Counted from the first letter of the stretch, positions 1 through 64,000 are shown. The stretch is DNA of 64,000 nt from an uncultured Actinomycetota bacterium (GCA_963848085.1 CAWKCE010000003.1:999300-1063299); one strand, 5' to 3'. The notes: generated by a model not told the origin, from the sequence alone. Made by a program: numbers and translations.

Positions 1-1
1 A

Positions 2-550
2 GACGACGTCACCGTGCGTGGCGTCTACGACATCCAGGGCATGCGCGCGGACGCGGACCTGATGATCTGGTGGCATGCCGGGTCCAGCGACGCCCTGCAG
101 GACGCCTACGCGTCCTTCCGCAGGACCTCGCTCGGCCGACACTGCGAGCCGGCCTGGTCGGCAATGGCTCTGCACCGCCCAGCGGAGTTCAACCGCAGCC
201 ACGTCCCGGCGTTCCTTGCTGACGAGGAGCCGAAGGCTTACGTGTGTGTCTACCCGTTCGTGCGATCGTTGGAGTGGTATGTCCTGCCCGAGGACGACCG
301 GCGCGCCATGCTGGCTGAGCACGGCCAGATGGGGCGGGACTACGCCGACGTCCGGGCAAACACCGTCGCCGCTTTCGCTCTCGGCGACTACGAATGGGTC
401 TTGGCCTTCGAGGCCGACGAACTGCACCGGATTGTCGATCTCATGAGGCATCTGAGGGCATCGCGGGCCCGCCTCCACGTGCGCGAGGAGCTGCCGTTCC
501 ACACCGGACGACGCCGTTCCGTGGCCGACATCGTGGCATCCCTGCCCTGA
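2..550 (+). CDS. chdC: Coproheme decarboxylase / H2O2-dependent heme synthase (ChdC/HemQ, chlorite-dismutase family), N-terminus cut by window edge
   Basis: Frame is open from base 2. The C-terminal ~180 aa ([37 protein letters not shown]) fits the actinobacterial HemQ/ChdC pattern. Confidence 0.8.
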
Positions 551-599
551 CCGGTGGTGCGGCGATAGCCTCGAACCACGAGCCACGAGGGAGGTCGCC

Positions 600-1139
600 A
601 TGGCGAACCCGGTGATCGTCGTTGGGACGTACGACAACCGGCACCGCGCCGAGATCGACTACGAGAACATCGCCAAGAACCGCGAGGAGCTCTGGCACGA
701 ACGGATCTACGCGCTCGCGCTCGTGGAGCGGACGTCGGCGGGCAAGGTCAAGGTGGTCAACCACCTTGAGCCCGACAGCGACGTCGGTGGCATCGCCGGC
801 ACCGTGGTCGGGGGCCTGCTGGGCTTGTTCTATCCGCCGATCATTCTGGTCACCGCCGCCGCCGGGGGAGGCGCGGCCAGAGCAGCGGCACACCTGTGGC
901 ACGGAGTGTCCCGCAAGGACATCGCCGAGCTCGGCTCCGCGTTGGACGCCGGCGAGGGCGGCGTCCTCGTGCTTGCGGCCCGCTTGCCGGACGACGTGAC
1001 CAGCGTGCTTCCGCACGCCACCCAGGTGGTGCACCGCACGATGAGCCACAAGCATGCCGACATCGAGGCGTTGATCACCGAGCTCGGTGAGCGCTCTGAC
1101 GCCGCGGCAGAACCGGAGAGCCCAGCCGGCGGCGGGTGA
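600..1139 (+). CDS. DUF1269-like membrane protein (glycine-zipper segment)
   Basis: 179-aa ORF with a central Gly-rich hydrophobic stretch (GGIAGTVVGGLLGLFYPPIILVTAAAGGG). Family assignment is from memory only. Confidence 0.45.
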   Translation: MANPVIVVGTYDNRHRAEIDYENIAKNREELWHERIYALALVERTSAGKVKVVNHLEPDSDVGGIAGTVVGGLLGLFYPPIILVTAAAGGGAARAAAHLWHGVSRKDIAELGSALDAGEGGVLVLAARLPDDVTSVLPHATQVVHRTMSHKHADIEALITELGERSDAAAEPESPAGGG

Positions 1140-1141
1140 CG

Positions 1142-1588
1142 TCAGCTGGCCTCGGCGACTGACCCGGTGTCGGTGCCTTCCGGTGCGTCTTCGGCCTCCA
1201 GCGTCAGGCTCACGCTGTTGATGCACCAGCGTTGGTCAGTCGGCACGTCGTAGCCCTCGCCGTCAAAGACGTGTCCCAGGTGCGAGCCGCAGCTGGCACA
1301 GCGGGCTTCGGTGCGCACCATGCCGAGCGAGTAGTCGGGGATCAGCTCCACTGCATCGTCGCGGCTCGGTTGGTAGAACGACGGCCAGCCGCAGTGGCTG
1401 TCGAACTTCGCGGCCGACCGGAACAGCTCCTGGCCACAAGCGCGGCACTTGTAGATCCCCACTGTCGTGGTCTCCACGTGCTCTCCGGTCCACGGTGGCT
1501 CGGTACCGCCCTGGCGCAGGACGCGGTACTCGGCTGGCGAGAGCCGGTCCCGCCACTCCTGCTCGCTCCGGCTGACGTCGTTGTTCAT
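1142..1588 (-). CDS. msrB: Peptide-methionine (R)-S-oxide reductase MsrB
   Basis: Two CxxC zinc motifs (CRACGQEL, CASCGSHLGHVF), plus GWPSF and RWCINS signatures. Length 148 aa. Confidence 0.9.
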   Translation of the reverse strand: MNNDVSRSEQEWRDRLSPAEYRVLRQGGTEPPWTGEHVETTTVGIYKCRACGQELFRSAAKFDSHCGWPSFYQPSRDDAVELIPDYSLGMVRTEARCASCGSHLGHVFDGEGYDVPTDQRWCINSVSLTLEAEDAPEGTDTGSVAEAS

Positions 1589-1601
1589 GGCGCAACGTTA
1601 G

Positions 1602-2681
1602 GTGGGAAACGGCGATACGGCTATGGCTCGGTATTACGGTTCACGAATGGCGAGCGAGCGGGTCGACGTGCCGGTGGCGGATCGTGTCCTGTCGGTGTCG
1701 AGTCCCGCTAAGCAGTATTTCCCGGCCCTTGGCGAGGCTGGCCGCAAGATTGCCGTTGTCGAGTACGTGTTGGCGGTGGGCGAGCACCTGCTACGGGCTG
1801 TGGCACATCGTCCGACGTATCTCCAGCGGTTTCCGGATGGGATCGCCGGTGAGGAGGTCTACCAGAAGCGGCTGCCCCCGCGGGCGCCGGAATGGCTGGC
1901 TCGCCGCACGGTCACGTTCCCGAGCCGACGGTCCGCCGAGGCGCTGTCGCCGACCTCCGTCGCCGACCTGGTGTGGGCGGTCCAAATGGGGACCATCACC
2001 TTTCACCCGTGGCCGTCCCGTGACCCGGACGTCGAACATCCGGACCGGATGCGCATCGACCTCGACCCGCAGCCGGGCACGTCGTTCGCCGATGCCCGTG
2101 AGGTCGCAATTGACGTTCTCCGCCCGCTTCTGGGCGAGGTCGGGCTGGTCGGCTTTCCCAAGACGTCGGGGGGTCGGGGTATCCACGTCGACGTCCCGAT
2201 CCACCAGGGCTGGACGTTCGTGCAGTCGAGGCGCTGCGTGCTGGCGATAGCGCGCGAGATGGAGCGTCGCGACCCGGCCCGTGTCACCTCGGCCTGGTGG
2301 AAGGAGGAGCGGGGGAGCCGCATCTTCATCGACTTCAACCAGATGCTGCGTGACCGGACCATCGCGGCCGCCTACAGCCTGCGTGCTACCCCAGGGGCAA
2401 CGGTCTCCACCCCGGTCACTTGGGACGAGCTCGCTGATGTCACCACTGAAGACTTCGACATCCGGACCGTTCCCGAGCGGATGAAGAGACATCCCGACCC
2501 GCAGCGGTCGATGGACTCGGTGGCCGGTTCGCTGGAGCCGCTGCTCGAGTGGGTCGCGAAGGACGAACGCGACGGCATCGCTGAGGCGCCTTACCCGCCC
2601 AACTACCCGAAGATGCCCGGGGAGCCGCCCAGGGTGCAGCCGAGTCGTGCCAAGCGTGTCCCCGAGGACGAGTCGGGCTGA
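1602..2681 (+). CDS. Stand-alone LigD-type primase-polymerase domain protein (NHEJ / Prim-Pol)
   Basis: ITFHPWPSR, MRIDLDPQPG and FPKTSGGRGIHVDVPI motifs are typical of the LigD polymerase domain. Start is uncertain (GTG 1602, ATG 1623 or ATG 1647). Confidence 0.85.
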   Translation: MGNGDTAMARYYGSRMASERVDVPVADRVLSVSSPAKQYFPALGEAGRKIAVVEYVLAVGEHLLRAVAHRPTYLQRFPDGIAGEEVYQKRLPPRAPEWLARRTVTFPSRRSAEALSPTSVADLVWAVQMGTITFHPWPSRDPDVEHPDRMRIDLDPQPGTSFADAREVAIDVLRPLLGEVGLVGFPKTSGGRGIHVDVPIHQGWTFVQSRRCVLAIAREMERRDPARVTSAWWKEERGSRIFIDFNQMLRDRTIAAAYSLRATPGATVSTPVTWDELADVTTEDFDIRTVPERMKRHPDPQRSMDSVAGSLEPLLEWVAKDERDGIAEAPYPPNYPKMPGEPPRVQPSRAKRVPEDESG

Positions 2682-2700
2682 CCGAATCGACCAGGGCGGC

Positions 2701-3195
2701 TCAGGAGGAGACGGCGTGCACGCGCAGCGCCGAGACCCTGAACTTGCGCTGGATTCGCGCCGCAAGGTCCGTGTGCAGTGCACCGCTGAGCGAGTGGTGG
2801 TCAACGACGACGATGACCTCGTCGATGGACTTGGCGGCGACGATGTCCCCGACGGTCTCGAGCGGGTGGCTCGGCGTCACCTCACCGGTGGCCGTCGCGC
2901 CGGTGTCGGTCAAGGACTTCACGACGTCGGCGAGTACCGCCTCGGCGTCACCGAGGGCCACGTCTGCCGGATCCACCTGCTGGGTCGCGAGGCGGATCGA
3001 CTCCTCGCCCCGGGATGCTGCGACGTCCATTTCCAGGTTGTCGATCACGGACTGGGTCGACCGACTGGTGGCCCCGACCGGAACGGCGACGTAGAACGCC
3101 AGAGTGGTCGGCTCGGAGCCGCTGGCGGCGACCACCTCCGACACGTCGGCACCAGACAGCCGGTGCTCGGTGATGATCAAGATCGAGGTAGTCAC
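2701..3195 (-). CDS. Hypothetical protein, paralog A of 3861..4370 (possible USP-like alpha/beta fold)
   Basis: 164 aa. Shares with 3861..4370 the layout MTT..L(I/V)(I/L)TE..L(S/T)..DV at the N-terminus and G(E)..P.HP.E.V....(I/V)DEVI(V/I)(V/I) near the C-terminus. The fold guess is an inference. Confidence 0.45.
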   Translation of the reverse strand: MTTSILIITEHRLSGADVSEVVAASGSEPTTLAFYVAVPVGATSRSTQSVIDNLEMDVAASRGEESIRLATQQVDPADVALGDAEAVLADVVKSLTDTGATATGEVTPSHPLETVGDIVAAKSIDEVIVVVDHHSLSGALHTDLAARIQRKFRVSALRVHAVSS

Positions 3196-3273
3196 GTCGC
3201 TTCTCCTTGCCGGTGGTCCGTGCTGGCGAAGTCAAGCACATGCGCCGTCACGGTGAGGGCGGAGCGACCATCC

Positions 3274-3690
3274 TCACCGACGGTAAGTCAGGTCGACCTG
3301 CTCACCTCGCGCCCACCCGATGCAGACGTCCGACGTGCACGGCCCCACGGTGGAGACGAACAGGAAGGCGCTGCCCGGGTGGAAACGGCCCCGGGAGGGC
3401 ACGAGCTCGGCGGCCCGCCGCCGAGCGTGGCCATCGCACGACACTCGGCCCCCTGCCCGGTCCTTCCGCACCTTGTCCGTCGAGCCGACGTTCTGCTCCA
3501 CGCCGACGGTCCAGCGCATGAACCCGCCGCCGTCGCATCGCGCGCGGATGGCGACCAACACGGCGCCGCGCGACATCTCGACTGACACCACTCGGAGCTG
3601 GCTGCCAGACCCCCCGCCGACTGCCGACGCCGGTACGGCCACGGCCATCGTCGCGACGATCGTGACCGCCGCCAGCAGCCGTCGCAGCAT
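3274..3690 (-). CDS. Small secreted hypothetical protein with four Cys
   Basis: N-terminal signal-peptide-like MLRRLLAAVTIVATMAVAVPASA, followed by a 115-aa body with 4 cysteines. No family recognised. Confidence 0.45.
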   Translation of the reverse strand: MLRRLLAAVTIVATMAVAVPASAVGGGSGSQLRVVSVEMSRGAVLVAIRARCDGGGFMRWTVGVEQNVGSTDKVRKDRAGGRVSCDGHARRRAAELVPSRGRFHPGSAFLFVSTVGPCTSDVCIGWARGEQVDLTYRR

Positions 3691-3860
3691 GGTTCCCCCG
3701 AGAGTCGTGTGCTTGCCCCGCCGGCCACGCTACGGGCGCGTGTCCGTTCCGTCCGGCCCGAGCGGGAAACGGCCCCCTGGGAGAGGCGACGATTCACCCA
3801 TTCGTCGGAATCTGGCCCCTCGACGCGCCGGTGTGGCGCCGGCCCAGGCGCCGCTCACAC

Positions 3861-4370
3861 TCAGTTGACGACGCGGTCCGTACCGGCGATGAAGTGAAGG
3901 ACTGGACGCTCATGGTCCGCCGCCTTCAACCGGTGCCGCACCTGGGTCGCCCAGTCCCGGCGGAGGGCGTCGGTCACCAGATGCGGCTCGGTGATCACGA
4001 TGACCTCGTCGACGTCGTGCTCGGCGGCCAGTTGGGCGACCCGCTCGGCCGGGTGGTCGGGCACCAGCTCACCCCGTGCCGAGATGCCGGCCCTCGTCAG
4101 CAGCGCGACGGACGTGTCGAGGTGCGACTTGGCGGTGATCACGGCTTCGGGCGCGGTCGGCTGGCGACCCTCGACATCGTCCGCGAGCTCGTCCATGTCG
4201 ACCCTCGTGAGGTCGTCGACCACCTGGTCGAGCACGGACTGGTCAGTCCCCGACGGAACGACGACCACCGCGCTGACCGCGTCAGGGTCGTGGAGCTGGC
4301 TCAGCCGCTGGACGTCGTGGTCGGTGAGGGTGTCCTCGGTCAGGACGAGCATCGTGTACACGGTGGTCAT
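3861..4370 (-). CDS. Hypothetical protein, paralog B of 2701..3195, translationally coupled to the DNA ligase
   Basis: The internal ATG at 4370 (MTTVYTMLVLTEDTL..) overlaps the ligase stop as ATGA (4367-4370). The track ORF start at 4640 would run antisense-free into the ligase gene and is unlikely. Confidence 0.5.
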   Translation of the reverse strand: MTTVYTMLVLTEDTLTDHDVQRLSQLHDPDAVSAVVVVPSGTDQSVLDQVVDDLTRVDMDELADDVEGRQPTAPEAVITAKSHLDTSVALLTRAGISARGELVPDHPAERVAQLAAEHDVDEVIVITEPHLVTDALRRDWATQVRHRLKAADHERPVLHFIAGTDRVVN

Positions 4371-5458
4371 TGTGCCGCATACCCACGCAGGACATCGGCC
4401 AGGCGGTAACCGACGGGACGTTCGAGCTGGGCAAACGTGCAGGAGCTGGCATCGCGGTCGGGCCGCCAGCGTCGGAACTGTGTGGTGTGCCGGAACCGGT
4501 CCCCCTGCAGGTGGTCGTACGCCACCTCGGCCACGAGCGTCGGCCGCAGCGGCACGAAGGTCAAGTTCTTCTTGGCGTTCCATCGGTTGACCGCGCCGGG
4601 CCGGCGTACCTGGGCGGAGTCGGCCTTTTCCGGATCCCACGGGTGCCCTGCGAGATCGATCACGTGAGGTGCCAGCTCCTCGACGAGCTCGGCACGCCGT
4701 GCCATGGGGAAGGACGCGGACACCCCGACATGGTGGAGGCGCCCGCCCTCGTCGTACAGGCCGAGGAGCAGCGAGCCGACGATCCCGCCGGACTTGTGCT
4801 CCCGGTAGCCGGCGACCACGCAGTCGGCGGTCCGTTCGTGCTTGATCTTCTTGAGGGCACGCTCTCCGGGCTGGTAGGGGTCAGCCAGTGGCTTGGCCAT
4901 CACCCCATCGAGCCCCGCTCCCTCGAACTGCGTGAACCAGCGTGCGGCCTCGTCGACGTCGCTCGTCGCCGGGGTGAGGTGGAAGGGCGGGCGCACGGTC
5001 TCGAAGGCGGTCTCCAGCCTTGCGCGCCGCTCCCGGAACGGGCGGCCGGTGAGGTCCTCGTCACCAAGGGCCAGCAGGTCGAACGCGACGTAGGACGCGG
5101 GGATCTCACCCGCGAGCAGCTGGACGCGCGAGTCGGCCGGGTGAATGCGGTCGAGCAGCCGCTCGAACTGCAGGTGGTCGCCCTGGACGACGACCAGCTC
5201 GCCGTCGAGGACGATTCGTTCCGGGAGGCCGGCGGTCGCCGCAGCCAGGACCTCGGGGAAGTACCGCGTGAGCGGCTCACTGCGACCGCCGAGGTGGACA
5301 TCGTCGCCGTTGCGATGCAGCAGGCACCGGAAGCCGTCCCACTTTGGCTCGTAGAGAAGCCCTCCGTCGACCGAGTCGGCGGCGGGGATCTTCCGCGAGG
5401 CCTTCGCGAGCATCGGTGCGACCGGCGGAGGAACCGGCAGATCAGCGACGGTGGTCAT
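4367..5458 (-). CDS. ATP-dependent DNA ligase (ligase-only, LigC/LigD-ligase type)
   Basis: Adenylation motif EPKWDGFRC, plus LDGELVV, GLDGVMAKP and KIKHERTADCVV motifs. ATG 5458 overlaps the upstream stop as ATGA. Confidence 0.85.
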   Translation of the reverse strand: MTTVADLPVPPPVAPMLAKASRKIPAADSVDGGLLYEPKWDGFRCLLHRNGDDVHLGGRSEPLTRYFPEVLAAATAGLPERIVLDGELVVVQGDHLQFERLLDRIHPADSRVQLLAGEIPASYVAFDLLALGDEDLTGRPFRERRARLETAFETVRPPFHLTPATSDVDEAARWFTQFEGAGLDGVMAKPLADPYQPGERALKKIKHERTADCVVAGYREHKSGGIVGSLLLGLYDEGGRLHHVGVSASFPMARRAELVEELAPHVIDLAGHPWDPEKADSAQVRRPGAVNRWNAKKNLTFVPLRPTLVAEVAYDHLQGDRFRHTTQFRRWRPDRDASSCTFAQLERPVGYRLADVLRGYAAQ

Positions 5459-6183
5459 GTCCGGTCCCGGAGGTAGTGGGCGAACAGAGTGCCGTCCGAC
5501 TCCAGGAGGCCGCGAGGCCGCCACCTGGACATCAGCGGCCGCGTACTTCGGGCGATTCGCCCGGCGTCACCACCCACCACGAGTGGTGCCAGGGATAGGG
5601 CCAGCTCGTCGAGAAGGTCGACCGACGCCAGCGAGCCGAGCAACGACGGCCCGCCCTCGGTGAGCACGCAGAGCAGGCCGCGACCGCGCAGCTCGGCCAG
5701 TCCGACGCGCAGGTCGACGTCGGAGTCGCCTGCGACCAGGACCTCGGCGACCTCGGCAAGGGCAGCGCGGCGCCGGGCGTCCGCCGCCTCGCAGGTGAGG
5801 ACCAGGGGCCGGTTCGCGGGGTCGGCGAAGACCCTCGCGCCCGGGTCGAGGTCGGCGCTGCGCGTCACCAGGGCCAGGGCGGGCGCCGGCCGGCTGGACG
5901 GGCGAAACCGGGCCAGCGCAGGGGTGGCCCGAGGCGGGCCGTAGTCCTCGGTGCGGGCCGTCCCAGCCCCGACGAGGACCACGTCGCACAGCGCGCGCAG
6001 CATCGAGAACACCTGCCGGTCGGCGCTACCGGACAACCCCCCCGAGGTGCCGTCGACGCTGACAGCTCCGTCGAGGGAGCTCACCATGTTGGCCCGCACC
6101 GATCCCGCGGGCGGGTAGGCGTAGTGAGCCGCGAGGCCGGCGAGGTCCAGGTCCGCCGCCGGTTCGGGGAGCAGTCGCCGCAT
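5455..6183 (-). CDS. RibD C-terminal domain / dihydrofolate-reductase-family protein (pyrimidine reductase-like)
   Basis: The last 242 aa of the 535-aa track ORF (MRRLLPEP..SLDGAVSVDGTSGGLSG..DRQVFSMLRALCDVVLVGAGT..VLTEGGPSLLGSL) fit the RibD_C pattern. The upstream part of the ORF is antisense to zapE. Confidence 0.7.
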   Translation of the reverse strand: MRRLLPEPAADLDLAGLAAHYAYPPAGSVRANMVSSLDGAVSVDGTSGGLSGSADRQVFSMLRALCDVVLVGAGTARTEDYGPPRATPALARFRPSSRPAPALALVTRSADLDPGARVFADPANRPLVLTCEAADARRRAALAEVAEVLVAGDSDVDLRVGLAELRGRGLLCVLTEGGPSLLGSLASVDLLDELALSLAPLVVGGDAGRIARSTRPLMSRWRPRGLLESDGTLFAHYLRDRT

Positions 6184-6213
6184 CGGTGGATCGTTGCACG
6201 AGCGGCGGGTGAG

Positions 6214-7260
6214 ATGGCGGGAACCACGGCGGTCGTAGGCTCCAGTGCCGTGCCACCTGACCGGCTCGTCGACCGCCATCCGGTGCTCGACCGGTCCCGG
6301 CTGGTGGCCGCGCTCGTGCCTCCGCCGCGGTTCTCGGTAGTCGCCTTCGACACCTTCCTGCCCGACCCCGCTTATCCCTCCCAAGCGGCAGCACTGTCTG
6401 CGGTCGTCGCGTTCGCCGAGCGAGCCGGCCGGCCGACGTCGGCCCGGGGAGGCTGGGGACGGCGCGCCCCCGCACCGCCGGAACACCGCGCGGGGGTATA
6501 CCTCGACGGTGGCTTCGGTGTCGGCAAGACGCACCTGCTGGCGTCCCTGTGGCGAGCGGTCCCTGGCCCGAAGGCTTTCGCTACCTTCGTGGAGCTCACG
6601 AACCTCGTGGGTGCGCTCGGCTTCCAACCGGCAGCCCAGCGCCTGGCGGAGCTGCGGCTGCTCTGCGTCGACGAGTTCGAGCTGGACGACCCGGGCGACA
6701 CGGTCCTGGTGTCCTCGCTGCTGAGCCGGCTGGTCGAGGGTGGCGTCCGACTGGCGGCGACCTCCAACACCCTTCCGGACCGGCTCGGGGAGGGGCGGTT
6801 CGCTGCCGACGACTTCCTGCGGGAGATTCAGCAGCTGGCATCGGCGTTCGATGTGGTCAGAGTCGACGGCGAGGACTACCGGCACCGTGGGGTGCCGCTG
6901 GCACCTCGGCCACTCGGCGACGAGGACCTTTTTCGGGTGGCGGCGTCCTGCTCCGCGGCGACCCTGGACGAATTCTCGGAGCTGATGGCGCACCTCGGCA
7001 CGGTCCACCCGAGCCGATACGGCGCCCTGGTCGACGACGTCCGGCTGGTGTGCCTCCACCACGTCGTGCCCTTGACTGACCAGGCTGCTGCCCTCCGCCT
7101 CGTCATCCTCGCGGACCGCCTCTACGACCGGGACATCCCGGTCGCCGTGTCGGGCTCGTCACTCGACCAGGTGTTCGCCCCGGACATGCTGGCCGGCGGG
7201 TATCGCAAGAAGTACTGGCGCGCACTGTCCCGGCTGGTGGCGCTGTCCCGATGGGACTGA
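6214..7260 (+). CDS. zapE: Cell division protein ZapE (AFG1-like ATPase)
   Basis: Walker A GGFGVGKTHLL, Walker B LLCVDEFELDD, and AFG1-family length. Start taken at ATG 6214, just outside the divergent gene. Confidence 0.8.
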   Translation: MAGTTAVVGSSAVPPDRLVDRHPVLDRSRLVAALVPPPRFSVVAFDTFLPDPAYPSQAAALSAVVAFAERAGRPTSARGGWGRRAPAPPEHRAGVYLDGGFGVGKTHLLASLWRAVPGPKAFATFVELTNLVGALGFQPAAQRLAELRLLCVDEFELDDPGDTVLVSSLLSRLVEGGVRLAATSNTLPDRLGEGRFAADDFLREIQQLASAFDVVRVDGEDYRHRGVPLAPRPLGDEDLFRVAASCSAATLDEFSELMAHLGTVHPSRYGALVDDVRLVCLHHVVPLTDQAAALRLVILADRLYDRDIPVAVSGSSLDQVFAPDMLAGGYRKKYWRALSRLVALSRWD

Positions 7261-7343
7261 CACGGGATGAGCCGTCCCCCGTTTGCCCGGTCGGCAGGCG
7301 GGGTGGCGGCACGGCATGATGGTGCCAACCTGAAAGGACCGAC

Positions 7344-9011
7344 ATGACGCAACGCAGCCCTGAATCAGCGAGCGACCGGGACCCGACTGACACGTCCGCC
7401 GGCTCCCCGGCCGACGAGTCAGCTGTGCCCGCGCCGGCGAAGAAGGCGGCGGCCCGCAAGACGACTGCGAAGAAAACAACTGCTCGTCAGGCGGCTGCGA
7501 AGAAGACAACTGCTCGTCAGGCGGCTGCGACGAGGACGACCGTGAGGAAGGCGACCGTCAAGAAGGCGGCGGCCCGCAAGACGACTGCGAGGAAGCCGAT
7601 CGAGATCGGGTCGACCCACCGCCGGCACCCGTACCGGACCCTCGACGAGCGGATCGCGCGGGGGCTGGAGTGGCGCGAGGCGGCCCCCCTGGAGGAGCAG
7701 GACCGCTTCGACCCCAGCCAGTCGCGCCCGTCGGCACTGGGCATGCTCCGGGCGCAGGACGACAGCCGGGTCGCCGACCTCATCCCCATCAGGTACGGCC
7801 GGATGGGCGCCTCACCGTTCGCGTTCTACCGGGGGTCGGCCGCCGTCATGGCCTACGACCTTGCCCAGGAGGCGCGCACACCTGGCCACACCCAGATCTG
7901 CGGCGACGCGCATCTGTCGAACTTCGGGTTCTTCGCCTCCCCAGAACGTGACCTGGTGTTCGACGTCAACGACTTCGACGAGACTCTCCCCGGGCCGTTC
8001 GAGTGGGACGTCAAGCGGCTGACGGCTTCGGTCGTGCTGGCGGCGCGCAGCCGCGACTTCAGCCGGAAGCAGGCCAAGGCGGCGGCGGTCGAGGTGGCCG
8101 AGGGCTACCGCACCGTCATCCAACAACTCGCGGCCAGCCGGAACATGGACGTTTGGTACACCAAGGTCGATGCCAGCCTCATCAGGGAAGGCGTCCTGCG
8201 GCTGGCGACGGCCGAGGGGGACAAGAAGTTCGTCAAGCGAGCCGAATCGCGGCTCGAGGGGATCTTCGCCAAGTCGCGGGGGAAGACGTCCCTCAGGGCG
8301 GCGGACAAGCTGACCACAGTGGTGGACGGGGCAAGGCAGTTCCGGGAGAACCCGCCGCTTCTCACACACGACATCAAGGCCGGTGCAACCCCGGCGCAGG
8401 TCGAGGATCTTTTCGTCCAGTACAAGCGGACTATGGAGAGCGACCGACGCCGGCTCATCGAGCGGTACCGGTTCCGCGACCTGGCCTTCAAGGTGGTCGG
8501 GGTGGGGAGCGTCGGGACCCGGGCGCTGGTGCTCCTCCTGGAGGGCAGGGACATGAACGACCCCCTGATCCTGCAGGCCAAGGAAGCGCAGGCGTCGGTT
8601 CTCGAGCCCTACCTGGGAGCCAGCCGTCAGGAGAACCACGGCGAACGCGTTGTCCACGGTCAGCGATACATGCAGGCCTTCAGTGACATCTTCTTGGGCT
8701 GGGTGCGCACGAGTCGTGGCCGCGACTTCTACCTCCGGCAGCTCCACGACATGAAGGGCAGCGTCGAGGTGGACACCCTGCGGCCGGAGGGGCTGAAGGC
8801 GTACGCCCGGATCTGCGGAGTCACGCTGGCGAGGGCGCATGCCCGTGGCGGGGACGTGGTGGCGATCTCGTCGTACCTGGGGGAGACCGACAAGTTCGCC
8901 AAAGCGGTGGCGCGGTTCGGCGAGGCCTACGCCGACCAGGCAGAGAAGGACTACGCCGAGCTGCAAGCCGCGATCGCTGATGGGTCGGTGCCCGTAGAGA
9001 CCGGGATCTGA
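7344..9011 (+). CDS. DUF2252 domain protein with Lys/Ala/Thr-rich repeat N-terminus
   Basis: Core ASPFAFYRGSAAVM..CGDAHLSNFGFFASPERDLVFDVNDFDETLPGPFEWDVKRL matches the DUF2252 pattern from memory. The N-terminal 85 aa are basic repeats. Confidence 0.8.
   Translation: MTQRSPESASDRDPTDTSAGSPADESAVPAPAKKAAARKTTAKKTTARQAAAKKTTARQAAATRTTVRKATVKKAAARKTTARKPIEIGSTHRRHPYRTLDERIARGLEWREAAPLEEQDRFDPSQSRPSALGMLRAQDDSRVADLIPIRYGRMGASPFAFYRGSAAVMAYDLAQEARTPGHTQICGDAHLSNFGFFASPERDLVFDVNDFDETLPGPFEWDVKRLTASVVLAARSRDFSRKQAKAAAVEVAEGYRTVIQQLAASRNMDVWYTKVDASLIREGVLRLATAEGDKKFVKRAESRLEGIFAKSRGKTSLRAADKLTTVVDGARQFRENPPLLTHDIKAGATPAQVEDLFVQYKRTMESDRRRLIERYRFRDLAFKVVGVGSVGTRALVLLLEGRDMNDPLILQAKEAQASVLEPYLGASRQENHGERVVHGQRYMQAFSDIFLGWVRTSRGRDFYLRQLHDMKGSVEVDTLRPEGLKAYARICGVTLARAHARGGDVVAISSYLGETDKFAKAVARFGEAYADQAEKDYAELQAAIADGSVPVETGI
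7440..7589 (+). repeat. Five in-frame 30-nt (10-aa) tandem units, KKAAARKTTA / KKTTARQAAA x2 / TRTTVRKATV / KKAAARKTTA
   Basis: Units 1 and 5 (7440-7469 and 7560-7589) are identical. Units 2 and 3 differ at one base. Read directly from the sequence. Confidence 0.9.
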
Positions 9012-9049
9012 CGCCCGCGGAACGGTCCGGCGCGCGTTGGATCGAGTGG

Positions 9050-9073
9050 TGGTGGGCGATACCGGGCTTGAAC
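9050..9073 (-). pseudogene. Remnant of a tRNA-Val 3' end (acceptor + T-arm), not foldable as a tRNA
   Basis: tggtgggcgataccgggcttgaac matches 22 of 24 nt of the 3' end of the intact tRNA-Val(GAC) at 10160-10183. The first 13 nt are identical. The T-stem is broken. Confidence 0.5.
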
Positions 9074-9309
9074 GTGGGATGACCACTTCAGAACCTCGTG
9101 AGCCAAGCGGCGAGATGCTTGCCCGGCAGCCTCCTTGGTTTCGCGACGCCCTTCGTGCGGGTTGGTGATAAACGCGGCAACGACAGCTCGATGACCCATC
9201 ACCGAGGTGGGCAGTCGCACCTCCCCGATGCATATCCGCAATTCGGTCCGATGACTGCCGATGCTCCGTCGATCCGCCGAGTGACGGCTCAGGCTGCCAT
9301 GATCGTCGG

Positions 9310-9951
9310 GTGACCCGGGGCGCTGAGCGTGGTGGAGTACCGGGGTACCGAACGGACCGCATGGAGGCATTCAGCGACGGCGTGTTCGCCATCGCGATCA
9401 CCCTGCTCATTCTTGAGATTGCGGTGCCGGCCGGGTCAGAGGACGACCTGCTCAAGGCACTCACCGAGGAGTGGCCCGCCTACCTCGCCTATCTGGTCAG
9501 TTTCGCCACGATCGGCGCGGTGTGGCTCGCTCACACGGTCATCACCGAGTACCTCGACCACGCCACATCGCTGCTCATGAGGTTGAATCTGCTTCTGCTG
9601 CTGGTGGTCGCGTTCTTGCCCTTCCCGACGAAGATGTTGGGCGAGTTCATGGGCGAGGAGGGTGCCGAACGCGTCGCGGCGACGGTGTTCGGCATCAATC
9701 TGCTTCTGTGCATGGCCCTCGTCTCGGTCTTGTGGCGCTACGCCGTGAAGGAAGACCTGGTGACGCCTGACTTGGCAGACGAGGATGTGCAGACGCTCAC
9801 CAAGCGGCTCACACCGACCCTGGCCGTCTACGTGCTGCTGATCGCTCTCGGACTCTTCGTTCCCTTTGCGGCCGTTGCCGGGTATCTGTTGCTGGCCTTG
9901 TTCGTCATCATTCCGTTCGGCGCAATGCGGCGGTCATCGCACACGGCGTGA
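9310..9951 (+). CDS. TMEM175/DUF1211-family putative potassium channel
   Basis: R(M)EAFSDGVFAIAITLLILEI signature followed by six hydrophobic segments. Start is either GTG 9310 or ATG 9361. Confidence 0.7.
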   Translation: MTRGAERGGVPGYRTDRMEAFSDGVFAIAITLLILEIAVPAGSEDDLLKALTEEWPAYLAYLVSFATIGAVWLAHTVITEYLDHATSLLMRLNLLLLLVVAFLPFPTKMLGEFMGEEGAERVAATVFGINLLLCMALVSVLWRYAVKEDLVTPDLADEDVQTLTKRLTPTLAVYVLLIALGLFVPFAAVAGYLLLALFVIIPFGAMRRSSHTA

Positions 9952-10041
9952 CGCGGCTATTCGCACCGAGGCGCCGGTGGGTGCAGCATCGTGGCCGAAG
10001 AGTCGATGTGGGACATCCGTCCTACTAGCGTGATTGGCAGA

Positions 10042-10081
10042 CCGAACCCCCCTTCCGTGGCGAGACGGAAAGGGGGTTCGG
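10042..10081. terminator. 17-bp stem / 6-nt loop hairpin between the channel gene and the tRNA cluster (possible bidirectional terminator)
   Basis: ccgaaccccccttccgt-ggcgag-acggaaagggggttcgg, with one C/A mismatch. No U-tract, as is common in GC-rich actinobacteria. Confidence 0.5.
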
Positions 10082-10159
10082 GGTCTGGGCGATCATTGGC
10101 CAAGTCACCAGCACAACCGTTTCGGTTGACGCTCGATAACGCTCTGACCTGTGTAAACG

Positions 10160-10237
10160 TGGTGGGCGATACAGGACTTGAACCTGTGACCTCTTCCGTG
10201 TCAGGGAAGCGCGCTAGCCAGACTGCGCCAATCGCCC
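10160..10237 (-). tRNA. tRNA-Val (anticodon GAC), CCA encoded
   Basis: The reverse complement folds as a cloverleaf: acceptor gggcgat/atcgccc, anticodon loop ctGACac, T-arm acagg-ttcaagt-cctgt, and 3' acca. Confidence 0.9.
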
Positions 10238-10249
10238 GTGCGTTGTTCG

Positions 10250-10320
10250 AGGTGGAGACGGGATTTGAACCCGTGTAAACGGCTTTGCAGGCCGCTGCCT
10301 CGCCTCTCGGCCACTCCACC
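10250..10320 (-). tRNA. tRNA-Cys (anticodon GCA)
   Basis: Reverse complement ggtggag..gcggc-ctGCAaa-gccgt..cgggttcaaatcccg-tctccacc-t, 71 nt. Confidence 0.9.
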
Positions 10321-10349
10321 GGAGCTGGTCTCATGGTGAGACCGGTCCG

Positions 10350-10422
10350 AGCGGACGACGGGATTCGAACCCGCGACCCTCACCTTGGCAAGGTGATGCG
10401 CTACCAACTGCGCTACGTCCGC
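10350..10422 (-). tRNA. tRNA-Gly (anticodon GCC)
   Basis: Reverse complement gcggacg-tagcgcagttggtagcgc-atcacc-ttGCCaa-ggtga..gcgggttcgaatcccgt-cgtccgc-t, 73 nt. Confidence 0.9.
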
Positions 10423-10591
10423 GTGCCCCGACCGGCGGTCGCGGGCGAGGCTTCACCCTAGCCGATCGGCGAGGGGGCCTCCACAGCACACCGACGTGCG
10501 CTCCGGCGACGTGACCCGGCCATCCGTGCCACGATGCGCCGGTGATCACTGAACCTTGGCGACCCCGGGATCCGGCGGTCGAGAGGTAGCC

Positions 10592-11602
10592 GTGTCCTCA
10601 CCTCCCAGCCAGGCATACTTCGCCGGGCGACTGGCCACCGGGCTGGCTGACGTCACCTCCGATCTCACCGCCCTCGACTCGGCAGGCTGGTGGGCAGTGG
10701 TGGTGACCTTCGAGGGCGAGGCGACGTGCGCCCGGTTCGACGACGTCCGCAAGGTCGGACTTCCGGCAGGCTCGTGGCCCGGGGTGTCGCTGGACGCCTG
10801 GCGCAGCTCGATGAGCCGCTCGGAGTATCTCGCCGCGGTGTCGGCAGTCCGCGACCGGATAGCCACCGGCGAGGTCTACCAGGCAAACATCTGTCGCCTG
10901 CTCGAGGCGCCGCTGCCGGTCGGCTCCGAGCTCGCCGGACTGGCGCGACTGCTCGCCGCGGGCAATCCGGCCCCGTACCAGGGACTCGTCGACCTGCCGG
11001 GTCACGGGGTCGGCGTCGTCTCCGCGTCACCGGAGCGATTCCTGCGCCGCGACCTCAACTCCGTCTCCTCGAGCCCCATCAAGGGCACGGGACGAACCGT
11101 GAGCGACCTCACCCACAAGGACGAGGCGGAGAACGTGATGATCGTCGACCTGGTGCGCAACGACCTTGGTCGCGTGTGTGCCACCGGAAGTGTTTTCGTC
11201 AGCGACCTGCTAGCAGTCGAGGAGCACCCGGGCTTGGTCCACCTGGTCTCGACCGTGCGCGGCGAGCTCGTCGACGGCACCTCCTGGCCGGAGATCATGG
11301 CCGCGGCCTTTCCTCCCGGCTCGGTCAGCGGTGCACCGAAGTCGAGCGCACTTCGCGTCATCGCCGACTTGGAGCCGACCGCTCGCGGCGCCTACTGCGG
11401 TGCAGTCGGATGGGTGGACGCCGACCGGCGACATGCCGAGCTGGCGGTCGGCATCCGGACTTTCGAGCGGTCGGATGGGATGCTGCGATTTGGGACCGGA
11501 GCCGGGATCACCTGGGGCTCGGACCCGACGCGCGAGTGGGACGAGACCCAGCTGAAGGCGGACCGCCTGGTGCGGGTGGCTGCCGAGAGGAGCACGGCGT
11601 GA
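10592..11602 (+). CDS. pabB: Chorismate-binding enzyme, aminodeoxychorismate synthase component I-like (short form)
   Basis: SPERFLRR, SSPIKGT, ENVMIVDLVRNDLGRV, FPPGSVSGAPK, ARGAYCGAVGW, AVGIRT and GAGITWGSDP motifs. GTG 10592 is preceded by GAGAGG. The track ORF starts at TTG 10556. Confidence 0.75.
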   Translation: MSSPPSQAYFAGRLATGLADVTSDLTALDSAGWWAVVVTFEGEATCARFDDVRKVGLPAGSWPGVSLDAWRSSMSRSEYLAAVSAVRDRIATGEVYQANICRLLEAPLPVGSELAGLARLLAAGNPAPYQGLVDLPGHGVGVVSASPERFLRRDLNSVSSSPIKGTGRTVSDLTHKDEAENVMIVDLVRNDLGRVCATGSVFVSDLLAVEEHPGLVHLVSTVRGELVDGTSWPEIMAAAFPPGSVSGAPKSSALRVIADLEPTARGAYCGAVGWVDADRRHAELAVGIRTFERSDGMLRFGTGAGITWGSDPTREWDETQLKADRLVRVAAERSTA

Positions 11603-12417
11603 AGGTCTGGGTGGACGGTCGCATCTCGGAGCCCGACGAGGCGCGTGTGTCGCCTTTCGACCACGGGTTCACGGTGGGGGACGGCGTCTTCGAGACGTGC
11701 AAGGTCGTCGCCGGTCAACCCTTCGCGCTCACCCGTCACCTGTCGAGGCTCGCCGTCTCGGCCGAGGGTCTCGGGCTACCGGCTCCCGATACGGACCGGG
11801 TTCGGGACGGGGTGGCCGAGCTGCTGGCTGCGGAGCCGGACGCGGGCCGCCTCCGGATCACCTACACGGGGGGGCCGGGACCCCTGGGCTCGGACCGTGG
11901 CGACGAGGGGAACACCTTGGTGTTGGCGGTGTCGCCGGGCGGGCAGTGGGAGGCGACGACCAAAGTGGTCGTCGTCCCGTGGGTCCGCAACGAGCGATCG
12001 GCGGTCGCGGGTCTGAAGACCACGGCGTACGCCGAGAACGTCGTCGCCCTCGAGTACGCGCACGCCCGCGGGGGTAGCGAGGCGATCTTCGGGAACTCCG
12101 TGGGAGCACTGTGCGAGGGCACCGGCAGCAACATCTTCTGCGTTCTCGACGGAGACCTCGTGACGCCGCCGCTGGCAAGTGGGTGTCTGGCCGGGATCAC
12201 GCGCGCGCTGGTCATGCAGTGGTGTGGTGCTCGGGAGGCCGAGCTGCCGCTCGACGCCCTGCGGGAGGCGGAGGAAGTGTTCCTCACCTCGTCCACCCGG
12301 GACGTCCAGCCGGTGCACGCGGTCGATGACGCCGGGGTCGCTGACGCCCCAGGACCGGTCACGAAACAGGCCATCGAGGTGTTCGGCAGCCGCTCGGCAG
12401 CTGAGATCGACCCCTAG
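11599..12417 (+). CDS. pabC: Class IV aminotransferase, aminodeoxychorismate lyase-like
   Basis: VSPFDHGFTVGDGVFET, GLKTTAYAENV, EGTGSNIF and CLAGITR motifs. GTG 11599 overlaps the pabB stop (GTGA). The long 10690 ORF is a frame artefact. Confidence 0.75.
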   Translation: MKVWVDGRISEPDEARVSPFDHGFTVGDGVFETCKVVAGQPFALTRHLSRLAVSAEGLGLPAPDTDRVRDGVAELLAAEPDAGRLRITYTGGPGPLGSDRGDEGNTLVLAVSPGGQWEATTKVVVVPWVRNERSAVAGLKTTAYAENVVALEYAHARGGSEAIFGNSVGALCEGTGSNIFCVLDGDLVTPPLASGCLAGITRALVMQWCGAREAELPLDALREAEEVFLTSSTRDVQPVHAVDDAGVADAPGPVTKQAIEVFGSRSAAEIDP

Positions 12418-12438
12418 CCGGGGCCGCTCCCCGCGGAG

Positions 12439-13029
12439 CTAGCCGTCGATGATGCGCGTCAGCTGGACGTGGATGTCGTCGGGCATGGTGTCCGCCGCGA
12501 AGCGCCGGCCCCCGGCGGTCACCGCCGGTGCGGCGCCCACCCCGGCGGCGGTTCCTGCGGCGAACTCCTCGTTGACCGCGCGATGGACTGCCGGGTGGTC
12601 GTGGAACTGCGCCACCCAGTCGCCGAGCCAGTCGCCTTCGTGGCCGGCCAGAGCCACGAGGTGGGACAGCTGGTACTCGCGCACCGAGGCCAGGTCGCGC
12701 TGGATCGCAGCGAGGTAGGACCACGGAAGGTCGTAGTCCATGAGCACGATCTCGTCGTCACCCTCGCGCTGGAACGCCCACGCACGCACCGCGACGATGC
12801 AGCGGGCGACGAGTCCGCTCACAGCATCGTTCGGGTTTGTCAGGAGACGCAGCCCGACGCAGTGGCGACCGAGGAAGCGCCACGGCTGGCCACCGTGAGT
12901 CTGTCCGTCCAGGTCGAGGAACGGCATGAGGACGTGGGTCGACGGGGATGCCGGGTCCAGCCACAGGTCAATGTCGCAGGTCCGGCGCACGGTGGCGAAA
13001 GCGTCGATTCCGGCCCGATGCTCGCTCAC
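12439..13029 (-). CDS. Hypothetical protein
   Basis: 196 aa from GTG 13029 (VSEHRAGIDAF..). The upstream Arg-rich part of the track ORF looks non-coding. No family recognised with confidence. Confidence 0.4.
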   Translation of the reverse strand: MSEHRAGIDAFATVRRTCDIDLWLDPASPSTHVLMPFLDLDGQTHGGQPWRFLGRHCVGLRLLTNPNDAVSGLVARCIVAVRAWAFQREGDDEIVLMDYDLPWSYLAAIQRDLASVREYQLSHLVALAGHEGDWLGDWVAQFHDHPAVHRAVNEEFAAGTAAGVGAAPAVTAGGRRFAADTMPDDIHVQLTRIIDG

Positions 13030-13094
13030 GGAGCCAGTGTGCCCCCGTCCCCGGGGACTGGGGACGGAAAACTGCCGGAGCCGAAGCCGCGCGG

Positions 13095-14174
13095 TCAGCG
13101 GTGGGCGGCGAGAAGGTCGATCCCGAGGTCGCCCACGGTGGGCGCGCCGAGCAGCCCCATCGCCATCATCAGCTCGGCGCGCAGCAGGTCGACGACGTCG
13201 CACACCCCGTCGGCCCCACCCACGGCCAGGCCCCAGATCGCAGGGCGCCCGATGAGGACCGCGTCGGCGCCGAGGCAGAGCGCCTTGGCGACGTCAGTAC
13301 CCCGACGGATTCCGCCGTCGACGAGGACCGGCACCTGGCCGGCCACTGCCTCCGCGACGTCCGGCAGCGCGGTCGCCGTCGCCAGGACAGTGTCGAGGTT
13401 GCGGGCACCGTGGTTGGACACCACGATGCCCGCTGCACCGTGGTCCACCGCGCGGCGGGCATCATCTGGCCGAACGATGCCCTTGACCAGGACCGGGACC
13501 GGCGACACACCGATGAGCCAGCCCAGCGCCTGCCACGTGAGCGACGGATCGAGGTGCGGGTTGTAGACACGCTCGTGCGGCCGTGCTCTCGGGTCGGGAG
13601 GTGCCACCGGCAGCTCGGCGAGGTTCGGGGGATGCAGCGCGTCAACGGTGTGCCCACCCAGGCGCCGATCGGTGTCGCGCGCCCCAAGCAGAGGCGTGTC
13701 GGCCGTCACCACCAGGGCAGACGCACCCGCGCTCACCGCCCGCCCCACCAGGCGCTCGGTGAACGCGCGGTCCGGCTGGAGGTACAGCTGGAACCACCAC
13801 GGTCCATCAGCGCTACGGCCGAGCTCCGCCACGGCAGTCGAGCCGAGAGTGCTCATCACCGGAAGTGCCTCGGCGGCCGCCGCGCCGGCAAGCGTGGCTG
13901 CCTCTGCGTCAGGGTGGTAGTTCGCCTGGGCAGCCGTTGGCGCCAGCAGGATGGGGTGCGAGAGCCGCTGCCCGAGCAGCGTGGTGGTGGTGTCGACCAG
14001 CGAGACGTCCACCAGCACCCGTGGCAGGAGGGCGAGTCGCTGCCAGGCGTCCTCGTTCCAGCGCAGGCTGTGTTCGTCGCCGGCGCCGCCAGCCACGTAG
14101 TTCCAGACCTGCGAGGGCAGAAGCTCCTGCGCCAGCGGGGCGTAGTCGTGCAGATTGACCGGGTCTCCGTCCAC
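13095..14174 (-). CDS. FMN-dependent alpha-hydroxy-acid oxidase/dehydrogenase (lactate/glycolate oxidase family)
   Basis: WFQLY, LVVTADTPLLGARD, VLVKGI, IVVSNHGARNLD and VLVDGGIRRGTDVAKALCLGA motifs. Start is GTG 14174, or 14249, which would overlap the divergent gene. Confidence 0.8.
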   Translation of the reverse strand: MDGDPVNLHDYAPLAQELLPSQVWNYVAGGAGDEHSLRWNEDAWQRLALLPRVLVDVSLVDTTTTLLGQRLSHPILLAPTAAQANYHPDAEAATLAGAAAAEALPVMSTLGSTAVAELGRSADGPWWFQLYLQPDRAFTERLVGRAVSAGASALVVTADTPLLGARDTDRRLGGHTVDALHPPNLAELPVAPPDPRARPHERVYNPHLDPSLTWQALGWLIGVSPVPVLVKGIVRPDDARRAVDHGAAGIVVSNHGARNLDTVLATATALPDVAEAVAGQVPVLVDGGIRRGTDVAKALCLGADAVLIGRPAIWGLAVGGADGVCDVVDLLRAELMMAMGLLGAPTVGDLGIDLLAAHR

Positions 14175-14230
14175 GCCGCCAGTCTGGCCGATGCGGCGAC
14201 GCCGCGTGCGCCCATGCCTAGGCTGTCGGG

Positions 14231-14692
14231 ATGGACGCGTCCGAACCACCAGGGCAGGACGAGCCTGCAGTTGACGCGGACAGCCCCGATAGTGACCCGC
14301 CCGGGCCCGACTGGCTCTTCCGGCTGCGGCAGCGCTGGGCGGGGGACAGTCGGCTGCGCCAGATGGTGTGGCGCGCGATCGCCACCGGGGTCGGCAGCGC
14401 GATCGTCGTCGTCGGGATCATCCTCCTCCCGTTGCCCGGCCCCGGTTGGGCAATCATCTTCCTCGGGCTCGCGGTGCTTGCTACTGAGTACGTCTGGGCA
14501 CACCGACTCCTGCTGTTCACCAAGAACAAGGCGCAAGGCGCGGCCAGCAGTGCGTTCTCCCGGGAGAACCGGAGGCGCACGTGGGCACTTATTCTCATCG
14601 GGTGCTTGCTTGCCGCAGCACTCGTTGCCTGGTACGTCGACCAGTACGGATGGTCCCTCGGAGGCGCCCGCGGCTGGGTCGGGCTGCGGTGA
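14231..14692 (+). CDS. PGPGW-motif transmembrane protein
   Basis: IILLPLPGPGWAIIFLGLAVLATEYVWA motif and two further hydrophobic helices. Confidence 0.6.
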   Translation: MDASEPPGQDEPAVDADSPDSDPPGPDWLFRLRQRWAGDSRLRQMVWRAIATGVGSAIVVVGIILLPLPGPGWAIIFLGLAVLATEYVWAHRLLLFTKNKAQGAASSAFSRENRRRTWALILIGCLLAAALVAWYVDQYGWSLGGARGWVGLR

Positions 14693-14728
14693 AGCGCTGA
14701 GGTAGGCTGCCCGGGCCGCGAACGGCAC

Positions 14729-14805
14729 GGGCGGTTAGCTCAGTTGGTTAGAGCGCTTCGTTCACACCGAAGAGGTCGGCGGTTCGAGTCCGCCATCGCC
14801 CACCA
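14729..14805 (+). tRNA. tRNA-Val (anticodon CAC), CCA encoded
   Basis: gggcggt-tagctcagttggttagagc-gcttcg-ttCACac-cgaag..cggcggttcgagtccgcc-atcgccc-acca. Confidence 0.9.
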
Positions 14806-14950
14806 CTGACCAGACCAGCCCATCGGTCGGCTCGTTGGCCGCGCGGCGGTCGTCGGCGACGCCACGACTCGGTAGCTGGTGGCACCGTCAGGCGGCAGGG
14901 GATCCACTTGCCCCGTCGTAGGGTGGTGAAGGGCGAAACCGGAGGAGTCC

Positions 14951-16198
14951 ATGGTCACGATTACCGGTCGAGCCGTGACGGCGCTCGCCCTTCCCCTGTT
15001 GCTCGCATGCAGCAGCGTGGCTACCGATGCTGGCGCTTCGCCGACGAGGACACCGCAACCGAGGACCAGCACGTCCTCGTCCTCCGCCACTGCCGGGCCC
15101 GCCGCCGCCGACGTGAACAAGGTGAAGCTCACCTGGCGGCGCGTGGCGACGGGGTTGTCGGCGCCGACACAGGTCACTTCGGCGCGTGACGGCACCAGCC
15201 GGATGTTCGTGGTGCAGAAGAACACTGGCACGGTGCGGGTCTTCCACAACGGCCAGCTCCGCGCCAAGCCCTACCTCAACGTAGGGTCCCTCATCAGCAC
15301 GGACAGCGAGCGGGGGCTCCTGTCGCTCGCATTCGCACCCGACTTCCGGTCCAACCCCCGGCTGTTCATCATGTACACCCGCGGCGACGGTGACGTCGTC
15401 CTGGCACGCATGCGTGCTCGGTCTGCCAAAGCGGGGCACGTGGTAGCCAGCTCACGCCGCACCCTGCTGGTGGTCGAGCACAGTCAGTACGGCAACCACA
15501 ACGGCGGCCAGCTGGTGTTCGGTCCCGACGGGCTGCTGTACATGGGGATCGGCGACGGCGGCGGAGGCGGCGACCCGCTTGGCAGTGGGCAGAGCCGGTC
15601 CACGCTGAGGGGCAAGATTCTGCGGCTGAACGTGTCCTGCGGAAAGCCGTACTGCGTACCGCGCAGCAACCCGTTCGCCGGGAAGACCCCCGGTCTGGGT
15701 GAGATCTGGCTGTTGGGCCTGCGCAACCCCTGGAAGATGTCGTTCGACCCGGCGACCAAGGCGCTGTGGATCGGCGATGTGGGGCAGGACGGTTTCGAGG
15801 AGGTCAACCGGGTCGCGGCTACACCCTTGCACCGGAACCTTGGGTGGTCGTGCCGGGAGGGCCGCGTGGTCTACAACGCCTCCCGCTGTCGCAGTGGCGT
15901 CCAGTACGTCGAGCCGAAGACGGTCGTCTCGCACCCGGCCGGGGAGTCAATCACCGGCGGATACGTGTACCGAGGGTCCCGCTACTCCCGGCTCATGCGC
16001 GGCCTGTACGTATTCGGCGACTTCGTGAACCGGAAGGTCTGGGTCTACGCCGCCGGCCAGGGCAAGGCGCTGCAGGCTGCCCGGCTGGGCTCGTCGAGCT
16101 ACAACGGGCCGACGTCGTTTGGTGTCGACGGATCAGGCGAGATCTGGGCGGTCACCTACGACGGCACCCTGTGGCGGATGCGCGCGCAATCCCGGTGA
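14951..16198 (+). CDS. PQQ-dependent sugar (glucose/sorbosone) dehydrogenase, lipoprotein
   Basis: Lipobox LLLACSS. Motifs [47 protein letters not shown] and [20 protein letters not shown] sits upstream of the ATG. Confidence 0.8.
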
Positions 16199-16259
16199 CC
16201 GGGCTGGGGGCGGCTCGGTAGCATCGAGGGACCACCGCGTCCCTTCACCTGGAGCCACC

Positions 16260-18251
16260 GTGTCCGACGTCAAGGTCAGTCTCGCCGGCGCGACGCGAGA
16301 CGTCCCGGTGGGTGCCACGGCCGGGGACCTGTTCGACGGTGACCGGGCAGTTGTGGTCGCCCGGGTCAACGGGGACCTGCGTGACCTCAGCCATCCTGTC
16401 GCCGACGGCGACGAGGTCGAAGGCGTCACGATCGACTCCGACGACGGCCTCGCGGTCCTTCGCCACTCGGCGGCTCACGTGCTGGCACAGGCGGTGCAGG
16501 ACCTGTTCCCCGATGCCCGGCTGGGGATCGGTCCGCCCATTGCGGACGGCTTCTACTACGACTTCGACGTTGCAGATCCGTTCACGCCCGAGGACCTCAA
16601 GCGCCTCGAGAAGCGGATGCAGGAGATCGTCAAGTCCGGCCAGCGGTTCGCGCGCCGGGCGGTATCCGAGGAGGCGGCGCGGCAGGAGCTGGCCTCCGAG
16701 CCGTTCAAGCTGGAGCTCATCGGGCTGAAAGGCGGGGCGGTGGACTCCGACGTGATGGAGGTTGGCGGGGGAGAGCTCACCATCTACGACAACCTGGACG
16801 CGCGCAGCGGTGAGCTCCAGTGGAAGGACCTCTGTCGGGGGCCACACCTGGCGACGACGAAGTTGATCCCCGCCTTCAAGCTGATGCGGGTTGCCGGCGC
16901 CTACTGGCGCGGAAGCGAGAAGAACCCTCAGCTTCAGCGGATCTACGGCACGGCCTGGCCGAGCCGGGACGCGCTCAAGGCGCACCTCGCCTTCCTGGAG
17001 GAGGCCGAGCGGCGCGACCACCGCAGGCTGGGAGCCGAGCTGGACCTGTTCAGCTTCCCGGAGGAGATCGGCTCCGGCCTGGCGGTCTTCCATCCCAAGG
17101 GGGGTGTCGTCCGGCGGGTCATGGAGGACTACTCGCGCCAGCGGCACGACAGTGCGGGGTACGACTTCGTCAACAGCCCGCACATCACGAAGGCCAACCT
17201 GTTCGAGACGTCCGGCCACCTCGAGTGGTTCGCCGACGGCATGTACCCGCCCATGCACCTGGACGCCGAGCACGACAGTGCGGGGAACGTGAAGCGGGCC
17301 GGCGCGGACTACTACCTGAAGCCCATGAACTGCCCGTTCCACAACCTCATCTTCTCGGCGCGGGGCCGGTCCTACCGGGAGCTGCCGATGCGGCTGTTCG
17401 AGTTCGGGTCCGTCTACCGGTACGAGAAGTCCGGTGTGGTCCACGGGCTCACCCGTGTCCGCGGCATGACGCAGGACGACGCACACATCTACTGCACCAA
17501 GGAGCAGATGCCGGGGGAGCTCGACAGCCTGCTCACCTTCGTCCTCGGGCTGCTGCGCGACTACGGGCTCGAGGACTTCTACCTCGAGCTGTCCACGCGT
17601 GACCCCGACAAGTTCGTGGGAGCCGAGGAGGACTGGGCCGAGGCCACTGAGGCGCTGCGCCAGGCCGCCGACAAGCAGAGCCTGGAGCTGGTCCTCGACG
17701 AGGGCGGGGCCGCGTTCTACGGACCCAAGATCTCCGTGCAGGCCAAGGACGCCATCGGGCGCACCTGGCAGCTGTCGACGATTCAGGTCGACTTCCAGCT
17801 GCCCCAGCGGTTCGATCTGGAGTACCAGGCTGCCGACGGAACCCGGCAGCGGCCGGTCATGATCCACCGGGCGCTGTTCGGCTCGATCGAGCGGTTCTTC
17901 GGGGTGCTCCTCGAGCACTACGCCGGGGCGTTCCCGGTGTGGCTGGCGCCGGTGCAGGTGGTGGGCATCCCGATCACCGACCAGCACGTCGAGCATCTGG
18001 AGCGGGTGGCCGCCGACCTGCGGCGGCAGGGTGCGCGGGTCGAGGTGGACACGTCGGACGACCGCATGCAGAAGAAGATCCGCAACGCGCAGCGGCAGAA
18101 GGTGCCCTACATGCTGATCGCGGGCGACGACGATGTCGACAAGGGCGCAGTCTCTTTCCGCCTCCGTGACGGGTCGCAGGACAACGGCGTTCCCGTCAAC
18201 GAAGCAGTGGCGCGGATCGTCGCCGCCATCGCGGACCGGCGGCAGGTGTGA
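16260..18251 (+). CDS. thrS: Threonine--tRNA ligase
   Basis: TGS, editing and class II core motifs ([44 protein letters not shown]). Start at GTG 16260 (VSDVKVSL). Confidence 0.95.
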
Positions 18252-18775
18252 CGGACCCTCCCGGGCAGTCCGACCAGTTCGACCGGCTGTGGACGCCGCA
18301 CCGAATGGCGTACATCCAGGGCGAAGGGCGCCCAGACAGCGACGACCCCGCGGACTGCCCGTTCTGCCAAGCCCCTTTGGTGGATGACGCGGAGGGTCTG
18401 CTGGTGGCACGGGGGAGCGCGGTGTTCGTCGTGCTGAACCTGTACCCGTACAACGTCGGCCACCTGATGGCGTGCCCCTACCGACATGTGGCCGACTACG
18501 CCGACCTCACCCCAGACGAGACCGTCGAGCTGGCCCAGTTCACGCAGCGGGCCATGCGAACGCTGCGCTCAGCGGCCGGACCACAAGGCTTCAACATCGG
18601 CATGAACCAGGGAGCCATCGGCGGTGCGGGGATCGCCATGCACCTGCACCAGCACGTGGTCCCGCGCTGGGGTGGGGACACCAACTTCATGCCGGTCGTG
18701 GCGCACACCAAGGTGCTGCCGCAGCTGTTGAGCGAGACCCGCGACATCCTGGCCGCGGCGTGGCAGGCCGCCTGA
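18248..18775 (+). CDS. HIT-family protein (Ap4A phosphorylase-like position next to thrS)
   Basis: Histidine-triad [14 protein letters not shown] overlap with the thrS stop. Confidence 0.8.
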
Positions 18776-18784
18776 CGGGGCCGG

Positions 18785-20923
18785 TCAGTCTTCGGCGCTC
18801 AGCCGCGCGGCAAGGGCCGTGGGCATGGTCTCGTGCCCTGAGTAGGTGCGGGTGAAGGTCCCGATCCCGTGCGACAGCGACCTCAGGTCAAGCGCGTACC
18901 GGGTCAGCTCGAGCTGCGGCGCCTCGGCCCGGACCAGCGTCCGGCCCGGTCCCACTGGCTCGGTGCCGAGAACCCGCCCGCGTCGGCCGGATAGGTCGCC
19001 CAGGACCGAGCCAAGGTCGTCGTCGTCGACCAGGACGGTGATCTCGTCGACGGGCTCCAGCAGCACGATGTGCCCGTTCGTCGCGGCGTCCCGCAGGGCG
19101 AGCCCACCGGCGGTCTGGAACGCCATGTCCGACGAGTCGACGGAGTGCGCCTTGCCGTCCACGAGCGTGACTCGCAGGTCGACCAGCGGGTAGCCGGCGG
19201 AGACGCCGCGCTCCATCTGGGCCCGCACCCCCTTCTCGACACTGGGGATGAACTGGCGGGGGACCGCCCCGCCCACGACCCGGTCGACGAACTCGAAGCC
19301 GGAACCAGCCGCCAGCGGCTCGACCTCGATGTCGCACACGGCGAACTGGCCGTGACCCCCGGACTGCTTGACGTGTCGACCGTGACCCTTGGAGGGCCCG
19401 CCGAAGGTCTCGCGGAGGGCCACGCGCACCGGAACGACGTCGACCGCCACGCCGTAGCGGTTCTTCAGCCGGTCCAGGAGCACGTCGACGTGCGCCTCCC
19501 CGAGTGCCCAGATCACCAGCTGGTTGGTGTCGGCGTTGTGCTCCAGCCGCATGGTGGGATCCTCGGCGACCAGTCGCGCCAGGCCGTGGGACAGCTTGTC
19601 CTCGTCGGCCTTGCTGTGCGCGACCACCGCGATCGGCAGCAGGGGGTCCGGCATCAGCCAAGGTTCCATCAGCAAGGGCTGGTCCTTGTCGCTCAGCGTG
19701 TCGCCGGTCTCAGCCCGCGCGAGCTTGGCCACTGCGCAGATGTCCCCGGCGACTGCGTAGCTGAGTGGTCGCTGGACCTTGCCGAGCGGCGACGACAGCG
19801 CACCGGCACGCTCGTCGACATCGTGGTCCTCGTGTCCTCGATCGCCCAGGCCATGTCCGGAGACGTGCAGCACGGTGTCCGGACGGAGCGTGCCGGAGAA
19901 GACCCGGACCAGGCTGATCCGCCCCACGTAGGGGTCGCTCTCGGTCTTCACGATCTCGGCCACCAGGGGCCCGTCGGGATCGCTGGCCAGCGGCTCGCGA
20001 GCCCGGCCGTCCAGGGTGGTCACAGGGGGCACCGGATGCTCGAGGGGGGAGGGGAAGCCTCGGGTGACGACCTCGAGCAGCTCCGTGACCCCGATCCCGG
20101 TGGTCGCCGAGACGGGGAGCACCGGGTAGAACGAGCCCCGCGCGACGGCCTTCTCGAGGTCGGCGATCAGCGTGTCGGTGTCGACCTCCTCACCGGCGAG
20201 GTAGCGGTCCATCAGTGACTCGTCCTCGCTCTCGGCGATGATCGCCTCGATGAGTGCGCTTCGGGCCGGCTCGATGAGCTCCAGGTGCGGCGCCTCGGGG
20301 GCTCGCTCGACGCGGGTCCCCGACGTGTAGTCGTCGATGCGCTGGGTGAGCAGGGCGACCAGGCCGCCGAAGCTGTCGTCCTCGGCCAGCATCGGCAGGT
20401 ACAGCGGAAGGACCCCTTCCCCGAAGGCTTCCTGTGCCTCGGCGAGAGCGGTGTCGAAGTCCGCCCGGGGAGTGTCCAGCTTGGAGATGACGACGGCGCG
20501 GGGCATACCGACGGCGGCGCACTCCTCCCACAGGATCCGGGTAGCACCGTCCATCGAGTCGGACGCCGAGATGACGAACAGGGCCGCGTCGGCTGCCCGC
20601 AGGCCGGCCCGCAGGTCTCCCACGAAGTCGGCATAGCCGGGGGTGTCGAGCAGGTTCACCTTGATCCCGTCGAGCTCGAAGGGAGCGACGGTCAGGGAGA
20701 CGCTGCGCTGCTGTCGAACTTCAGCTTCCTCGAAGTCGGACACGGTGGTCCCGTCCTCGACCCGACCCATCCGGCTGATGGTCCCGGTCGCCGCCAGGAG
20801 CGCTTCCACCAGCGTCGTCTTGCCGGCCGAGCTGTGGCCGACCAGCACGATGTTTCGCAGCGCCTCGGGCCGGTCGGCCGTCGGTGCCCTTCCGGCGGCC
20901 CCGGGTGCCTGCTTGTCAGCCAT
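18785..20923 (-). CDS. Elongation factor G-like protein (EF-G2 paralog)
   Basis: G-domain NIVLVGHSSAGKTTL, DTPGYADF and VISKLD motifs, with EF-G domains II-V. ATG 20923 (MADKQAPG). Confidence 0.85.
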   Translation of the reverse strand: MADKQAPGAAGRAPTADRPEALRNIVLVGHSSAGKTTLVEALLAATGTISRMGRVEDGTTVSDFEEAEVRQQRSVSLTVAPFELDGIKVNLLDTPGYADFVGDLRAGLRAADAALFVISASDSMDGATRILWEECAAVGMPRAVVISKLDTPRADFDTALAEAQEAFGEGVLPLYLPMLAEDDSFGGLVALLTQRIDDYTSGTRVERAPEAPHLELIEPARSALIEAIIAESEDESLMDRYLAGEEVDTDTLIADLEKAVARGSFYPVLPVSATTGIGVTELLEVVTRGFPSPLEHPVPPVTTLDGRAREPLASDPDGPLVAEIVKTESDPYVGRISLVRVFSGTLRPDTVLHVSGHGLGDRGHEDHDVDERAGALSSPLGKVQRPLSYAVAGDICAVAKLARAETGDTLSDKDQPLLMEPWLMPDPLLPIAVVAHSKADEDKLSHGLARLVAEDPTMRLEHNADTNQLVIWALGEAHVDVLLDRLKNRYGVAVDVVPVRVALRETFGGPSKGHGRHVKQSGGHGQFAVCDIEVEPLAAGSGFEFVDRVVGGAVPRQFIPSVEKGVRAQMERGVSAGYPLVDLRVTLVDGKAHSVDSSDMAFQTAGGLALRDAATNGHIVLLEPVDEITVLVDDDDLGSVLGDLSGRRGRVLGTEPVGPGRTLVRAEAPQLELTRYALDLRSLSHGIGTFTRTYSGHETMPTALAARLSAED

Positions 20924-21026
20924 CACCACTCCACTCCTCGCAGCGAGTACTCGCGTGCCACCCTTCACCCCTGGTGGCTCGATGGGCAAGGGCCACCCGT
21001 CGTGCGGTCGTCGCTACCCTCGCCCC

Positions 21027-21647
21027 ATGGGTCGACTGACGGACGTGGGCAGGTCCGCCGCGCGGGGGGTGTTCGAGCCACCGGCGCGTGTCCTCACCGG
21101 CTGGGGAGTCAGCCCCGACGCCATCACTGTCGTGGGGACCGTTGGGGTGGCGGCCGGCGCGCTGAGCTTCTACCCACGCGGAGAGCTCCTCGTCGGGACG
21201 CTGGTCATCGTGGTGTTCGTCTTCTCGGACAGCCTGGACGGCACCATGGCCCGGCTGTCCGGCCGGTCCGGCCCGTGGGGAGCCTTCCTCGACTCCACCC
21301 TGGACCGCGTCGGCGACGCCGCCATCTTCAGTGGGCTGGCTTGGTGGTTCCTGGGCAGCGGAGACGACCCCATGCTGGGCGCCCTTGCCCTCATCGGACT
21401 GGTGGGTGGCCTGATGGTGTCCTATGCCCGGGCCCGCGGCGAGGGGTTGGGCCTGGACGCCACTGGTGGGATCGCCGAGCGGTCCGAACGGCTCGTCGCG
21501 ATCCTGCTGGGTACCGGGCTCGCCGGTCTCGGCGTGCCCTTCGTCCAGGCCGCGGCGTTGTGGTTCGTGGCGGTGGGGGCGTGGGTCACCGTCGGCCAGC
21601 GAATCCTCGGAGCCCGGCGTTCGGCCGCGCGGGGGACGCCCGCGTGA
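21027..21647 (+). CDS. pgsA1: CDP-alcohol phosphatidyltransferase, phosphatidylinositol-phosphate synthase
   Basis: SDSLDGTMAR..GAFLDSTLDRVGDA motif. Synteny thrS-HIT-pgsA1-patA-pimA as in mycobacteria. Confidence 0.8.
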   Translation: MGRLTDVGRSAARGVFEPPARVLTGWGVSPDAITVVGTVGVAAGALSFYPRGELLVGTLVIVVFVFSDSLDGTMARLSGRSGPWGAFLDSTLDRVGDAAIFSGLAWWFLGSGDDPMLGALALIGLVGGLMVSYARARGEGLGLDATGGIAERSERLVAILLGTGLAGLGVPFVQAAALWFVAVGAWVTVGQRILGARRSAARGTPA

Positions 21648-22537
21648 GGGAGCTGCTCACCGACCGGGCCTACGCCGCGGGCTGGCACGCGGTCCGCCAT
21701 TCTCCGGAGAGGGTGGCCCGCGTCACGTTCGGCCAGCTTGCCGACCAGGCGTGGCGCCGCCACGGACGGGGTGTGCAGCAGCTGGAGCGGAACCTGTCGC
21801 GGATCGTCGTGGACGCGTCCCCACAGGATCTTCGTGACCTCTCGCGGGAGGCCATGCAGTCCTACTTCCGGTACTGGCGCGAGGCGTTCCGCCTCCCCGA
21901 GTGGGGGGCCGACGAGGTCGTTGACCGGATCGTGGTTCACCACGAAGAGCGGCTGCGCGGCCCGGCCTCGTCCGGCCAGGGTGTGATCACCGCGCTCGGT
22001 CACCTGGGCAACTGGGACCATGCCGGGGCCTGGGCCTCCACCACGGGCATCGCCTTCACCACCGTGGCCGAGCGGCTGAAGCCGGAGTCGCTGTTCCGCC
22101 GGTTCCTGGAGTACCGGGAGTCGCTGGGGATGGAGGTCCTCCCCCTCAGCGGCGGGGAGGACGTCAGCGGCACGTTGGTGGCACGCCTGGGACAAGGTCG
22201 TGTCATCGCCTTGGTCGCCGACCGGGACCTGGGCCATACCGGCATCGAGGTCGACCTGCTGGGGGAGCCGGCGCGCTTCCCGGCCGGCCCGGCGGTCCTT
22301 GCTCTGCGCACCGGCGCGCCGCTGCTCCCCGTGATGTCCTGGTACGACAAGGACCGCACCCACCTGGAGATCCAGACCGCACTGCAGGTCGACACCTCGC
22401 TGGGCTTCCGCGACTCGGTATTGGCGCTCACCCAGCAGTTCGCCGACGCACTGGGCCAAGCCCTCCGCGAGCACCCGACCGACTGGCACATGCTCCAGCG
22501 GGTGTGGACTGCTGACGTCGTTCCGGCCCCGTCGTGA
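21644..22537 (+). CDS. patA: Phosphatidylinositol mannoside acyltransferase (HtrB/LpxL family)
   Basis: HLGNWD acyltransferase motif and ADRD. GTGA overlap with pgsA1. Synteny supports the call. Confidence 0.8.
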   Translation: MRELLTDRAYAAGWHAVRHSPERVARVTFGQLADQAWRRHGRGVQQLERNLSRIVVDASPQDLRDLSREAMQSYFRYWREAFRLPEWGADEVVDRIVVHHEERLRGPASSGQGVITALGHLGNWDHAGAWASTTGIAFTTVAERLKPESLFRRFLEYRESLGMEVLPLSGGEDVSGTLVARLGQGRVIALVADRDLGHTGIEVDLLGEPARFPAGPAVLALRTGAPLLPVMSWYDKDRTHLEIQTALQVDTSLGFRDSVLALTQQFADALGQALREHPTDWHMLQRVWTADVVPAPS

Positions 22538-23709
22538 AGGTCGGCCTGGTGTGCCCGTTCGACTGGGACGTCCCCGGGGGTGTGTCCATCCACGTCCGGG
22601 ACCTGGCCGACGAGCTCATCACGCTCGGCCATGACGTGGCAGTCCTCGCCCCCGGGGAGGACGCTGAAGCCGCACCCGACTACGTCACGCTGGCCGGGCG
22701 GACGATGCCGGTTCCGCACAACGGGTCGGTGGCCCGGGTGCAGTTCGGGCCGGTGTCGGCGTCTCGCACCCGCCGGTGGATCCGGGAGGGCGAGTTCGAC
22801 GTGCTGCATGTGCACTCGCCCATCTCGCCCAGCCTGTCGATGCTGGCCTGCTGGGCGGCGATCGGTCCGGTGGTCGCCACCTTCCACACCTCGCTCGACG
22901 GGCACAGCCGCGTGATGTCGGCCGGGTTCGGGCTGCTCCGCGCCACTCTCGAGACGGTCCGGGGGCGGATCGCAGTCAGCGAGATGGCCCGTCGCACCGT
23001 CGTCCAGCACCTCGGGGGGGACGCGGTCCTGATCCCGAACGGGGTGCGGGTCTCGTCCTTCGCCGGCGCTGAGCCCCTTCCGGGCTGGCCGGGAGCGGGT
23101 GGCTCACTGGTCTTCCTCGGCCGGATCGACGAGACGCGCAAGGGTCTCGGCGTCCTCCTGGAGGCGTTCCCGTCCGTGGCGGCCGCCCTCCCGGGGGTCC
23201 GGCTCCTTGTCGTCGGCCCGGGCGACCCGTCGGACGCGATTGATGCACTCCCGCCCGGGCTCCGCGACCGGGTGACTTTCCTCGGTCGGGTGAGCGACGC
23301 AGACAAGGCACGTGCCCTGGCATCCGCGGACATCTACGTCGCGCCACACATCGGGGGCGAGAGCTTCGGGATCGTCCTTCTGGAGGCCATGGCGGCCGGA
23401 ACGGCGGTTCTGGCCAGCGACCTGGTGGCCTTCCGGCAGGTGCTCGACGGGGGCCACACCGGCCGCCTCGTCCCGGTGGGCGACGCGACGCGGCTGGCCG
23501 AGGCCGCGATCGAGCTGCTGCGGTCGCCGAAGCAGCGCGCCGAGCTGGCCGACGCCGGCCAGGTCCGCGCCGCCGAGTACGACTGGTCCGTTGTGACGCA
23601 GCAGATCTTGGCGGTGTACGACACGGTCCGCGGGCCGGGGGAGAAGGTGCTCGAGGACGACCGCCAGGGACCCGGCGTCTTCGCCGGACGACGCCGGGGC
23701 GCCAAGTGA
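22534..23709 (+). CDS. pimA: GT4 glycosyltransferase, phosphatidylinositol alpha-mannosyltransferase
   Basis: MKVGLVCPFDWDVPGGVSIHVRDLA N-terminus and ESFGIVLLEAMAAG motif. GTGA overlap with patA. Confidence 0.85.
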   Translation: MKVGLVCPFDWDVPGGVSIHVRDLADELITLGHDVAVLAPGEDAEAAPDYVTLAGRTMPVPHNGSVARVQFGPVSASRTRRWIREGEFDVLHVHSPISPSLSMLACWAAIGPVVATFHTSLDGHSRVMSAGFGLLRATLETVRGRIAVSEMARRTVVQHLGGDAVLIPNGVRVSSFAGAEPLPGWPGAGGSLVFLGRIDETRKGLGVLLEAFPSVAAALPGVRLLVVGPGDPSDAIDALPPGLRDRVTFLGRVSDADKARALASADIYVAPHIGGESFGIVLLEAMAAGTAVLASDLVAFRQVLDGGHTGRLVPVGDATRLAEAAIELLRSPKQRAELADAGQVRAAEYDWSVVTQQILAVYDTVRGPGEKVLEDDRQGPGVFAGRRRGAK

Positions 23710-24263
23710 ACGTGCCCACCTGGCAGCTCGTCGCGGTGGTGGTTGCGGCCTTCGTCGCCTTGTACATCCGGGGGCTGGTGGGTCGCCTGGACCGGCTCCA
23801 CCTCCGCGTGGAGACCACGACCGAGGCCCTTGACGCCCAGCTGCTCCGACGGTCGTCGTCGGTCCTGGAGCTCGGTGCGTCGGCGGTGCTCGACCCCGCG
23901 AGCTCGTTGATCCTGGTCTCGGCTGCCACCGAGGCACAGTCAGCGGGCGTAGCCGACCGGGAGGTCGTGGAAAGCGCGCTGTCGGAGGACCTGCGCGCCG
24001 TGCTGGACTCACCCGGGGTGCTCGAGCAGCTGCAGGGTACGCCGGGAGGGCCAGAGCAGCTCGTCGAGCTCGCCCTTGCCACCGACCGGGTGGCGCTGGC
24101 ACATCGCTTCCACAACGACGCCGTCCGCTCGGTCCGCGAGCTGCGGAGCCGCCCGGTGGTGCGCCTGTTCCGGCTCGCCGGACGAGCCGGGCTACCACAG
24201 TCCTTCGAGATGGACGACGCGCCACCGGCGGTGCTGTCCGCCGTGGACCGGGCGCCGACGTAG
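23706..24263 (+). CDS. Hypothetical N-terminally membrane-anchored protein
   Basis: 185 aa with one N-terminal TM helix (WQLVAVVVAAFVALYI). GTGA overlap with the pimA stop. No family recognised. Confidence 0.5.
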   Translation: MNVPTWQLVAVVVAAFVALYIRGLVGRLDRLHLRVETTTEALDAQLLRRSSSVLELGASAVLDPASSLILVSAATEAQSAGVADREVVESALSEDLRAVLDSPGVLEQLQGTPGGPEQLVELALATDRVALAHRFHNDAVRSVRELRSRPVVRLFRLAGRAGLPQSFEMDDAPPAVLSAVDRAPT

Positions 24264-24272
24264 CCTGCTCTG

Positions 24273-25319
24273 GTGCCCGCGAACCCCAGACGGTTGGCCC
24301 CCCGCCCGGCTGTCAGTCCCCGACGTTCAGTCGTGACCGCCGCTGTCCTGCTGACCGCCGCGACCCTCCTGGCCGCCTGCGCGTCAGACGAGGTGGCGCC
24401 GTCGGCTGCTCCTTCGGCGACTACGGCTTCGCCGTCGGCCAGCCCCGAGCCGACGACGTTGCTGTCCGGAAGGGTTGGCGAGGACCACCGGGTCCTGGCG
24501 GTCAAGATCGACAACACCGTGAACTCCCACCCGCAGTCCGGGGTGGTCGCGGCGGACATCGTGTACCTGGAGGAGGTCGAGTACGGCCTCACCCGGCTGA
24601 TGGCGGTCTACTCGTCCCGCTACCCGAAGGTGGTGGGACCGGTCCGCAGCGCTCGGATTGCCGACCTGGAGATGCTGCGGCAGTTCGGCGAGCCGGCCTT
24701 CGCCTACTCCGGGGCCAACCCGCTGCTTGTCCCGGTGCTGCGCGAGGCGCCGTTGTACAACGTCTCGGACGACGTCAGCGGGGAGGGCTACTGGCGACAG
24801 GACGGCCGGACCGCACCGTGGGACCTGTTCGCCGACCCGGAGCAGCTGCTGGCGCGGGCACCGAAGGCCGACCGGGCCCGCGATATCGGGTTCACCTTCA
24901 CCGACGGCGCGCCCTTGGGTGGGTCCATGGCGCGCCAGGTGACCGTTGCCTGGCCCGGCTCCAGCGCCCGCTTTCGCTGGGATGCCGAGGAGGCGCGATG
25001 GCGGCTGTGGACCGACGGGCAGCCCGCCATGTCCACCGAAGGACCCCAGCTGGGCGGAACGACCGTGATCGTGCAGTTCGCCGACGTCTACCCCTCCCAG
25101 TACGGGGACGCCTACGGCGGCGTGACGCCGATGACCGAGACCGTCGGGAAGGGCCGCGCCCTCGTCCTGCGTGACGGGCGCGTCTACCGGTGCCGGTGGG
25201 CCCGCAAGACGGCCGAGGATGGCACCAGGTGGACCTACCGGGGCACGGACATGCCCATGGCGCCCGGGCAGATCTGGGTTGCGCTGCTCGACAACGACCG
25301 TCGCCCCATCGTGCGCTGA
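24273..25319 (+). CDS. DUF3048-like lipoprotein
   Basis: Lipobox LLAACAS and the AVKIDNT..HPQSG...[22 protein letters not shown] pattern, remembered for DUF3048. Confidence 0.65.
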
Positions 25320-25437
25320 TCGGCCGTTCGCCCCGTACGATGGACGGTGGCGCTCGGGAGGTCCGCGCGTCACCGTCCGGGTTCGTCCGACACCGTCCGG
25401 GTGCGACCCGTCCGAGCACCGTCTCAGTGAGGTTCCC

Positions 25438-26358
25438 GTGTCCACCAGTCCCGAGTCCCGCCCGCCGGCCCTCGACGTGCAGACCGGCACCGCGCGGGTG
25501 AAGCGCGGCATGGCCGAGCAGCTCAAGGGTGGCGTCATCATGGATGTCGTCACGCCCGAGCAGGCAACGATCGCCGAGGAGGCGGGAGCCGTCGCGGTCA
25601 TGGCACTGGAGCGGGTGCCGGCAGACATCCGTCGTGACGGCGGGGTCTCGCGGATGTCTGACCCCGACATGATCGACGGGATCATCGCCGCGGTGTCGAT
25701 CCCGGTGATGGCCAAGGCGCGCATCGGCCACTTCGTCGAAGCGCAGGTCCTGCAGTCGCTCGGGGCCGACTACATCGACGAGTCCGAGGTGCTGACGCCG
25801 GCCGACGAGGCGCACCACATCGACAAGTGGGCCTTCACCGCACCGTTCGTGTGCGGCGCCACGAACCTCGGGGAGGCGCTGCGGCGGATCTCGGAGGGCG
25901 CCGCGATGATCCGGAGCAAGGGCGAGGCCGGGACTGGGAACGTGGTCGAGGCGACCCGGCACATGCGTCAGATCACCGGTGACATCCGCCGTCTCGGTGC
26001 GATGGAGGAGGTCGAGCTGTTCGCGGCAGCCAAGGAGCTCCGGGCGCCGGTTGCGCTGGTACAGGAGATTGCCGAGACCGGAAAGCTCCCGGTTGTGCTC
26101 TTCACTGCCGGGGGCATCGCGACGCCGGCGGACGCCGCGATGATGATGCAGCTGGGCGCGGAAGGCGTGTTCGTCGGATCGGGGATCTTCAAGTCCGGAA
26201 ACCCAGCCAGGCGGGCCGAGGCGATCGTCAAGGCCACGACCTTCTACGACGACCCGGACGTCATCGCGAAGGTGTCCCGAGGGCTTGGTGAGGCCATGGT
26301 CGGGATCAACCTGGAGACCCTCCAGGCGGGCGAGCGGTTCGCCGACCGCGGCTGGTGA
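25438..26358 (+). CDS. pdxS: Pyridoxal 5'-phosphate synthase lyase subunit PdxS
   Basis: [63 protein letters not shown] 25438. Confidence 0.95.
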
Positions 26359-26984
26359 GCCGCCCGACCGTCGGCGTGCTCGCCCTGCAGGGCGACGTCC
26401 GAGAGCACGTGGCCGCCCTGGACGCCGTCGGTGCCCGTGCGGTTCTCGTCCGCCGCCCATCGGAGCTGGCAGGGGTCGACGGCCTGGTGCTCCCCGGGGG
26501 CGAGTCGACGACGATGATCCGGCTGGCCCGGGTCTTCGACCTGCTGGAGCCGTTGCGTAGCCGGGTCCGATCGGGGATGCCGGTCTACGGCACCTGTGCG
26601 GGGATGATCCTGCTGGCCGACCATCTGCTGGACGCACGTGACGGCCAGGAGACACTCGGGGGGATCGACATGACGGTGCGGCGGAACGCCTTCGGCCGGC
26701 AGGTGGACTCCTTCGAGACCCAGGTCCACGTGGCCGACGTCGGTGCCGTCCCGGTCCACGCGGTGTTCATCCGCGCCCCGTCCGTCGAGAAGGTCGGGCC
26801 AGACGTCGAGGTGATCGCGCGCCTGGAGAGCCCGGACCGCGCAGGTACCATCGTCGGCGTCCGTCAGGGGCCCCTGATGGCCACGAGCTTCCACCCCGAG
26901 CTCACCGGAGACACCCGGCTGCACCGGCTGTTCGTCGACCTGGTCGCCGGCCACGTTCCGCCGGCCAGACACTCCATGGGCTGA
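26355..26984 (+). CDS. pdxT: Pyridoxal 5'-phosphate synthase glutaminase subunit PdxT
   Basis: [23 protein letters not shown] and FHPELT motifs. GTGA overlap with pdxS. Confidence 0.95.
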
Positions 26985-27013
26985 CCGAACCGAGCGACAG
27001 GAGAACCGACGCC

Positions 27014-27763
27014 ATGTCCGGCCACTCCAAGTGGGCGACCACCAAGCACAAGAAGGCGGTCGTCGACGCGCGTCGGGGCAAGCTCTTCGCCAAGCTCATC
27101 AAGAACATCGAGGTTGCGGCGCGCACCGGCGGAGGCGACCCTGCCGGGAACCCGACGCTGTACGACGCGATCCAGAAGGCCAAGAAGACCTCGGTCCCCA
27201 ACGACAACATCGACCGAGCCGTGAAGCGTGGTTCCGGGGCTGAGGCTGGGGGAGCCGACTACCAGACGATCATGTACGAGGGGTACGGCCCCAGCGGGGT
27301 GGCGGTGCTCGTCGAGTGCCTGACGGACAACCGCAACCGAGCCGCATCCGACGTCCGGGTGGCCATGACGCGCAACGGCGGCGCGATGGCAGACCCCGGC
27401 TCGGTGTCCTACCTGTTCACCCGCAAAGGAGTGGTCATCGTCCCCAAGGGCGACCTCGACGAGGACGCGGTACTCGGGGCGGTCCTGGATGCGGGTGCCG
27501 AGGAGGTCAACGACCTCGACGAGGCCTTCGAGGTGGTGAGCGACCCCTCCGACCTGGTGACCGTCCGTACCGCACTCCAGCGGGCGGACATCGACTACGA
27601 GTCCGCCGAGGCGTCCTTCATCCCCAGCGTGACGGTGCCGCTGGACGAGGAGGGGGCAGGCAAGCTGTTCCGTCTGCTGGAGGCACTCGAGGAGTCCGAC
27701 GACGTGCAGAACGTGTGGGCGAACTTCGACGTGTCCGACGAGGTCATGGAGCGCGTGGGCTGA
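27014..27763 (+). CDS. yebC: YebC/PmpR-family DNA-binding transcriptional regulator
   Basis: [29 protein letters not shown]-terminus, 249 aa. Confidence 0.95.
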
Positions 27764-27847
27764 GCCCGACCGGCGGGTCTGCCGGCCGGTGTCCGGGCCG
27801 GCCGGTAGCGTGCGCGTCGAACAGGTGTTCGGTGGTGCGGAGCCGTC

Positions 27848-28387
27848 GTGGGAGGTCGCGTGCGTGTGCTGGGCGTCGACCCGGGTCTGACCCGGTGCGG
27901 CATCGGCGTGGTCGACGGCGCGGTGGGGCGCCCCCTCACCATGGTCGAGGTCGACGTCGTCCGGTCGTCCCCGGACACCCCGGTGGAGCGTCGACTGCTC
28001 GGCGTCGCCGACGCCGTGGACGCGTGGCTGGCCCACCATGACCCGGACGTGGTCGCCGTGGAGCGCGTGTTCAGCCAGCACAACGTGCGCACCGTGATGG
28101 GCGTCGCGCAGGTGAGCGGCGTCGTGCTCACTGCTGCCGCCCGCAAGGGCGTGCCTGTGGTGCTGCACACCCCCAGCGAGGTCAAGGCGTCGGTCACCGG
28201 AAGCGGCCGCGCGGACAAGGCACAGGTGGCCGCCATGGTGACGCGCCTCTTGCGCCTGGCGGAGCCACCCCGCCCGGCCGACGCGACGGACGCCCTCGCG
28301 ATCGCCATCTGCCACATTTGGCGGGGTGGGGCCCAGAACCGGCTGGCGGCGGCGGTCGCGGCCCACGACGCGAAGCGGTCGCGGTGA
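27848..28387 (+). CDS. ruvC: Crossover junction endodeoxyribonuclease RuvC
   Basis: [22 protein letters not shown] and [12 protein letters not shown] motifs. Start at 27848, or GTG 27860. Confidence 0.9.
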
Positions 28388-28995
28388 TCGCCTTCGTGGC
28401 CGGCCGGGTCGCCGGCCTCGGACCGGACGGCGCCGTGATCGACGTCGGCGGGGTGGGGCTGCAGGTGCTGTGCACCCCGACGACGGTGGCGACGCTCCGG
28501 GTCGGCGAGGCGGCTCGACTGGCGACGGCCCTGGTGGTCCGCGAGGACTCCCTGACCCTGTTCGGGTTCGCAGACGATGACGAGCGCGCGGTCTTCGAGC
28601 TGCTCCAGACGGTCAACGGCGTAGGCCCTCGGCTGGCACAGGCGGTTCTGGCGGTCCACCGGCCGGACGACCTGCGCCGCCTGGTCGCCGCCGACGACGT
28701 GGCTGGTCTCACCTCGGTGCCGGGGATCGGCCGCAAGGGTGCGCAGCGTCTGGTGCTCGAGCTCAAGGACCGGCTCGGCCTGCCGGCGTCGCCGCCCGGG
28801 GCACTGGGCATCCGTGACGGCGCGGCGGAGGATCCCTGGCGGGACCAGGTCCGGGACGGCCTGGTGGGGCTCGGCTGGACGCCGCGGGACTCCGAGGCGG
28901 CCGTCCGGGCGGTGGCTGAGGACCCCGACACCCCGCCGGATGCCGACCTGGCCACCCGTCTGCGCACCGCGCTTCGCCTGCTGGGCCCGCGGTGA
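28384..28995 (+). CDS. ruvA: Holliday junction branch migration protein RuvA
   Basis: [58 protein letters not shown] overlap with ruvC. Confidence 0.9.
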
Positions 28996-30113
28996 GCGAC
29001 GACTCGGAGCGGGTGGTGGCCGCGGAGCTGGAGGCCGGCGACCGCGCGGCTGAGGCGGCATTGCGGCCGCGGCAGCTGGCCGACTTCGTCGGTCAGCGGC
29101 GGGTGCGCGAGCAGCTGTCCCTGATGCTCGAGGCCGCGCAGGCGCGGGGCCGGTGTCCGGACCACTTGCTGCTGTCCGGTCCACCCGGGCTCGGGAAGAC
29201 CACGCTGGCGATGATCGTGGCCGCCGAGCTCGGCGTCCCTCTCCGATTGACAAGTGGGCCGGCGATCACCCACGCCGGGGACCTGGCCGCCGTGCTGTCG
29301 TCGCTGTCCGAGGGCGAGGTCCTGTTCGTCGACGAGATCCACCGGCTCGCCCGACCGGCGGAGGAGATGCTCTACCTCGCGATGGAGGACTTCCGGGTGG
29401 ACGTCGTGGTGGGCAAAGGCCCAGGGGCGACCGCGATCCCGCTGGACCTCCCGGCGTTCACGCTGGTCGGAGCCACCACTCGCGCCGGCCTCCTGCCCGG
29501 CCCGCTCCGCGACCGTTTCGGGTTCACCGGGCACCTCGACTTCTACGACGCCGACGAGCTCGAGCAGGTGCTCGTCCGGTCGGCCCGGCTGCTGGACGTC
29601 CCGATGGCGGCCGACGGCGCCCGTGAGATCGCCGGCCGGTCGCGCGGGACCCCGCGGGTGGCCAACCGGCTGCTCCGGCGGGTCCGCGACTTCTCGCAGG
29701 TGCGCGGCGACGGCACCGTCGACCAGCCGACCGCCCGGGCGGCGCTCGAGGTGTACGAGGTTGACGAGATCGGGCTGGACCGGCTCGACCGGGGCGTGCT
29801 TGACGCCCTCGTGCGCCGGTTCGGCGGGGGGCCCGTGGGGCTGTCCACACTGGCGGTGTCGGTGGGAGAGGAGCGCGAGACGGTCGAGGAGGTGGCTGAG
29901 CCGTTCCTGGTCCGCTGCGGCTTCCTGGCGCGCACCCCGCGCGGCCGCGTCGCCACCCCGGCCGCATGGCGCCACCTGGGGCTGACGCCACCCGCGCATG
30001 GCGTCGAGGTGATGGGAGACACCCTCTTCGACGGCCATCGCGACCGTGACCGCAACGGTGCCGAGACCGACTCGGACCCACGCGGGGACCGTGACGCGGA
30101 TCAGGCCCCGTAG
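28992..30113 (+). CDS. ruvB: Holliday junction branch migration DNA helicase RuvB
   Basis: [32 protein letters not shown] and [16 protein letters not shown] motifs. Confidence 0.95.
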
Positions 30114-30149
30114 GCTCGAGCGGTCCGTTCCTCGTCCGGAAGGCTCGCC

Positions 30150-30446
30150 ATGGGCGACGTCCTGTTCTTGCTGGTGCTGGTGGCTCCGCTGTTCGGCATC
30201 TGGTACCTGCTCATCCGACCCGCCCAGAGGCGGCAGCGCGAGCTGGCCGACGTCCGGTCGAGCCTGGCGCCCGGGCAGGACGTGATGACGACCTCGGGGC
30301 TGCACGGCCGGATCCGGGGGGTGCTGGACGACGTCGTTCTGCTGGAGGTAGCCGACGGCGTGGTGCTGCGCTTCGCCGCCGGCGCGATCGCGGAGGTGTC
30401 GCCCGCAGGCGGGCCGGCGGAGTCCCCCGACGCGCCCGAGGCCTGA
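30150..30446 (+). CDS. yajC: Preprotein translocase subunit YajC
   Basis: 98 aa with a single TM. IRPAQRRQRE..L..GQDVMTTSGLHGRI pattern. Lies upstream of secDF. Confidence 0.85.
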   Translation: MGDVLFLLVLVAPLFGIWYLLIRPAQRRQRELADVRSSLAPGQDVMTTSGLHGRIRGVLDDVVLLEVADGVVLRFAAGAIAEVSPAGGPAESPDAPEA

Positions 30447-30563
30447 CCCGACGACGGAGATTCGAACGACGTCGGGGATACTTCCCGAGCCGACGGCGGC
30501 AGGGCTGCCCGCCGGCTGAGTTCACACCGACCCGCTCCCCAGCGGGCCACAGAAGGGAACGGC

Positions 30564-32219
30564 GTGGCAGCAGCATCCACCGCGAGACCAGGCCGCACCC
30601 TGGCGGTGCTCGGCCTGTTCGTGCTCACCATGGTCGGCTGGATGGTGATCAGCGGGAACACCCGCCCGCAGCTGGGGTTGGACCTGCGCGGCGGAACCAC
30701 GGTGACACTGCAGCCCAAGGTCGCTCCGGGTGAGACCGGCGCCATCACACAGGACTCCATCGACCAGGCCGTCTCCATCATCCAGGCACGTGTCAACGGC
30801 TTTGGAGTGGCAGAGGCCGACGTCGCCTCACAAGGCCGGGGTGCGGATGCGGTGATCGTGGTCTCCGTCCCCGGGGTCACCCAGAGCGAGCTCGTCGACC
30901 TGCTCGGCCGGACCGCCCGGCTGGGCTTCCGGCCGGTGCTCCAAGAGACAGCCGGCACGCCGCTGCCCGGCAACCCGACGCCCAGTCCCACCAAGACCGG
31001 CAAGAAGGACAAACAGAGCAGCGCGGGGAGCTCCGGCGGCCTGGTCCCCCGCACCGAGGCGACCCCCACCCCGACGCCGACCCCGACGCCGAGCGCCGCG
31101 GCCACGCCGTCGACAGCCGACAACGGGGGCGAGGTCACGCCGGAGCTGCAGGCCCAGTTCGCGACGCTGGACTGCTCGGTCGTCGACCAGCGGACGATCG
31201 GTGCGAACTTCAAGGCCGAGGATGCCATCGTCGCCTGTTCGGAGGACGGCGCGGCGAAGTACCTCCTCGGCCCGGTGGCTGTCGACGGTGCGAACATCGC
31301 GGATGCGACTGCCGGCATCCCGCCGAACGAGCTCGGCTGGGCGGTGCAGCTGCGGTTCGACTCAGAGGGCAGCAGGCTTTTCGCCGACACCACCCAGGAG
31401 CTGTTCGGGCAGACGCCCCCACAGAACCAGTTCGCCATCGTGCTGGACGGCCAGGTCGTGTCCGCGCCGCGCGTCAACGAGCCGATTCTCGGCGGGTCGG
31501 CCTCGATCACCGGCGACTTCACGCAGCAGGAGGCCACCGACCTCGCGACCGTGCTGAAGTTCGGCGCTCTGCCGCTGGCCTTCGACATCGGGGAGCGGCA
31601 GACCGTCTCCCCGACGCTGGGTGCGGACCAGCTGCGGGGCGGGCTCATCGCCGGTGCCCTCGGGCTGGTCCTCGTGGTCGTGTACCTGCTCATGTACTAC
31701 CGCGCCCTCGCTCTGGTGGCGGTCTTCAGCTTGGTGGTGGCGGCGCTGATCACGTACGGCACCGTCGTCTTCCTCGGCGCCACGTCGTTCGGGTTCACCC
31801 TGACCCTCGCCGGGGTGGCGGGACTCATCGTGGCGATCGGCATCACAGCCGACTCGTTCATCGTGTACTTCGAACGCATCAGAGACGAAGTGCGTGATGG
31901 CCGGACGCTTCGAGTGGCGCTGGAAGCGGGGTGGAGCCGGGCTAAGCGGACCATTATCGCGGCCGATGCCATCTCGCTGATCGCGGCGGTCATCTTGTAC
32001 GTGCTGTCCGTCGGCAGCGTCCGCGGGTTCGCCTTCGCGCTTGGGCTGACCACCGTGGTCGACCTCCTCGTGGTCTTCACGTTCACCAAGCCGCTCATCA
32101 CACTGCTTGCCCAGACGGCGTTCTTCAACAGCGGCAGTCCGTGGTCAGGTCTGTCGCCGGAGCGGCTTGGCGCGAAACGGCCCAACCGCCCGGCCGACGC
32201 AGTGGCGAAGGAGGCCTGA
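30564..32219 (+). CDS. secD: Protein translocase subunit SecD
   Basis: LGLDLRGG and C-terminal 6-TM region with GITADSFIVYFERIRDE. Contains a Pro/Thr-rich insert. Confidence 0.9.
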   Translation: MAAASTARPGRTLAVLGLFVLTMVGWMVISGNTRPQLGLDLRGGTTVTLQPKVAPGETGAITQDSIDQAVSIIQARVNGFGVAEADVASQGRGADAVIVVSVPGVTQSELVDLLGRTARLGFRPVLQETAGTPLPGNPTPSPTKTGKKDKQSSAGSSGGLVPRTEATPTPTPTPTPSAAATPSTADNGGEVTPELQAQFATLDCSVVDQRTIGANFKAEDAIVACSEDGAAKYLLGPVAVDGANIADATAGIPPNELGWAVQLRFDSEGSRLFADTTQELFGQTPPQNQFAIVLDGQVVSAPRVNEPILGGSASITGDFTQQEATDLATVLKFGALPLAFDIGERQTVSPTLGADQLRGGLIAGALGLVLVVVYLLMYYRALALVAVFSLVVAALITYGTVVFLGATSFGFTLTLAGVAGLIVAIGITADSFIVYFERIRDEVRDGRTLRVALEAGWSRAKRTIIAADAISLIAAVILYVLSVGSVRGFAFALGLTTVVDLLVVFTFTKPLITLLAQTAFFNSGSPWSGLSPERLGAKRPNRPADAVAKEA

Positions 32220-32220
32220 G

Positions 32221-33378
32221 ATGTCTCGGATCTCCGACTTCGGCGGCTCGCTCTACCGCGGTGACGTGTCGATCGACTTCGTCGGCCGGCGGCGCCAGTG
32301 GTACGCGATGTCGGCGCTGATCCTCGTCATCGCCCTCAGCTCGCTGGTCTGGAAGGGGCTGAACTTCGGCATCGAGTTCGAGGGCGGATCGGTCTTCGCC
32401 GTGCCGTCATCGACCTGCACGGTCGAGGTTGCCCGCGACGCCTTCAACGGGACGGCCGTCACCACCGCCGAGCCGATCGTCACCGAGGTGAGCGGGTCGA
32501 CGACGCGGTCAATCCGAGTTCAGACGCTGGCGCTGAACCCCGAGCAGACCAACCTCGTCGCGACCACCCTGGCCGATGCCTGCCAGGTCTCAGTCGACAC
32601 GGTCTCCACACAGGTGATCGGTCCCTCGTGGGGTGGTGAGATCACGAAGAAGGCCTTCACCGGGCTCGCTGTGTTCCTGCTCGCCATCGTGGTGTACCTG
32701 TCGATCACCTTCGAGTGGCGGATGGCAGCGGCCGCCTTGGTCGCTCTCGTCCACGACGTCGTGATCACCGTCGGCATCTACGCGCTCGTCGGGTTCGAAG
32801 TGACCCCCGCAAGCGTGATCGGCGTGCTCACGATCCTCGGCTACTCGCTGTACGACACGGTCGTCGTCTTCGACAAGGTCAAGGAGAACACCAAGGGTCT
32901 CACCGGCGGCAGCCGGATGACCTACAGCGAGGCCGCCAACCTGGCGGTCAACCAGACGCTGGTCCGCTCGATCAACACCTCCATCGTCGGGCTGCTCCCG
33001 GTGGCCGCGCTGCTGTTCGTGGGCGCGTATGTCCTCGGTGCCGGCACGTTGAAGGACCTCGCCTTGGCCCTGTTCGTGGGCATCGCCGTCGGCACCTACT
33101 CATCCATCTTCGTCGCCACGCCGTTCCTGGCCGAGCTCAAGGAGCGAGAGCCGGCCATGCGTGCGCTGTCCAAGCGGGTCGCGGCTCGTCGGGCCAGCCG
33201 GGACGCGTCGACGCAGACCCCGGCGCCAGTCGCAGCGGGTCCAAGCCCGGCAGCTGAGCCGCTGGGCGGGGACGGAGCTGCTCCCGGTCCTCGACCGCCG
33301 CGACCCACCACGTCCGGTGGGCCACGCAACCAGCCCAAGCGCTCCAAGTCGGCGAGGAAACGGCGCCCCAAGCGCTGA
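32221..33378 (+). CDS. secF: Protein translocase subunit SecF
   Basis: ATG 32221, one base after the secD stop. GIEFEGG and LGYSLYDTVVVFDKVKEN motifs. Basic Pro-rich tail. Confidence 0.9.
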   Translation: MSRISDFGGSLYRGDVSIDFVGRRRQWYAMSALILVIALSSLVWKGLNFGIEFEGGSVFAVPSSTCTVEVARDAFNGTAVTTAEPIVTEVSGSTTRSIRVQTLALNPEQTNLVATTLADACQVSVDTVSTQVIGPSWGGEITKKAFTGLAVFLLAIVVYLSITFEWRMAAAALVALVHDVVITVGIYALVGFEVTPASVIGVLTILGYSLYDTVVVFDKVKENTKGLTGGSRMTYSEAANLAVNQTLVRSINTSIVGLLPVAALLFVGAYVLGAGTLKDLALALFVGIAVGTYSSIFVATPFLAELKEREPAMRALSKRVAARRASRDASTQTPAPVAAGPSPAAEPLGGDGAAPGPRPPRPTTSGGPRNQPKRSKSARKRRPKR

Positions 33379-33438
33379 CCTCCGCAGCGACGGCTCCGCC
33401 TAGACTGGGCTGACGAGGAGTCGGCGGAGAGGGGCCGG

Positions 33439-35709
33439 ATGACTGACGATGCGTCTGCGGGCCCCACGGTCCGCGCGGACCGTGAGCCGACGCGCGTCCG
33501 GGCGGCGCTTGCTCGGCTGGGCGGCCAGCGCAGCACCCATCCGGAGCTGGAGCCGCTGTTCCGGACGATCCGGTCCACCCACCCGAAGACCGATCTGAAG
33601 CTGGTCGAACGCGCCTACGCCGTCGCCGACGAGCGCCACGAGGGCCAGCTGCGACGCAGCGGCGACCCGTACATCACCCACCCCCTGGCGGTCGCGCAGA
33701 TCCTGGCCGAGCTGGGCATGACCGCGCCCACGCTGTGTGCGGCCCTGCTCCATGACACCGTCGAGGACACCGACTACTCGCTGGAGTCGCTCCAGGCCGA
33801 GTTCGGTCAGGAGATCGCGCAACTGGTGGACGGGGTCACCAAGCTGGACAAGGTCAAGTACGGCGAGACCGCGCAGGCGGAGACCACGCGCAAGATGGTG
33901 GTCGCGATGGCCAAGGACATCCGGGTGCTGGTCATCAAGCTTGCCGACCGGCTGCACAACATGCGCACGCTGCGCTACCTGGCGGCCGACAAGCAGGAGC
34001 GAAAGGCCCGGGAGACTCTCGAGATCTACGCCCCGCTCGCGCACCGCCTCGGCATGAACGCCATCAAGTGGGAGCTGGAGGACCTGTCGTTCGGGACGCT
34101 CTACCCGAAGATGTTCGACGAGATCGTCCGCCTCGTGGAGAAGCGCGCGCCCAGCCGGCAGCAGTACCTGGCCACGGTGATCGACCAGGTCAACGCCGAT
34201 CTCCACGGCGCCCGGATCGTCGGGCAGGTGACCGGACGGCCGAAGCACTACTACAGCGTCTACCAGAAGATGATCGTGCGCGGCCTTGAGTTCGGCGACA
34301 TCTACGACCTCGTGGGTATCCGGGTGCTGGTCGAGTCGGTCCGCGACTGCTACGCGGCCTTGGGGGTCATCCACTCCCGGTGGAACCCCGTGCCCGGTCG
34401 GTTCAAGGACTACATCGCGATGCCCAAGTTCAACATGTACCAGTCGCTCCACACCACCGTGATCGGGCCAGAAGGCAAGCCTGTCGAGCTCCAGATCCGC
34501 ACGCACGCCATGCACCGACGGGCGGAGTACGGGGTCGCCGCGCACTGGAAGTACAAGGAGGAGGTGTCCGGCCAGCCGGGCGGTGGCGGCGGCTCGGACA
34601 TGATGTGGCTGAAGCAGCTCCTGGAATGGCAGCAGGAGACGGCCGACCCCGGCGAGTTCCTGGAGTCGCTGCGCTTCGAGATGGGGCGGGCCGAGGTCTA
34701 CGTCTTCACGCCCAAGGGGGACGTGATTGCGTTGTCGGCGGGTTCCACGCCGGTGGACTTCGCCTATGCGGTGCACACCGAGGTGGGGCATCGCACGATC
34801 GGCGCCCGCGTGAACGGTCGGCTGGTCCCCTTGGACTCGCCGATGGAGAACGGTGACGTCGTCGAGGTACTCACCTCCAAGGGCGAAGGGGCCGGGCCGA
34901 GCCAGGACTGGCTGCGGTTCGTCCGCACTGCCCGGGCGCGCAACAAGATCCGCGCCTGGTTCTCCAAGGAGCGGCGCGAGGAGGCGGTGGAGCGGGGGAA
35001 GGACTCCATTGCCCGGGCAATGCGCAAGCAGGGGCTGCCGCTCCAGCGAGTCCTCAGTGGGCCGGCGCTGCTGTCTGTGGCTGCCGACCTCCGCCAGAAG
35101 GACATCTCCGCCCTGTACGCCGCCGTGGGGGAGGGGCAGGTCAGCGCCCAGACGGTGGTGCAGCGCCTCTTGCAGTCGTTGGGCGGCGAGGAGGGTGCCG
35201 TCGAGGACCTCGCCGAGGCCACCCGGCCCACCGACCCGGGGCGCACGAAGGCCGGACCGATGGCAGATGCCGGGGTCGTCGTGCGTGGGGTCGAGGACGT
35301 CTGGATCAAGCTGGCGCGCTGCTGCACGCCGGTCCCTGGCGACCCGATCGTCGGCTTCGTCACGCAGGGGAGTGGGGTGTCCGTCCACCGGGAGGACTGC
35401 ACCAACGTCCGTTCGATGGACACCGATCGGTTCGTCGACGTCGAGTGGGCGCCGACGGCGAGCAGCGTGTTCCTCGTGGCTGTCCAGGTGGAGGCGCTCG
35501 ACCGGCCGCGGCTGCTGTCGGACATCACCCGCGTGCTGTCGGACCAGCACGTGAACATCCTGAGTGCGTCGGTGACCACGAGCCGCGACCGGGTCGCCAT
35601 CTCCCGGTTCACCTTCGAGATGGGGGAGACGCGGCACCTCGGGCACGTGCTGAGCGCGGTGCGCGGGGTGGAGGGCGTGTTCGACGTCTACCGGATCACC
35701 AACGCCTGA
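33439..35709 (+). CDS. rel: Bifunctional (p)ppGpp synthetase/hydrolase (RSH)
   Basis: HD hydrolase motif ([15 protein letters not shown]), synthetase motifs ([24 protein letters not shown]), and TGS and ACT regions. 756 aa. Confidence 0.95.
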
Positions 35710-35715
35710 GTCGGC

Positions 35716-36945
35716 TCAGCCGCCGAACTCGGCGAGCGCTCGCTCGGCCTGTACCAACCACTCCCGCCGCGCCGCCAGGGCCTCGCCGGCCTCGGCTGCC
35801 TTCTTCTCGTCTCCCGCCGCCAGGGCGGCCGCCTGCTGCTTCTCCAGCTTGGCGATGGTCACCCTGAGCTGATCGACGGAGTCCGAGGCGCGGGCCCGCG
35901 CCTCCGGGTTGGACCGCTTCCACCGAGTCTCCTCGGCCTGTCGAAGGGTGTCCTCGACCGCCTTGAGCCGCCCTTCGACGGCATCGCGTGCCTGACGGGG
36001 GACGTGTCCCACCTGAGCCCAGCGGTCCTGGATGCCACGCAGCCGCTGCCGTGCCTCGGCCGCATCGCTGGCCGGGAGCAGGCCCTCCGCCTCACGGGCC
36101 AGCGCCTCCTTGGCTTCGAGGTTCTTGCGCTGTTCGTCGTCGCGCTGGCTGAACACCTCGCTGCGGGCGGAGAAGAACGTGTCCTGGGCGGCCCGGAACT
36201 TCTGCCACAAGTCGTCCTCCGCGCTGCGGGACGCCGGACCGGCGGCCTTCCAGCGGCGCATGAGGTCGCGGTAGGCAGCCGCGGTGGGTCCCCACTCGCG
36301 ACTGCCGGACAGTGCCTCGGCCTCCTTGACCAGCCCCTGCTTGGTCAGCTCGGCGGACTGACGTTGGGAGTCCAGCTGGGCGAAATGAGCGCGGCGGCGC
36401 TTGTCGAAGGCGGTGCGGGCTCGGCTGATCCGGTGCCACAGCTGCTGTTCGGCGGCTCGGTCATGCCGGGGAAGCGCCTTCCACTCCTCGACGATCGCCC
36501 GGAACCGCTCGGTGCCGACCTTCCAGCGGGAGCTGTCGGCCAGGCCCTCGGCCTCGGTTGCCAGCGCCTCCCGGGTCTGCAGCACCTGCAACCGGGCAGC
36601 CGCCTTCTCGGCCGCGCGTGCCGCACGCTTGGCGTCGACCGTCGCGACGAGCGCGTCGAGCCGGGCTCGCAACGCGTCGAGGTCACCGACGCACGCCGGC
36701 TCGTCGAGCTGGGCGCGGAGACGGCCGACCGCCGCCATCGCCTCGTCCGGCGCGAGACCGGCCTCCCCGACACGATGGGTCAGCAGGTCAATGTCGACCG
36801 ACAGTCCCTGGTAGCGGCGGTGGTAGAACGCCAGGCCGGCGGCGGGGTCGCCGGCCAGCCACGACCCCACCAGGCGCTCGCCGTCGGCGGTACGCACGAA
36901 CACCTGTCCCTGATCGTCGACCCGGCCCCACGGTTCTTCGGTCAT
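35716..36945 (-). CDS. DUF349 repeat protein
   Basis: Repeated ..W(K/A)....R......LW..F......F helical units, e.g. EEWKALPRHDRAAEQQLWHRISRARTAF. ATG 36945. Confidence 0.7.
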   Translation of the reverse strand: MTEEPWGRVDDQGQVFVRTADGERLVGSWLAGDPAAGLAFYHRRYQGLSVDIDLLTHRVGEAGLAPDEAMAAVGRLRAQLDEPACVGDLDALRARLDALVATVDAKRAARAAEKAAARLQVLQTREALATEAEGLADSSRWKVGTERFRAIVEEWKALPRHDRAAEQQLWHRISRARTAFDKRRRAHFAQLDSQRQSAELTKQGLVKEAEALSGSREWGPTAAAYRDLMRRWKAAGPASRSAEDDLWQKFRAAQDTFFSARSEVFSQRDDEQRKNLEAKEALAREAEGLLPASDAAEARQRLRGIQDRWAQVGHVPRQARDAVEGRLKAVEDTLRQAEETRWKRSNPEARARASDSVDQLRVTIAKLEKQQAAALAAGDEKKAAEAGEALAARREWLVQAERALAEFGG

Positions 36946-37018
36946 GGCGCTCCCTGGTCCGGTCGGTCGCGGGTCTCCCGCGTTGTGGTGGCCTACGTGC
37001 GGCAATTCTGCCCTGTGG

Positions 37019-37810
37019 TCAGCCCACGGTGGCAGACTCGATGACCACCTTCTGGACTGGTTCGACCGACGCGCCCCCGGTGGTGCCGACCTGCGCCACC
37101 CGCTTGACCACCGGCAGCCCCTGGGTCAGCCGCCCGACGACCGTGTACGCCGGGGGAAGGGTGGTGTCTTCGTACACGATGAAGAACTGGCTTCCGGCTT
37201 GCCCTCCGCCTGGCTCGGCCATGGCCACCACGCCCGCCGGGTACTTGCCGTCCGGTGGGACGTTCTCGTCGGGCACCGTGTAGCCCGGCCCGCCGGACCC
37301 GGTGTAGGTGGGGTCACCGCACTGCAGGACGAACAGTCCGCTCGTTGTCAGTCGATGACATCCGGTTGCGTCGAAGTAGCCCTTCTCGGCCAGGAAGGCG
37401 AGCGAGTTGGCGTTGTCCGGCGCCTTCTTGGTGTCGAGCTCGATCACGATGTCCCCGCAGTTGGTGGCCAGGGTGAGCGTCGCCGGACCCTTGCCCAACA
37501 CCTGCTTGGGCGCATCGAACTGCTGCGGGTCGGCGATCGGCACCACGGTGGCCTCGGTGCAGCCTTGCGCCTGGCTGACGCTCGGGGAGGGCAGCGCCTC
37601 GGGCGAGGGCTGGTCGTCGCCGGACAGGAAGGACGAGTAGCCCCAGAACCCGACTCCGGCGACGACGGCCAGGACGACGACGCCGATGCCGACCCGCTGC
37701 ACCAGGTGGCGACGACGGTGCTTCCTGGCCTGCCGCTCCTGGTAGCGCTCGTAGCGCCGGCGTGCCGCTGCGCGGCGCGCCTGTTGGCTGCTGGGGGACA
37801 CCCGACCCAC
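37019..37810 (-). CDS. Cyclophilin-type peptidyl-prolyl cis-trans isomerase, membrane anchored
   Basis: N-terminal TM, then GYFDATGCHRL..LQCGDPTYTGSGGPGYT..VVAMAE..AGSQFFIVY. Confidence 0.85.
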   Translation of the reverse strand: MGRVSPSSQQARRAAARRRYERYQERQARKHRRRHLVQRVGIGVVVLAVVAGVGFWGYSSFLSGDDQPSPEALPSPSVSQAQGCTEATVVPIADPQQFDAPKQVLGKGPATLTLATNCGDIVIELDTKKAPDNANSLAFLAEKGYFDATGCHRLTTSGLFVLQCGDPTYTGSGGPGYTVPDENVPPDGKYPAGVVAMAEPGGGQAGSQFFIVYEDTTLPPAYTVVGRLTQGLPVVKRVAQVGTTGGASVEPVQKVVIESATVG

Positions 37811-38010
37811 CCTTCGATCCGAGAAAGACTCCAGGTGCTGCCTGTCCTGACCAGGCCGGACGGCGAGCAGCGCATCAGTCTAGGTAATCACCGGACGGTG
37901 GATGGACATATCGAGTCGCGGCCGAGGGGAGGCCGGCCGGTAGGCTCGGCACCCGATCGGCGCGTGCGCGCTGTTTCCCGTCCGTCAGACGACCAGAACA
38001 GGAGCCCCGC

Positions 38011-38727
38011 GTGTTCGTCGCCGGCTTCCCGTCCGCGGCGTTCGGCACCAACGTCTACGTGGTGGCTCCGGCGCCGGGCGAGCAGTGCGTCGTCGTCGAC
38101 CCGGGTGTCGAGGTGGCCAGTGGTGTTGACGCCCTCCTGCGGGAGCACAATCTCGAGCCGGTGGCGGTGCTGCTGACCCACGGACATCTCGACCACACTT
38201 TCTCGGTCGTGCCCGTCGGTACTCGGCGCGGACTGCCCGCCTACATCCACCCGGGTGACCGGGAGCTCCTCTCCGACCCCATGAAGGGGCTGAGCGAGGA
38301 CACCCGGTCGATGTTCGGTGGACGGCTGGAGTGGGTCGAGCCCGACGACGTGCGCAGCCTCGACGACGGTCACGACCTGGAGCTGGCTGGCCTGCGCATC
38401 ACCGTCGACCACGCGCCCGGACACACGCCTGGTTCGGTGATGTTCCGCGTCGCGGGAGCACCGGATTCGGTCCAGGGGCTGGACGCGGCGCCGACCCAGA
38501 CCGTGTGGTCGGGCGACGTGTTGTTCGCCGGCTCGATCGGGCGGACCGACCTGCCCGGGGGGTCGCACGCCCAGATGATGGAGTCGTTGCGGACCAAGGT
38601 GCTTCCCCTTCCCGACGACGCGGTCGTGCTACCGGGTCACGGCGGCGCGACCACCGTCGGGCAGGAGCGGAAGTCCAACCCCTTCCTCGCCGGGGTGCTG
38701 CCGAGCGTCCCTGGTCGGGGGTTGTGA
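38011..38727 (+). CDS. MBL-fold metallo-hydrolase (glyoxalase II-like)
   Basis: LLTHGHLDH zinc motif, HAPGHTPGS and GHGG motifs. Confidence 0.8.
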   Translation: MFVAGFPSAAFGTNVYVVAPAPGEQCVVVDPGVEVASGVDALLREHNLEPVAVLLTHGHLDHTFSVVPVGTRRGLPAYIHPGDRELLSDPMKGLSEDTRSMFGGRLEWVEPDDVRSLDDGHDLELAGLRITVDHAPGHTPGSVMFRVAGAPDSVQGLDAAPTQTVWSGDVLFAGSIGRTDLPGGSHAQMMESLRTKVLPLPDDAVVLPGHGGATTVGQERKSNPFLAGVLPSVPGRGL

Positions 38728-38730
38728 CCC

Positions 38731-40113
38731 GTGGCGAGTCCCAGCCCCCTGTCCGGCTTCCCTGAGTACCTGCCGAGCCAGCGCATCGTCGAGCTCCACG
38801 TCCTCGACACCGTCCGGCGGATCTTCGAGCTCCACGGTTTCGCGTCGGTCGAGACGCGCGCGGTCGAGCCGCTGGACCAGCTGTTGCGCAAAGGTGAGAT
38901 CGACAAGGAGGTGTACGTCCTGCGCCGCCTGCACGCCGAAGAGGCGCAGGGTGATGCCGGTCTCGGCCTCCACTACGACCTCACGGTGCCCTTCGCCCGG
39001 TATGTGCTGCAGAACGCCGGCTCCCTCCAGTTCCCCTTCCGTCGCTACCAGATCCAGAAGGCGTGGCGGGGAGAGCGCCCCCAGGAGGGCCGCTACCGGG
39101 AGTTCACCCAGGCGGACATCGACGTTGTCGGTCGCGACACGCTCGCCTTCCATCACGAGGTCGAGGTCGCCCTGGTGATGGCGGAGGTGTTCCGCGAGCT
39201 CCCGGGGCCGCCGGCGGTCATTCTGGTCAACAACCGCAAGCTGATGGAGGGGTTCTTCCGGGGGGTCGGAGCGACCAACCTCGGGGCCGCTATGCGCGCC
39301 ATTGACAAGCTGGGGAAGGCCGGTCCAGTCGCTGTCGCCGGCCTGCTGGTCTCGGAAGCCGGGATGAGTGCCGGCGCCGCGGACCAGTGCCTGGCGCTGG
39401 CTGCCATCAGGTCTGCTGACGGGTCGTTCGTTGCCCGTGTCGGGGAGCTCGGGGTGGAACACCCGCTGCTGGCGGAGGGGCTGGCCGAGCTGGCCGCCGT
39501 GATCGAGGCGGCCCACGCTCGGATGCCCGGTGCCGTGGTCGCGGACCTTCGGATCGCCCGGGGGCTCGACTACTACACCGGTACCGTGTACGAGACCGAG
39601 CTGGCAGGCTTCGAGTCCCTCGGATCGGTCTGCTCGGGCGGTCGGTACGACGCGCTCGCGTCCGACGGGCGGACGACGTACCCGGGCGTCGGAATCTCGC
39701 TGGGCGTGACCCGGCTCATGGCCGCCCTGGTCGGACGAGAGCTCGTCACTGCCAGCCGGTCGGTGCCGTCCGCCGTGCTGGTGGCGGTGACCGACGAGGC
39801 CCATCGGGGGGCATCCGACGCGGTGGCGGCGCAGCTGCGCACCCGAGGGATCAGCACCGAGGTGGCGCCGGCGGCCACCAAGTTCGGCAAGCAGATCCGG
39901 CATGCGGACCAGCGTGGTATTCCGTTCGTCTGGTTTCCCGCCGAGGACGGTGAGGACTCGGTCAAGGACATTCGCAGCGGCGACCAGGTGGCCGCCGACG
40001 CGATGACCTGGGCTCCGCCAGAGGTCGACCGACGGCCCGTCGTCGTCGCGACCGATCACCGCCAGACCGATCACCGCCAGACCGATCACCACAGTGAGGA
40101 GACCCACCCGTGA
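38731..40113 (+). CDS. hisS: Histidine--tRNA ligase with C-terminal His/Asp-rich repeat extension
   Basis: Class II motifs ([49 protein letters not shown]). Confidence 0.95.
40051..40090 (+). repeat. 15-nt in-frame tandem repeat accgatcaccgccag x2.7, encoding [13 protein letters not shown]
   Basis: Read directly. Lies in the last 20 codons of hisS. Confidence 0.9.
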
Positions 40114-41861
40114 TGCGGACGCGCGAGGCCGGCACGCTGCGCGCGGCCGACGCCGGGTCGGAGGTGGTGCTGGCCGGCTGGGTGGCACGGCGCCGCGACC
40201 ACGGAGGAGTTGCCTTCCTCGACCTGCGGGACGCGTCTGGCGTGGTGCAGGTCGTGGTCCGGGATGCCTCGGTGGCCGGCGACCTGCGCAGCGAGTTCTG
40301 CCTCCGGGTGGTGGGCGAAGCGGTGCGGCGACCGGAGGGCAACGAGAACACCGACATCGCCACCGGGCAGGTCGAGGTCATCGCCCAGGAGGTCGAGATC
40401 CTCAGCGAGTCGGCCGCGCTCCCGTTCCCCATCGACGAGCACGTCACCGTGGGCGAGGACATCCGACTGAGGTACCGGTACCTGGACCTGCGCCGGACCG
40501 ACCCCAGCCGGTTGCTGCGGCTGCGGTCTCGCGCAACCCGGGTGATCCGGCAGGTCATGGACGACCTCGGGTTCCTGGACGTCGAGACCCCTTACCTGAC
40601 CCGCTCCACGCCCGAGGGAGCCCGCGACTTCCTGGTTCCGGTGCGCCTCCAGCCGGGCGCCTGGTATGCGCTGCCCCAGTCCCCTCAGCTGTTCAAGCAG
40701 CTCCTCATGGTCGCGGGGCTGGAGCGGTACTTCCAGATTGTCCGCTGCTTCCGCGACGAGGACTTCCGAGCCGACCGGCAGCCGGAGTTCAGCCAGTTGG
40801 ACATTGAGATGTCCTTCGTCGACCAGGACGACGTCATCGCCGTCGGAGAGCGGGTGGTCGCCGCCCTGTGGCGTGACATCCACGGGTACGAGCTGCCGCT
40901 GCCGCTGCCTCGCATGACGCACGCTGAGGCGATGGCACGGTTCGGCAGCGACAAGCCGGACGTGCGCTTCGGTCAGGAGCTCGTCGATGTCACGGCCTAC
41001 TTCGCCGCCACCCCCTTCCGGGTCTTCCAGGCCGAGCACGTCGGCGCCGTCGTCATGCCGGGTGGCGCCTCCCAGTCCCGCAAGGAGCTCGACGCGTGGC
41101 AGGAGTGGGCGCGGTCTCGGGGCGCTCGGGGGCTGGCGTATGTGCTGGTTCAAGCCGACGGCCAGCTGGCGGGGCCGGTGGCAAAGAACCTCGCGGAGGA
41201 GGAGCGTGCCGGGCTGCCGGCCGCGGTAGGGGCGGCGCCGGGTGACGCCGTCTTCTTCGCCGCCGGGGCGCCGAGCGAGGCGCAGGCACTGCTCGGCGCG
41301 GCACGGCTGGAGATCGGGCGTCGCTGCGGCTTGGTCGACGAGTCCCAGTGGGCGTTCCTGTGGGTGGTGGATGCGCCCCTGTTCGAGCCGGACGGCACGG
41401 GGGGCTGGACCTCGGTGCACCACCCGTTCACCGCACCGAACGCGGAGTGGGAGGCGGCCTTCCACCTCGAGCCCCACGCCGCCCTGGGCTATGCCTACGA
41501 CCTGGTCCTCAACGGGTCGGAGATCGGCGGCGGGTCCATCCGTATCCATCGCCCGGAGCAGCAGCAGCGTGTGTTCGACGTGATCGGGTTGTCCGCCGCC
41601 GAGGCAGAGTCGAAGTTCGGCTTCCTGCTGGAAGCCCTCCGATACGGGCCGCCCCCGCACGGCGGGATCGCCTTCGGGCTGGACCGGGTGGTGGCCTTGC
41701 TCGGCGGTGCCGAGTCGATCCGGGAGGTCATCGCCTTCCCGAAGACCGCCTCCGGCGGTGACCCGCTCACCGGGGCCCCCACCCCCATCACCGCGGCCCA
41801 ACGCGCCGAAGCCGGCGTCGACGCCCCCGCCCCCGATCCCGCCCCCGATCCGGTGCATTGA
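40110..41861 (+). CDS. aspS: Aspartate--tRNA ligase
   Basis: [45 protein letters not shown] and GIAFGLDR motifs. GTGA overlap with hisS. Confidence 0.95.
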
Positions 41862-41931
41862 CGCACTGCACCGGACCTAGCGGCGAAACTCCGCACGCTG
41901 CCGCGGAGTCCGGGGACTAGGGTGCGGATGC

Positions 41932-43308
41932 GTGGGCGATGCCGGGACGTTCGACGGTGACGCGGACCTGTTCGACGCGGTGATCGAGGACCTTCCCCCA
42001 GGCCCGCTGGCCGCCCGAATGCGCCCGCGAACCCTGGACGACGTCGTCGGCCAGGAACACGTCCTCGGACCCGGGTCGCCTCTTCGGCAGCTCGTCTCCG
42101 GCGACACCTCAGCCGCGGTGTCCCTCATCCTGTGGGGTCCCCCCGGCACCGGGAAGACCACCTTGGCCCACCTCGTCAGCAGCGCCACGGGGCGACGCTT
42201 CGTCGAGCTGTCTGCGGTCAACGCCGGGGTCAAAGAGGTGCGCGCGGTCGTGGAGGGCGCCCGCCGCAGCCTGGCAGTCGGCGGGGCGGACACCGTGCTG
42301 TTCGTCGACGAGGTGCACCGGTTCTCCAAGACGCAGCAGGACGCCCTGCTGCCCGCCGTCGAGAACGGCTGGGTGCTCCTGATCGCGGCCACGACGGAGA
42401 ACCCGCACTTTGCGGTGGTCTCCCCGCTGCTGTCCCGGTCGCTGGTCGTGACGCTCACCCCACTCACCGACGAGAACCTCCGCGCCGTGGTCGAACGGGC
42501 GATCACGGACCCACGCGGGCTGGCCGACCGGCTCACGCTGAGCGACGACGCCGCCGAGCACCTGGTGCGGATCGCGGGAGGAGACGCCAGGAAAGCGCTC
42601 ACGGCGCTCGAGGCCGCGGCCGGCGCGGTGGCGGCGGCCGGCGGTGCTGCCATTGAGCTGCCGGACGTCGAGCAGGCCGTCGATCGGGCCGCCGTCCGGT
42701 ACGACCGGGATGGCGACCAGCACTACGACGTGACGAGTGCGCTGATCAAGAGCATCCGCGGCAGTGACGTGGACGCTGCCCTGCACTACCTCGCCCGCAT
42801 GGTCGAGGCCGGTGAGGATCCGCGCTTCATCGCCCGACGCCTCGTGGTCCACGCAAGCGAGGACATTGGGATGGCAGACCCTTCTGCCCTGCAGACCGCA
42901 GTGGCCGCGATGCATGCCGTTGCTTTCATCGGCCTGCCCGAGGCACGGATCACGCTGGCCCAGGCGGTCATCCACTTGGCGGTCGCCCCGAAGTCGAACG
43001 CAGTGGTCCGGGCCATCGACGGCGCGCTGTCGGACGTCCGGAGCGGCCGAGTGGGGCCAGTCCCTGCGGCGCTGCGTGACGCAAGCTACTCCGGCGCCGC
43101 CGGCCTGGGGCACGGGCAGGCCTACCGGTACCCGCACGACGACCCGCGGGGCGTTGTCCCGCAGCAGTACGCGCCGGACTCGGTGGCTGGCCGCGAGTAC
43201 TACCTGCCGTCGACGCACGGGTCCGAGCAGGAGATCGCCGAGCGGGTGACGCGCATCCGGTCGATCCTGCGCGACGAGCCGCGCAATGGGGTTGCTCCGC
43301 TCGGATAG
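41932..43308 (+). CDS. rarA: Replication-associated recombination protein A (AAA+ ATPase)
   Basis: [28 protein letters not shown] and [14 protein letters not shown] motifs. Confidence 0.9.
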
Positions 43309-43355
43309 GCTCAGAAGTCGTCGAGGACGACGCTTCGAAGGAGTGCCCACCCCCC

Positions 43356-46015
<2,660 letters not shown>

Positions 46016-46019
<4 letters not shown>

Positions 46020-46495
46020 TGCGTCCGGGGGTGCGGCTGGGGGTGGACCCGGGACGGGTCCGCATCGGCGTGGCGGTGTCGGACGCAGAGGGGCTGCTGG
46101 CGGTCCCCCTGGAGACCGTTCGCGCCGGGTCGGGCCAGTGGCGGAGGTTGGCCGAGCTGGCGGCAGAGACCGCCGCGGTCGAGATCGTCGTGGGGCTGCC
46201 GTTGCTGTTGTCCGGTGGTGAGGGGCGGTCGGCACACGACGCGCGCGACTTCGGGGGCAGGCTGGCGGAACGCACCGGGCTGCCGGTGCGTCTGGTCGAC
46301 GAACGGCTGAGCACGGTCGAGGCGTCCCGGTCCCTGCGCGGCGCTGGCCGGTCAACTCGTTCCAGCCGCACCGTCGTCGACCAGGCGGCGGCCGTGGTCG
46401 TCCTGCAGGCGGCATTGGACGCGGAACGGTCCTCCGGCGCCCCCTCCGGCGTCGAGGTCCTGGTGCCGCCTCGCCGAGACGAGGAGCCGACGTGA
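46016..46495 (+). CDS. ruvX: Holliday junction resolvase-like RuvX (YqgF)
   Basis: [16 protein letters not shown] and VVGLPL motifs. GTG 46016 or ATG 46019 overlaps the alaS stop. Confidence 0.85.
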
Positions 46496-47562
46496 CGGTT
46501 GCGGACGTCGACCCGACCATGGGCCGGCGGCGTTCCGGGCGTGCGGGATGGGTGCTCGCGGCCCTGGTCGCGGTCATCTTGGGCGGCCTGGTGGTCGGCG
46601 TGCTGCTGCTCGGCAACCTGCTGGGGAGCAACGCGCCGGACTACGCCGGGCCCGGGAGCGGCGAAGTCGTCGTCGAGGTGGTCAGCGGCGAGACCGCGAC
46701 CGACATCGGCGGGACCCTGGCCGCGGCGGACGTGGTGGCCAGCAGCGCCGCGTTCGTGGATGCGGCCGCCTCGGACGACCGCTCCTTGGGAATCCAGCCC
46801 GGCTTCTACCGGCTACGCCTCCAGATGTCGGGTGCCGGCGCGCTGGAGCTCCTGCTCGACCCGGCGGCGCGTGTGGAGAGTGTCGTCGTCGTGCCCGAGG
46901 GGCTGCGGGTGGACCAAGTAGTGGCTCGGCTGTCCAAGGGCACCGGGCTGACCCGCCGGGAGCTCTTTGCCGTTCTGGACCGGCCCGGGCCGCTCCGGCT
47001 GCCCCCGTACGCGGGCGGCTCGGCCGAGGGCTACCTGTTCCCGGCCACGTACACGTTCCCGCCCGACGTCACCGCGACCGAAGCGCTGCGGGCGATGGTG
47101 GACCGGTTCCGCGAGGCGGCCCGGGCGGTCGACCTGGTGGCGCGCGCCGCCGAGGCCGGTCACAGCCCGCACGACGTCGTCACGATCGCGAGCCTGGTGC
47201 AGGCCGAGGTTGCCGAGGCGGACTTCGGCACCGCGGCACGGGTGGTGGAGAACCGGCTGGACGTCGGGATGCCGCTCCAGTTCGACTCGACCGTCAACTA
47301 CGTGCTGCGCAGCAGTGACCTGACCCTCACGAACGACCAGCTGGCAGTCGACTCGCCTTACAACACCTACCGGTACCCGGGGCTACCACCAGGACCGGTG
47401 AACTCGCCAGGAGAGGCCGCTTTAGAGGCGGCGTTGGCCCCGCCGGAGGGCGACTGGCTGTACTTCGTCGCGGTGGCGCCCGGAAGCGACGAGACGCGTT
47501 TCACCGCGAGCTACGAGGAGTTCCTCCAGTTCAAGGCGGACTTCTACGCGCAGGTGCCGTGA
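46492..47562 (+). CDS. mltG: Endolytic murein transglycosylase MltG (YceG-like)
   Basis: N-terminal TM plus a YceG domain ([32 protein letters not shown]). Confidence 0.85.
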
Positions 47563-48386
47563 CGCCGCCGGTCCGGCGGGCTGGGGTCCTCGGTCATCCC
47601 GTCGCCCACTCGCTGTCACCGGCGCTGCACCGTGCCGCCTACCGCGAGCTGGGTCTGGACTGGGACTACCAGGCGATCGACGTGACGCCGGACCACCTCG
47701 CGGAGTTCCTCGACTCGCTGGACAGCCGGTGGGTCGGTCTGTCCCTGACGATGCCGCTGAAGGAGGCGGTGCTGCCCTTCCTGGCCAGCATCGACGACCT
47801 CGCCCGTCGGCTGGGCGTGGTCAACACCGTGCTGCTGGCGCCGAACGGGGCTCGCCACGGGGCCAACACCGACGTCCCGGGGCTGGTCCAGGTGCTGACG
47901 GAGGCGGAAGTCGCTGCCGGAGCCGATGTCACCCTCCTGGGGGGTGGGGCGACGGCGCGGTCGACGTTGGCTGCCCTCGGCATACACGGGGCGGGGCGGG
48001 TCACGGTGTGCGCGCGCCGCGCCGACGCGGGGCGGCAGCTCGTGGATCTCGGTGTCGAGCTGGGCCTGACGGTGCGGGCGAGGGGCTTCGACGAGGCCTC
48101 GGAGGCGCTGGCCGCGGACCTCGTCGTCGCCACGGTTCCCGCGGGCGCGACTGATGGGCTCGCGGCCTCGGTGCCGGCCCGGCCGGGGACGTTGGTGGAG
48201 GTCGTCTACGACCCGTGGCCGACCCGGCTCGCCGCCGGCTGGGCTGCGGCGGGCGGGTCAGTGGTGGGTGGGTTGGAGCTCCTGGTCCACCAGGCACACG
48301 AGCAGCTCTGGCTCATGACGGGCGAGCGGGTCCCGACTGACCTGCTGCGGGCCGCCGGGTCAGCGGCACTCGCGGACCGATCCTGA
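47559..48386 (+). CDS. aroE: Shikimate dehydrogenase
   Basis: GHPVAHSLSP..HRAAY, LSLTMPLK and NTD motifs. Conserved alaS-ruvX-mltG-aroE order. Confidence 0.85.
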   Translation: MTPPVRRAGVLGHPVAHSLSPALHRAAYRELGLDWDYQAIDVTPDHLAEFLDSLDSRWVGLSLTMPLKEAVLPFLASIDDLARRLGVVNTVLLAPNGARHGANTDVPGLVQVLTEAEVAAGADVTLLGGGATARSTLAALGIHGAGRVTVCARRADAGRQLVDLGVELGLTVRARGFDEASEALAADLVVATVPAGATDGLAASVPARPGTLVEVVYDPWPTRLAAGWAAAGGSVVGGLELLVHQAHEQLWLMTGERVPTDLLRAAGSAALADRS

Positions 48387-48431
48387 CGCGGGCGCACCCT
48401 GCCAGGATCGACTGATGGCTCTGCCCCGCTG

Positions 48432-48461
48432 GGGCTCAAGAGGAGCGGTGCGCCCGCCGAA
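48432..48461 (+). promoter_or_regulatory. Sigma-28-like promoter motif, site 1: GGGCTCAAG-N15-GCCGAA
   Basis: Intergenic, 61 nt upstream of ATG 48522. Same bipartite motif and exact 15-nt spacer as five other sites in the locus. Confidence 0.55.
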
Positions 48462-48521
48462 GCACAGACGGTGAGGCGGCACCGGTGGCGGTGCGGCCCC
48501 GGTGCTGGTGAAGGGTGCCCC

Positions 48522-49259
48522 ATGTCCGATCGATACGCCGCCGTGAGCGACCAGGTCGACCACCGCTCGGCGCGCTTGGAGCGAGTCCTGACGGCTCTGC
48601 TCGCCCAGGCCCCGGAGCTGGAGGCTGCAGCCGTGGTCTCGTTCGACGGCCTCCCCATGGCCGCTGCCCTGCCGGAAGGCATGGACGAGGACCGGGTGGC
48701 TGCCATGAGCGCGGCCCTGCTGTCGCTCGGGGAGCGGGCCGCCCAGGGACTCGGCCGTGGCGAGCTGTCCCAGGTCTACGTGGAGGGCGAGAGCGGAACG
48801 GTGTTCCTCGTCTCGGCCGACGACGAGGCCGTTCTGGTTGCTGTCGGAGCTCGCGGGGCCAAAGTGGGGCTCCTGCTGTTCGAAGTGCGCCACGCTGCCG
48901 CAGCGGTGGGGGAGACCCTGCGCCGAGAGCCGGATGTCACCCCGACGTACGACGAGGCCCCGGTGGACGAGCCGGAGTACGTGACCGAGGCGGTGGACGA
49001 GCCTGCCCCGGTGGACGAGCCGGAGTACGTGACCGAGGCGGTGGACGAGCCGGCGACGGAGCGCGAGTACTTCGCCGACGTGGAGTTCGAGCCGCAGGCG
49101 GAGCACGAGGTCGAGCCTCCCAGCGACGACGACGAGCCGCGGCCGGTGGACTACGTGCTGGCCGGCGACGACGAGGGGTCCGGCTGGGACGACGAATACG
49201 CCGACTTCGGCTCGATGCGTCAGCCCTCACGGGTCGCCCAGCCGACAACCTGGTCCTGA
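48522..49259 (+). CDS. Roadblock/LC7-domain protein (MglB/CvnB-like) with long acidic C-terminal tail
   Basis: LERVLTALL..ELEAAAVVSFDGLPMAAAL..DRVAAMSAALLSLGERAA..VYVEGESGTVFLV..VLVAVG fits the Roadblock pattern. Start at ATG 48522, downstream of the motif. The track ORF begins at GTG 48471. Confidence 0.75.
   Translation: MSDRYAAVSDQVDHRSARLERVLTALLAQAPELEAAAVVSFDGLPMAAALPEGMDEDRVAAMSAALLSLGERAAQGLGRGELSQVYVEGESGTVFLVSADDEAVLVAVGARGAKVGLLLFEVRHAAAAVGETLRREPDVTPTYDEAPVDEPEYVTEAVDEPAPVDEPEYVTEAVDEPATEREYFADVEFEPQAEHEVEPPSDDDEPRPVDYVLAGDDEGSGWDDEYADFGSMRQPSRVAQPTTWS
48960..49055 (+). repeat. 48-nt in-frame tandem duplication encoding PVDEPEYVTEAVDEPA twice
   Basis: The two units are identical at 46 of 48 nt. 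The differences are only in the third positions of the last two codons. Confidence 0.9.
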
Positions 49260-49316
49260 CCCAGGCGGCCCGCCGCTGACCCTCATCCCTACCGACGTCG
49301 AAGGAGTCGAGAACCC

Positions 49317-50564
49317 GTGAAGCTCGAGGGCTCGCTCGACGCGTTCAGCCTCCAGGACGTCTTCCAGCTGCTGAGCCTGACCAAGAAGTCCGGTGGGCTG
49401 CACCTGGCCAACGGCCAGGCAGTGGGGGTGGTCTACTTCGACAACGGTGCCATCACGGGGTCGGTGTCGGATGCCTCGCAGCAGGCACTGGCCAGGCGGC
49501 TGATCGGGATGGGCGCCTGTGACGACGCGGCGCTGCGGCGCGCGGTCGAGCGGGCCTGTGTGGAGCCGGTGGGTGTCGCCCGGGCACTCGTGGAGTCTGG
49601 TGGGGCCGACGCCGACGTCGTTCGAGAGCACGCCCTGGACCAGACTGTCGACTCCGTGTTCGACCTGCTGCGCTGGCCGGAGGGGGACTTCTCCCTCGCA
49701 GTCGGTGAGCCCAACCCCGACGACGTCGGAATTGCGGTTCCGGCGGAGAAGGTGGTGGCCGAGGCCAACGCCCGACGCGAAGCCTGGGAGGCCGTGTCGC
49801 GAGTGATCCCGTCCCCGGACGTCGTCCTCGTCATGCCGGTCGTCATTGCCGACGAACCCGGGGTGGGCCGCGACGAGTGGGCGTTGCTGGCCCTGGTCGA
49901 TGGCCGTCGAACCGTCGGTGAGCTGGTCGAGGTCAGCGGGGCCGGGACCTTCGCTGTGGTCTCCAAGCTCGCCCAGATGGTTCAGCGGGGGCTCCTCTCC
50001 CTGGCCGACGACGACTCGACCGACCACGTCACGCTGGTCCACCGCCGCCACCTGCTACTCGCACCGCTGGAACCGGCGTCGGCAACGGGCTCTCCCCACG
50101 AGTCGGCGCCCGAGCCCCTGGTTCGGACTGGCCGGGATGCCGACGGAGGCGGCGCCGCACGGCAGTCGCTCGCTCCCCAGGCGGACCCGGCGCCTCGCTC
50201 CGAGCCGGCCGTGGCCGCGGCTACTTTGGCGATCCCGCTCGTCGGCGGCGCGCACGCGCCCCGGGAGGTTGTGCCCACGCGCCATGAGCCGTTCCTGCCC
50301 CGGCGATCGGTCTCCCACCCCGAATCGCCTCCGGTCGATGCACCCGCCGCGGTGCCCTCAGCGGACACCCGCCGGCACCCGCCCGCCCCGGCCATGCCCC
50401 CACCCGGAGTGCGGACGGGCGTCCCGGCCGGGTACCCGACGACGGCCACCGGCACCATGGGCGCCGCCGCTGCGGCACCGAACGCGGACCCGACGATCCA
50501 GCCCGACCCGAACCTCAACCGCAGCCTGTTGCTGCGGCTCATCGCCGGTGTGAGGGGACTCTGA
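49317..50564 (+). CDS. DUF4388 (PATAN-type) domain protein with Pro/Ala-rich C-terminal half
   Basis: The N-terminus MKLEGSLDAFSLQDVFQLLSLTKKSGGLHL..GVVYFDNGAI is the remembered DUF4388 signature. AAGGAG lies 10 nt before GTG 49317. Confidence 0.7.
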   Translation: MKLEGSLDAFSLQDVFQLLSLTKKSGGLHLANGQAVGVVYFDNGAITGSVSDASQQALARRLIGMGACDDAALRRAVERACVEPVGVARALVESGGADADVVREHALDQTVDSVFDLLRWPEGDFSLAVGEPNPDDVGIAVPAEKVVAEANARREAWEAVSRVIPSPDVVLVMPVVIADEPGVGRDEWALLALVDGRRTVGELVEVSGAGTFAVVSKLAQMVQRGLLSLADDDSTDHVTLVHRRHLLLAPLEPASATGSPHESAPEPLVRTGRDADGGGAARQSLAPQADPAPRSEPAVAAATLAIPLVGGAHAPREVVPTRHEPFLPRRSVSHPESPPVDAPAAVPSADTRRHPPAPAMPPPGVRTGVPAGYPTTATGTMGAAAAAPNADPTIQPDPNLNRSLLLRLIAGVRGL

Positions 50565-50565
50565 C

Positions 50566-51141
50566 ATGGCGGGCAGCAAGCGGCGCCGGCACGGCGGGCA
50601 GGCGGTGAAGGTGGTCATCACCGGGCCGTTCGCCGCCGGCAAGACCACGTTGATCCGCAGCATCAGCGAGATCACGGTGCTGTCCACGGAGCGGGGGATC
50701 ACCGACGAGACCCGGGCCCGCAAGAACGACACCACCGTGGCCATGGACTTCGGGCGCATCACCGTTGACCGTGACCTCGTCCTCTACCTGTTCGGGACGC
50801 CGGGGCAGGAGCGGTTCGACTTCATGTGGGAGATCCTTGGGGAGGGGATGCTCGGCTATGTCGTGCTGCTCGACGCCGACCGCCCCGACTCGTTGCAGGA
50901 GGCCAAGGGAATCCTGGACGCCTTCCGGCGCATGGCCCGCGTCCCGTTCGTCCTGGCACTGAACCGTTCGGACGGCATCGACGACGTCGAGGAGGCTCGG
51001 ATCCGACAGACCCTCGACGTCGACGGTTCGGTTGCGCTTGTCCCGTGCGACGCCACCGACAAGGAGTCGGTCAAGGCGGTCCTCCTGGCGCTGCTGTACA
51101 GCGTCCTCGACCAGGTGGAAGCCGCGCCGGCCGGGGTGTGA
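50566..51141 (+). CDS. MglA/CvnD-like small Ras-superfamily GTPase (ATP/GTP-binding protein)
   Basis: G1 GPFAAGKTT, G2 TTVAMDF, G3 LFGTPGQERF (TPGQ in place of DxxGQ, as in MglA TVPGQ), G4 LNRSD. The ATG is one base after the upstream stop. Confidence 0.8.
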   Translation: MAGSKRRRHGGQAVKVVITGPFAAGKTTLIRSISEITVLSTERGITDETRARKNDTTVAMDFGRITVDRDLVLYLFGTPGQERFDFMWEILGEGMLGYVVLLDADRPDSLQEAKGILDAFRRMARVPFVLALNRSDGIDDVEEARIRQTLDVDGSVALVPCDATDKESVKAVLLALLYSVLDQVEAAPAGV

Positions 51142-51166
51142 GCCCCGTCGCGCCGGCTGGACGGCC

Positions 51167-51448
51167 ATGACCCTGTTCCGACGGTCGTCCCGGGGGCGTC
51201 ACGCGGAGGGCCGGGCTGCCCGGCCGCCCACTCCCACGTTCCCCGAGGCGACGGCGACGGCACCGGTTCCCGAGCCGGTGAGCCGCGGCCTGGTCCGCAT
51301 CGTGTTCCGTGATGGCAGCGCCATGGCGCTCGATGCGCATGATCCACGCGCGGCCCCGTTCCGAGCCCTCGCAGACAGCATGTGGGCATCCCCCGCGTCA
51401 GCTGTCGGTGAGCCAGGCTCGGCGCGGGACGACCCCGGCGAGGATTGA
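51167..51448 (+). CDS. Small hypothetical protein (93 aa), last gene of the GTPase operon
   Basis: ATG 51167 is 25 nt after the GTPase stop. The ORF ends before the next promoter motif. No family recognised, and coding status is uncertain. Confidence 0.35.
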   Translation: MTLFRRSSRGRHAEGRAARPPTPTFPEATATAPVPEPVSRGLVRIVFRDGSAMALDAHDPRAAPFRALADSMWASPASAVGEPGSARDDPGED

Positions 51449-51465
51449 GCAGGCGAACCGCCGTC

Positions 51466-51496
51466 GGGCCTTCAGCCCCCGGCCAGGACGGCCGAT
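51466..51496 (+). promoter_or_regulatory. Sigma-28-like promoter motif, site 4: GGGCCTTCAG-N15-GCCGAT
   Basis: Intergenic, upstream of pilB. The -35-like half is degenerate, but the spacer is exactly 15 nt. Confidence 0.45.
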
Positions 51497-51581
51497 TGGG
51501 TCCTGAGGCGTCACGTACGCGGGCCCCCGCGCTCTCGTGTCGCCCGAGCTACCGCCTCCTACCAGTGGGAAGGACCGTCCG

Positions 51582-53261
51582 GTGAAGCAGCTCGGCGACA
51601 TCCTGTTGGACCAGGGACTGCTCACGCAGATTGAGCTGGATGCTGCCTACACCGAGCACCAGCGGGCGGGGAAGCCGCTGGGCCGTGTCCTCGTCGACCA
51701 GCAGGTGGTCACTCAGTCGCAGCTGATGGCCGCGCTGGCCGAGCAGATCGGCATGGAGTTCGTGGACCTGGGCGACTACCCCGTGGACGGAAGCCTGATC
51801 GCCCGCGTTCCGGGGGTGCTGTGTCGCAAGCACTCGGTGGTGCCGCTGCGGATCGAGAACGGCGTCCTGCTGTTGGCGATGGCAGACCCGGCGAACATCT
51901 TCGCCGTCGACGACGTGCGCACCACCCTGCGCGAGCAGGGCATGGTCGTCGACGTCAAGACGGCAGTGGCCACCAAGGCTGACGTGGTCGCGGCCATCGA
52001 CCGGTACTACCGGAACGACGACCAGATGGACGACCTCCAGACCGCCCTGGAGGCGGAGGACGAGGAAGAAGACCTGGCGAGCCTTCGCGAGGTCGTCGAG
52101 GACGCACCCATCGTCAAGTATGTGAACCTGCTGATCACCCAGGCGATCCAGGACCGCGCATCGGACATCCACCTGGAACCCGGGGAGTACGCACTCAACG
52201 TTCGGTACCGGATCGACGGTGTCCTGCACGACGTGATGACCTCGGGCAAGAACATCCAGGCGGCGGTGATCAGCCGGCTGAAGATCATGTCCGACATCAA
52301 CATCGCCGAGCGTCGCATCCCCCAGGACGGGCGCCTGTCGGTGACCCATCTCGGGAACAAGATTGACCTTCGCGTCGCCACGCTGCCGACGGTGTGGGGG
52401 GAGAAGGTCGTCATGCGTGTGCTCGACAACTCAACCGCACGGCTCGACCTGTCCGACCTCGGGTTCTCGGACCACAACTACCGGACATTCGAGGAGAGCT
52501 ACCGCAAGCCCTACGGGATGATGCTGGTCACCGGCCCCACCGGTTCCGGCAAGTCGACCACGCTGTACGCCACGCTGAACCAGATCGCCCGCCCCGAGGT
52601 GAACGTCATCACCGTCGAGGACCCGGTGGAGTACCGACTGCCCGGCGTCAACCAGGTCCAGGTCAACAACAAGGCCGGGCTGAGCTTCGCCGCGGCCCTG
52701 CGGTCGATTCTCCGCTGCGACCCGGACATCGTGCTTATCGGTGAGATCCGTGACCACGAGACGGCACAGATCGCCGTGGAGGCGGCGTTGACCGGTCACC
52801 TGGTGCTGTCGACGCTGCACACCAACGACGCGCCGTCGGCGGTGACTCGGCTCACCGAGATGGGGCTGGAGCCCTTCCTCGTCGGCTCGGCCCTCGACTG
52901 CGTCCTCGCACAGCGGTTGGCGCGGCGGTTGTGCACCAAGTGCCGAGAGCCGTACCAGCCGAGCCCGGAGTCCCTCGTCCAGGCCAAGTACACCTGGGAG
53001 GACGGGATGCCGGTGCCCACGCTGTACCGAGCCATCGGGTGCTCCGCCTGCTCGAAGACCGGATACAAGGGACGGCTCGCTCTGCACGAGGTCATGCCGG
53101 TCTCCGAGGAGATCGAGCGCCTGGCGGTCGAGCGGGCCTCGGCCACGGCGATTGGTGACGTTGCGCGCCAGCAGGGCATGTTGACGCTGCGCGACGACGG
53201 AATGCTGAAGGTCTCGCAGGGTGTCACCTCCATGGACGAGATCCTGCGCGTCGTCGTCTGA
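51582..53261 (+). CDS. pilB: Type IV pilus assembly ATPase PilB (GspE family)
   Basis: GSPII_E N-terminal domain, Walker A GPTGSGKSTT, VNVITVEDPVEY, Walker B IVLIGEIRD, and the tetracysteine CxxC..CxxC. Start at GTG 51582 (RBS GGGAAGGA), or GTG 51537. Confidence 0.9.
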   Translation: MKQLGDILLDQGLLTQIELDAAYTEHQRAGKPLGRVLVDQQVVTQSQLMAALAEQIGMEFVDLGDYPVDGSLIARVPGVLCRKHSVVPLRIENGVLLLAMADPANIFAVDDVRTTLREQGMVVDVKTAVATKADVVAAIDRYYRNDDQMDDLQTALEAEDEEEDLASLREVVEDAPIVKYVNLLITQAIQDRASDIHLEPGEYALNVRYRIDGVLHDVMTSGKNIQAAVISRLKIMSDINIAERRIPQDGRLSVTHLGNKIDLRVATLPTVWGEKVVMRVLDNSTARLDLSDLGFSDHNYRTFEESYRKPYGMMLVTGPTGSGKSTTLYATLNQIARPEVNVITVEDPVEYRLPGVNQVQVNNKAGLSFAAALRSILRCDPDIVLIGEIRDHETAQIAVEAALTGHLVLSTLHTNDAPSAVTRLTEMGLEPFLVGSALDCVLAQRLARRLCTKCREPYQPSPESLVQAKYTWEDGMPVPTLYRAIGCSACSKTGYKGRLALHEVMPVSEEIERLAVERASATAIGDVARQQGMLTLRDDGMLKVSQGVTSMDEILRVVV

Positions 53262-53277
53262 CTAGTTCGATCACCCT

Positions 53278-53307
53278 GGGCTTAAGGGGTGACCACCTTG
53301 CGCCGAT
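53278..53307 (+). promoter_or_regulatory. Sigma-28-like promoter motif, site 5: GGGCTTAAG-N15-GCCGAT
   Basis: Intergenic, 73 nt upstream of pilT GTG 53380. Confidence 0.55.
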
Positions 53308-53379
53308 GGCTCCGGGGAGACGTGCCCCCGCCGTGGGGGCACCGGACCGCCGCCTGCGGCGTATGAAGGAGGCTCGCTC

Positions 53380-54987
53380 GTGGAGACCTCGGGATTCAGT
53401 GGCGCGACGCCGGACCAGTCGGTGGACGACGTCTCGACCGACACCGACGCGGCTTCGGACGTGTTCACCCCGGCGCCAGCACCCTCCTTCGACCCCGGGT
53501 CTGCCCTGCTGGCCCCGGAGGAGCCGGAGACCGCAGGATCGTCCGGGCTCCCCATGTCCTTGACGATCGCCGCCGAAGAGGCAGCCACCGTCGACCTGCC
53601 GGTGGAGGAGCCCAGCCGCGGATCGACGTACGAGTCGTTCTACGACCCGCAGGAGGCAACGGCCGCACCGGACGTGACGGAGGGGGAGCCGGCCAGCCCG
53701 GACCCGATGGAGCAGTGGCGCGCTGAGGCTGCCCTGGACGCCGGGGCGCCCGCCGCGCCGGCCGACCAGGGAGCGGACGAGCTGGTTACCCAGCCGGCGC
53801 CACCAGCGGACGACGTTGCCCCCGAATCCGTCGACGAGGACGGTGGGGTAGCCCTCGCGGACTCCGAGGCAGACGAGGCGTCCTACAACCGGGTCAGCAC
53901 CGAGCCCGTCCTGGGCGGTGAGGACATCGTCCTGGTCGACCTGCTGCTCACCATGCTGGAGCGTGGGGCGTCCGACCTCCACATCACCGCAGGTGCCCGC
54001 CCGGCGATCCGGGTCGATGGAGAGCTCTCCCAGATGGACGAGTTCCCTGTGCTGACGCCGCCGGTCATCCAGCGCGTGATGTACGCGGCGATCACGCAGC
54101 GTCAGCGGGAGATCTTCGAAGAGGTCCTGGAGCTGGACTTCGCCTACTCGGTCCCGGGTCGGGCGCGATTCCGCGTCAACATGTACCGGCAACGGGATGC
54201 GATCGGTGCTGCGTTCCGCATCATCCCATTCGAGATCAAGCCCCTCGAGGACCTCGGGGTCCCCAGCACAGTGGCCAACTTCGCGATGCTGGCACGCGGT
54301 TTCGTGCTGGTGACCGGACCCACCGGATCCGGCAAGTCCACGACCCTCGCGTCATTGGTCGACCTGGCGAACCGCAACCGCCAGGACCACATCATGACCT
54401 GTGAGGACCCGATCGAGTTCCTCCACCGGCACCGGAGCTGCCTGGTCAACCAGCGCGAGGTGGGGGAGGACACGCACTCGTTCCAGAACGCGCTGAAGCA
54501 TGTGCTGCGGCAGGACCCCGACATCATCCTGGTCGGCGAGATGCGTGACCTGGAGACCATCTCGGTCGCCCTTACCGCGGCTGAGACCGGCCACCTCGTC
54601 TTCGCGACCCTGCACACGCAGGATGCGGCCCAGACCATCGACCGGGTCATCGACGTGTTCCCCCCTCACCAGCAGCAGCAGGTGAGGGCCCAGCTGGCGA
54701 CCGCGATCCAAGGGGTCGTCTGCCAGACACTCGCCAAGAGTGCGGACGGTCGAGGTCGGGTCGTCGCGTGTGAGGTGATGGTGGCCACACCAGCAATCCG
54801 GAACCTGATCCGTGAGGGCAAGACCCACCAGATCTACAGCGCCATGCAGGCCGGCGCGAAGTTCGGGATGCAGACGATGGACCAACACCTGGCGGACCTG
54901 GTGAACAAGGGCCGCATTACCCACGAGATGGGTATCGAGAAGTGCCACCACATCGAAGACTACAAACGCCTCACCGGGCGCGGCTGA
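53380..54987 (+). CDS. pilT: Twitching-motility retraction ATPase PilT with ~180-aa acidic N-terminal extension
   Basis: Core from about residue 181: ASDLHITAGARPAIRVDGEL, GPTGSGKSTT, ILVGEMRD, and the PilT-specific AIRNLIREGK. RBS GAAGGAGG lies 7 nt before GTG 53380. Confidence 0.9.
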   Translation: METSGFSGATPDQSVDDVSTDTDAASDVFTPAPAPSFDPGSALLAPEEPETAGSSGLPMSLTIAAEEAATVDLPVEEPSRGSTYESFYDPQEATAAPDVTEGEPASPDPMEQWRAEAALDAGAPAAPADQGADELVTQPAPPADDVAPESVDEDGGVALADSEADEASYNRVSTEPVLGGEDIVLVDLLLTMLERGASDLHITAGARPAIRVDGELSQMDEFPVLTPPVIQRVMYAAITQRQREIFEEVLELDFAYSVPGRARFRVNMYRQRDAIGAAFRIIPFEIKPLEDLGVPSTVANFAMLARGFVLVTGPTGSGKSTTLASLVDLANRNRQDHIMTCEDPIEFLHRHRSCLVNQREVGEDTHSFQNALKHVLRQDPDIILVGEMRDLETISVALTAAETGHLVFATLHTQDAAQTIDRVIDVFPPHQQQQVRAQLATAIQGVVCQTLAKSADGRGRVVACEVMVATPAIRNLIREGKTHQIYSAMQAGAKFGMQTMDQHLADLVNKGRITHEMGIEKCHHIEDYKRLTGRG

Positions 54988-55001
54988 GACAGGAGCGACC
55001 C

Positions 55002-56225
55002 ATGGCGACAACGACGACATACCAGTACTCGGTCCGCGACAAGGCGGGCAAGGTCGTTTCCGGAACCCTTGATGCGGACTCGCCGACGGCGGTGGCTGCG
55101 AAGCTGAAGCAGCTGGGCTACACCCCGGTCAGCATCGCCGAGCACAAGCCCGGAATGAAGCGCGAGCTCAAGGTGCCCGGCTTCGGCGGCAAGGTGAAGC
55201 TGAAGGACCTGGCCGTGATGTCTCGCCAGTTCGCGACCATGATTAACAGCGGGCTGTCGCTGCTCCGAGCCCTCAACATCCTCTCGGAGCAGACACCCAA
55301 CCCCAAGCTGGCCGAAGTCCTGCGCGAGGTGCGCAACGAGGTCGAGACCGGCAACGCGCTGTCAGCGGCGATGGGAAACTTCCCCGACGTCTTCCCGCCA
55401 CTGATGGTCAACATGATCAAGGCCGGAGAGGTTGGCGGGTTCCTGGACCAGGTGCTGCTGCAGATCGCGGCCAACTACGAGGCTGAAGTACGGCTGAAGG
55501 GCAAGGTCAAGTCGGCTATGACCTACCCGGTGGTCGTCTTCGTGATGGCGATCCTGGCCGTCGTCGGCATGCTCTTGTTCATCGTTCCGGTGTTCGACAA
55601 GATGTTCGACGGACTGGGCGCAGACCTACCGGCCCCCACCCAGATGCTGGTCAACCTGTCCAACCTGCTGAAGACGTTCTTCCCGGTTCTGATCGTCATG
55701 CTCGTCGTCGGATCCTTCGTCTGGCGGAAGGTCAAGCGCACCGACCGGGTGCGGAACGTGGTTGACCCGCTGAAGCTGAAGATCCCGGTCTTTGGACCGT
55801 TGTTCCAGAAGATCGCCCTCAGCCGGTTCACGCGTAACTTCGGAACCTTGCTGCACGCCGGTGTGCCGATCCTGCAGAGCCTGGACATCGTGGCGGACAC
55901 GTCAGGGAACGTGGTCGTCGCGCGTGCCGTCCGGGACGTCCAGGAGAGCGTGCGCAACGGCGAGTCGCTCACCGGACCCCTCGCGCAGCACGCAATCTTC
56001 CCGCCGATGGTCGTGCAGATGCTGGCCGTCGGGGAGGACACCGGTGCGCTCGACGCGATGCTGCACAAGATCAGCGAGTTCTACGACCAGGAGGTCGAGT
56101 CCACGACCGAGTCCCTGACGGCGCTCATCGAGCCGTTGATGATCGCGGTTCTTGGTGGCCTGGTCGGCAGCATGATCATCGCCTTGTACATGCCCATCTT
56201 CAAGGTCTTCGACCTCATCGGGTAG
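55002..56225 (+). CDS. pilC: Type IV pilus platform protein PilC (GspF family)
   Basis: Two GspF repeats (..FSRQFATMINSGLSLLRAL.. and ..FTRNFGTLLHAGVPILQSL..) and three TM segments. 407 aa. Confidence 0.9.
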   Translation: MATTTTYQYSVRDKAGKVVSGTLDADSPTAVAAKLKQLGYTPVSIAEHKPGMKRELKVPGFGGKVKLKDLAVMSRQFATMINSGLSLLRALNILSEQTPNPKLAEVLREVRNEVETGNALSAAMGNFPDVFPPLMVNMIKAGEVGGFLDQVLLQIAANYEAEVRLKGKVKSAMTYPVVVFVMAILAVVGMLLFIVPVFDKMFDGLGADLPAPTQMLVNLSNLLKTFFPVLIVMLVVGSFVWRKVKRTDRVRNVVDPLKLKIPVFGPLFQKIALSRFTRNFGTLLHAGVPILQSLDIVADTSGNVVVARAVRDVQESVRNGESLTGPLAQHAIFPPMVVQMLAVGEDTGALDAMLHKISEFYDQEVESTTESLTALIEPLMIAVLGGLVGSMIIALYMPIFKVFDLIG

Positions 56226-56267
56226 GCGGCTCGGCGAGTCCGGTTCGTGACCAATTCGCCCGGTCGA

Positions 56268-56297
56268 GGGCTCAAGTCCAGCGTCCCGCCAGTCGAA
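56268..56297 (+). promoter_or_regulatory. Sigma-28-like promoter motif, site 2: GGGCTCAAG-N15-GTCGAA
   Basis: Lies in the 251-nt pilC-pilA gap, about 180 nt upstream of the pilA ATG. Confidence 0.5.
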
Positions 56298-56476
56298 ACC
56301 TCCAGTGTCATAGAGCCAACCGGCCAGAACGGGCACACCCGTCGCGAGGCGGGGTCGCAAAGCCAGGGGACCCATGTGGTCGGCCTAGCTGCCTCGGTCG
56401 GCACTCCACCCGGAGCGCCGCAGAGGGCCAGAAGGACCGCTCGGCTCATCAACCTCATCCGGAGGAGAACAACAGC

Positions 56477-56896
56477 ATGATCGCTCGTATCCGCAAGGCC
56501 CAGGAGGAGCGCGAGGGTGGCTTCACCCTCATCGAGCTCCTGGTCGTTGTCATCATCATCGGTATCCTCGCCGCGATCGCCATCCCGGTGTTCCTGAACC
56601 AGCGTCAGAAGGCCGTCGACTCGTCGATGAAGGCCGACGCTCGCGCAGTGGCCAACGAGATGGAGACCGCGTTCACCGACACGCAGGTCTACCCAGTCAG
56701 CTTTGCCGGGGTCTCTGCTTCCGTCAAGCTGTCGCCCGGAAACGCGGCGACCGTTGTTCGGTCGACCATCGGGTCGTCCTACTGCGTGACCATCACCCGC
56801 ACCGCGGGGTCGCAGCCCGGCTCGCAGGCGAACTGGGTGTACGACAGCAACGACGGTGGCCTTCAGGGCCCCGGCGTGGCTTGCGTCGACAACTGA
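56477..56896 (+). CDS. pilA: Type IV major pilin (prepilin with class III signal peptide)
   Basis: MIARIRKAQEEREGG/FTLIELLVVVIIIGILAAIAIPVF: G-1, F+1, E+5 and a hydrophobic helix. 139 aa with two Cys in the C-terminal part. RBS GGAGGAG. Confidence 0.9.
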   Translation: MIARIRKAQEEREGGFTLIELLVVVIIIGILAAIAIPVFLNQRQKAVDSSMKADARAVANEMETAFTDTQVYPVSFAGVSASVKLSPGNAATVVRSTIGSSYCVTITRTAGSQPGSQANWVYDSNDGGLQGPGVACVDN

Positions 56897-56912
56897 TCGA
56901 CTGCTCAACCGT

Positions 56913-56944
56913 TTCGGGGTCGCACCTTCGGGTGCGGCCCCGAA
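56913..56944 (+). terminator. Intrinsic-terminator-like hairpin after pilA (14-bp stem, TTCG loop)
   Basis: ttcggggtcgcacc-ttcg-ggtgcggccccgaa, with one G-U pair. Starts 17 nt after the pilA stop. No U-tract. Confidence 0.6.
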
Positions 56945-56966
56945 CCACGTTCACCCGGAAGCACTG

Positions 56967-56992
56967 TCAAGGCCGACCGGCTCACTGCCGAT
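56967..56992 (+). promoter_or_regulatory. Sigma-28-like promoter motif, site 6: TCAAG-N15-GCCGAT
   Basis: Lies between the pilA terminator hairpin and the minor pilin operon, about 45 nt upstream of GTG 57037/57043. Confidence 0.5.
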
Positions 56993-57036
56993 GAAAGGTC
57001 TCGAGGGTCGTTCGGCCCTGCCTCATCGAAGGGGGA

Positions 57037-58590
57037 GTGGGCGTGCTCCAGCACTGGCGCAACCGGATCCGCCGGGACGACGCCGGCATCAGCCTGGTCG
57101 AGATGCTGGTGGCGCTCGTCGTCACCTCCATCGCCTTCACCGCTCTCGCCGCCGCCATCTTGACCGGTGTCCGCTCGGCGCAGACGGCGACCGTGGTGAC
57201 CGCCGGCAACCAGCTCGCGTCCGAGCAGGTGGAGCGGCTTCGTGCGATCGACTGGTCGCTGCTGGGGCACTACGCAGACGAGCCCGGCTGGGGCAGCGGG
57301 TACTACGGTGGCGAGAACCTGGTGATGGTCGCTGCGACGACGCCCAGCCCCCGCCCCGTTGAGGTCCCGTACCTGGCCGCGCAGACGGTCACGATCAAGA
57401 ACGTCGCCTACTCGGTCACGACCCGGGTCACCTGGGCGGGGTCCTCCGTCGGTACGCCGAACACGGGCGCCACGTACGCGAGCAAGCGGATCACCGTGAC
57501 GGTGACCTCCGACTTCCGTGGCCAGACCCGCACGAGCACCCAGACCGCTCTGCGGACGCCGAACGCCAAGGAGATGAAGCCACCCAGCGCCGCGGGGGCG
57601 ACCCCGATCAGCATCACCACGTCCAGCGTGAGCCCGAACCAGCCGCTCGGCCCGAACGGTGAGCTGACCCAAGAGCTCATCCTGCTGGCGTCCACGTCGG
57701 TCGTCGCGCAGGACGTGACCGCGACCTACACCCTGGCAACGGGAGCGACGGCAACGACCGCACTGGCCCCGGACGCCACCGCCAAGCTGTGGACGATCCG
57801 GCTACCGGTGGGCACCGGTCCGTTCACGCCTGGAACCGCCGTCTTCACGTACACGGCCACCCACGCTTCCGGGTCGACGACGACCGCGAGCGCGCAGGTC
57901 CAGTTCACCGCGTACAGCGGCTCGTTCACGCTCAACAACCCGAACGCCAGCACGACCTACAGCCAGCTGGCGGTCGACTACACGCTGGCCGCGCCGATCA
58001 CGGTGTCGGTCACGACGTCCGACCCGGCCACCGTGGTCACCGGGACCTACCCCTTGAGCAGCGGCTCCGACGGCACGCTGACCTTGACCGGCGGCCCCAC
58101 CAACTGGACCGGGTCCATCCCCATCGGGGCCGGACCCATCACGGCAGGCAACCTGACGATCACGCTGAGCGCGACCTCCGTCGGTGGGAGCACGGCGACG
58201 GCGACGGCGGCCGTGGTCCTCCAGGCGCCGTCGCTGGGGGCGATCGAGATCGTTGGGCTGACCGCCTCGCCGAACCTGTGCACCAAGCAGAGCGGCGGCT
58301 ACCCGACCTGGCGTGACTCGACCCTCACCGCCGAGGTGAAGAACGTCTCCGCCACGACCGGCACCGTGACGATCAAGCTGGGTGCGGACGCGGCGGTGAC
58401 CGCGACCGCCGTCGGCGCCATCGGAGGCTCCGGCGGGCAGCTGTTCCGGATCACCGTCCCGACCGGCCACGCGATCCCGACCGCACCGGTCACCGTGCAG
58501 GTGGTGGCGACGCGCACGGCCGACTCGGCGACGCAGAGCCGTGACTTCCCGGTCCCGGTGACGCGGAAGAACTCGGTGAACGCATGCTGA
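57037..58590 (+). CDS. Large (517 aa) prepilin-type minor pilin with three Thr/Ala-rich ~105-aa repeats
   Basis: RRDDAG/ISLVEMLVALVVTSIAF class III signal with E+5. The C-terminal 320 aa form three tandem repeats. Start at GTG 57037 or 57043. Confidence 0.8.
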   Translation: MGVLQHWRNRIRRDDAGISLVEMLVALVVTSIAFTALAAAILTGVRSAQTATVVTAGNQLASEQVERLRAIDWSLLGHYADEPGWGSGYYGGENLVMVAATTPSPRPVEVPYLAAQTVTIKNVAYSVTTRVTWAGSSVGTPNTGATYASKRITVTVTSDFRGQTRTSTQTALRTPNAKEMKPPSAAGATPISITTSSVSPNQPLGPNGELTQELILLASTSVVAQDVTATYTLATGATATTALAPDATAKLWTIRLPVGTGPFTPGTAVFTYTATHASGSTTTASAQVQFTAYSGSFTLNNPNASTTYSQLAVDYTLAAPITVSVTTSDPATVVTGTYPLSSGSDGTLTLTGGPTNWTGSIPIGAGPITAGNLTITLSATSVGGSTATATAAVVLQAPSLGAIEIVGLTASPNLCTKQSGGYPTWRDSTLTAEVKNVSATTGTVTIKLGADAAVTATAVGAIGGSGGQLFRITVPTGHAIPTAPVTVQVVATRTADSATQSRDFPVPVTRKNSVNAC

Positions 58591-59201
58591 ACAGACTCCG
58601 CAGGAGCCGCTCCGGCAGCCGTGACGCCGGGTACTCCCTAGTCGAGATGCTGGTGGTCGTGGTGATCCTCGGCGTGGTCAGTGCCGTGGTAAGCGCCGCG
58701 ATCATCAGCAGCCTCCGGGTGCAGCAGGTGACCGAGTCGAACGTGACCTCGATGGCCGGTGCGCGCACCGCCATCGAGCGGATGTCGCGTGACATCCGGA
58801 CCGCCAACCCGCTACGGACCGCCGAGGCGAACGTCATCAGCTTCGACATGTACTACGGGACCAGATGCGAGCGCCGCACCTACTCGGTGGTCGCGGGCTC
58901 GATCGTCCTCAGCCGGGCGCAGTTCGCTGCGGGTGTGCGGTGTGGCGCGCCCGGGGCGGTCCCCGGTGCGGCGACCACGAGCACGGTCATCGAGGACGTC
59001 ACGAACACGACTGCGGCGCCGCTGTTCCGGTACTACCGGTGGGACACCGCCACCAAGACCCGTGTCGAGTCGACCGCGCCGGTGACCGTCGGGCTGACGT
59101 CGGTCGACACCGTCCGGATCAACGCGCTCGTCTCGGCCCTGCGGCAGGGCGACGTCGGAGTCCAGGCCCTGGTCGACCTCAGAAACGTGGAGATCAAATG
59201 A
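58584..59201 (+). CDS. Prepilin-type minor pilin (PilW/GspJ-like size)
   Basis: SRDAG/YSLVEMLVVVVILGVVSAVV class III signal with E+5. Its ATG overlaps the upstream gene by 7 nt. Confidence 0.8.
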   Translation: MLNRLRRSRSGSRDAGYSLVEMLVVVVILGVVSAVVSAAIISSLRVQQVTESNVTSMAGARTAIERMSRDIRTANPLRTAEANVISFDMYYGTRCERRTYSVVAGSIVLSRAQFAAGVRCGAPGAVPGAATTSTVIEDVTNTTAAPLFRYYRWDTATKTRVESTAPVTVGLTSVDTVRINALVSALRQGDVGVQALVDLRNVEIK

Positions 59202-60364
59202 TGGCTTTCCGCAACCGCCTCCTGCGCTCGGGGAGGGACGACCGAGGGTCAATGCTCCTCGCGCTGTCCGGCGTCCTCGTGGTGACCGGGATCATGATGG
59301 CCTTCCTCGTGACGGTCCTCATCGCCCAGGACTCCACGCGGCACGACTACCGGTACACCAAGTCCATCCAGGGTGCGGACGCCGGCGTTCAGCAGGCGTA
59401 CTACCAGATCAACACGCTGCCGGCCGGGTCGACCAGCACCTCCCTGACGTCTGGTGGCACCGTCACGCTGGACGGCGTCGACTACTTCTGGACCGCAGCC
59501 CGTCCGGCCGCCGAGTCGCTCACCTGGACCGTGGAGTCCACGGGGACGACCACGGTCGGGACGCAGACGACCACGCGCACGGTGACGGCGACGATCGGCC
59601 AGAGCGCGCTGTTCAACATGGCGGCCTTCGCCGACTCCACGCTGAACTTCAACGGCAACAACCTCGCCACCTCCTACCCCGCTCCCGGCCAGGGGCAGAT
59701 CGGCACCAACGGGTCGATGACCCTCCTGGGGAACTCGACCTCGGTGGACGCGGTGGTCCTGTACGACTACGACGCGAACCCGGACCCCAGCCGGTGCACC
59801 GGGGCCGCCTGCAGCGCGCCGACGACCACGAACGGCAGCAAGCTGGACATCGCCGGCGCGGCCGCTACCGACGGGTTCATCCAGGCGCAGCTCGACGCCT
59901 GCAAGGCGGTCGCGCCGCTCACCGCGTTCGTCGGCACGACCATTGCTGCCCGGCCGGAGCCCTACTGCTTCACCTCCTTCTTCGCCGACACGCAGAACTT
60001 CACGGTCACGGGGCCAGGCACGGCACGCATCTTCGTCGAAGGTGGGGACGTCGTGCTCGGCAACAAGAACCACAGCGACGTGAACAACGACGTCCCCGGG
60101 ACACCGACGTCGGTGAAGCTGCAGATCTACACCACCGGCCAGACGGTCAGCATGTACAACCAGGGCGAGATCGCGGCCGCGGTGTACGCACCGAACGCCG
60201 CCTGCGGCGGTGTCACCTCGAACGCCGGCACGACCTTCTACGGGTCCATGATCTGCAAGACGATCGACAACGTCGGTGGCTGGACGTTCAAGTACGACAC
60301 GCGACTGTCCAGCATCGGCGACGGGATCTGGCGTTTGAAGGACTACTCGGAGCCCGGCGCCTGA
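59198..60364 (+). CDS. PilX-N-like pilus-associated protein (no Glu+5)
   Basis: DDRG/SMLLALSGVLVVTGIMMAFLV hydrophobic N-terminus followed by an A..AG.QQAYYQIN helix, as in the PilX N-terminal domain. ATGA overlap with the upstream gene. Confidence 0.6.
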   Translation: MMAFRNRLLRSGRDDRGSMLLALSGVLVVTGIMMAFLVTVLIAQDSTRHDYRYTKSIQGADAGVQQAYYQINTLPAGSTSTSLTSGGTVTLDGVDYFWTAARPAAESLTWTVESTGTTTVGTQTTTRTVTATIGQSALFNMAAFADSTLNFNGNNLATSYPAPGQGQIGTNGSMTLLGNSTSVDAVVLYDYDANPDPSRCTGAACSAPTTTNGSKLDIAGAAATDGFIQAQLDACKAVAPLTAFVGTTIAARPEPYCFTSFFADTQNFTVTGPGTARIFVEGGDVVLGNKNHSDVNNDVPGTPTSVKLQIYTTGQTVSMYNQGEIAAAVYAPNAACGGVTSNAGTTFYGSMICKTIDNVGGWTFKYDTRLSSIGDGIWRLKDYSEPGA

Positions 60365-60409
60365 GCCCTCCTGCGGGAGGACCTGGCGCGTGGGGTAGAA
60401 CTGCCGACC

Positions 60410-61189
60410 GTGGACACCCTCGTACTCGTCATGGTGGGCGTACTTGGGCTCGTTGTGGGCTCGTTCCTGAACGTCGTCATCCACCGGGTCCCGGCCGGCG
60501 AGTCTGTCGTTCATCCCCGCTCGAGGTGCCCGGGGTGCGGCACCGAGATTGCGGCGCGCGACAACGTCCCCGTCGTCTCCTGGCTGCTTCTTCGTGGGCG
60601 GTGCCGCAGCTGCGGTGAGCCGATCAGCGTGCGCTACCCGCTGGTCGAACTCGGAACTGCCGCGCTGTTCGTCCTGCTCACCGTCGAGATCGGCGTCGGC
60701 TGGGCGCTGCCGGCGTTTCTCTACCTGGGCGCGGTCGGAGTGGCATTGGCCGCCATCGACCTCGACACCCACCGGCTGCCGAACGCGCTCACGCTGCCGT
60801 CGTACGCAGTAGGCGGGCTGCTGCTGCTCCTCCCGGCGGTTGCGGACGGCTCGTGGGACGCCTACCTCAGGGCTTGGCTGGGAGCGGCTGCGTTGTTCGC
60901 CTTCTACCTGCTCCTGGTCGTGGTGTATCCGGCGGGCATGGGACTGGGCGACGTGAAGCTCGCGGGAGTCCTGGGGCTCTACCTGGGCTGGTTGGGCTGG
61001 GGAGCGCTCGTTGTGGGGGGCTTCCTGGGCTTCCTCCTGGGTGCCGTGGTCGGGGGCACGCTCATGGTCGTTCGACGGACCGGTCGCAAGTCGAAGATCC
61101 CCTTCGGACCGTTCATGCTGGCCGGAACGCTGCTCGCAGTGATCTGGGGGAGCTCCGTGTGGGACTGGTACCTCGGCCGTCTCGGCTGA
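60410..61189 (+). CDS. pilD: Prepilin peptidase / N-methyltransferase (A24 family)
   Basis: CPGCG..CRSCG zinc pairs. The two catalytic Asp contexts are AAIDLDTHRLPN and GMGLGDVKLAG. Eight TM segments. Confidence 0.9.
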   Translation: MDTLVLVMVGVLGLVVGSFLNVVIHRVPAGESVVHPRSRCPGCGTEIAARDNVPVVSWLLLRGRCRSCGEPISVRYPLVELGTAALFVLLTVEIGVGWALPAFLYLGAVGVALAAIDLDTHRLPNALTLPSYAVGGLLLLLPAVADGSWDAYLRAWLGAAALFAFYLLLVVVYPAGMGLGDVKLAGVLGLYLGWLGWGALVVGGFLGFLLGAVVGGTLMVVRRTGRKSKIPFGPFMLAGTLLAVIWGSSVWDWYLGRLG

Positions 61190-61211
61190 TCCAGACCCAA
61201 TTTCTCCCCTG

Positions 61212-61241
61212 GGGCTCAAGCAGCCCGCGATTCACGCCGAT
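61212..61241 (+). promoter_or_regulatory. Sigma-28-like promoter motif, site 3: GGGCTCAAG-N15-GCCGAT
   Basis: Intergenic, 71 nt upstream of pilM GTG 61312. Shares the extended CCCYTGGGGCTCAAG with site 1. Confidence 0.55.
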
Positions 61242-61311
61242 GTCCCCGCTGACATAGCCCGAACGGGCTCACCCACGTGGCCCAACGGGTTGCTCGGGAA
61301 GGGGAATCGAC

Positions 61312-62373
61312 GTGGCAGGACGAACCGCCATCGGTCTCGACATCGGGACATCGGGTGTGCGCGCCGCCGAACTTGTGTTCGGCAAGTCAGGCATCACCCT
61401 CGAGAAGTTCGGCCAGGTCGCGCTGCCCGCAGGCGCGGTCCGAGACGGCGAGGTCATCGACGTCGCCACTGTGGCCGAGGCGATCAAGCAGCTGTGGGCC
61501 CACACGAAGTTCAGCAGCAAGAAGGTCGTGGTCGGCGTCGCGAACCAGAAGGTCCTGGTCCGTGCAGTGTCGCTTCCCGCTGCCCCGCTGGACGAGATCA
61601 AAGAGACCCTCGCGTACCAGGTGACCGACCAGATTCCCATGGCCGTCGAGAACGCGCTGTTGGACTTCTACCCCCTCGACGAGGCCGAGGAGGGTGGGCG
61701 CCAGGTCGTGCGCGGCCTGCTCGTCGCGGCGGCTCGGGACATGGTCACCACCCAGCTGGCCGCTGTTCAGCAGGCCGGACTCACCCCGCACATGGTCGAC
61801 CTCACGGCGTTCGCCGTCCTCCGTTCGCTGGCGGACAACGACAGCCTGGGAATGGGCGCTCCGCTGGAGGCTCTGATCGACGTCGGGGCACGGGTGACCA
61901 ACATCGTGCTGCACCAAGGCGGGGTGCCTCGGTTCGTCCGCATCCTGCAGATGGGCGGACAGGACGTCACCGACGCGGTAGCCGACCGCACGGGCTCCTC
62001 CCAGGCTGAGGCCGAGGAGCTGAAGCGCGAGCTCGGGATGAGCGCGCACGGCGCTGATCCCGACCAGATGGCCGCCGGACGCGTGATGGAGGCCGCCGGC
62101 AAGGCGTTCGCCGAGCAGGTTCGCGGCTCGCTGGACTTCTACGCCGCCTCTCCGGGCGGCCAGCAGGTCGACCGCATCGTTCTCACCGGCGGCGGGTCAC
62201 GTCTCGGCGGTCTCGCCGAAGCCCTCCAGGAGGTGAACCGGGTGGAGGTCACCCGGGGACACGCCTTCTCGGACCTGACGCTGGGACGCACCGGGCTCAC
62301 CCCCGAGCAGGTGCAGTTCGTCGAGCCGGCCGCCTCCGTGCCGGTCGGCCTGGCTCTCGGAGGCGTGGCATGA
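61312..62373 (+). CDS. pilM: Type IV pilus assembly protein PilM (actin-like ATPase fold)
   Basis: IGLDIGTSGVRAAEL, GARVTNIVL and LTGGGSRLGGL motifs. 353 aa. Confidence 0.85.
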   Translation: MAGRTAIGLDIGTSGVRAAELVFGKSGITLEKFGQVALPAGAVRDGEVIDVATVAEAIKQLWAHTKFSSKKVVVGVANQKVLVRAVSLPAAPLDEIKETLAYQVTDQIPMAVENALLDFYPLDEAEEGGRQVVRGLLVAAARDMVTTQLAAVQQAGLTPHMVDLTAFAVLRSLADNDSLGMGAPLEALIDVGARVTNIVLHQGGVPRFVRILQMGGQDVTDAVADRTGSSQAEAEELKRELGMSAHGADPDQMAAGRVMEAAGKAFAEQVRGSLDFYAASPGGQQVDRIVLTGGGSRLGGLAEALQEVNRVEVTRGHAFSDLTLGRTGLTPEQVQFVEPAASVPVGLALGGVA

Positions 62374-63050
62374 CCACCTTGACCGTCGGGCGCGTCACCG
62401 AGCTGCCGCGGGTGAACCTGCTGCCGCCGGAGGTCGCCCAGGCATCCCAGTTCCGTCGCCTGCAGGTCATGCTGGGCGTGATCGTGCTGGGCGCGCTGGC
62501 AGCCATCGCGGCCTCCTACGTGTTCGTCAGCGGCCAGGTGACGTCGGCGCAGGCGGCGCTCGACGACGCCCAGGCGCAGAACGCGGCGCTGACGGCCGAG
62601 GCAGCGCAGTACGCCGACGTGCCGCGCGTCCAGGCCGAGCTCGCCAAGGCGCAGCTGGACCTCACCCGGGCGATGAGCCCGGAGGTTCGGTGGTCGTTCT
62701 ACCTGAACGACCTCAGCCTGACGATCCCGAACAACGTCCGGCTGACCAACATGGTCATCGTGCAGCCGGTGCCGACCAACCCCCTGGCCACCGACCTGCA
62801 GATCACCAGCCCGATGGGTACCCCAGGGATCGCCACGATCAACTTCGAGGGCAACGCGGCCAGCTACGACGCCGTCGCGTCCTGGCTGCGCTCCCTGGCC
62901 AAGCAGAAGGGCTACTCGGACCCGACGCTCACCACAGTGGCTGACGCGACCGTGTCCGGCCAGGTCGGCAAGGTCTACACGTTCTCGTCCTCGGTGACAG
63001 TCACCGACAAGGCGTACTCCGGTCGATACACCTCAACGGCGGGTGAGTGA
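62370..63050 (+). CDS. pilN: PilN-like pilus assembly protein
   Basis: LPRVNLLPPEV motif, a single TM, then a coiled-coil. ATGA overlap with pilM. Confidence 0.7.
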   Translation: MTTLTVGRVTELPRVNLLPPEVAQASQFRRLQVMLGVIVLGALAAIAASYVFVSGQVTSAQAALDDAQAQNAALTAEAAQYADVPRVQAELAKAQLDLTRAMSPEVRWSFYLNDLSLTIPNNVRLTNMVIVQPVPTNPLATDLQITSPMGTPGIATINFEGNAASYDAVASWLRSLAKQKGYSDPTLTTVADATVSGQVGKVYTFSSSVTVTDKAYSGRYTSTAGE

Positions 63051-63759
63051 CATGACAGAGACCCGTAAATGGTCTATCGGCACCGCGGTCATCGTCGTGC
63101 TGCTGCTCGTGGCGAGCTGGTTCCTGCTGATCGCCCCGCAGCGCAGCGAAGCGGCCGACCTCAACGCTCAGGCGGGCGTGGTGGTGGCGGACAACGAGCA
63201 GCTGACGGTGCAGATCGAGACTCTCAAGGCCCAGCAGAAGCAGCTGCCCAAGTGGCAGGCGCAGCTGGCCGCGATCCAAACCGCGCTCCCGGCGTCAGCG
63301 GCACTTCCGGGCCTGATCCGCGACCTGTCCAAGGCTGCGGACAAGGCCGGCGTGGAGCTGGTCTCCCTGGCGCCCGCATCCCCGACGACGCTGGGTGACC
63401 CGAATGCGGACCCGGCGGCAGCTGTCCCGGCTACGCCAGGTGGCACCCCTGTCCTGGTGCCGGGCGCACTTGCTGGGATCGACCTCCAGCTTGCCGTGTC
63501 GGGTGGCTACTTCGAGATCCAGCAGTTCGTCAACAACCTCGAGCGGCTGGACCGGGTGTTCCTGGACCTCGGGGTGGCCATCAGTGAGGACACCGCGGCA
63601 GCAGTCGACGGTGAGGACACCACCGGGTTGCTCACCGGCACGGTGACCGGTCGGGTGTTCCTCGTCCCTCCGGTTGACCTCACGCTGACGGCCGACCCGG
63701 CGGCAGCGACCACCACGACCACGACGACGGCGACCGGCACACAGCCGGCCGCCCAGTGA
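63043..63759 (+). CDS. pilO: PilO-like pilus assembly protein
   Basis: N-terminal TM, a coiled-coil (LTVQIETLKAQQKQLPKWQAQL), a C-terminal ferredoxin-like part (F.EIQQFVNNLERLDR), and a poly-Thr tail. Confidence 0.7.
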   Translation: MSDMTETRKWSIGTAVIVVLLLVASWFLLIAPQRSEAADLNAQAGVVVADNEQLTVQIETLKAQQKQLPKWQAQLAAIQTALPASAALPGLIRDLSKAADKAGVELVSLAPASPTTLGDPNADPAAAVPATPGGTPVLVPGALAGIDLQLAVSGGYFEIQQFVNNLERLDRVFLDLGVAISEDTAAAVDGEDTTGLLTGTVTGRVFLVPPVDLTLTADPAAATTTTTTTATGTQPAAQ

Positions 63760-63772
63760 GGGGGCTCCCACC

Positions 63773-64000
63773 ATGTCGGAGCTGATGCAGGCACCACCCG
63801 CGAGCGACCTTGACGGTCTCGAGGCGTCCGGTGAGTCGGGCCGTAGTTCGCGGCTGATCGCCCTTCTGGCGGTTGGAGCAGGCCTGGTGGTACTCGGTCT
63901 GGCCGCGTTCTTCCTGTTCTTCTCCGGCGGCGGAGACGAGCTGGCTGGAGCTGTTCCAGGCGCCCAGCCGTCCGCGTCGGCGGAGCCGGGCAAGCAGAAG
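63773..64000 (+). CDS. Hypothetical membrane protein, C-terminus beyond window edge
   Basis: Not in the ORF track because there is no stop in the window. ATG 63773 lies 13 nt after pilO, with GAGGGGG upstream. 76 open codons with one TM (LIALLAVGAGLVVLGLAAFFLFF). Confidence 0.45.
   Translation, partial: MSELMQAPPASDLDGLEASGESGRSSRLIALLAVGAGLVVLGLAAFFLFFSGGGDELAGAVPGAQPSASAEPGKQK

Follow-up and report, generated by a model that had tools for sequence, protein, structure and literature searches.

Sigma-28 (FliA/WhiG)-type motifs as putative promoters of all six predicted transcription units of a pilus island in Actinomycetota

One and the same bipartite motif stands in front of each of the six predicted transcription units of a 15-kb type IV pilus island inserted between aroE and aroC. 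The window is the whole 64-kb stretch of DNA analysed here. Judging from sequence and comparison, we put the probability at roughly 85% that the six sites are promoters recognized by RNA polymerase with a sigma factor of the sigma-28 family (FliA/WhiG-type, group 3) whose gene is located elsewhere in the genome. This reading is well supported by conservation of the motif, its strand bias, the 15-nt spacer, the match to published consensus sequences, and the spacing to leaderless genes, and it is from these that we infer the identity of the sigma factor and the actual transcript starts. The whole island is therefore proposed to be one regulon of six units.

Distribution of the motif in the window

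Both strands of the window were scanned for the pattern TYMAG-N15-GYCGAW, and six matches were found, all on the plus strand and all intergenic, starting at 48436 (before the Roadblock gene), 51471 (pilB), 53282 (pilT), 56272 (pilA), 56967 (minor pilins), and 61216 (pilM). The preliminary description of this DNA, which had placed six sites before all six predicted units, was thus borne out, with no other match in the 64 kb. The chance expectation for the window is 0.40, and the maximum obtained with 100 dinucleotide shuffles was two. The −10 half agreed with G(C/T)CGA(A/T) at every site, the central CGA being invariant, and the −35 half was TCAAG at three sites, TTAAG at one, TTCAG at one, and TCAAG lacking GGGC at one (Table 1). 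The distance from the 5-mer to the hexamer is 15 nt, as had been noted before, but alignment of T(C/T)AA with the textbook TAAA gives a spacer of 16 and not 15 nt; the spacing TCAA-N16-GCCGA holds at all six sites. Neither the flanks nor the spacers show any relationship among the six sites. No further motif site was detected within 10 kb downstream of the island on a MAG contig of 99.6% identity.

A weight-matrix search, proposed in the preliminary description for the whole genome, was carried out on the window with a matrix derived from related loci only, at a threshold of 11 bits. Five sites scored 19.0–23.4 bits and the pilB site, carrying TTCAG, 14.2 bits; in the rest of the window the top matches, all located in coding DNA, reached at most 15.7 bits, and by chance alone about 10 matches would reach 11 bits or more. 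A string search for the 9-mer GGGCTCAAG, of which no copy outside the sites had been noticed on first reading, gave four copies in the window. Three are within the sites, and one additional copy is located at 765–773 on the minus strand, which we judge to be a chance occurrence because the −10 half is missing and the weight-matrix score is below 11 bits.

Table 1. Putative promoters, genes, and riboswitch of the pilus island, in window coordinates
Feature	Position	Strand	Description
Promoter 1	48432–48461	+	GGGC-TCAAG (−35, 48436–48440), 15-nt spacer, GCCGAA (−10, 48456–48461); predicted +1 48471; 21.8 bits
Roadblock/LC7 (MglB-like), unit 1	48471–49259	+	Pfam Robl_LC7, E 3.5e-18; frame of high third-position GC; predicted leaderless
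PATAN/DUF4388-domain protein, gene 2 of unit 1	49317–50564	+	Pfam DUF4388, E 1.5e-19
Small Ras/MglA-like GTPase, gene 3 of unit 1	50566–51141	+	Pfam ATP_bind_1 and Ras
Conserved 93-aa ORF, probably gene 4 of unit 1	51167–51448	+	tblastn matches at the corresponding position in 11 or more relatives
Promoter 2	51466–51496	+	GGGCC-TTCAG, 15-nt spacer, GCCGAT; predicted +1 51506; 14.2 bits, weakest of six
pilB, extension ATPase	51537–53261	+	N-terminal MshEN domain; Pfam T2SSE (E 6e-139) and MshEN; start in public annotation 51582
Promoter 3	53278–53307	+	GGGC-TTAAG, 15-nt spacer, GCCGAT; predicted +1 53317; 21.9 bits
pilT and pilC, one unit	pilT 53380–54987, pilC (ATG) 55002–56225	+	14-nt gap; Pfam T2SSE and T2SSF
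Promoter 4	56268–56297	+	GGGC-TCAAG, 15-nt spacer, GTCGAA; predicted +1 56307; 19.9 bits
c-di-GMP-I (GEMM-I) riboswitch aptamer	56316–56410	+	In 170-nt pilA leader, between promoter 4 and pilA
pilA, major pilin	56477–56896	+	Pfam N_methyl
Promoter 5	56967–56992	+	TCAAG, 15-nt spacer, GCCGAT; predicted +1 near 57002; 19.0 bits
Two minor pilins	57037–58590, 58584–59201	+	Pfam N_methyl; public gene calls
DUF7305 protein	59198–60364	+	Pfam DUF7305; public gene calls
pilD, prepilin peptidase	60410–61189	+	Pfam A24_N_bact and Peptidase_A24; public gene calls
Promoter 6	61212–61241	+	GGGC-TCAAG, 15-nt spacer, GCCGAT; predicted +1 61251; 23.4 bits (matrix maximum), strongest of six
pilM, pilN, pilO	61312–63759	+	Pfam PilM_2, PilN, PilO

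Under the proposed organization, unit 1 would be leaderless and include the Roadblock, PATAN-protein, and GTPase genes and the small ORF; unit 2 would consist of pilB, unit 3 of pilT-pilC, and unit 4 of pilA; unit 5 would cover the minor pilins, the DUF7305 protein, and pilD, and unit 6 pilMNO plus one further gene. Beyond the window, the near-identical MAG contig carries one 207-aa gene after pilO, followed by aroC. The start of the Roadblock gene is at 48522 in the public annotation versus 48471 as predicted here, where a GTG is located exactly 9 nt after the hexamer of promoter 1. For the 93-aa ORF, no Pfam family was found and no gene is called at its position in the public MAG annotation; the copies in relatives have in common the motif V.L.F.DGS...L...DPR...F. 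The N-terminus of PilA, M(L/I)ARIRK...GFTLIELLVV, is also kept in relatives.

Conservation of the motif among relatives

For comparison we used a set of 80 related pilus loci (1.35 Mb), in which PilB is 68–78% identical. The strict motif was found 164 times on the gene strand versus 14 times on the opposite strand, and nearly all sites are located just 5′ of homologues of the same genes, with a handful inside aligned coding sequences. At the starts of units, the site was present before the Roadblock gene in 35 of 37 relatives, before pilB in 49 of 76, before pilT in 59 of 80 (in these 59, directly 3′ of the pilB stop), before pilA in 16 of 21 as counted by a relaxed pattern, and before pilM in 27 of 30. 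At operon-internal gene starts, the motif was observed in 0–3 per 6–67 relatives, for instance 3/48 for the DUF4388 gene, 1/42 for the GTPase, 1/67 for pilC, and 2/37 for pilD, the reverse-strand control giving 0–1. Minor-pilin ORFs with GFTLIE motifs are likewise preceded by sites in relatives. A recognizable pilB site is missing in 27 of the 76 relatives, and the TTCAG variant before pilB recurs in six relatives. Every riboswitch-bearing pilA leader inspected contained a recognizable promoter variant; the −35 box is the textbook TAAAG in six relatives, and the weaker pilA promoters, spotted by eye and not by the pattern, still retain CGA. The consensus of the relatives is C-TCAAG-N15-GCCGAT, the base 5′ of T being C in 73% of sites. 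In the GGGC extension, which had been described for the window sites, the GGG is species-specific; what relatives keep 5′ of TCAAG is the C and, to a weak degree, a G.

Spacer length was then counted for TCAAG-Nx-GCCGAW in the relatives. The 15-nt spacer was found 123 times on the plus strand versus once on the minus strand, the 14-nt spacer 20 times versus none, and other lengths gave at most five gene-strand matches each, except for 13 matches with 17 nt. The 17-nt class was rejected as promoters, as it represents a conserved coding motif of pilB. Spacer bases have zero information content in the alignment of relatives.

A functionless recurrence, by chance, by base composition, or as a by-product of repeated DNA, would draw on the GC content of the genome (70%), which makes hexamers rich in GC, like GCCGAT, frequent, and on the fact that a spurious spacer class of 17 nt does exist. 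Against it stand the excess over expectation, the unrelated flanks and spacers, and the position of the sites, which is conserved among genomes with otherwise unalignable intergenic DNA. With the enrichment, the strand bias, and the spacer and junction counts taken together, this explanation is effectively refuted.

At 15 of 166 sites, an ORF of 100 aa or more begins with its start codon exactly 9 nt downstream of the hexamer, versus 1–7 at neighbouring offsets, and the predicted +1 column in relatives is 82% purine and 7% C. Both the purine peak and the leaderless start-codon peak thus lie where +1 is expected, and the distance from hexamer to start codon equals the −10-to-+1 distance of the P. 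aeruginosa sigma-28 complex (PMC12784957). The base after GCCGA(T/A) is G in 61% of the relatives' sites, and the next base is uninformative. The P. aeruginosa sigma-28 open complex, with whose geometry the one predicted here agrees, has (−15)GCCGATAA(−8) as its −10 element and (−36)TCTAAAG(−30) as its −35 element (PMC12784957); the full −10 octamer is not matched here, and its ATAA tail is unconserved in the relatives' sites. The last three bases of the −10 element are highly variable among confirmed actinobacterial targets, and were dropped from the query of Denis et al. (PMC12871210).

Proposed recognition by a sigma-28-type sigma factor

The published actinobacterial consensus sequences are T(A/C)AA-N16-GCCGATAA for WhiG2 and CTCA-N16-17-GCCGAACT for WhiG1/FliA (PMC12871210), and CTCAAG-N15-GCCGAT fits both, the invariant CGA included. 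If the solved sigma-28 complexes are taken as a guide, C-T(C/T)AAG at about −37 to −31 would be read by domain 4 of the sigma factor, and domain 2/3 would read GCCGA(T/A) at −15 to −10, with the A of CGA as the flipped base at −11; transcription would start 10 nt after the hexamer, at the positions predicted in Table 1. The assignment to sigma-28 (FliA/WhiG)-type promoters made in the preliminary description agrees with the bipartite, non-palindromic nature of the motif, its rigid 15-nt spacer with 14 nt as a minor class, its strict orientation, and its conservation at five junctions, as well as with the two peaks at +1.

A sigma gene had been predicted to be absent from the window, and no sigma-28-family gene was detected there by Pfam annotation or by tblastn with E. 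coli FliA and S. venezuelae WhiG. In the 80 relatives, tblastn with FliA and WhiG of the 10 kb on either side of pilB gave no such gene either, nor did WhiG tblastn of extra contigs. That no sigma gene is tied to the motif is one point in favour of another alternative sigma factor with similar specificity, either of ECF group 4 or of a different group 3. Others are the −10 tail, which differs from GCCGATAA, and the spacer, which is 1 bp longer than the textbook one; many ECF promoters have a CG-containing −10 element and a spacer of 16–17 nt. ECF sigma factors are, however, usually encoded beside their targets together with an anti-sigma factor, and Pfam annotation of the window gave neither a sigma nor an anti-sigma gene; the flanks of the relatives were queried with FliA and WhiG only, and such queries would miss an ECF sigma. 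The agreement with both WhiG consensus sequences base for base, CGA included, the presence of TAAAG in some relatives, and the predicted −10-to-+1 distance, which is that of sigma-28 structures, altogether make another sigma factor improbable.

Still less probable is that the two boxes are bound by a transcription factor (either an activator or a repressor), with the true promoters elsewhere in the intergenic gaps. The longer GGGC extension common to four window sites might be taken in this sense, as might G(T/A)CAT(A/C)G, which is common to the pilA and pilM sites about 10 nt downstream. The halves, however, form neither a palindrome nor a direct repeat, the strand bias with respect to the genes is as stated above (164 versus 14), and an operator cannot explain the fixed 9-nt distance to leaderless starts. 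In addition, no sigma-70-like promoter was found across 48000–64000.

With respect to a sigma-28-family factor, RsiG, the anti-sigma factor of WhiG, has been reported in Acidothermus, Cryptosporangium, and Kineococcus, and Acidothermaceae and Kineosporiaceae, families of these genera, are among the taxon labels of the related MAGs. In the sequence analysed here, neither an RsiG gene nor a sigma gene of the WhiG2 clade was present.

A c-di-GMP-I riboswitch in the pilA leader

The leader of pilA contains a c-di-GMP-I riboswitch (Table 1). The Rfam model RF01051 gave a full-length match at 56322–56396 with 44.8 bits (gathering score 35; E 1.6e-5), and the GGC variant model gave 49.3 bits, under its own threshold of 59. 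With our own covariance model, 32 of the 80 related loci were found to carry the riboswitch in the gap from pilC to pilA, always on the plus strand; inclusion of the window and its near-identical MAG copy makes 34 of 82 sources. Covariation was observed in 41 double-change cells versus 9.7 in shuffles, a level reached by none of 500 shuffles. Eight pairs showed double changes, and 90% of cells were paired versus 28–45% with slid partners. The RNAalifold consensus recovered both adjacent hairpins, the first of which is capped by a GNRA-type loop (GCGA, GCAA, GUAA, GUGA, or GAGA). The window riboswitch has a G before the GC(A/C)ACC box, and CGCAAAGCC, and was read from the alignment as the canonical c-di-GMP type. 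The bases contacting c-di-GMP we take to be G20, A47, and C92 in Vc2 numbering; two relatives carry A at the position equivalent to G20. Since this riboswitch would form a second checkpoint for pilA in addition to the putative sigma-28-type promoter, pilin output should depend on both sigma availability and c-di-GMP. The riboswitch had been missed in the preliminary description, which was made from the DNA sequence by itself.

Discussion

The riboswitch shows just that c-di-GMP bears on the pilus system. As a tentative and rather doubtful extension, c-di-GMP might control pilus production in this lineage at as many as three levels, that is, by an RsiG-controlled WhiG2-type sigma factor acting on all six units, by the riboswitch on pilin mRNA, and possibly by MshEN of PilB. 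The riboswitch would then re-check on pilin mRNA the signal already read by the c-di-GMP/RsiG-controlled sigma factor, and the MshEN domain may sense c-di-GMP a third time. The same sigma factor would co-express the polarity module of MglA/MglB-like GTPase, Roadblock, and PATAN proteins, and in relatives leaderless pilin-glycosylation (Wzy_C) genes would join the co-expressed set. If this is true, directed twitching-type motility in Actinomycetota is implied, and a sigma/anti-sigma switch and a riboswitch reading one second messenger serially on one gene would constitute a feed-forward circuit. In the literature searched, no description was found of such a c-di-GMP circuit on one gene.

Pilus clusters driven by WhiG/FliA have already been described in Rubrobacter and Actinoplanes, and further families have been predicted to possess them. 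Given the two published precedents, sigma-28 control of pilus genes is not new in kind, and the interpretation is less novel than the preliminary description had assumed. In the pilus cluster of R. radiotolerans, three promoters depend on WhiG, and their start sites have been mapped (PMC8325347). The clusters of Rubrobacter radiotolerans and R. xylanophilus resemble the present island, as proposed here, in carrying several internal sigma-28-type promoters, in a sigma factor encoded elsewhere, and in the tie of pilus expression to c-di-GMP (Schumacher et al. 2021, PMC8325347). The island differs in having six predicted units, compared with three for R. radiotolerans and two for R. xylanophilus (PMC8325347), and in its −35 element, TCAAG and not TAAA, with a spacer 1 bp longer. 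Moreover, the proposed regulon here includes the Roadblock/PATAN/GTPase module, and no DGC/PDE gene is nearby. A c-di-GMP-I riboswitch, present here at pilA, is not mentioned for Rubrobacter in PMC8325347 or PMC12871210.

For Actinoplanes missouriensis, transcription of pilus genes by WhiG-like sigma factors is related in PMC8325347 and PMC12871210, in which the FliA-family (WhiG1) consensus CTCA-N16-17-GCCGAACT is quoted from Hashiguchi et al. 2020 and Kimura et al. 2019. According to these accounts, FliA-type sigma factors transcribe zoospore pilus genes. CTCA-N17-GCCGA is contained in CTCAAG-N15-GCCGA(T/A) of the window. Actinoplanes is flagellated and has three FliA paralogues, but no RsiG. 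The bioinformatic survey of WhiG regulons across Actinomycetota by Denis et al. (PMC12871210, a preprint of 2026), in which predicted sites lie within pilus clusters, agrees with the present analysis in search logic and in conclusion. Its predictions cover Cellulomonadaceae, Cryptosporangiaceae, Sanguibacteraceae, Rubrobacteraceae, and Jonesiaceae (PMC12871210), whereas the MAG labels here (Nanopelagicales, Sporichthyaceae, Acidothermaceae, and Mycobacteriales) are outside the families named; the word riboswitch does not occur in that preprint. With class 3 promoters of flagellar genes in E. coli, Salmonella, and Pseudomonas (consensus TAAA-N15-GCCGATAA; structure at P. aeruginosa fliC, PMC12784957), the sites have in common the GCCGA core, the −35 pattern C-T-x-A-A-G (TCTAAAG), and, as predicted here, the −10-to-+1 distance. 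They differ in their targets, which are pilus genes instead of genes for flagella or chemotaxis, in the second base of the −35 element (C/T in place of A), in a spacer longer by 1 bp, and in the missing AA tail.

The c-di-GMP riboswitch on the pilin gene is what is added here beyond the published control of pili by WhiG/FliA. The pilA1 riboswitch of Clostridioides difficile is of class II and an ON switch. As cited in PMC6916266, this c-di-GMP riboswitch is located upstream of pilA1 (Bordeleau et al. 2015), and in this monoderm, too, it is the leader of the gene for the major type IV pilin that carries the riboswitch; in contrast, the riboswitch described here belongs to class I, occurs in Actinomycetota, and is situated downstream of a sigma-28-type putative promoter.

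Occurrence of the motif in the window

The motif TYMAG-N15-GYCGAW was found exactly six times in the 64-kb window, always on the plus strand and always in intergenic DNA at the head of a tightly packed gene run (see table). These are the six sites of the preliminary description, with no seventh match. Since dinucleotide-preserving shuffles of the window gave a mean of 0.40 matches and a maximum of 2, chance can hardly be reckoned with as their origin. When scored with a weight matrix built from the sites of relatives alone, the six sites reached 14.2-23.4 bits, and the best non-site match in the window was at most 15.7 bits. Beyond the two boxes they have no common sequence, indicating that they are not copies of one repeat. 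The 9-mer GGGCTCAAG, present within three of the six sites, had been noticed nowhere else; string search of the window bore this out except for one minus-strand copy, which lacks the -10 half and was rejected as a chance occurrence. No sigma-70-like promoter was found in the pilus region of the window.

Two sequence features flank the -35 half. In five of the six sites GGGC is located 5' of the -35 box; its GGG is species-specific, relatives keeping only the C (73%) and, weakly, the G before it. At promoters 3, 4 and 6, A/T patches (GACTAGTTCG, CCAATTCG and CCCAATTTC), rare in this genome of 70% GC (also the value of the window), precede the -35 box by about 12-25 nt. The ATT of the pilM patch is kept by the nearest relatives, and the patches could be an UP-element-like contact.

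Features of the window and of related loci (locus positions where a locus is named)
Feature	Position	Strand	Remark
Promoter 1 (Roadblock)	starts 48436	+	GGGC 48432-48435
Promoter 2 (pilB)	starts 51471	+	GGGC 51466-51469
Promoter 3 (pilT)	starts 53282	+	GGGC 53278-53281; A/T patch 53258-53270
Promoter 4 (pilA)	starts 56272	+	GGGC 56268-56271; A/T patch 56250-56257
Promoter 5 (minor pilins)	starts 56967	+	
Promoter 6 (pilM)	starts 61216	+	GGGC 61212-61215; A/T patch 61193-61201
Copy of GGGCTCAAG	765-773	-	rejected
Three tRNA genes	10163-10422	-	clustered
tRNA gene	14729-14802	+	
Stretch between tRNA genes	11603-14929		3.3 kb
Roadblock/PATAN/GTPase module	48471-51141	+	immediately 5' of pilB
Same module in relatives	~6700-9700 in L001-L080		
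93-aa ORF	51167-51448	+	between GTPase gene and pilB promoter; uncalled in public MAG annotation
PilB tandem motif	51582-51760		residues ~16-75
pilT TAG position	~54871		L081 ~11079
CCG(T/A)(T/A)CGGGTGA-like box	56232-56252		
First predicted pilA transcript bases	56307-56313		GTCATAG
c-di-GMP-I (GEMM-I) riboswitch aptamer	56316-56410	+	pilA leader, immediately 3' of promoter 4
Rfam match to aptamer	56322-56396		
Long-range helix	56313-56317, 56445-56449		GAGCC, GGCUC
First predicted pilM transcript bases	61251-61257		GACATAG
Riboswitches with A at column 21	L025 ~14740; L054 ~14760		
Genes behind motif in relatives	L054 7102-8538, 8589-10037; L005 8175-10004; L076 8042-9979; L011 345-1820		

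Gene organization of the pilus island

The first 48 kb of the window carry housekeeping genes (thrS, pdxST, ruvC, ruvB, yajC-secDF, relA, hisS, aspS, alaS, ruvX, mltG, aroE), and the type IV pilus island starts at 48.4 kb. Its gene order is Roadblock/LC7, PATAN (DUF4388) protein, small Ras-like GTPase, pilB, pilT, pilC and pilA, followed by two minor pilins, a DUF7305 protein, pilD, pilM, pilN and pilO. Beyond the window, a contig of the NCBI MAG GCA_032127035.1 with 99.6% identity carries one further gene ahead of aroC, aroK, aroB, aroQ, efp and nusB, indicating that the island is inserted between aroE and aroC; no further motif was detected in the next 10 kb of this contig. In the pilT gene of the same MAG, a CAG-to-TAG change truncates the product by its 38 C-terminal residues. 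The TAG, absent from the intact window copy, reflects strain variation or else an assembly error.

By tblastn, the 93-aa ORF upstream of the pilB promoter has counterparts in the corresponding position of at least 11 relatives, which share the motif V.L.F.DGS...L...DPR...F; it matched no Pfam family. Within the housekeeping part, no ORF passing the third-position-GC filter was found in the 3.3 kb between the tRNA genes.

Conservation among related pilus loci

A PilB-based scan, with one genome per species, gave 80 related loci, whose PilB shows 68-78% identity. Nearly all of these loci belong to MAGs of uncultured Actinomycetota under the labels Nanopelagicales, Sporichthyaceae, Acidothermaceae, Frankiales, Mycobacteriales or Kineosporiaceae. 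Their intergenic DNA cannot be aligned with that of the window. In 1.35 Mb of related loci, the strict motif was found 164 times on the pil strand against 14 on the opposite strand, clustering directly 5' of orthologues of the same genes. By using a slightly relaxed pattern, a site was observed at the start of the Roadblock (35/37), pilB (49/76), pilT (59/80), pilA (16/21) and pilM (27/30) units, and at the operon-internal genes in 3/48 (PATAN), 1/42 (GTPase), 1/67 (pilC), 2/37 (pilD) and 0/6 (pilN) cases; the reverse-strand control gave 0-1 per junction. The operon map first drawn from the window was thus reproduced in independent genomes. These homology-based counts replaced a crude third-position-GC mask, which had placed 69 of the 164 sites in 'coding' DNA, an artefact of longest-ORF starts that overshoot the promoters.

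The consensus of 159 sites is (g)C-TCAAG-N15-GCCGAT-(g), with no information in the spacer. For TCAAG-Nx-GCCGAW, N15 gave 123 matches on the gene strand against one on the other, and N14 gave 20 against none; each remaining length gave at most five gene-strand matches, N17 (13) excepted. The N17 class was rejected as a promoter, being the conserved pilB coding motif VKE.VEDAPIVK. Six relatives likewise have the TTCAG box at the pilB junction.

Probable promoter identity and predicted transcript start

Asymmetric boxes bound to one orientation at a rigid distance are the signature of a sigma factor, unlike the site of a dimeric regulator. Among 166 sites (ORFs of at least 100 aa), a start codon lies exactly 9 nt past the GCCGAT-type hexamer in 15, including the GTG of the window's Roadblock gene at 48471, against 1-7 at neighbouring offsets. 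We take these to encode leaderless mRNAs, which places +1 10 nt past the hexamer. For promoters 1-6 the predicted 5' ends are accordingly 48471, 51506, 53317, 56307, about 57002 and 61251. In the predicted +1 column, purines account for 82% and C for 7% against the 70%-GC background. The leaderless spacing thus fixes the predicted -10 to +1 geometry from sequence, independently of RNA data.

The predicted distance of 9 nt between GCCGAT and +1 corresponds exactly to the geometry of the open complex of Pseudomonas aeruginosa sigma-28 at the fliC promoter, with (-15)GCCGATAA(-8), (-36)TCTAAAG(-30) and A-11 as the flipped base, and the -35 box C-T-x-A-A-G is shared (PMC12784957). Denis et al. give T(A/C)AA-N16-GCCGATAA for WhiG2 and CTCA-N16-17-GCCGAACT for WhiG1/FliA, with CGA invariant and the tail variable; both actinobacterial consensuses fit CTCAAG-N15-GCCGA(T/A) of the present loci (PMC12871210). 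A TAAAG box was observed at the pilA promoter of several relatives. The sites depart from the textbook sigma-28 motif in a spacer one base longer than TAAA-N15 and in the missing ATAA tail. Consensus match, orientation, rigid spacer and predicted +1 geometry altogether support the original reading as FliA/WhiG-type promoters, and we put the probability that the six sites are sigma-28-family promoters at roughly 0.85. Reading of the motif by a different sigma factor of similar specificity is improbable, and a regulator site, at odds with the asymmetry and fixed orientation of the boxes, is still less probable.

As the preliminary description had proposed, the predicted sigma factor is not encoded in the window. 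About 55 ORFs of the window, annotated with Pfam, comprised housekeeping and pilus genes only, with no sigma or anti-sigma gene. Searches by tblastn with E. coli FliA (identical to PDB 6PMI; E <= 1e-3) and S. venezuelae WhiG (from the 6PFV alignment; E <= 1) gave no match, either in the window or among the loci searched, which covered +/-10 kb around pilB in all 80 relatives; the predicted factor is therefore unlinked to the island. Published listings place RsiG, the WhiG-specific anti-sigma factor, in Acidothermus cellulolyticus (two copies), Cryptosporangium and Kineococcus, and WhiG homologues are broadly distributed in the phylum according to the literature.

Putatively co-regulated modules

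The Roadblock/LC7, PATAN (DUF4388) and small Ras-like GTPase genes form an MglB/MglA-like module, whose synteny is kept, together with the promoter type in front, in about half of the 80 relatives. Its position behind the promoter type of the pilus genes hints that the polarity of pili may be controlled in a monoderm actinobacterium. In relatives without the GTPase module, or besides it, Wzy_C (O-antigen-ligase-like) genes are located behind this promoter type, as is a Wzx-like flippase gene in one locus (L011). As all start exactly 9 nt past the hexamer, they should be leaderless, and a role in pilin glycosylation is probable.

A c-di-GMP-I riboswitch in the pilA leader

Between promoter 4 and the pilA ATG lies a leader of 170 nt with a c-di-GMP-I riboswitch aptamer, which had been overlooked in the preliminary description. 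The Rfam match reached 44.8 bits, above the gathering score of 35; the remaining five leaders gave nothing at E <= 1. A covariance model derived from ten leaders detected the riboswitch in 34 of 82 sources, namely in 32 of the 80 related loci, in the window and in L081, its near-identical MAG copy. The riboswitch was always located on the plus strand between pilC and pilA, with two copies each in L029 and L051. Covariation was marked, with 41 double-change cells against 9.7 in shuffles, none of 500 shuffles being as high. A sigma-28-type promoter was located upstream in every riboswitch-bearing leader inspected.

The aptamer is enclosed by a long-range helix between GAGCC at the 5' end of the transcript and GGCUC about 30 nt 5' of the pilA AUG (columns 14-18 and 172-176 of leader alignment A3), and this helix covaries, with compensatory GAACC/GGUUC in L030 and L019. 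RNAalifold on the pilA leaders recovered the aptamer alone. Thermodynamic folding, with the aptamer enforced or not, left Shine-Dalgarno accessibility unchanged in 19 of 20 leaders, favouring neither an ON nor an OFF switch.

The Acidothermaceae riboswitches of L025 and L054 carry A in place of G at column 21 of alignment A1, by our reading the G20 position of the aptamer; the corresponding exchange in Geobacter GEMM-Ib shifts the specificity towards 3'3'-cGAMP. The first predicted transcript bases of pilA and pilM share G(T/A)CAT(A/C)G, which recurs at both junctions in many relatives and is absent at other promoters; the pilM copy precedes a 5' hairpin, AGCCCGAACGGGCT. A CCG(T/A)(T/A)CGGGTGA-like box recurs among relatives in the gap after pilC, some 35-45 nt 5' of the pilA -35 box, and in some loci (L006 and L007, the latter with CGTTCGGC...GCCGAACG) it belongs to a perfect hairpin; it may be the pilT-pilC terminator or a regulator site.

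With a sigma-28-type promoter and a c-di-GMP-I riboswitch on the pilin gene, c-di-GMP probably acts twice on one gene. If the sigma factor is WhiG2 under control of RsiG, the two actions on pilA would be in series, and the MshEN domain of PilB would be a possible third input. This domain holds a tandem LG..LL..GLL....L...(L/Y)..Q-like motif, KQLGDILLDQGLLTQIELDAAYTEHQ and PLGRVLVDQQVVTQSQLMAALAEQ, which resembles the c-di-GMP-binding motif of MshE-type ATPases. The literature searched yielded no description of this combination of sigma/anti-sigma pair and riboswitch.

Comparison with known systems

WhiG/FliA-driven pilus clusters of actinobacteria are already published. The cluster of R. radiotolerans has three WhiG-controlled promoters with mapped starts, that of R. 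xylanophilus has two predicted WhiG promoters, and in A. missouriensis both sets of genes, pilus and flagellar, are transcribed by WhiG-like sigmas (PMC8325347); a 2026 preprint predicted WhiG sites in pilus clusters of five further families (PMC12871210). The present case is a further, very well supported example, which does not overturn current understanding and adds a useful annotation, with a clean operon map and base-precise predicted transcript starts, and one testable new circuit. Added value comes from three companions of the motif: the combination of promoter and riboswitch on pilA, the GTPase module in the predicted regulon and the leaderless geometry. With comparative support from 80 independent genomes, the published rule is extended to a large uncultured lineage, represented mostly by environmental metagenome bins.

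Follow-up and report, generated by a model that had tools for sequence, protein, structure and literature searches.

What does a small G-protein module do at the head of an actinobacterial type IV pilus locus? The question is posed by a stretch of 64,000 nucleotides (the window) from an uncultured Actinomycetota bacterium (GCA_963848085.1, CAWKCE010000003.1:999300-1063299), in which genes for a Roadblock protein, a PATAN protein and a GTPase stand directly upstream of pilB. How monoderm Actinomycetota regulate their type IV pili has otherwise been little studied. The genomic context suggests that the module controls the pilus. On balance we favour the view that a four-gene MglA-family G-protein module, placed between a sigma-28-type promoter and pilB, acts as a switch on the PilB/PilC motor by way of its PATAN protein.

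All genes concerned lie on the + strand. The Roadblock/LC7 gene (48522..49259; 245 aa) is followed by a gene for a PATAN (DUF4388)-winged-helix-tail protein (49317..50564; 415 aa), an MglA-family small GTPase gene (50566..51141; 191 aa), a fourth small gene, orf4 (51167..51448; 93 aa), and pilB (51537..53261). The successive gaps are 57, 1, 25 and 88 nt, with the PATAN stop codon 1 nt ahead of the GTPase start. The mechanical Roadblock ORF begins at GTG 48471, and ATG 48522 agrees with the predicted promoter and ribosome-binding site. GC3 of the Roadblock, PATAN and GTPase genes is 0.86-0.93. The module is flanked upstream by aroE and downstream by pilB; no kinase gene or CvnA sensor histidine-kinase-like protein was found at the module or these flanks, and no terminator-like site between module and pilB. 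A first-pass annotation had described three packed same-strand genes upstream of pilB. These three ORFs and their gaps (57, 1 and 25 nt) are real, but the interval it assigned to them, 48522-51448, also contains the conserved fourth gene, which it left undescribed. Its family assignments were upheld by Pfam: Robl_LC7 (65.7 bits; cut-off 23), DUF4388 (70.7 bits; cut-off 25) and, for the GTPase, ATP_bind_1 (73.7 bits) and Ras (34.1 bits), together with NCBIfam small_GTP (47.5).

The fourth gene follows the GTPase gene directly in 70 of 101 distinct loci by iterated HMM search, with a score of at least 40 in 48 of them. Alignment shows that its product has a basic N-terminus (MTxFRRSxRGRHA), a variable Pro-rich linker and a core, VRLxFxDGSxxxLxxxDPRxxAFRALA. 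An AlphaFold2 (AF2) model (pLDDT 64) places a strand-strand-helix core at residues 42-73, and Pfam returns no match.

Downstream of the module follow pilB, pilT, pilC, a pilin gene, minor pilin genes, pilD, pilM, pilN and pilO. This is a type IVa-like set (PilB, PilT, PilC, PilM/N/O, prepilin peptidase, N-methylated pilins) in a single locus, inside which the window stops. PilB matches T2SSE (463 bits), MshEN (72.5 bits) and, below its cut-off of 675.65, TIGR02538 (638 bits); an MshEN-type motif in its N-terminal part (NF053729, 51.5; cut-off 38) predicts binding of c-di-GMP. The retraction ATPase gene pilT (53380..54987, + strand) encodes a protein matching TIGR01420 over residues 185-524 (481.5 bits), preceded by an extra ~180 aa at the N-terminus, for which no profile match was found. 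The platform protein gene pilC (55002..56225, + strand; Pfam T2SSF, 232 bits) likely starts at ATG 55002, the mechanical ORF beginning at 54942. The major pilin (56477-56896) has an N_methyl motif.

The first tie between module and pilus is a promoter motif. The consensus for sigma-28 (WhiG/FliA) is T(A/C)AA-N16-GCCGA or CTCA-N16-17-GCCGA, accepted as a promoter at no more than 200 bp from a start codon (PMC12871210), and in Rubrobacter and Actinoplanes it drives genes of the pilus (PMC8325347, PMC12871210). The first-pass annotation had claimed, leaving the motif unspecified, that the module and the pil genes share one. They do: GGCTYAAG-N15-GYCGAW occurs in the 64-kb window at 48433, 53279, 56269 and 61213, always intergenic and on the + strand; four occurrences compare with 0.11 expected, and none of 100 shuffles reached four. 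By sequence match, the motif corresponds to the WhiG/FliA consensus, and the sites are predicted promoters. P1 (48433..48461), upstream of the Roadblock gene, holds TCAA-N16-GCCGA inside GGCTCAAG-N15-GCCGAA; its core (48436-48460) is an exact consensus match, 62 nt ahead of ATG 48522. P2 (53279..53307) lies upstream of pilT, P3 (56269..56297) upstream of the major pilin gene, and P5 (61213..61241) upstream of pilM (61312-62373), pilN and pilO; a looser WhiG-type site, TMAA-N16-GCCGA, lies at 56967..56991 (+) upstream of a minor-pilin gene (57037-58590). The looser motif occurs three times in the window against 0.37 expected, a number reached in 2 of 100 shuffles. Neither whiG nor rsiG was identified in the annotated parts of the window.

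The placement of the motif is conserved. Of 97 distinct related loci, 64 carry the strict form in the aroE-Roadblock interval and 23 more the loose one; the pilB-pilT interval has the strict motif in 81 of 108. The motif is missing from the GTPase-pilB gap in 67 of the 71 related loci in which this gap is short, and pilB in the window lacks a WhiG-type promoter of its own. Because the motif usually stands ahead of the Roadblock gene and is missing immediately upstream of pilB, module and pilB probably form a single, co-transcribed operon. Lying between this promoter and pilB, the module would therefore be produced along with the extension motor, from a transcription unit that is the first in the pilus locus. 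The known WhiG/FliA control of actinobacterial pili uses the same motif, likewise with several promoters per pil cluster (PMC8325347, PMC12871210). Searching these two papers by term turned up no Roadblock, PATAN or GTPase module within the regulon; the Acidothermaceae, Sporichthyaceae, Frankiales and Nanopelagicales-like MAGs considered here fall outside the families that they name for pili.

The second tie is synteny. Related loci were sampled via PATAN and PilB homologues. Among distinct loci that bear the GTPase and extend far enough downstream, 94 of 101 show the order alaS-ruvX-mltG-aroE-[Robl-PATAN-GTPase-(orf4)]-pilB-pilT-pilC, although these loci are phylogenetically related and the counts are not independent events. 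The Roadblock-PATAN-GTPase architecture itself is present in 84 + 13 distinct loci, and the gap from GTPase to pilB has a median of 402 nt. In two apparent exceptions, Acidothermaceae B102 and Frankiales BP_356, pilB is found on the same strand 12-14 kb further on, past a glycosylation island. Co-conservation with pil genes, as the first-pass annotation expected, is thus borne out by the neighbourhood check, with strong co-occurrence of the triad with pilB, pilT and pilC in related genomes.

Position by itself cannot tie the module to the pil genes rather than to aroE, as the pil locus adjoins the aroE cluster either way: many Actinomycetota (25 of 142 distinct loci) have an aroE-pilB junction without any module, and others retain only the Roadblock and PATAN genes or only the PATAN gene. 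Since such junctions exist without the module or with parts of it, the module is dispensable for pilus assembly. The module might then be a neighbour by history, inserted at a permissive site between aroE and pil and controlling another process, such as polar growth, envelope or glycan synthesis, or a general polarity axis. The occurrence of the junction with and without it fits this idea, as do islands encoding glycosyltransferases, a flippase and Wzy_C, which have the same insertion site, immediately following the module. In 21 loci a glycosylation island of 1-10 kb separates module and pilB, and strict co-transcription of the two is not universal; orf4 stays beside the GTPase gene in several loci with an island after the module (L004, L070, L073, L083). 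Homologous triads on Thermus and Deinococcus plasmids also have no pil neighbours, and protoglobin and HD-domain genes adjoin them. Against a purely historical association, the module shares its conserved sigma-28 promoter type with pilT, the pilin gene and pilM, pilB generally has no such promoter of its own, and the module was never seen in the sample where pilB was shown to be absent; moreover, affinity of a PATAN domain for PilB and PilC has been shown experimentally in another phylum. We regard the historical explanation as unlikely.

Alignment gives the GTPase a P-loop GPFAAGKT, G3 TPGQ, G4 NRSD and G5 DAT, with G3 and G4 as first annotated. The G3 motif has the hallmark of the MglA family, in which Thr replaces the conserved Asp and the catalytic Gln is kept; LFGTPGQERF is invariant among this clade, a conservon CvnD and the PATAN-linked GTPases of Thermus and Deinococcus. 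Within the clade, G4 varies between NRSD, NRLE, NRTD and NRAE, with Arg for Lys, and the Thermus plasmid homologue has TRQD. The protein shows 70-87% identity among the related loci that were compared, which come from records naming several orders and families. It is 38% identical to the Thermus plasmid GTPase and matches solved MglA structures weakly (E 0.006); its closest counterpart among annotated proteins, at ~45% identity, is a conservon CvnD. The Roadblock protein has a CvnB/MglB-type domain at residues ~23-130 and then an acidic, repeat-containing tail of unconserved sequence; tblastn matches in related loci are confined to the N-terminal ~120 aa. Its closest solved relatives are 7f8m, 9jue and 3leq (CvnB5), and no MglB chain among solved structures matches at E<=1. 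The gene also contains a perfect 48-bp tandem duplication (48957-49051).

The module has to be set against the conservons (CvnA-D; PMC13343842), which are also actinobacterial, have a CvnB-type Roadblock protein and a GTPase matching ATP_bind_1, and share the gene order Roadblock, middle protein, GTPase. The module differs in having no CvnA and, in place of a recognisable DUF742 protein, a middle protein composed of PATAN and a winged helix. Streptomyces CvnD has NCFD, DAR and an 8-residue insertion between G1 and G2, whereas the window GTPase has NRSD, DAT and no insertion; the conservon signature is given as NxFD for G4 and DAR for G5 in PMC4316618. The absence of CvnA and of a DUF742 CvnC, claimed in the first-pass annotation, holds insofar as there is no CvnA and no Pfam-recognisable DUF742; the winged-helix segment gives no Pfam match to DUF742 even at E<=5. 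Identity with a conservon was rejected on these grounds (no CvnA, no NxFD/DAR, no G1-G2 insertion). The module could instead be the remnant of a cvnABCD cluster that lost its kinase and is carried along without function, and the resemblance of the GTPase to CvnD and of the Roadblock protein to CvnB5 (3leq) would agree with this. However, all four genes are intact, GC3 is high, the GTPase is conserved across loci, its G4 and G5 are not those of conservons, and the published phylogeny places the Acidothermus module, taken to be the same, in Group 5 rather than Group 2. Degeneration is very improbable, and the conservation pattern effectively refutes it.

A better match is MglA Group 5, whose usual neighbourhood is MglB>PATAN>MglA (Wuichet & Sogaard-Andersen 2014; PMC4316618). 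Such modules span at least six phyla, with the same three components, often in the same order, and the same G3, TPGQ; a neighbouring PATAN gene is common without being required; G4 is described as [NT]KxD, from which NRSD departs. Table S2 lists Acidothermus cellulolyticus 11B Acel_1323 (printed 'Accl_1323'), a 193-aa GTPase in the arrangement <MglA<PATAN<MglB. The window module appears to be of the Group 5 kind, and the Acidothermus module is taken as the same one from the listing of Acel_1323. The idea of an undescribed regulatory system thus has to be given up: this type of module had been catalogued, including that of Acidothermus cellulolyticus, pil-less triads exist on Thermus and Deinococcus plasmids, and a possible link of PATAN and MglAB to type IV pili had been raised by Han et al. 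in 2021 (bioRxiv 10.1101/2021.06.11.447907). The survey logged the three-gene neighbourhood only, with no function given or tested, and no later paper testing one was found; its searched parts do not mention a pilus operon, a sigma-28-type promoter, a fourth small gene or a C-terminal PATAN motif. The further statement that no Roadblock, PATAN and GTPase switch has been characterised for an actinobacterial type IV pilus stands, in that no such paper was found.

The better known MglA-MglB systems of Myxococcus xanthus and Thermus thermophilus (Group 1) also combine a Ras-like GTPase bearing the G3 Thr with a Roadblock-fold regulator. In both Myxococcus and Bdellovibrio, MglA and MglB are regulators of type IV pili (PMC4316618), governing their formation and polarity. 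Unlike Group 1, the window module belongs to a monoderm host, apparently lies inside the pil operon rather than elsewhere on the chromosome, and has no RomR/RomX, SgmX or Frz partners encoded with it.

In the favoured reading, the output would depend on the PATAN protein. Alignments place the PATAN domain, including its helical insertion, at residues 1-160 and a winged-helix-like domain at ~165-235; the AF2 model of residues 1-250 (pLDDT 87.7, pTM 0.80) has helices at 185-223 and a strand in the latter. The C-terminal part consists of this winged helix and a low-complexity tail, with no Pfam match to Response_reg. Two motifs are conserved: GGAHxPxDVVPxRxEPFLPxR (motif 1) in a Pro/Ala-rich linker (nt ~50217-50321) and IERDPxVNRSLMLRLIAGVRGL (motif 2) at the C-terminus (nt 50472-50561). 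Across related loci, motif 2 and the GTPase are both present in 97 and both absent in 11, with no discordant case; the two are gained or lost together.

The winged helix raises the alternative that the PATAN protein binds DNA under GTPase/Roadblock control, as a kinase-less, conservon-like transcriptional regulator of pil or other genes that leaves the motor untouched. In support of this, the segment has weak MarR_2/HTH matches, the Robl-X-GTPase order mirrors cvnB-cvnC-cvnD, hhalign sets a DUF742 protein (CvnC) on this region, if non-significantly (E 0.09, probability <1%), and the 2014 survey proposed a transcriptional output for a Group 3 partner combining a REC-like domain and a winged helix. 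However, every HTH match is under its curated cut-off, DNA binding by PatA-type PATAN proteins is disputed by Han et al. (10.1101/2021.06.11.447907), MglA systems affect protein localisation and not transcription (PMC13343842), and the sigma-28-type motif already accounts for the pil promoters. A transcriptional role is quite unlikely, even more so than a purely historical association.

For a direct action on the motor, the precedent comes from cyanobacteria. The PatA-type (PATAN-REC) proteins PixG, PixE and LsiR likewise have a helical insertion in their PATAN domain and are genetically tied to type IV pili, with PATAN as the output that binds the N-terminal domains of PilB and PilC; that of Synechocystis PixE binds those of PilB1 and PilC, and alone reverses phototaxis (10.1101/2021.06.11.447907). 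In contrast, the window protein has no receiver, and its input would be the GTPase instead of phosphorylation by a chemosensory kinase. By analogy, the GTPase would cycle between GTP and GDP under the Roadblock dimer, which may serve as GAP and/or platform; the PATAN protein would read the state of the GTPase, probably through its C-terminal motif; and the PATAN domain would engage the N-terminal part of PilB and/or PilC, thereby setting the timing or place of pilus extension. Such a post-translational switch would sit beneath two c-di-GMP-linked layers, the WhiG-type promoter and the MshEN-type motif of PilB.

A more specific and clearly more tentative version is a dedicated G-protein gate on the extension motor of a monoderm pilus, in which the GTP-bound GTPase captures motif 2 and so frees PATAN, or positions it, on the N-terminus of PilB or on PilC. 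The nucleotide state would be set by the Roadblock dimer and the orf4 protein, and the gate would be stacked under the RsiG-WhiG and PilB MshEN inputs of c-di-GMP. If true, it would give MglA Group 5 its first function, and make PATAN as a type IV pilus motor adaptor a general rule across phyla. So far, such a general adaptor role has been an open suggestion from cyanobacterial data. Here the module apparently forms part of the pilB transcription unit and follows a promoter of a type linked to pili and c-di-GMP; as far as we know, no clearer genomic evidence has yet been presented for a link between PATAN and the pilus motor. Cultured carriers of the module are Acidothermus cellulolyticus 11B, Acidothermaceae B102 and Longivirga aurantiaca. 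In an Acidothermus sp. MAG (L088), the module is directly fused to pilB, and its GTPase is 73% identical to that of the window.

The interval directly upstream of pilB holds four same-strand ORFs rather than three. These encode a Roadblock/LC7 protein (48522-49259, + strand), a PATAN protein (DUF4388, named PatA_N in the Pfam matches stored with related loci; 49317-50564, +), a small GTPase (50566-51141, +) and a further protein, orf4 (51167-51448, +). The spacings within this module are 57, 1 and 25 nt, and 88 nt separate the end of orf4 from the start of pilB (51537). Although the mechanical ORF of the Roadblock gene begins at GTG 48471, ATG 48522 is the preferred start: a ribosome-binding site, GAAGGG, precedes it by 6 nt, and the predicted promoter lies further upstream. 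GC3 of the Roadblock, PATAN and GTPase genes is 0.86-0.93, in a window with a GC content of about 70%. The first-pass annotation had described three tightly packed genes; all three are present with the gaps it gave, and the fourth ORF has to be added. Pfam matches bear out the three family assignments: Robl_LC7 scores 65.7 bits and DUF4388 70.7 bits, while the GTPase is hit by ATP_bind_1 at 73.7 bits and by Ras at 34.1 bits, as well as by small_GTP of NCBIfam. The proposed G3 (TPGQ) and G4 (NRSD) motifs are seen in the alignment.

The module shares features with conservons. Its GTPase is about 45% identical to Streptomyces CvnD (annotated proteins, plasmid collection), and the nearest solved structures for the Roadblock domain are of the actinobacterial/CvnB type (7f8m, 9jue, 3leq), with no MglB chain among the solved structures matched. 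A fetched conservon comprises a kinase-like sensor, Roadblock, DUF742 and GTPase genes, whereas the module has no kinase and no Pfam-recognisable DUF742; its G4/G5 motifs are NRSD/DAT instead of NxFD/DAR, and the G1-G2 insertion of the conservon GTPase is missing. On account of these differences in gene content and motifs, the module is not a conservon. That it might be a decayed one is very improbable, and is rejected on the G4/G5 motifs and the strong conservation. Relatives show no sequence conservation in the acidic C-terminal tail of the Roadblock protein; in the window this tail contains a perfect 48-bp tandem duplication (48957-49051; 2.0 copies, 100% match) that encodes APVDEPEYVTEAVDEP twice.

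Among the five MglA groups of Wuichet & Sogaard-Andersen (2014), MglB>PATAN>MglA is the usual neighbourhood of Group 5 (Aquificae, Chloroflexi, cyanobacteria, Deinococcus-Thermus; their Table S2). The same table includes Acel_1323 of Acidothermus cellulolyticus 11B, a 193-aa GTPase, as <MglA<PATAN<MglB. The module therefore belongs to a kind that has already been catalogued but is so far functionally uncharacterised. The first-pass interpretation stands in its family calls, synteny and shared promoter, but its "undescribed system" was overstated. The literature searched held no mention of the actinobacterial pilus-operon placement, the sigma-28-type module promoter, orf4 or the C-terminal motif of the PATAN protein, which is not proof of novelty. 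In an Acidothermus sp. MAG (locus L088), the module is directly fused to pilB.

Deinococcota plasmids carry related genes, the GTPase being 38% identical to one on a Thermus thermophilus plasmid. On pTthSNM1-7b (locus L162, 4360-6489) the order is DUF4388-GTPase-Roadblock, followed by a protoglobin-domain gene; the DUF4388 call for the Thermus partner protein comes from Pfam. On a Deinococcus aetherius plasmid (L163, 4279-5926) the same GTPase and Roadblock genes follow a gene without annotation, whose product has a weak HTH match. No pilus genes lie near these plasmid triads. Comparison of the PATAN profile with the Thermus and Deinococcus partner proteins by hhalign was uninformative, these being single sequences.

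Conservation with pilus genes was assessed in species-representative genomes, with 80 loci from an alignment-based PATAN scan and 80 from an Acidothermaceae PilB scan; the window's proteins were mapped onto both fetched sets. A PATAN single-protein genome scan gave only one distant Ktedonobacterales locus, and the alignment-based scan was needed. The expected co-occurrence of the triad with pil genes is borne out: of 101 distinct loci that carry the GTPase and extend at least 400 nt beyond it, 94 have pilB downstream on the same strand, at a median gap of 402 nt (73 below 1 kb, 21 at 1-9.8 kb). The other seven comprise two with pilB 12-14 kb downstream in record coordinates (Acidothermaceae bacterium B102, AP028633.1, and Frankiales BP_356), three unsettled cases and two with truncated sequence. 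A category of "module without pili" was discarded; the apparent pilB-less loci carried glycosylation islands, and pilB lay further downstream in both checkable cases. Taxon labels of the loci include Acidothermaceae, Acidothermus, Sporichthyaceae, Frankiaceae/Frankiales, Motilibacteraceae, Candidatus Nanopelagicales, Mycobacteriales, Longivirga aurantiaca and many Actinomycetes MAGs.

In 25 of 142 distinct loci (e.g. Actinotalea, Cellulomonas, Kineosporiaceae), aroE is followed directly by pilB with no module. Reduced forms also occur: Roadblock and PATAN without GTPase (6/142), PATAN only (5/142), and PATAN and GTPase without a Roadblock gene (5/142). Since pilB is found without the module in many loci and reduced forms exist, the module is an accessory element whose place, between aroE and pilB, is fixed. 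Reduced modules at this site (loci L133, L135, L136, L138, L144, L152 (about 8100-9900), L101, L107, L119, L145 and L150) are in some cases a divergent Roadblock and PATAN pair (about 30% identity) without GTPase and in others PATAN alone; all of them lack the PATAN C-terminal motif. Loci L108 and L139 have PATAN and GTPase with no detectable Roadblock gene.

In 21 related genomes, an island of 1-10 kb, absent from the window, lies between the GTPase module and pilB (e.g. L004, 8900-15925; L002, 8978-10801; L072, 12453-20829; L070, 12097-21162). Genes for glycosyltransferases, a Polysacc_synt flippase, Bac_transf and Wzy_C (O-antigen-ligase-like) are found in the long-gap loci examined, and the insert may be a pilin glycosylation island.

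orf4 is a real gene. In its protein, a basic N-terminus and a core, VRLxFxDGSxxxLxxxDPRxxAFRALA, are conserved, with a variable linker between them. With an iterated HMM, it was found directly after the GTPase in 70 of 101 loci (48 with a score of at least 40) and never in module-less loci; it keeps adjoining the GTPase in several island-bearing loci (L004, L070, L073, L083). It has no Pfam match and only four close database relatives, and its AF2 model is of low confidence. A PilZ-like assignment (RxxxR ... DxSxx pattern) was dropped, the ordered core being only about 30 residues and the motif Gly missing.

Residues 1-160 of the PATAN protein form the PATAN domain, which contains an insertion of four helices; after it come a winged-helix-like domain (residues ~165-235), a Pro/Ala-rich linker carrying the motif GGAHxPxDVVPxRxEPFLPxR, and a C-terminal motif, IERDPxVNRSLMLRLIAGVRGL. 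The last is present in 97/97 GTPase-bearing loci and absent in 11/11 PATAN loci without GTPase; these loci are related, and hence are not 108 independent events, and the losses fall under different taxon labels (Micrococcales-like, Frankiaceae, Mycobacteriales). Because motif and GTPase are present or absent together, this is a sign that the C-terminal tail may work with the GTPase, and it would predict that the two touch in a nucleotide-dependent way.

In principle, the winged helix could provide a DNA-binding output for the module. The AF2 model of residues 1-250 (pLDDT 87.7) includes this domain; the MarR_2/HTH matches are weak and below cut-off, and comparison of the region with DUF742/CvnC gave an hhalign E of 0.09 and no Pfam match. 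We regard such an output as distinctly unlikely. A Foldseek search of the PDB with the model gave no significant hit, the best E being 0.22; it aligned short stretches with the N-terminus of Xanthomonas PilB (47 columns, E 3.4) and with GATOR/SEA subunits, which do not count as evidence. BLASTP found no similarity between the PATAN helical insertion and the N-terminus of the window's PilB.

A k-mer comparison of intergenic regions yielded the motif GGGCT(C/T)AAG, followed after 15 nt by G(C/T)CGA(A/T). As GGCTYAAG-N15-GYCGAW it has 4 matches in 64 kb against 0.11 expected, a number reached in 0/100 shuffles. All four are intergenic and on the + strand: the site at 48433 precedes the Roadblock gene, that at 53279 pilT, that at 56269 the pilin gene and that at 61213 pilM. 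This gives substance to the shared motif that the first-pass annotation had left unspecified; a looser fifth site precedes a minor-pilin gene (56967). Read as TCAA-N16-GCCGA, the motif is the WhiG/FliA (sigma-28 family) consensus used for Actinomycetota; the published forms are T(A/C)AA-N16-GCCGA (WhiG2) and CTCA-N16-17-GCCGA (WhiG1) (PMC12871210). WhiG-type promoters have been mapped inside a Rubrobacter pilus cluster (PMC8325347); PMC12871210 reports them for Actinoplanes and predicts them in several further families. Scanning of 48200-57100 gave no sigma-70 consensus sites and two terminator-like matches, both inside the Roadblock gene and at chance level.

Of 97 related loci, 64 have the strict form CTYAAG-N15-GYCGA in the interval from aroE to the Roadblock gene, and 23 more have a looser form there. 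The motif recurs between pilB and pilT in 81 of 108 loci; of 71 short gaps between GTPase and pilB, 67 lack it. No terminator-like structure was found between module and pilB in the window. On the simplest reading, the first pil transcription unit would be P(WhiG-type)-Roadblock-PATAN-GTPase-orf4-pilB; loci with a large island in between cannot have a single P(WhiG-type)-module-pilB unit of this form.

The best explanation, towards which we lean, is a nucleotide switch made with PilB and acting on the extension motor through a PATAN adaptor. The switch would be produced together with PilB; the Roadblock dimer, and possibly also the small orf4 protein, would set the state of the GTPase, and the PATAN adaptor would pass this state to the motor. 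A cyanobacterial PATAN domain binds the N-terminal domains of PilB1 and PilC (Han et al.); the same authors note that MglA/MglB genes often adjoin PATAN genes, and leave a general PATAN-pilus link open. The main weaknesses are that many relatives have pili without the module, that aroE adjoins pil whether or not the module is present, and that in other phyla this triad is found apart from pil genes. Rather unlikely is a reading of the module as a historical neighbour with another target, for example envelope or glycan genes inserting at the same site. For the PilB-linked switch, the context of the module is informative and makes pilus control a testable hypothesis.

Downstream of the module, Pfam and NCBIfam identify a full type IV pilus locus: pilB, pilT, pilC, pilin, minor pilins, a DUF7305 protein, prepilin peptidase, pilM, pilN and pilO. 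PilB residues ~18-70 (window 51537-51750) match NF053729, an MshE-related c-di-GMP-binding motif, at 51.5 bits against a cut-off of 38; MshEN also matched. With its N-terminus above this cut-off, the motor itself may be a c-di-GMP receptor, beside promoters of a type that c-di-GMP controls elsewhere in the Actinomycetota. PilT has an N-terminal extension of about 180 residues (residues 1-184, window 53380-53930) without a profile match, TIGR01420 spanning residues 185-524; the extension is variable, since in relatives the tblastn matches often begin well inside the protein.

Upstream of the module lie rarA-like, alaS, ruvX, mltG and aroE genes. The run alaS-ruvX-mltG-aroE (window 43356-48386) precedes the pilus locus in every examined locus with its upstream flank available, Cellulomonas and Actinotalea included, which suggests an ancient insertion site within an aromatic amino-acid/housekeeping cluster. 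The DUF7305 match lies at the C-terminus of a 499-aa protein (window 58865-60364) encoded amid the minor pilin genes; in the mechanical list of ORFs, its reading frame overlaps the one before it.
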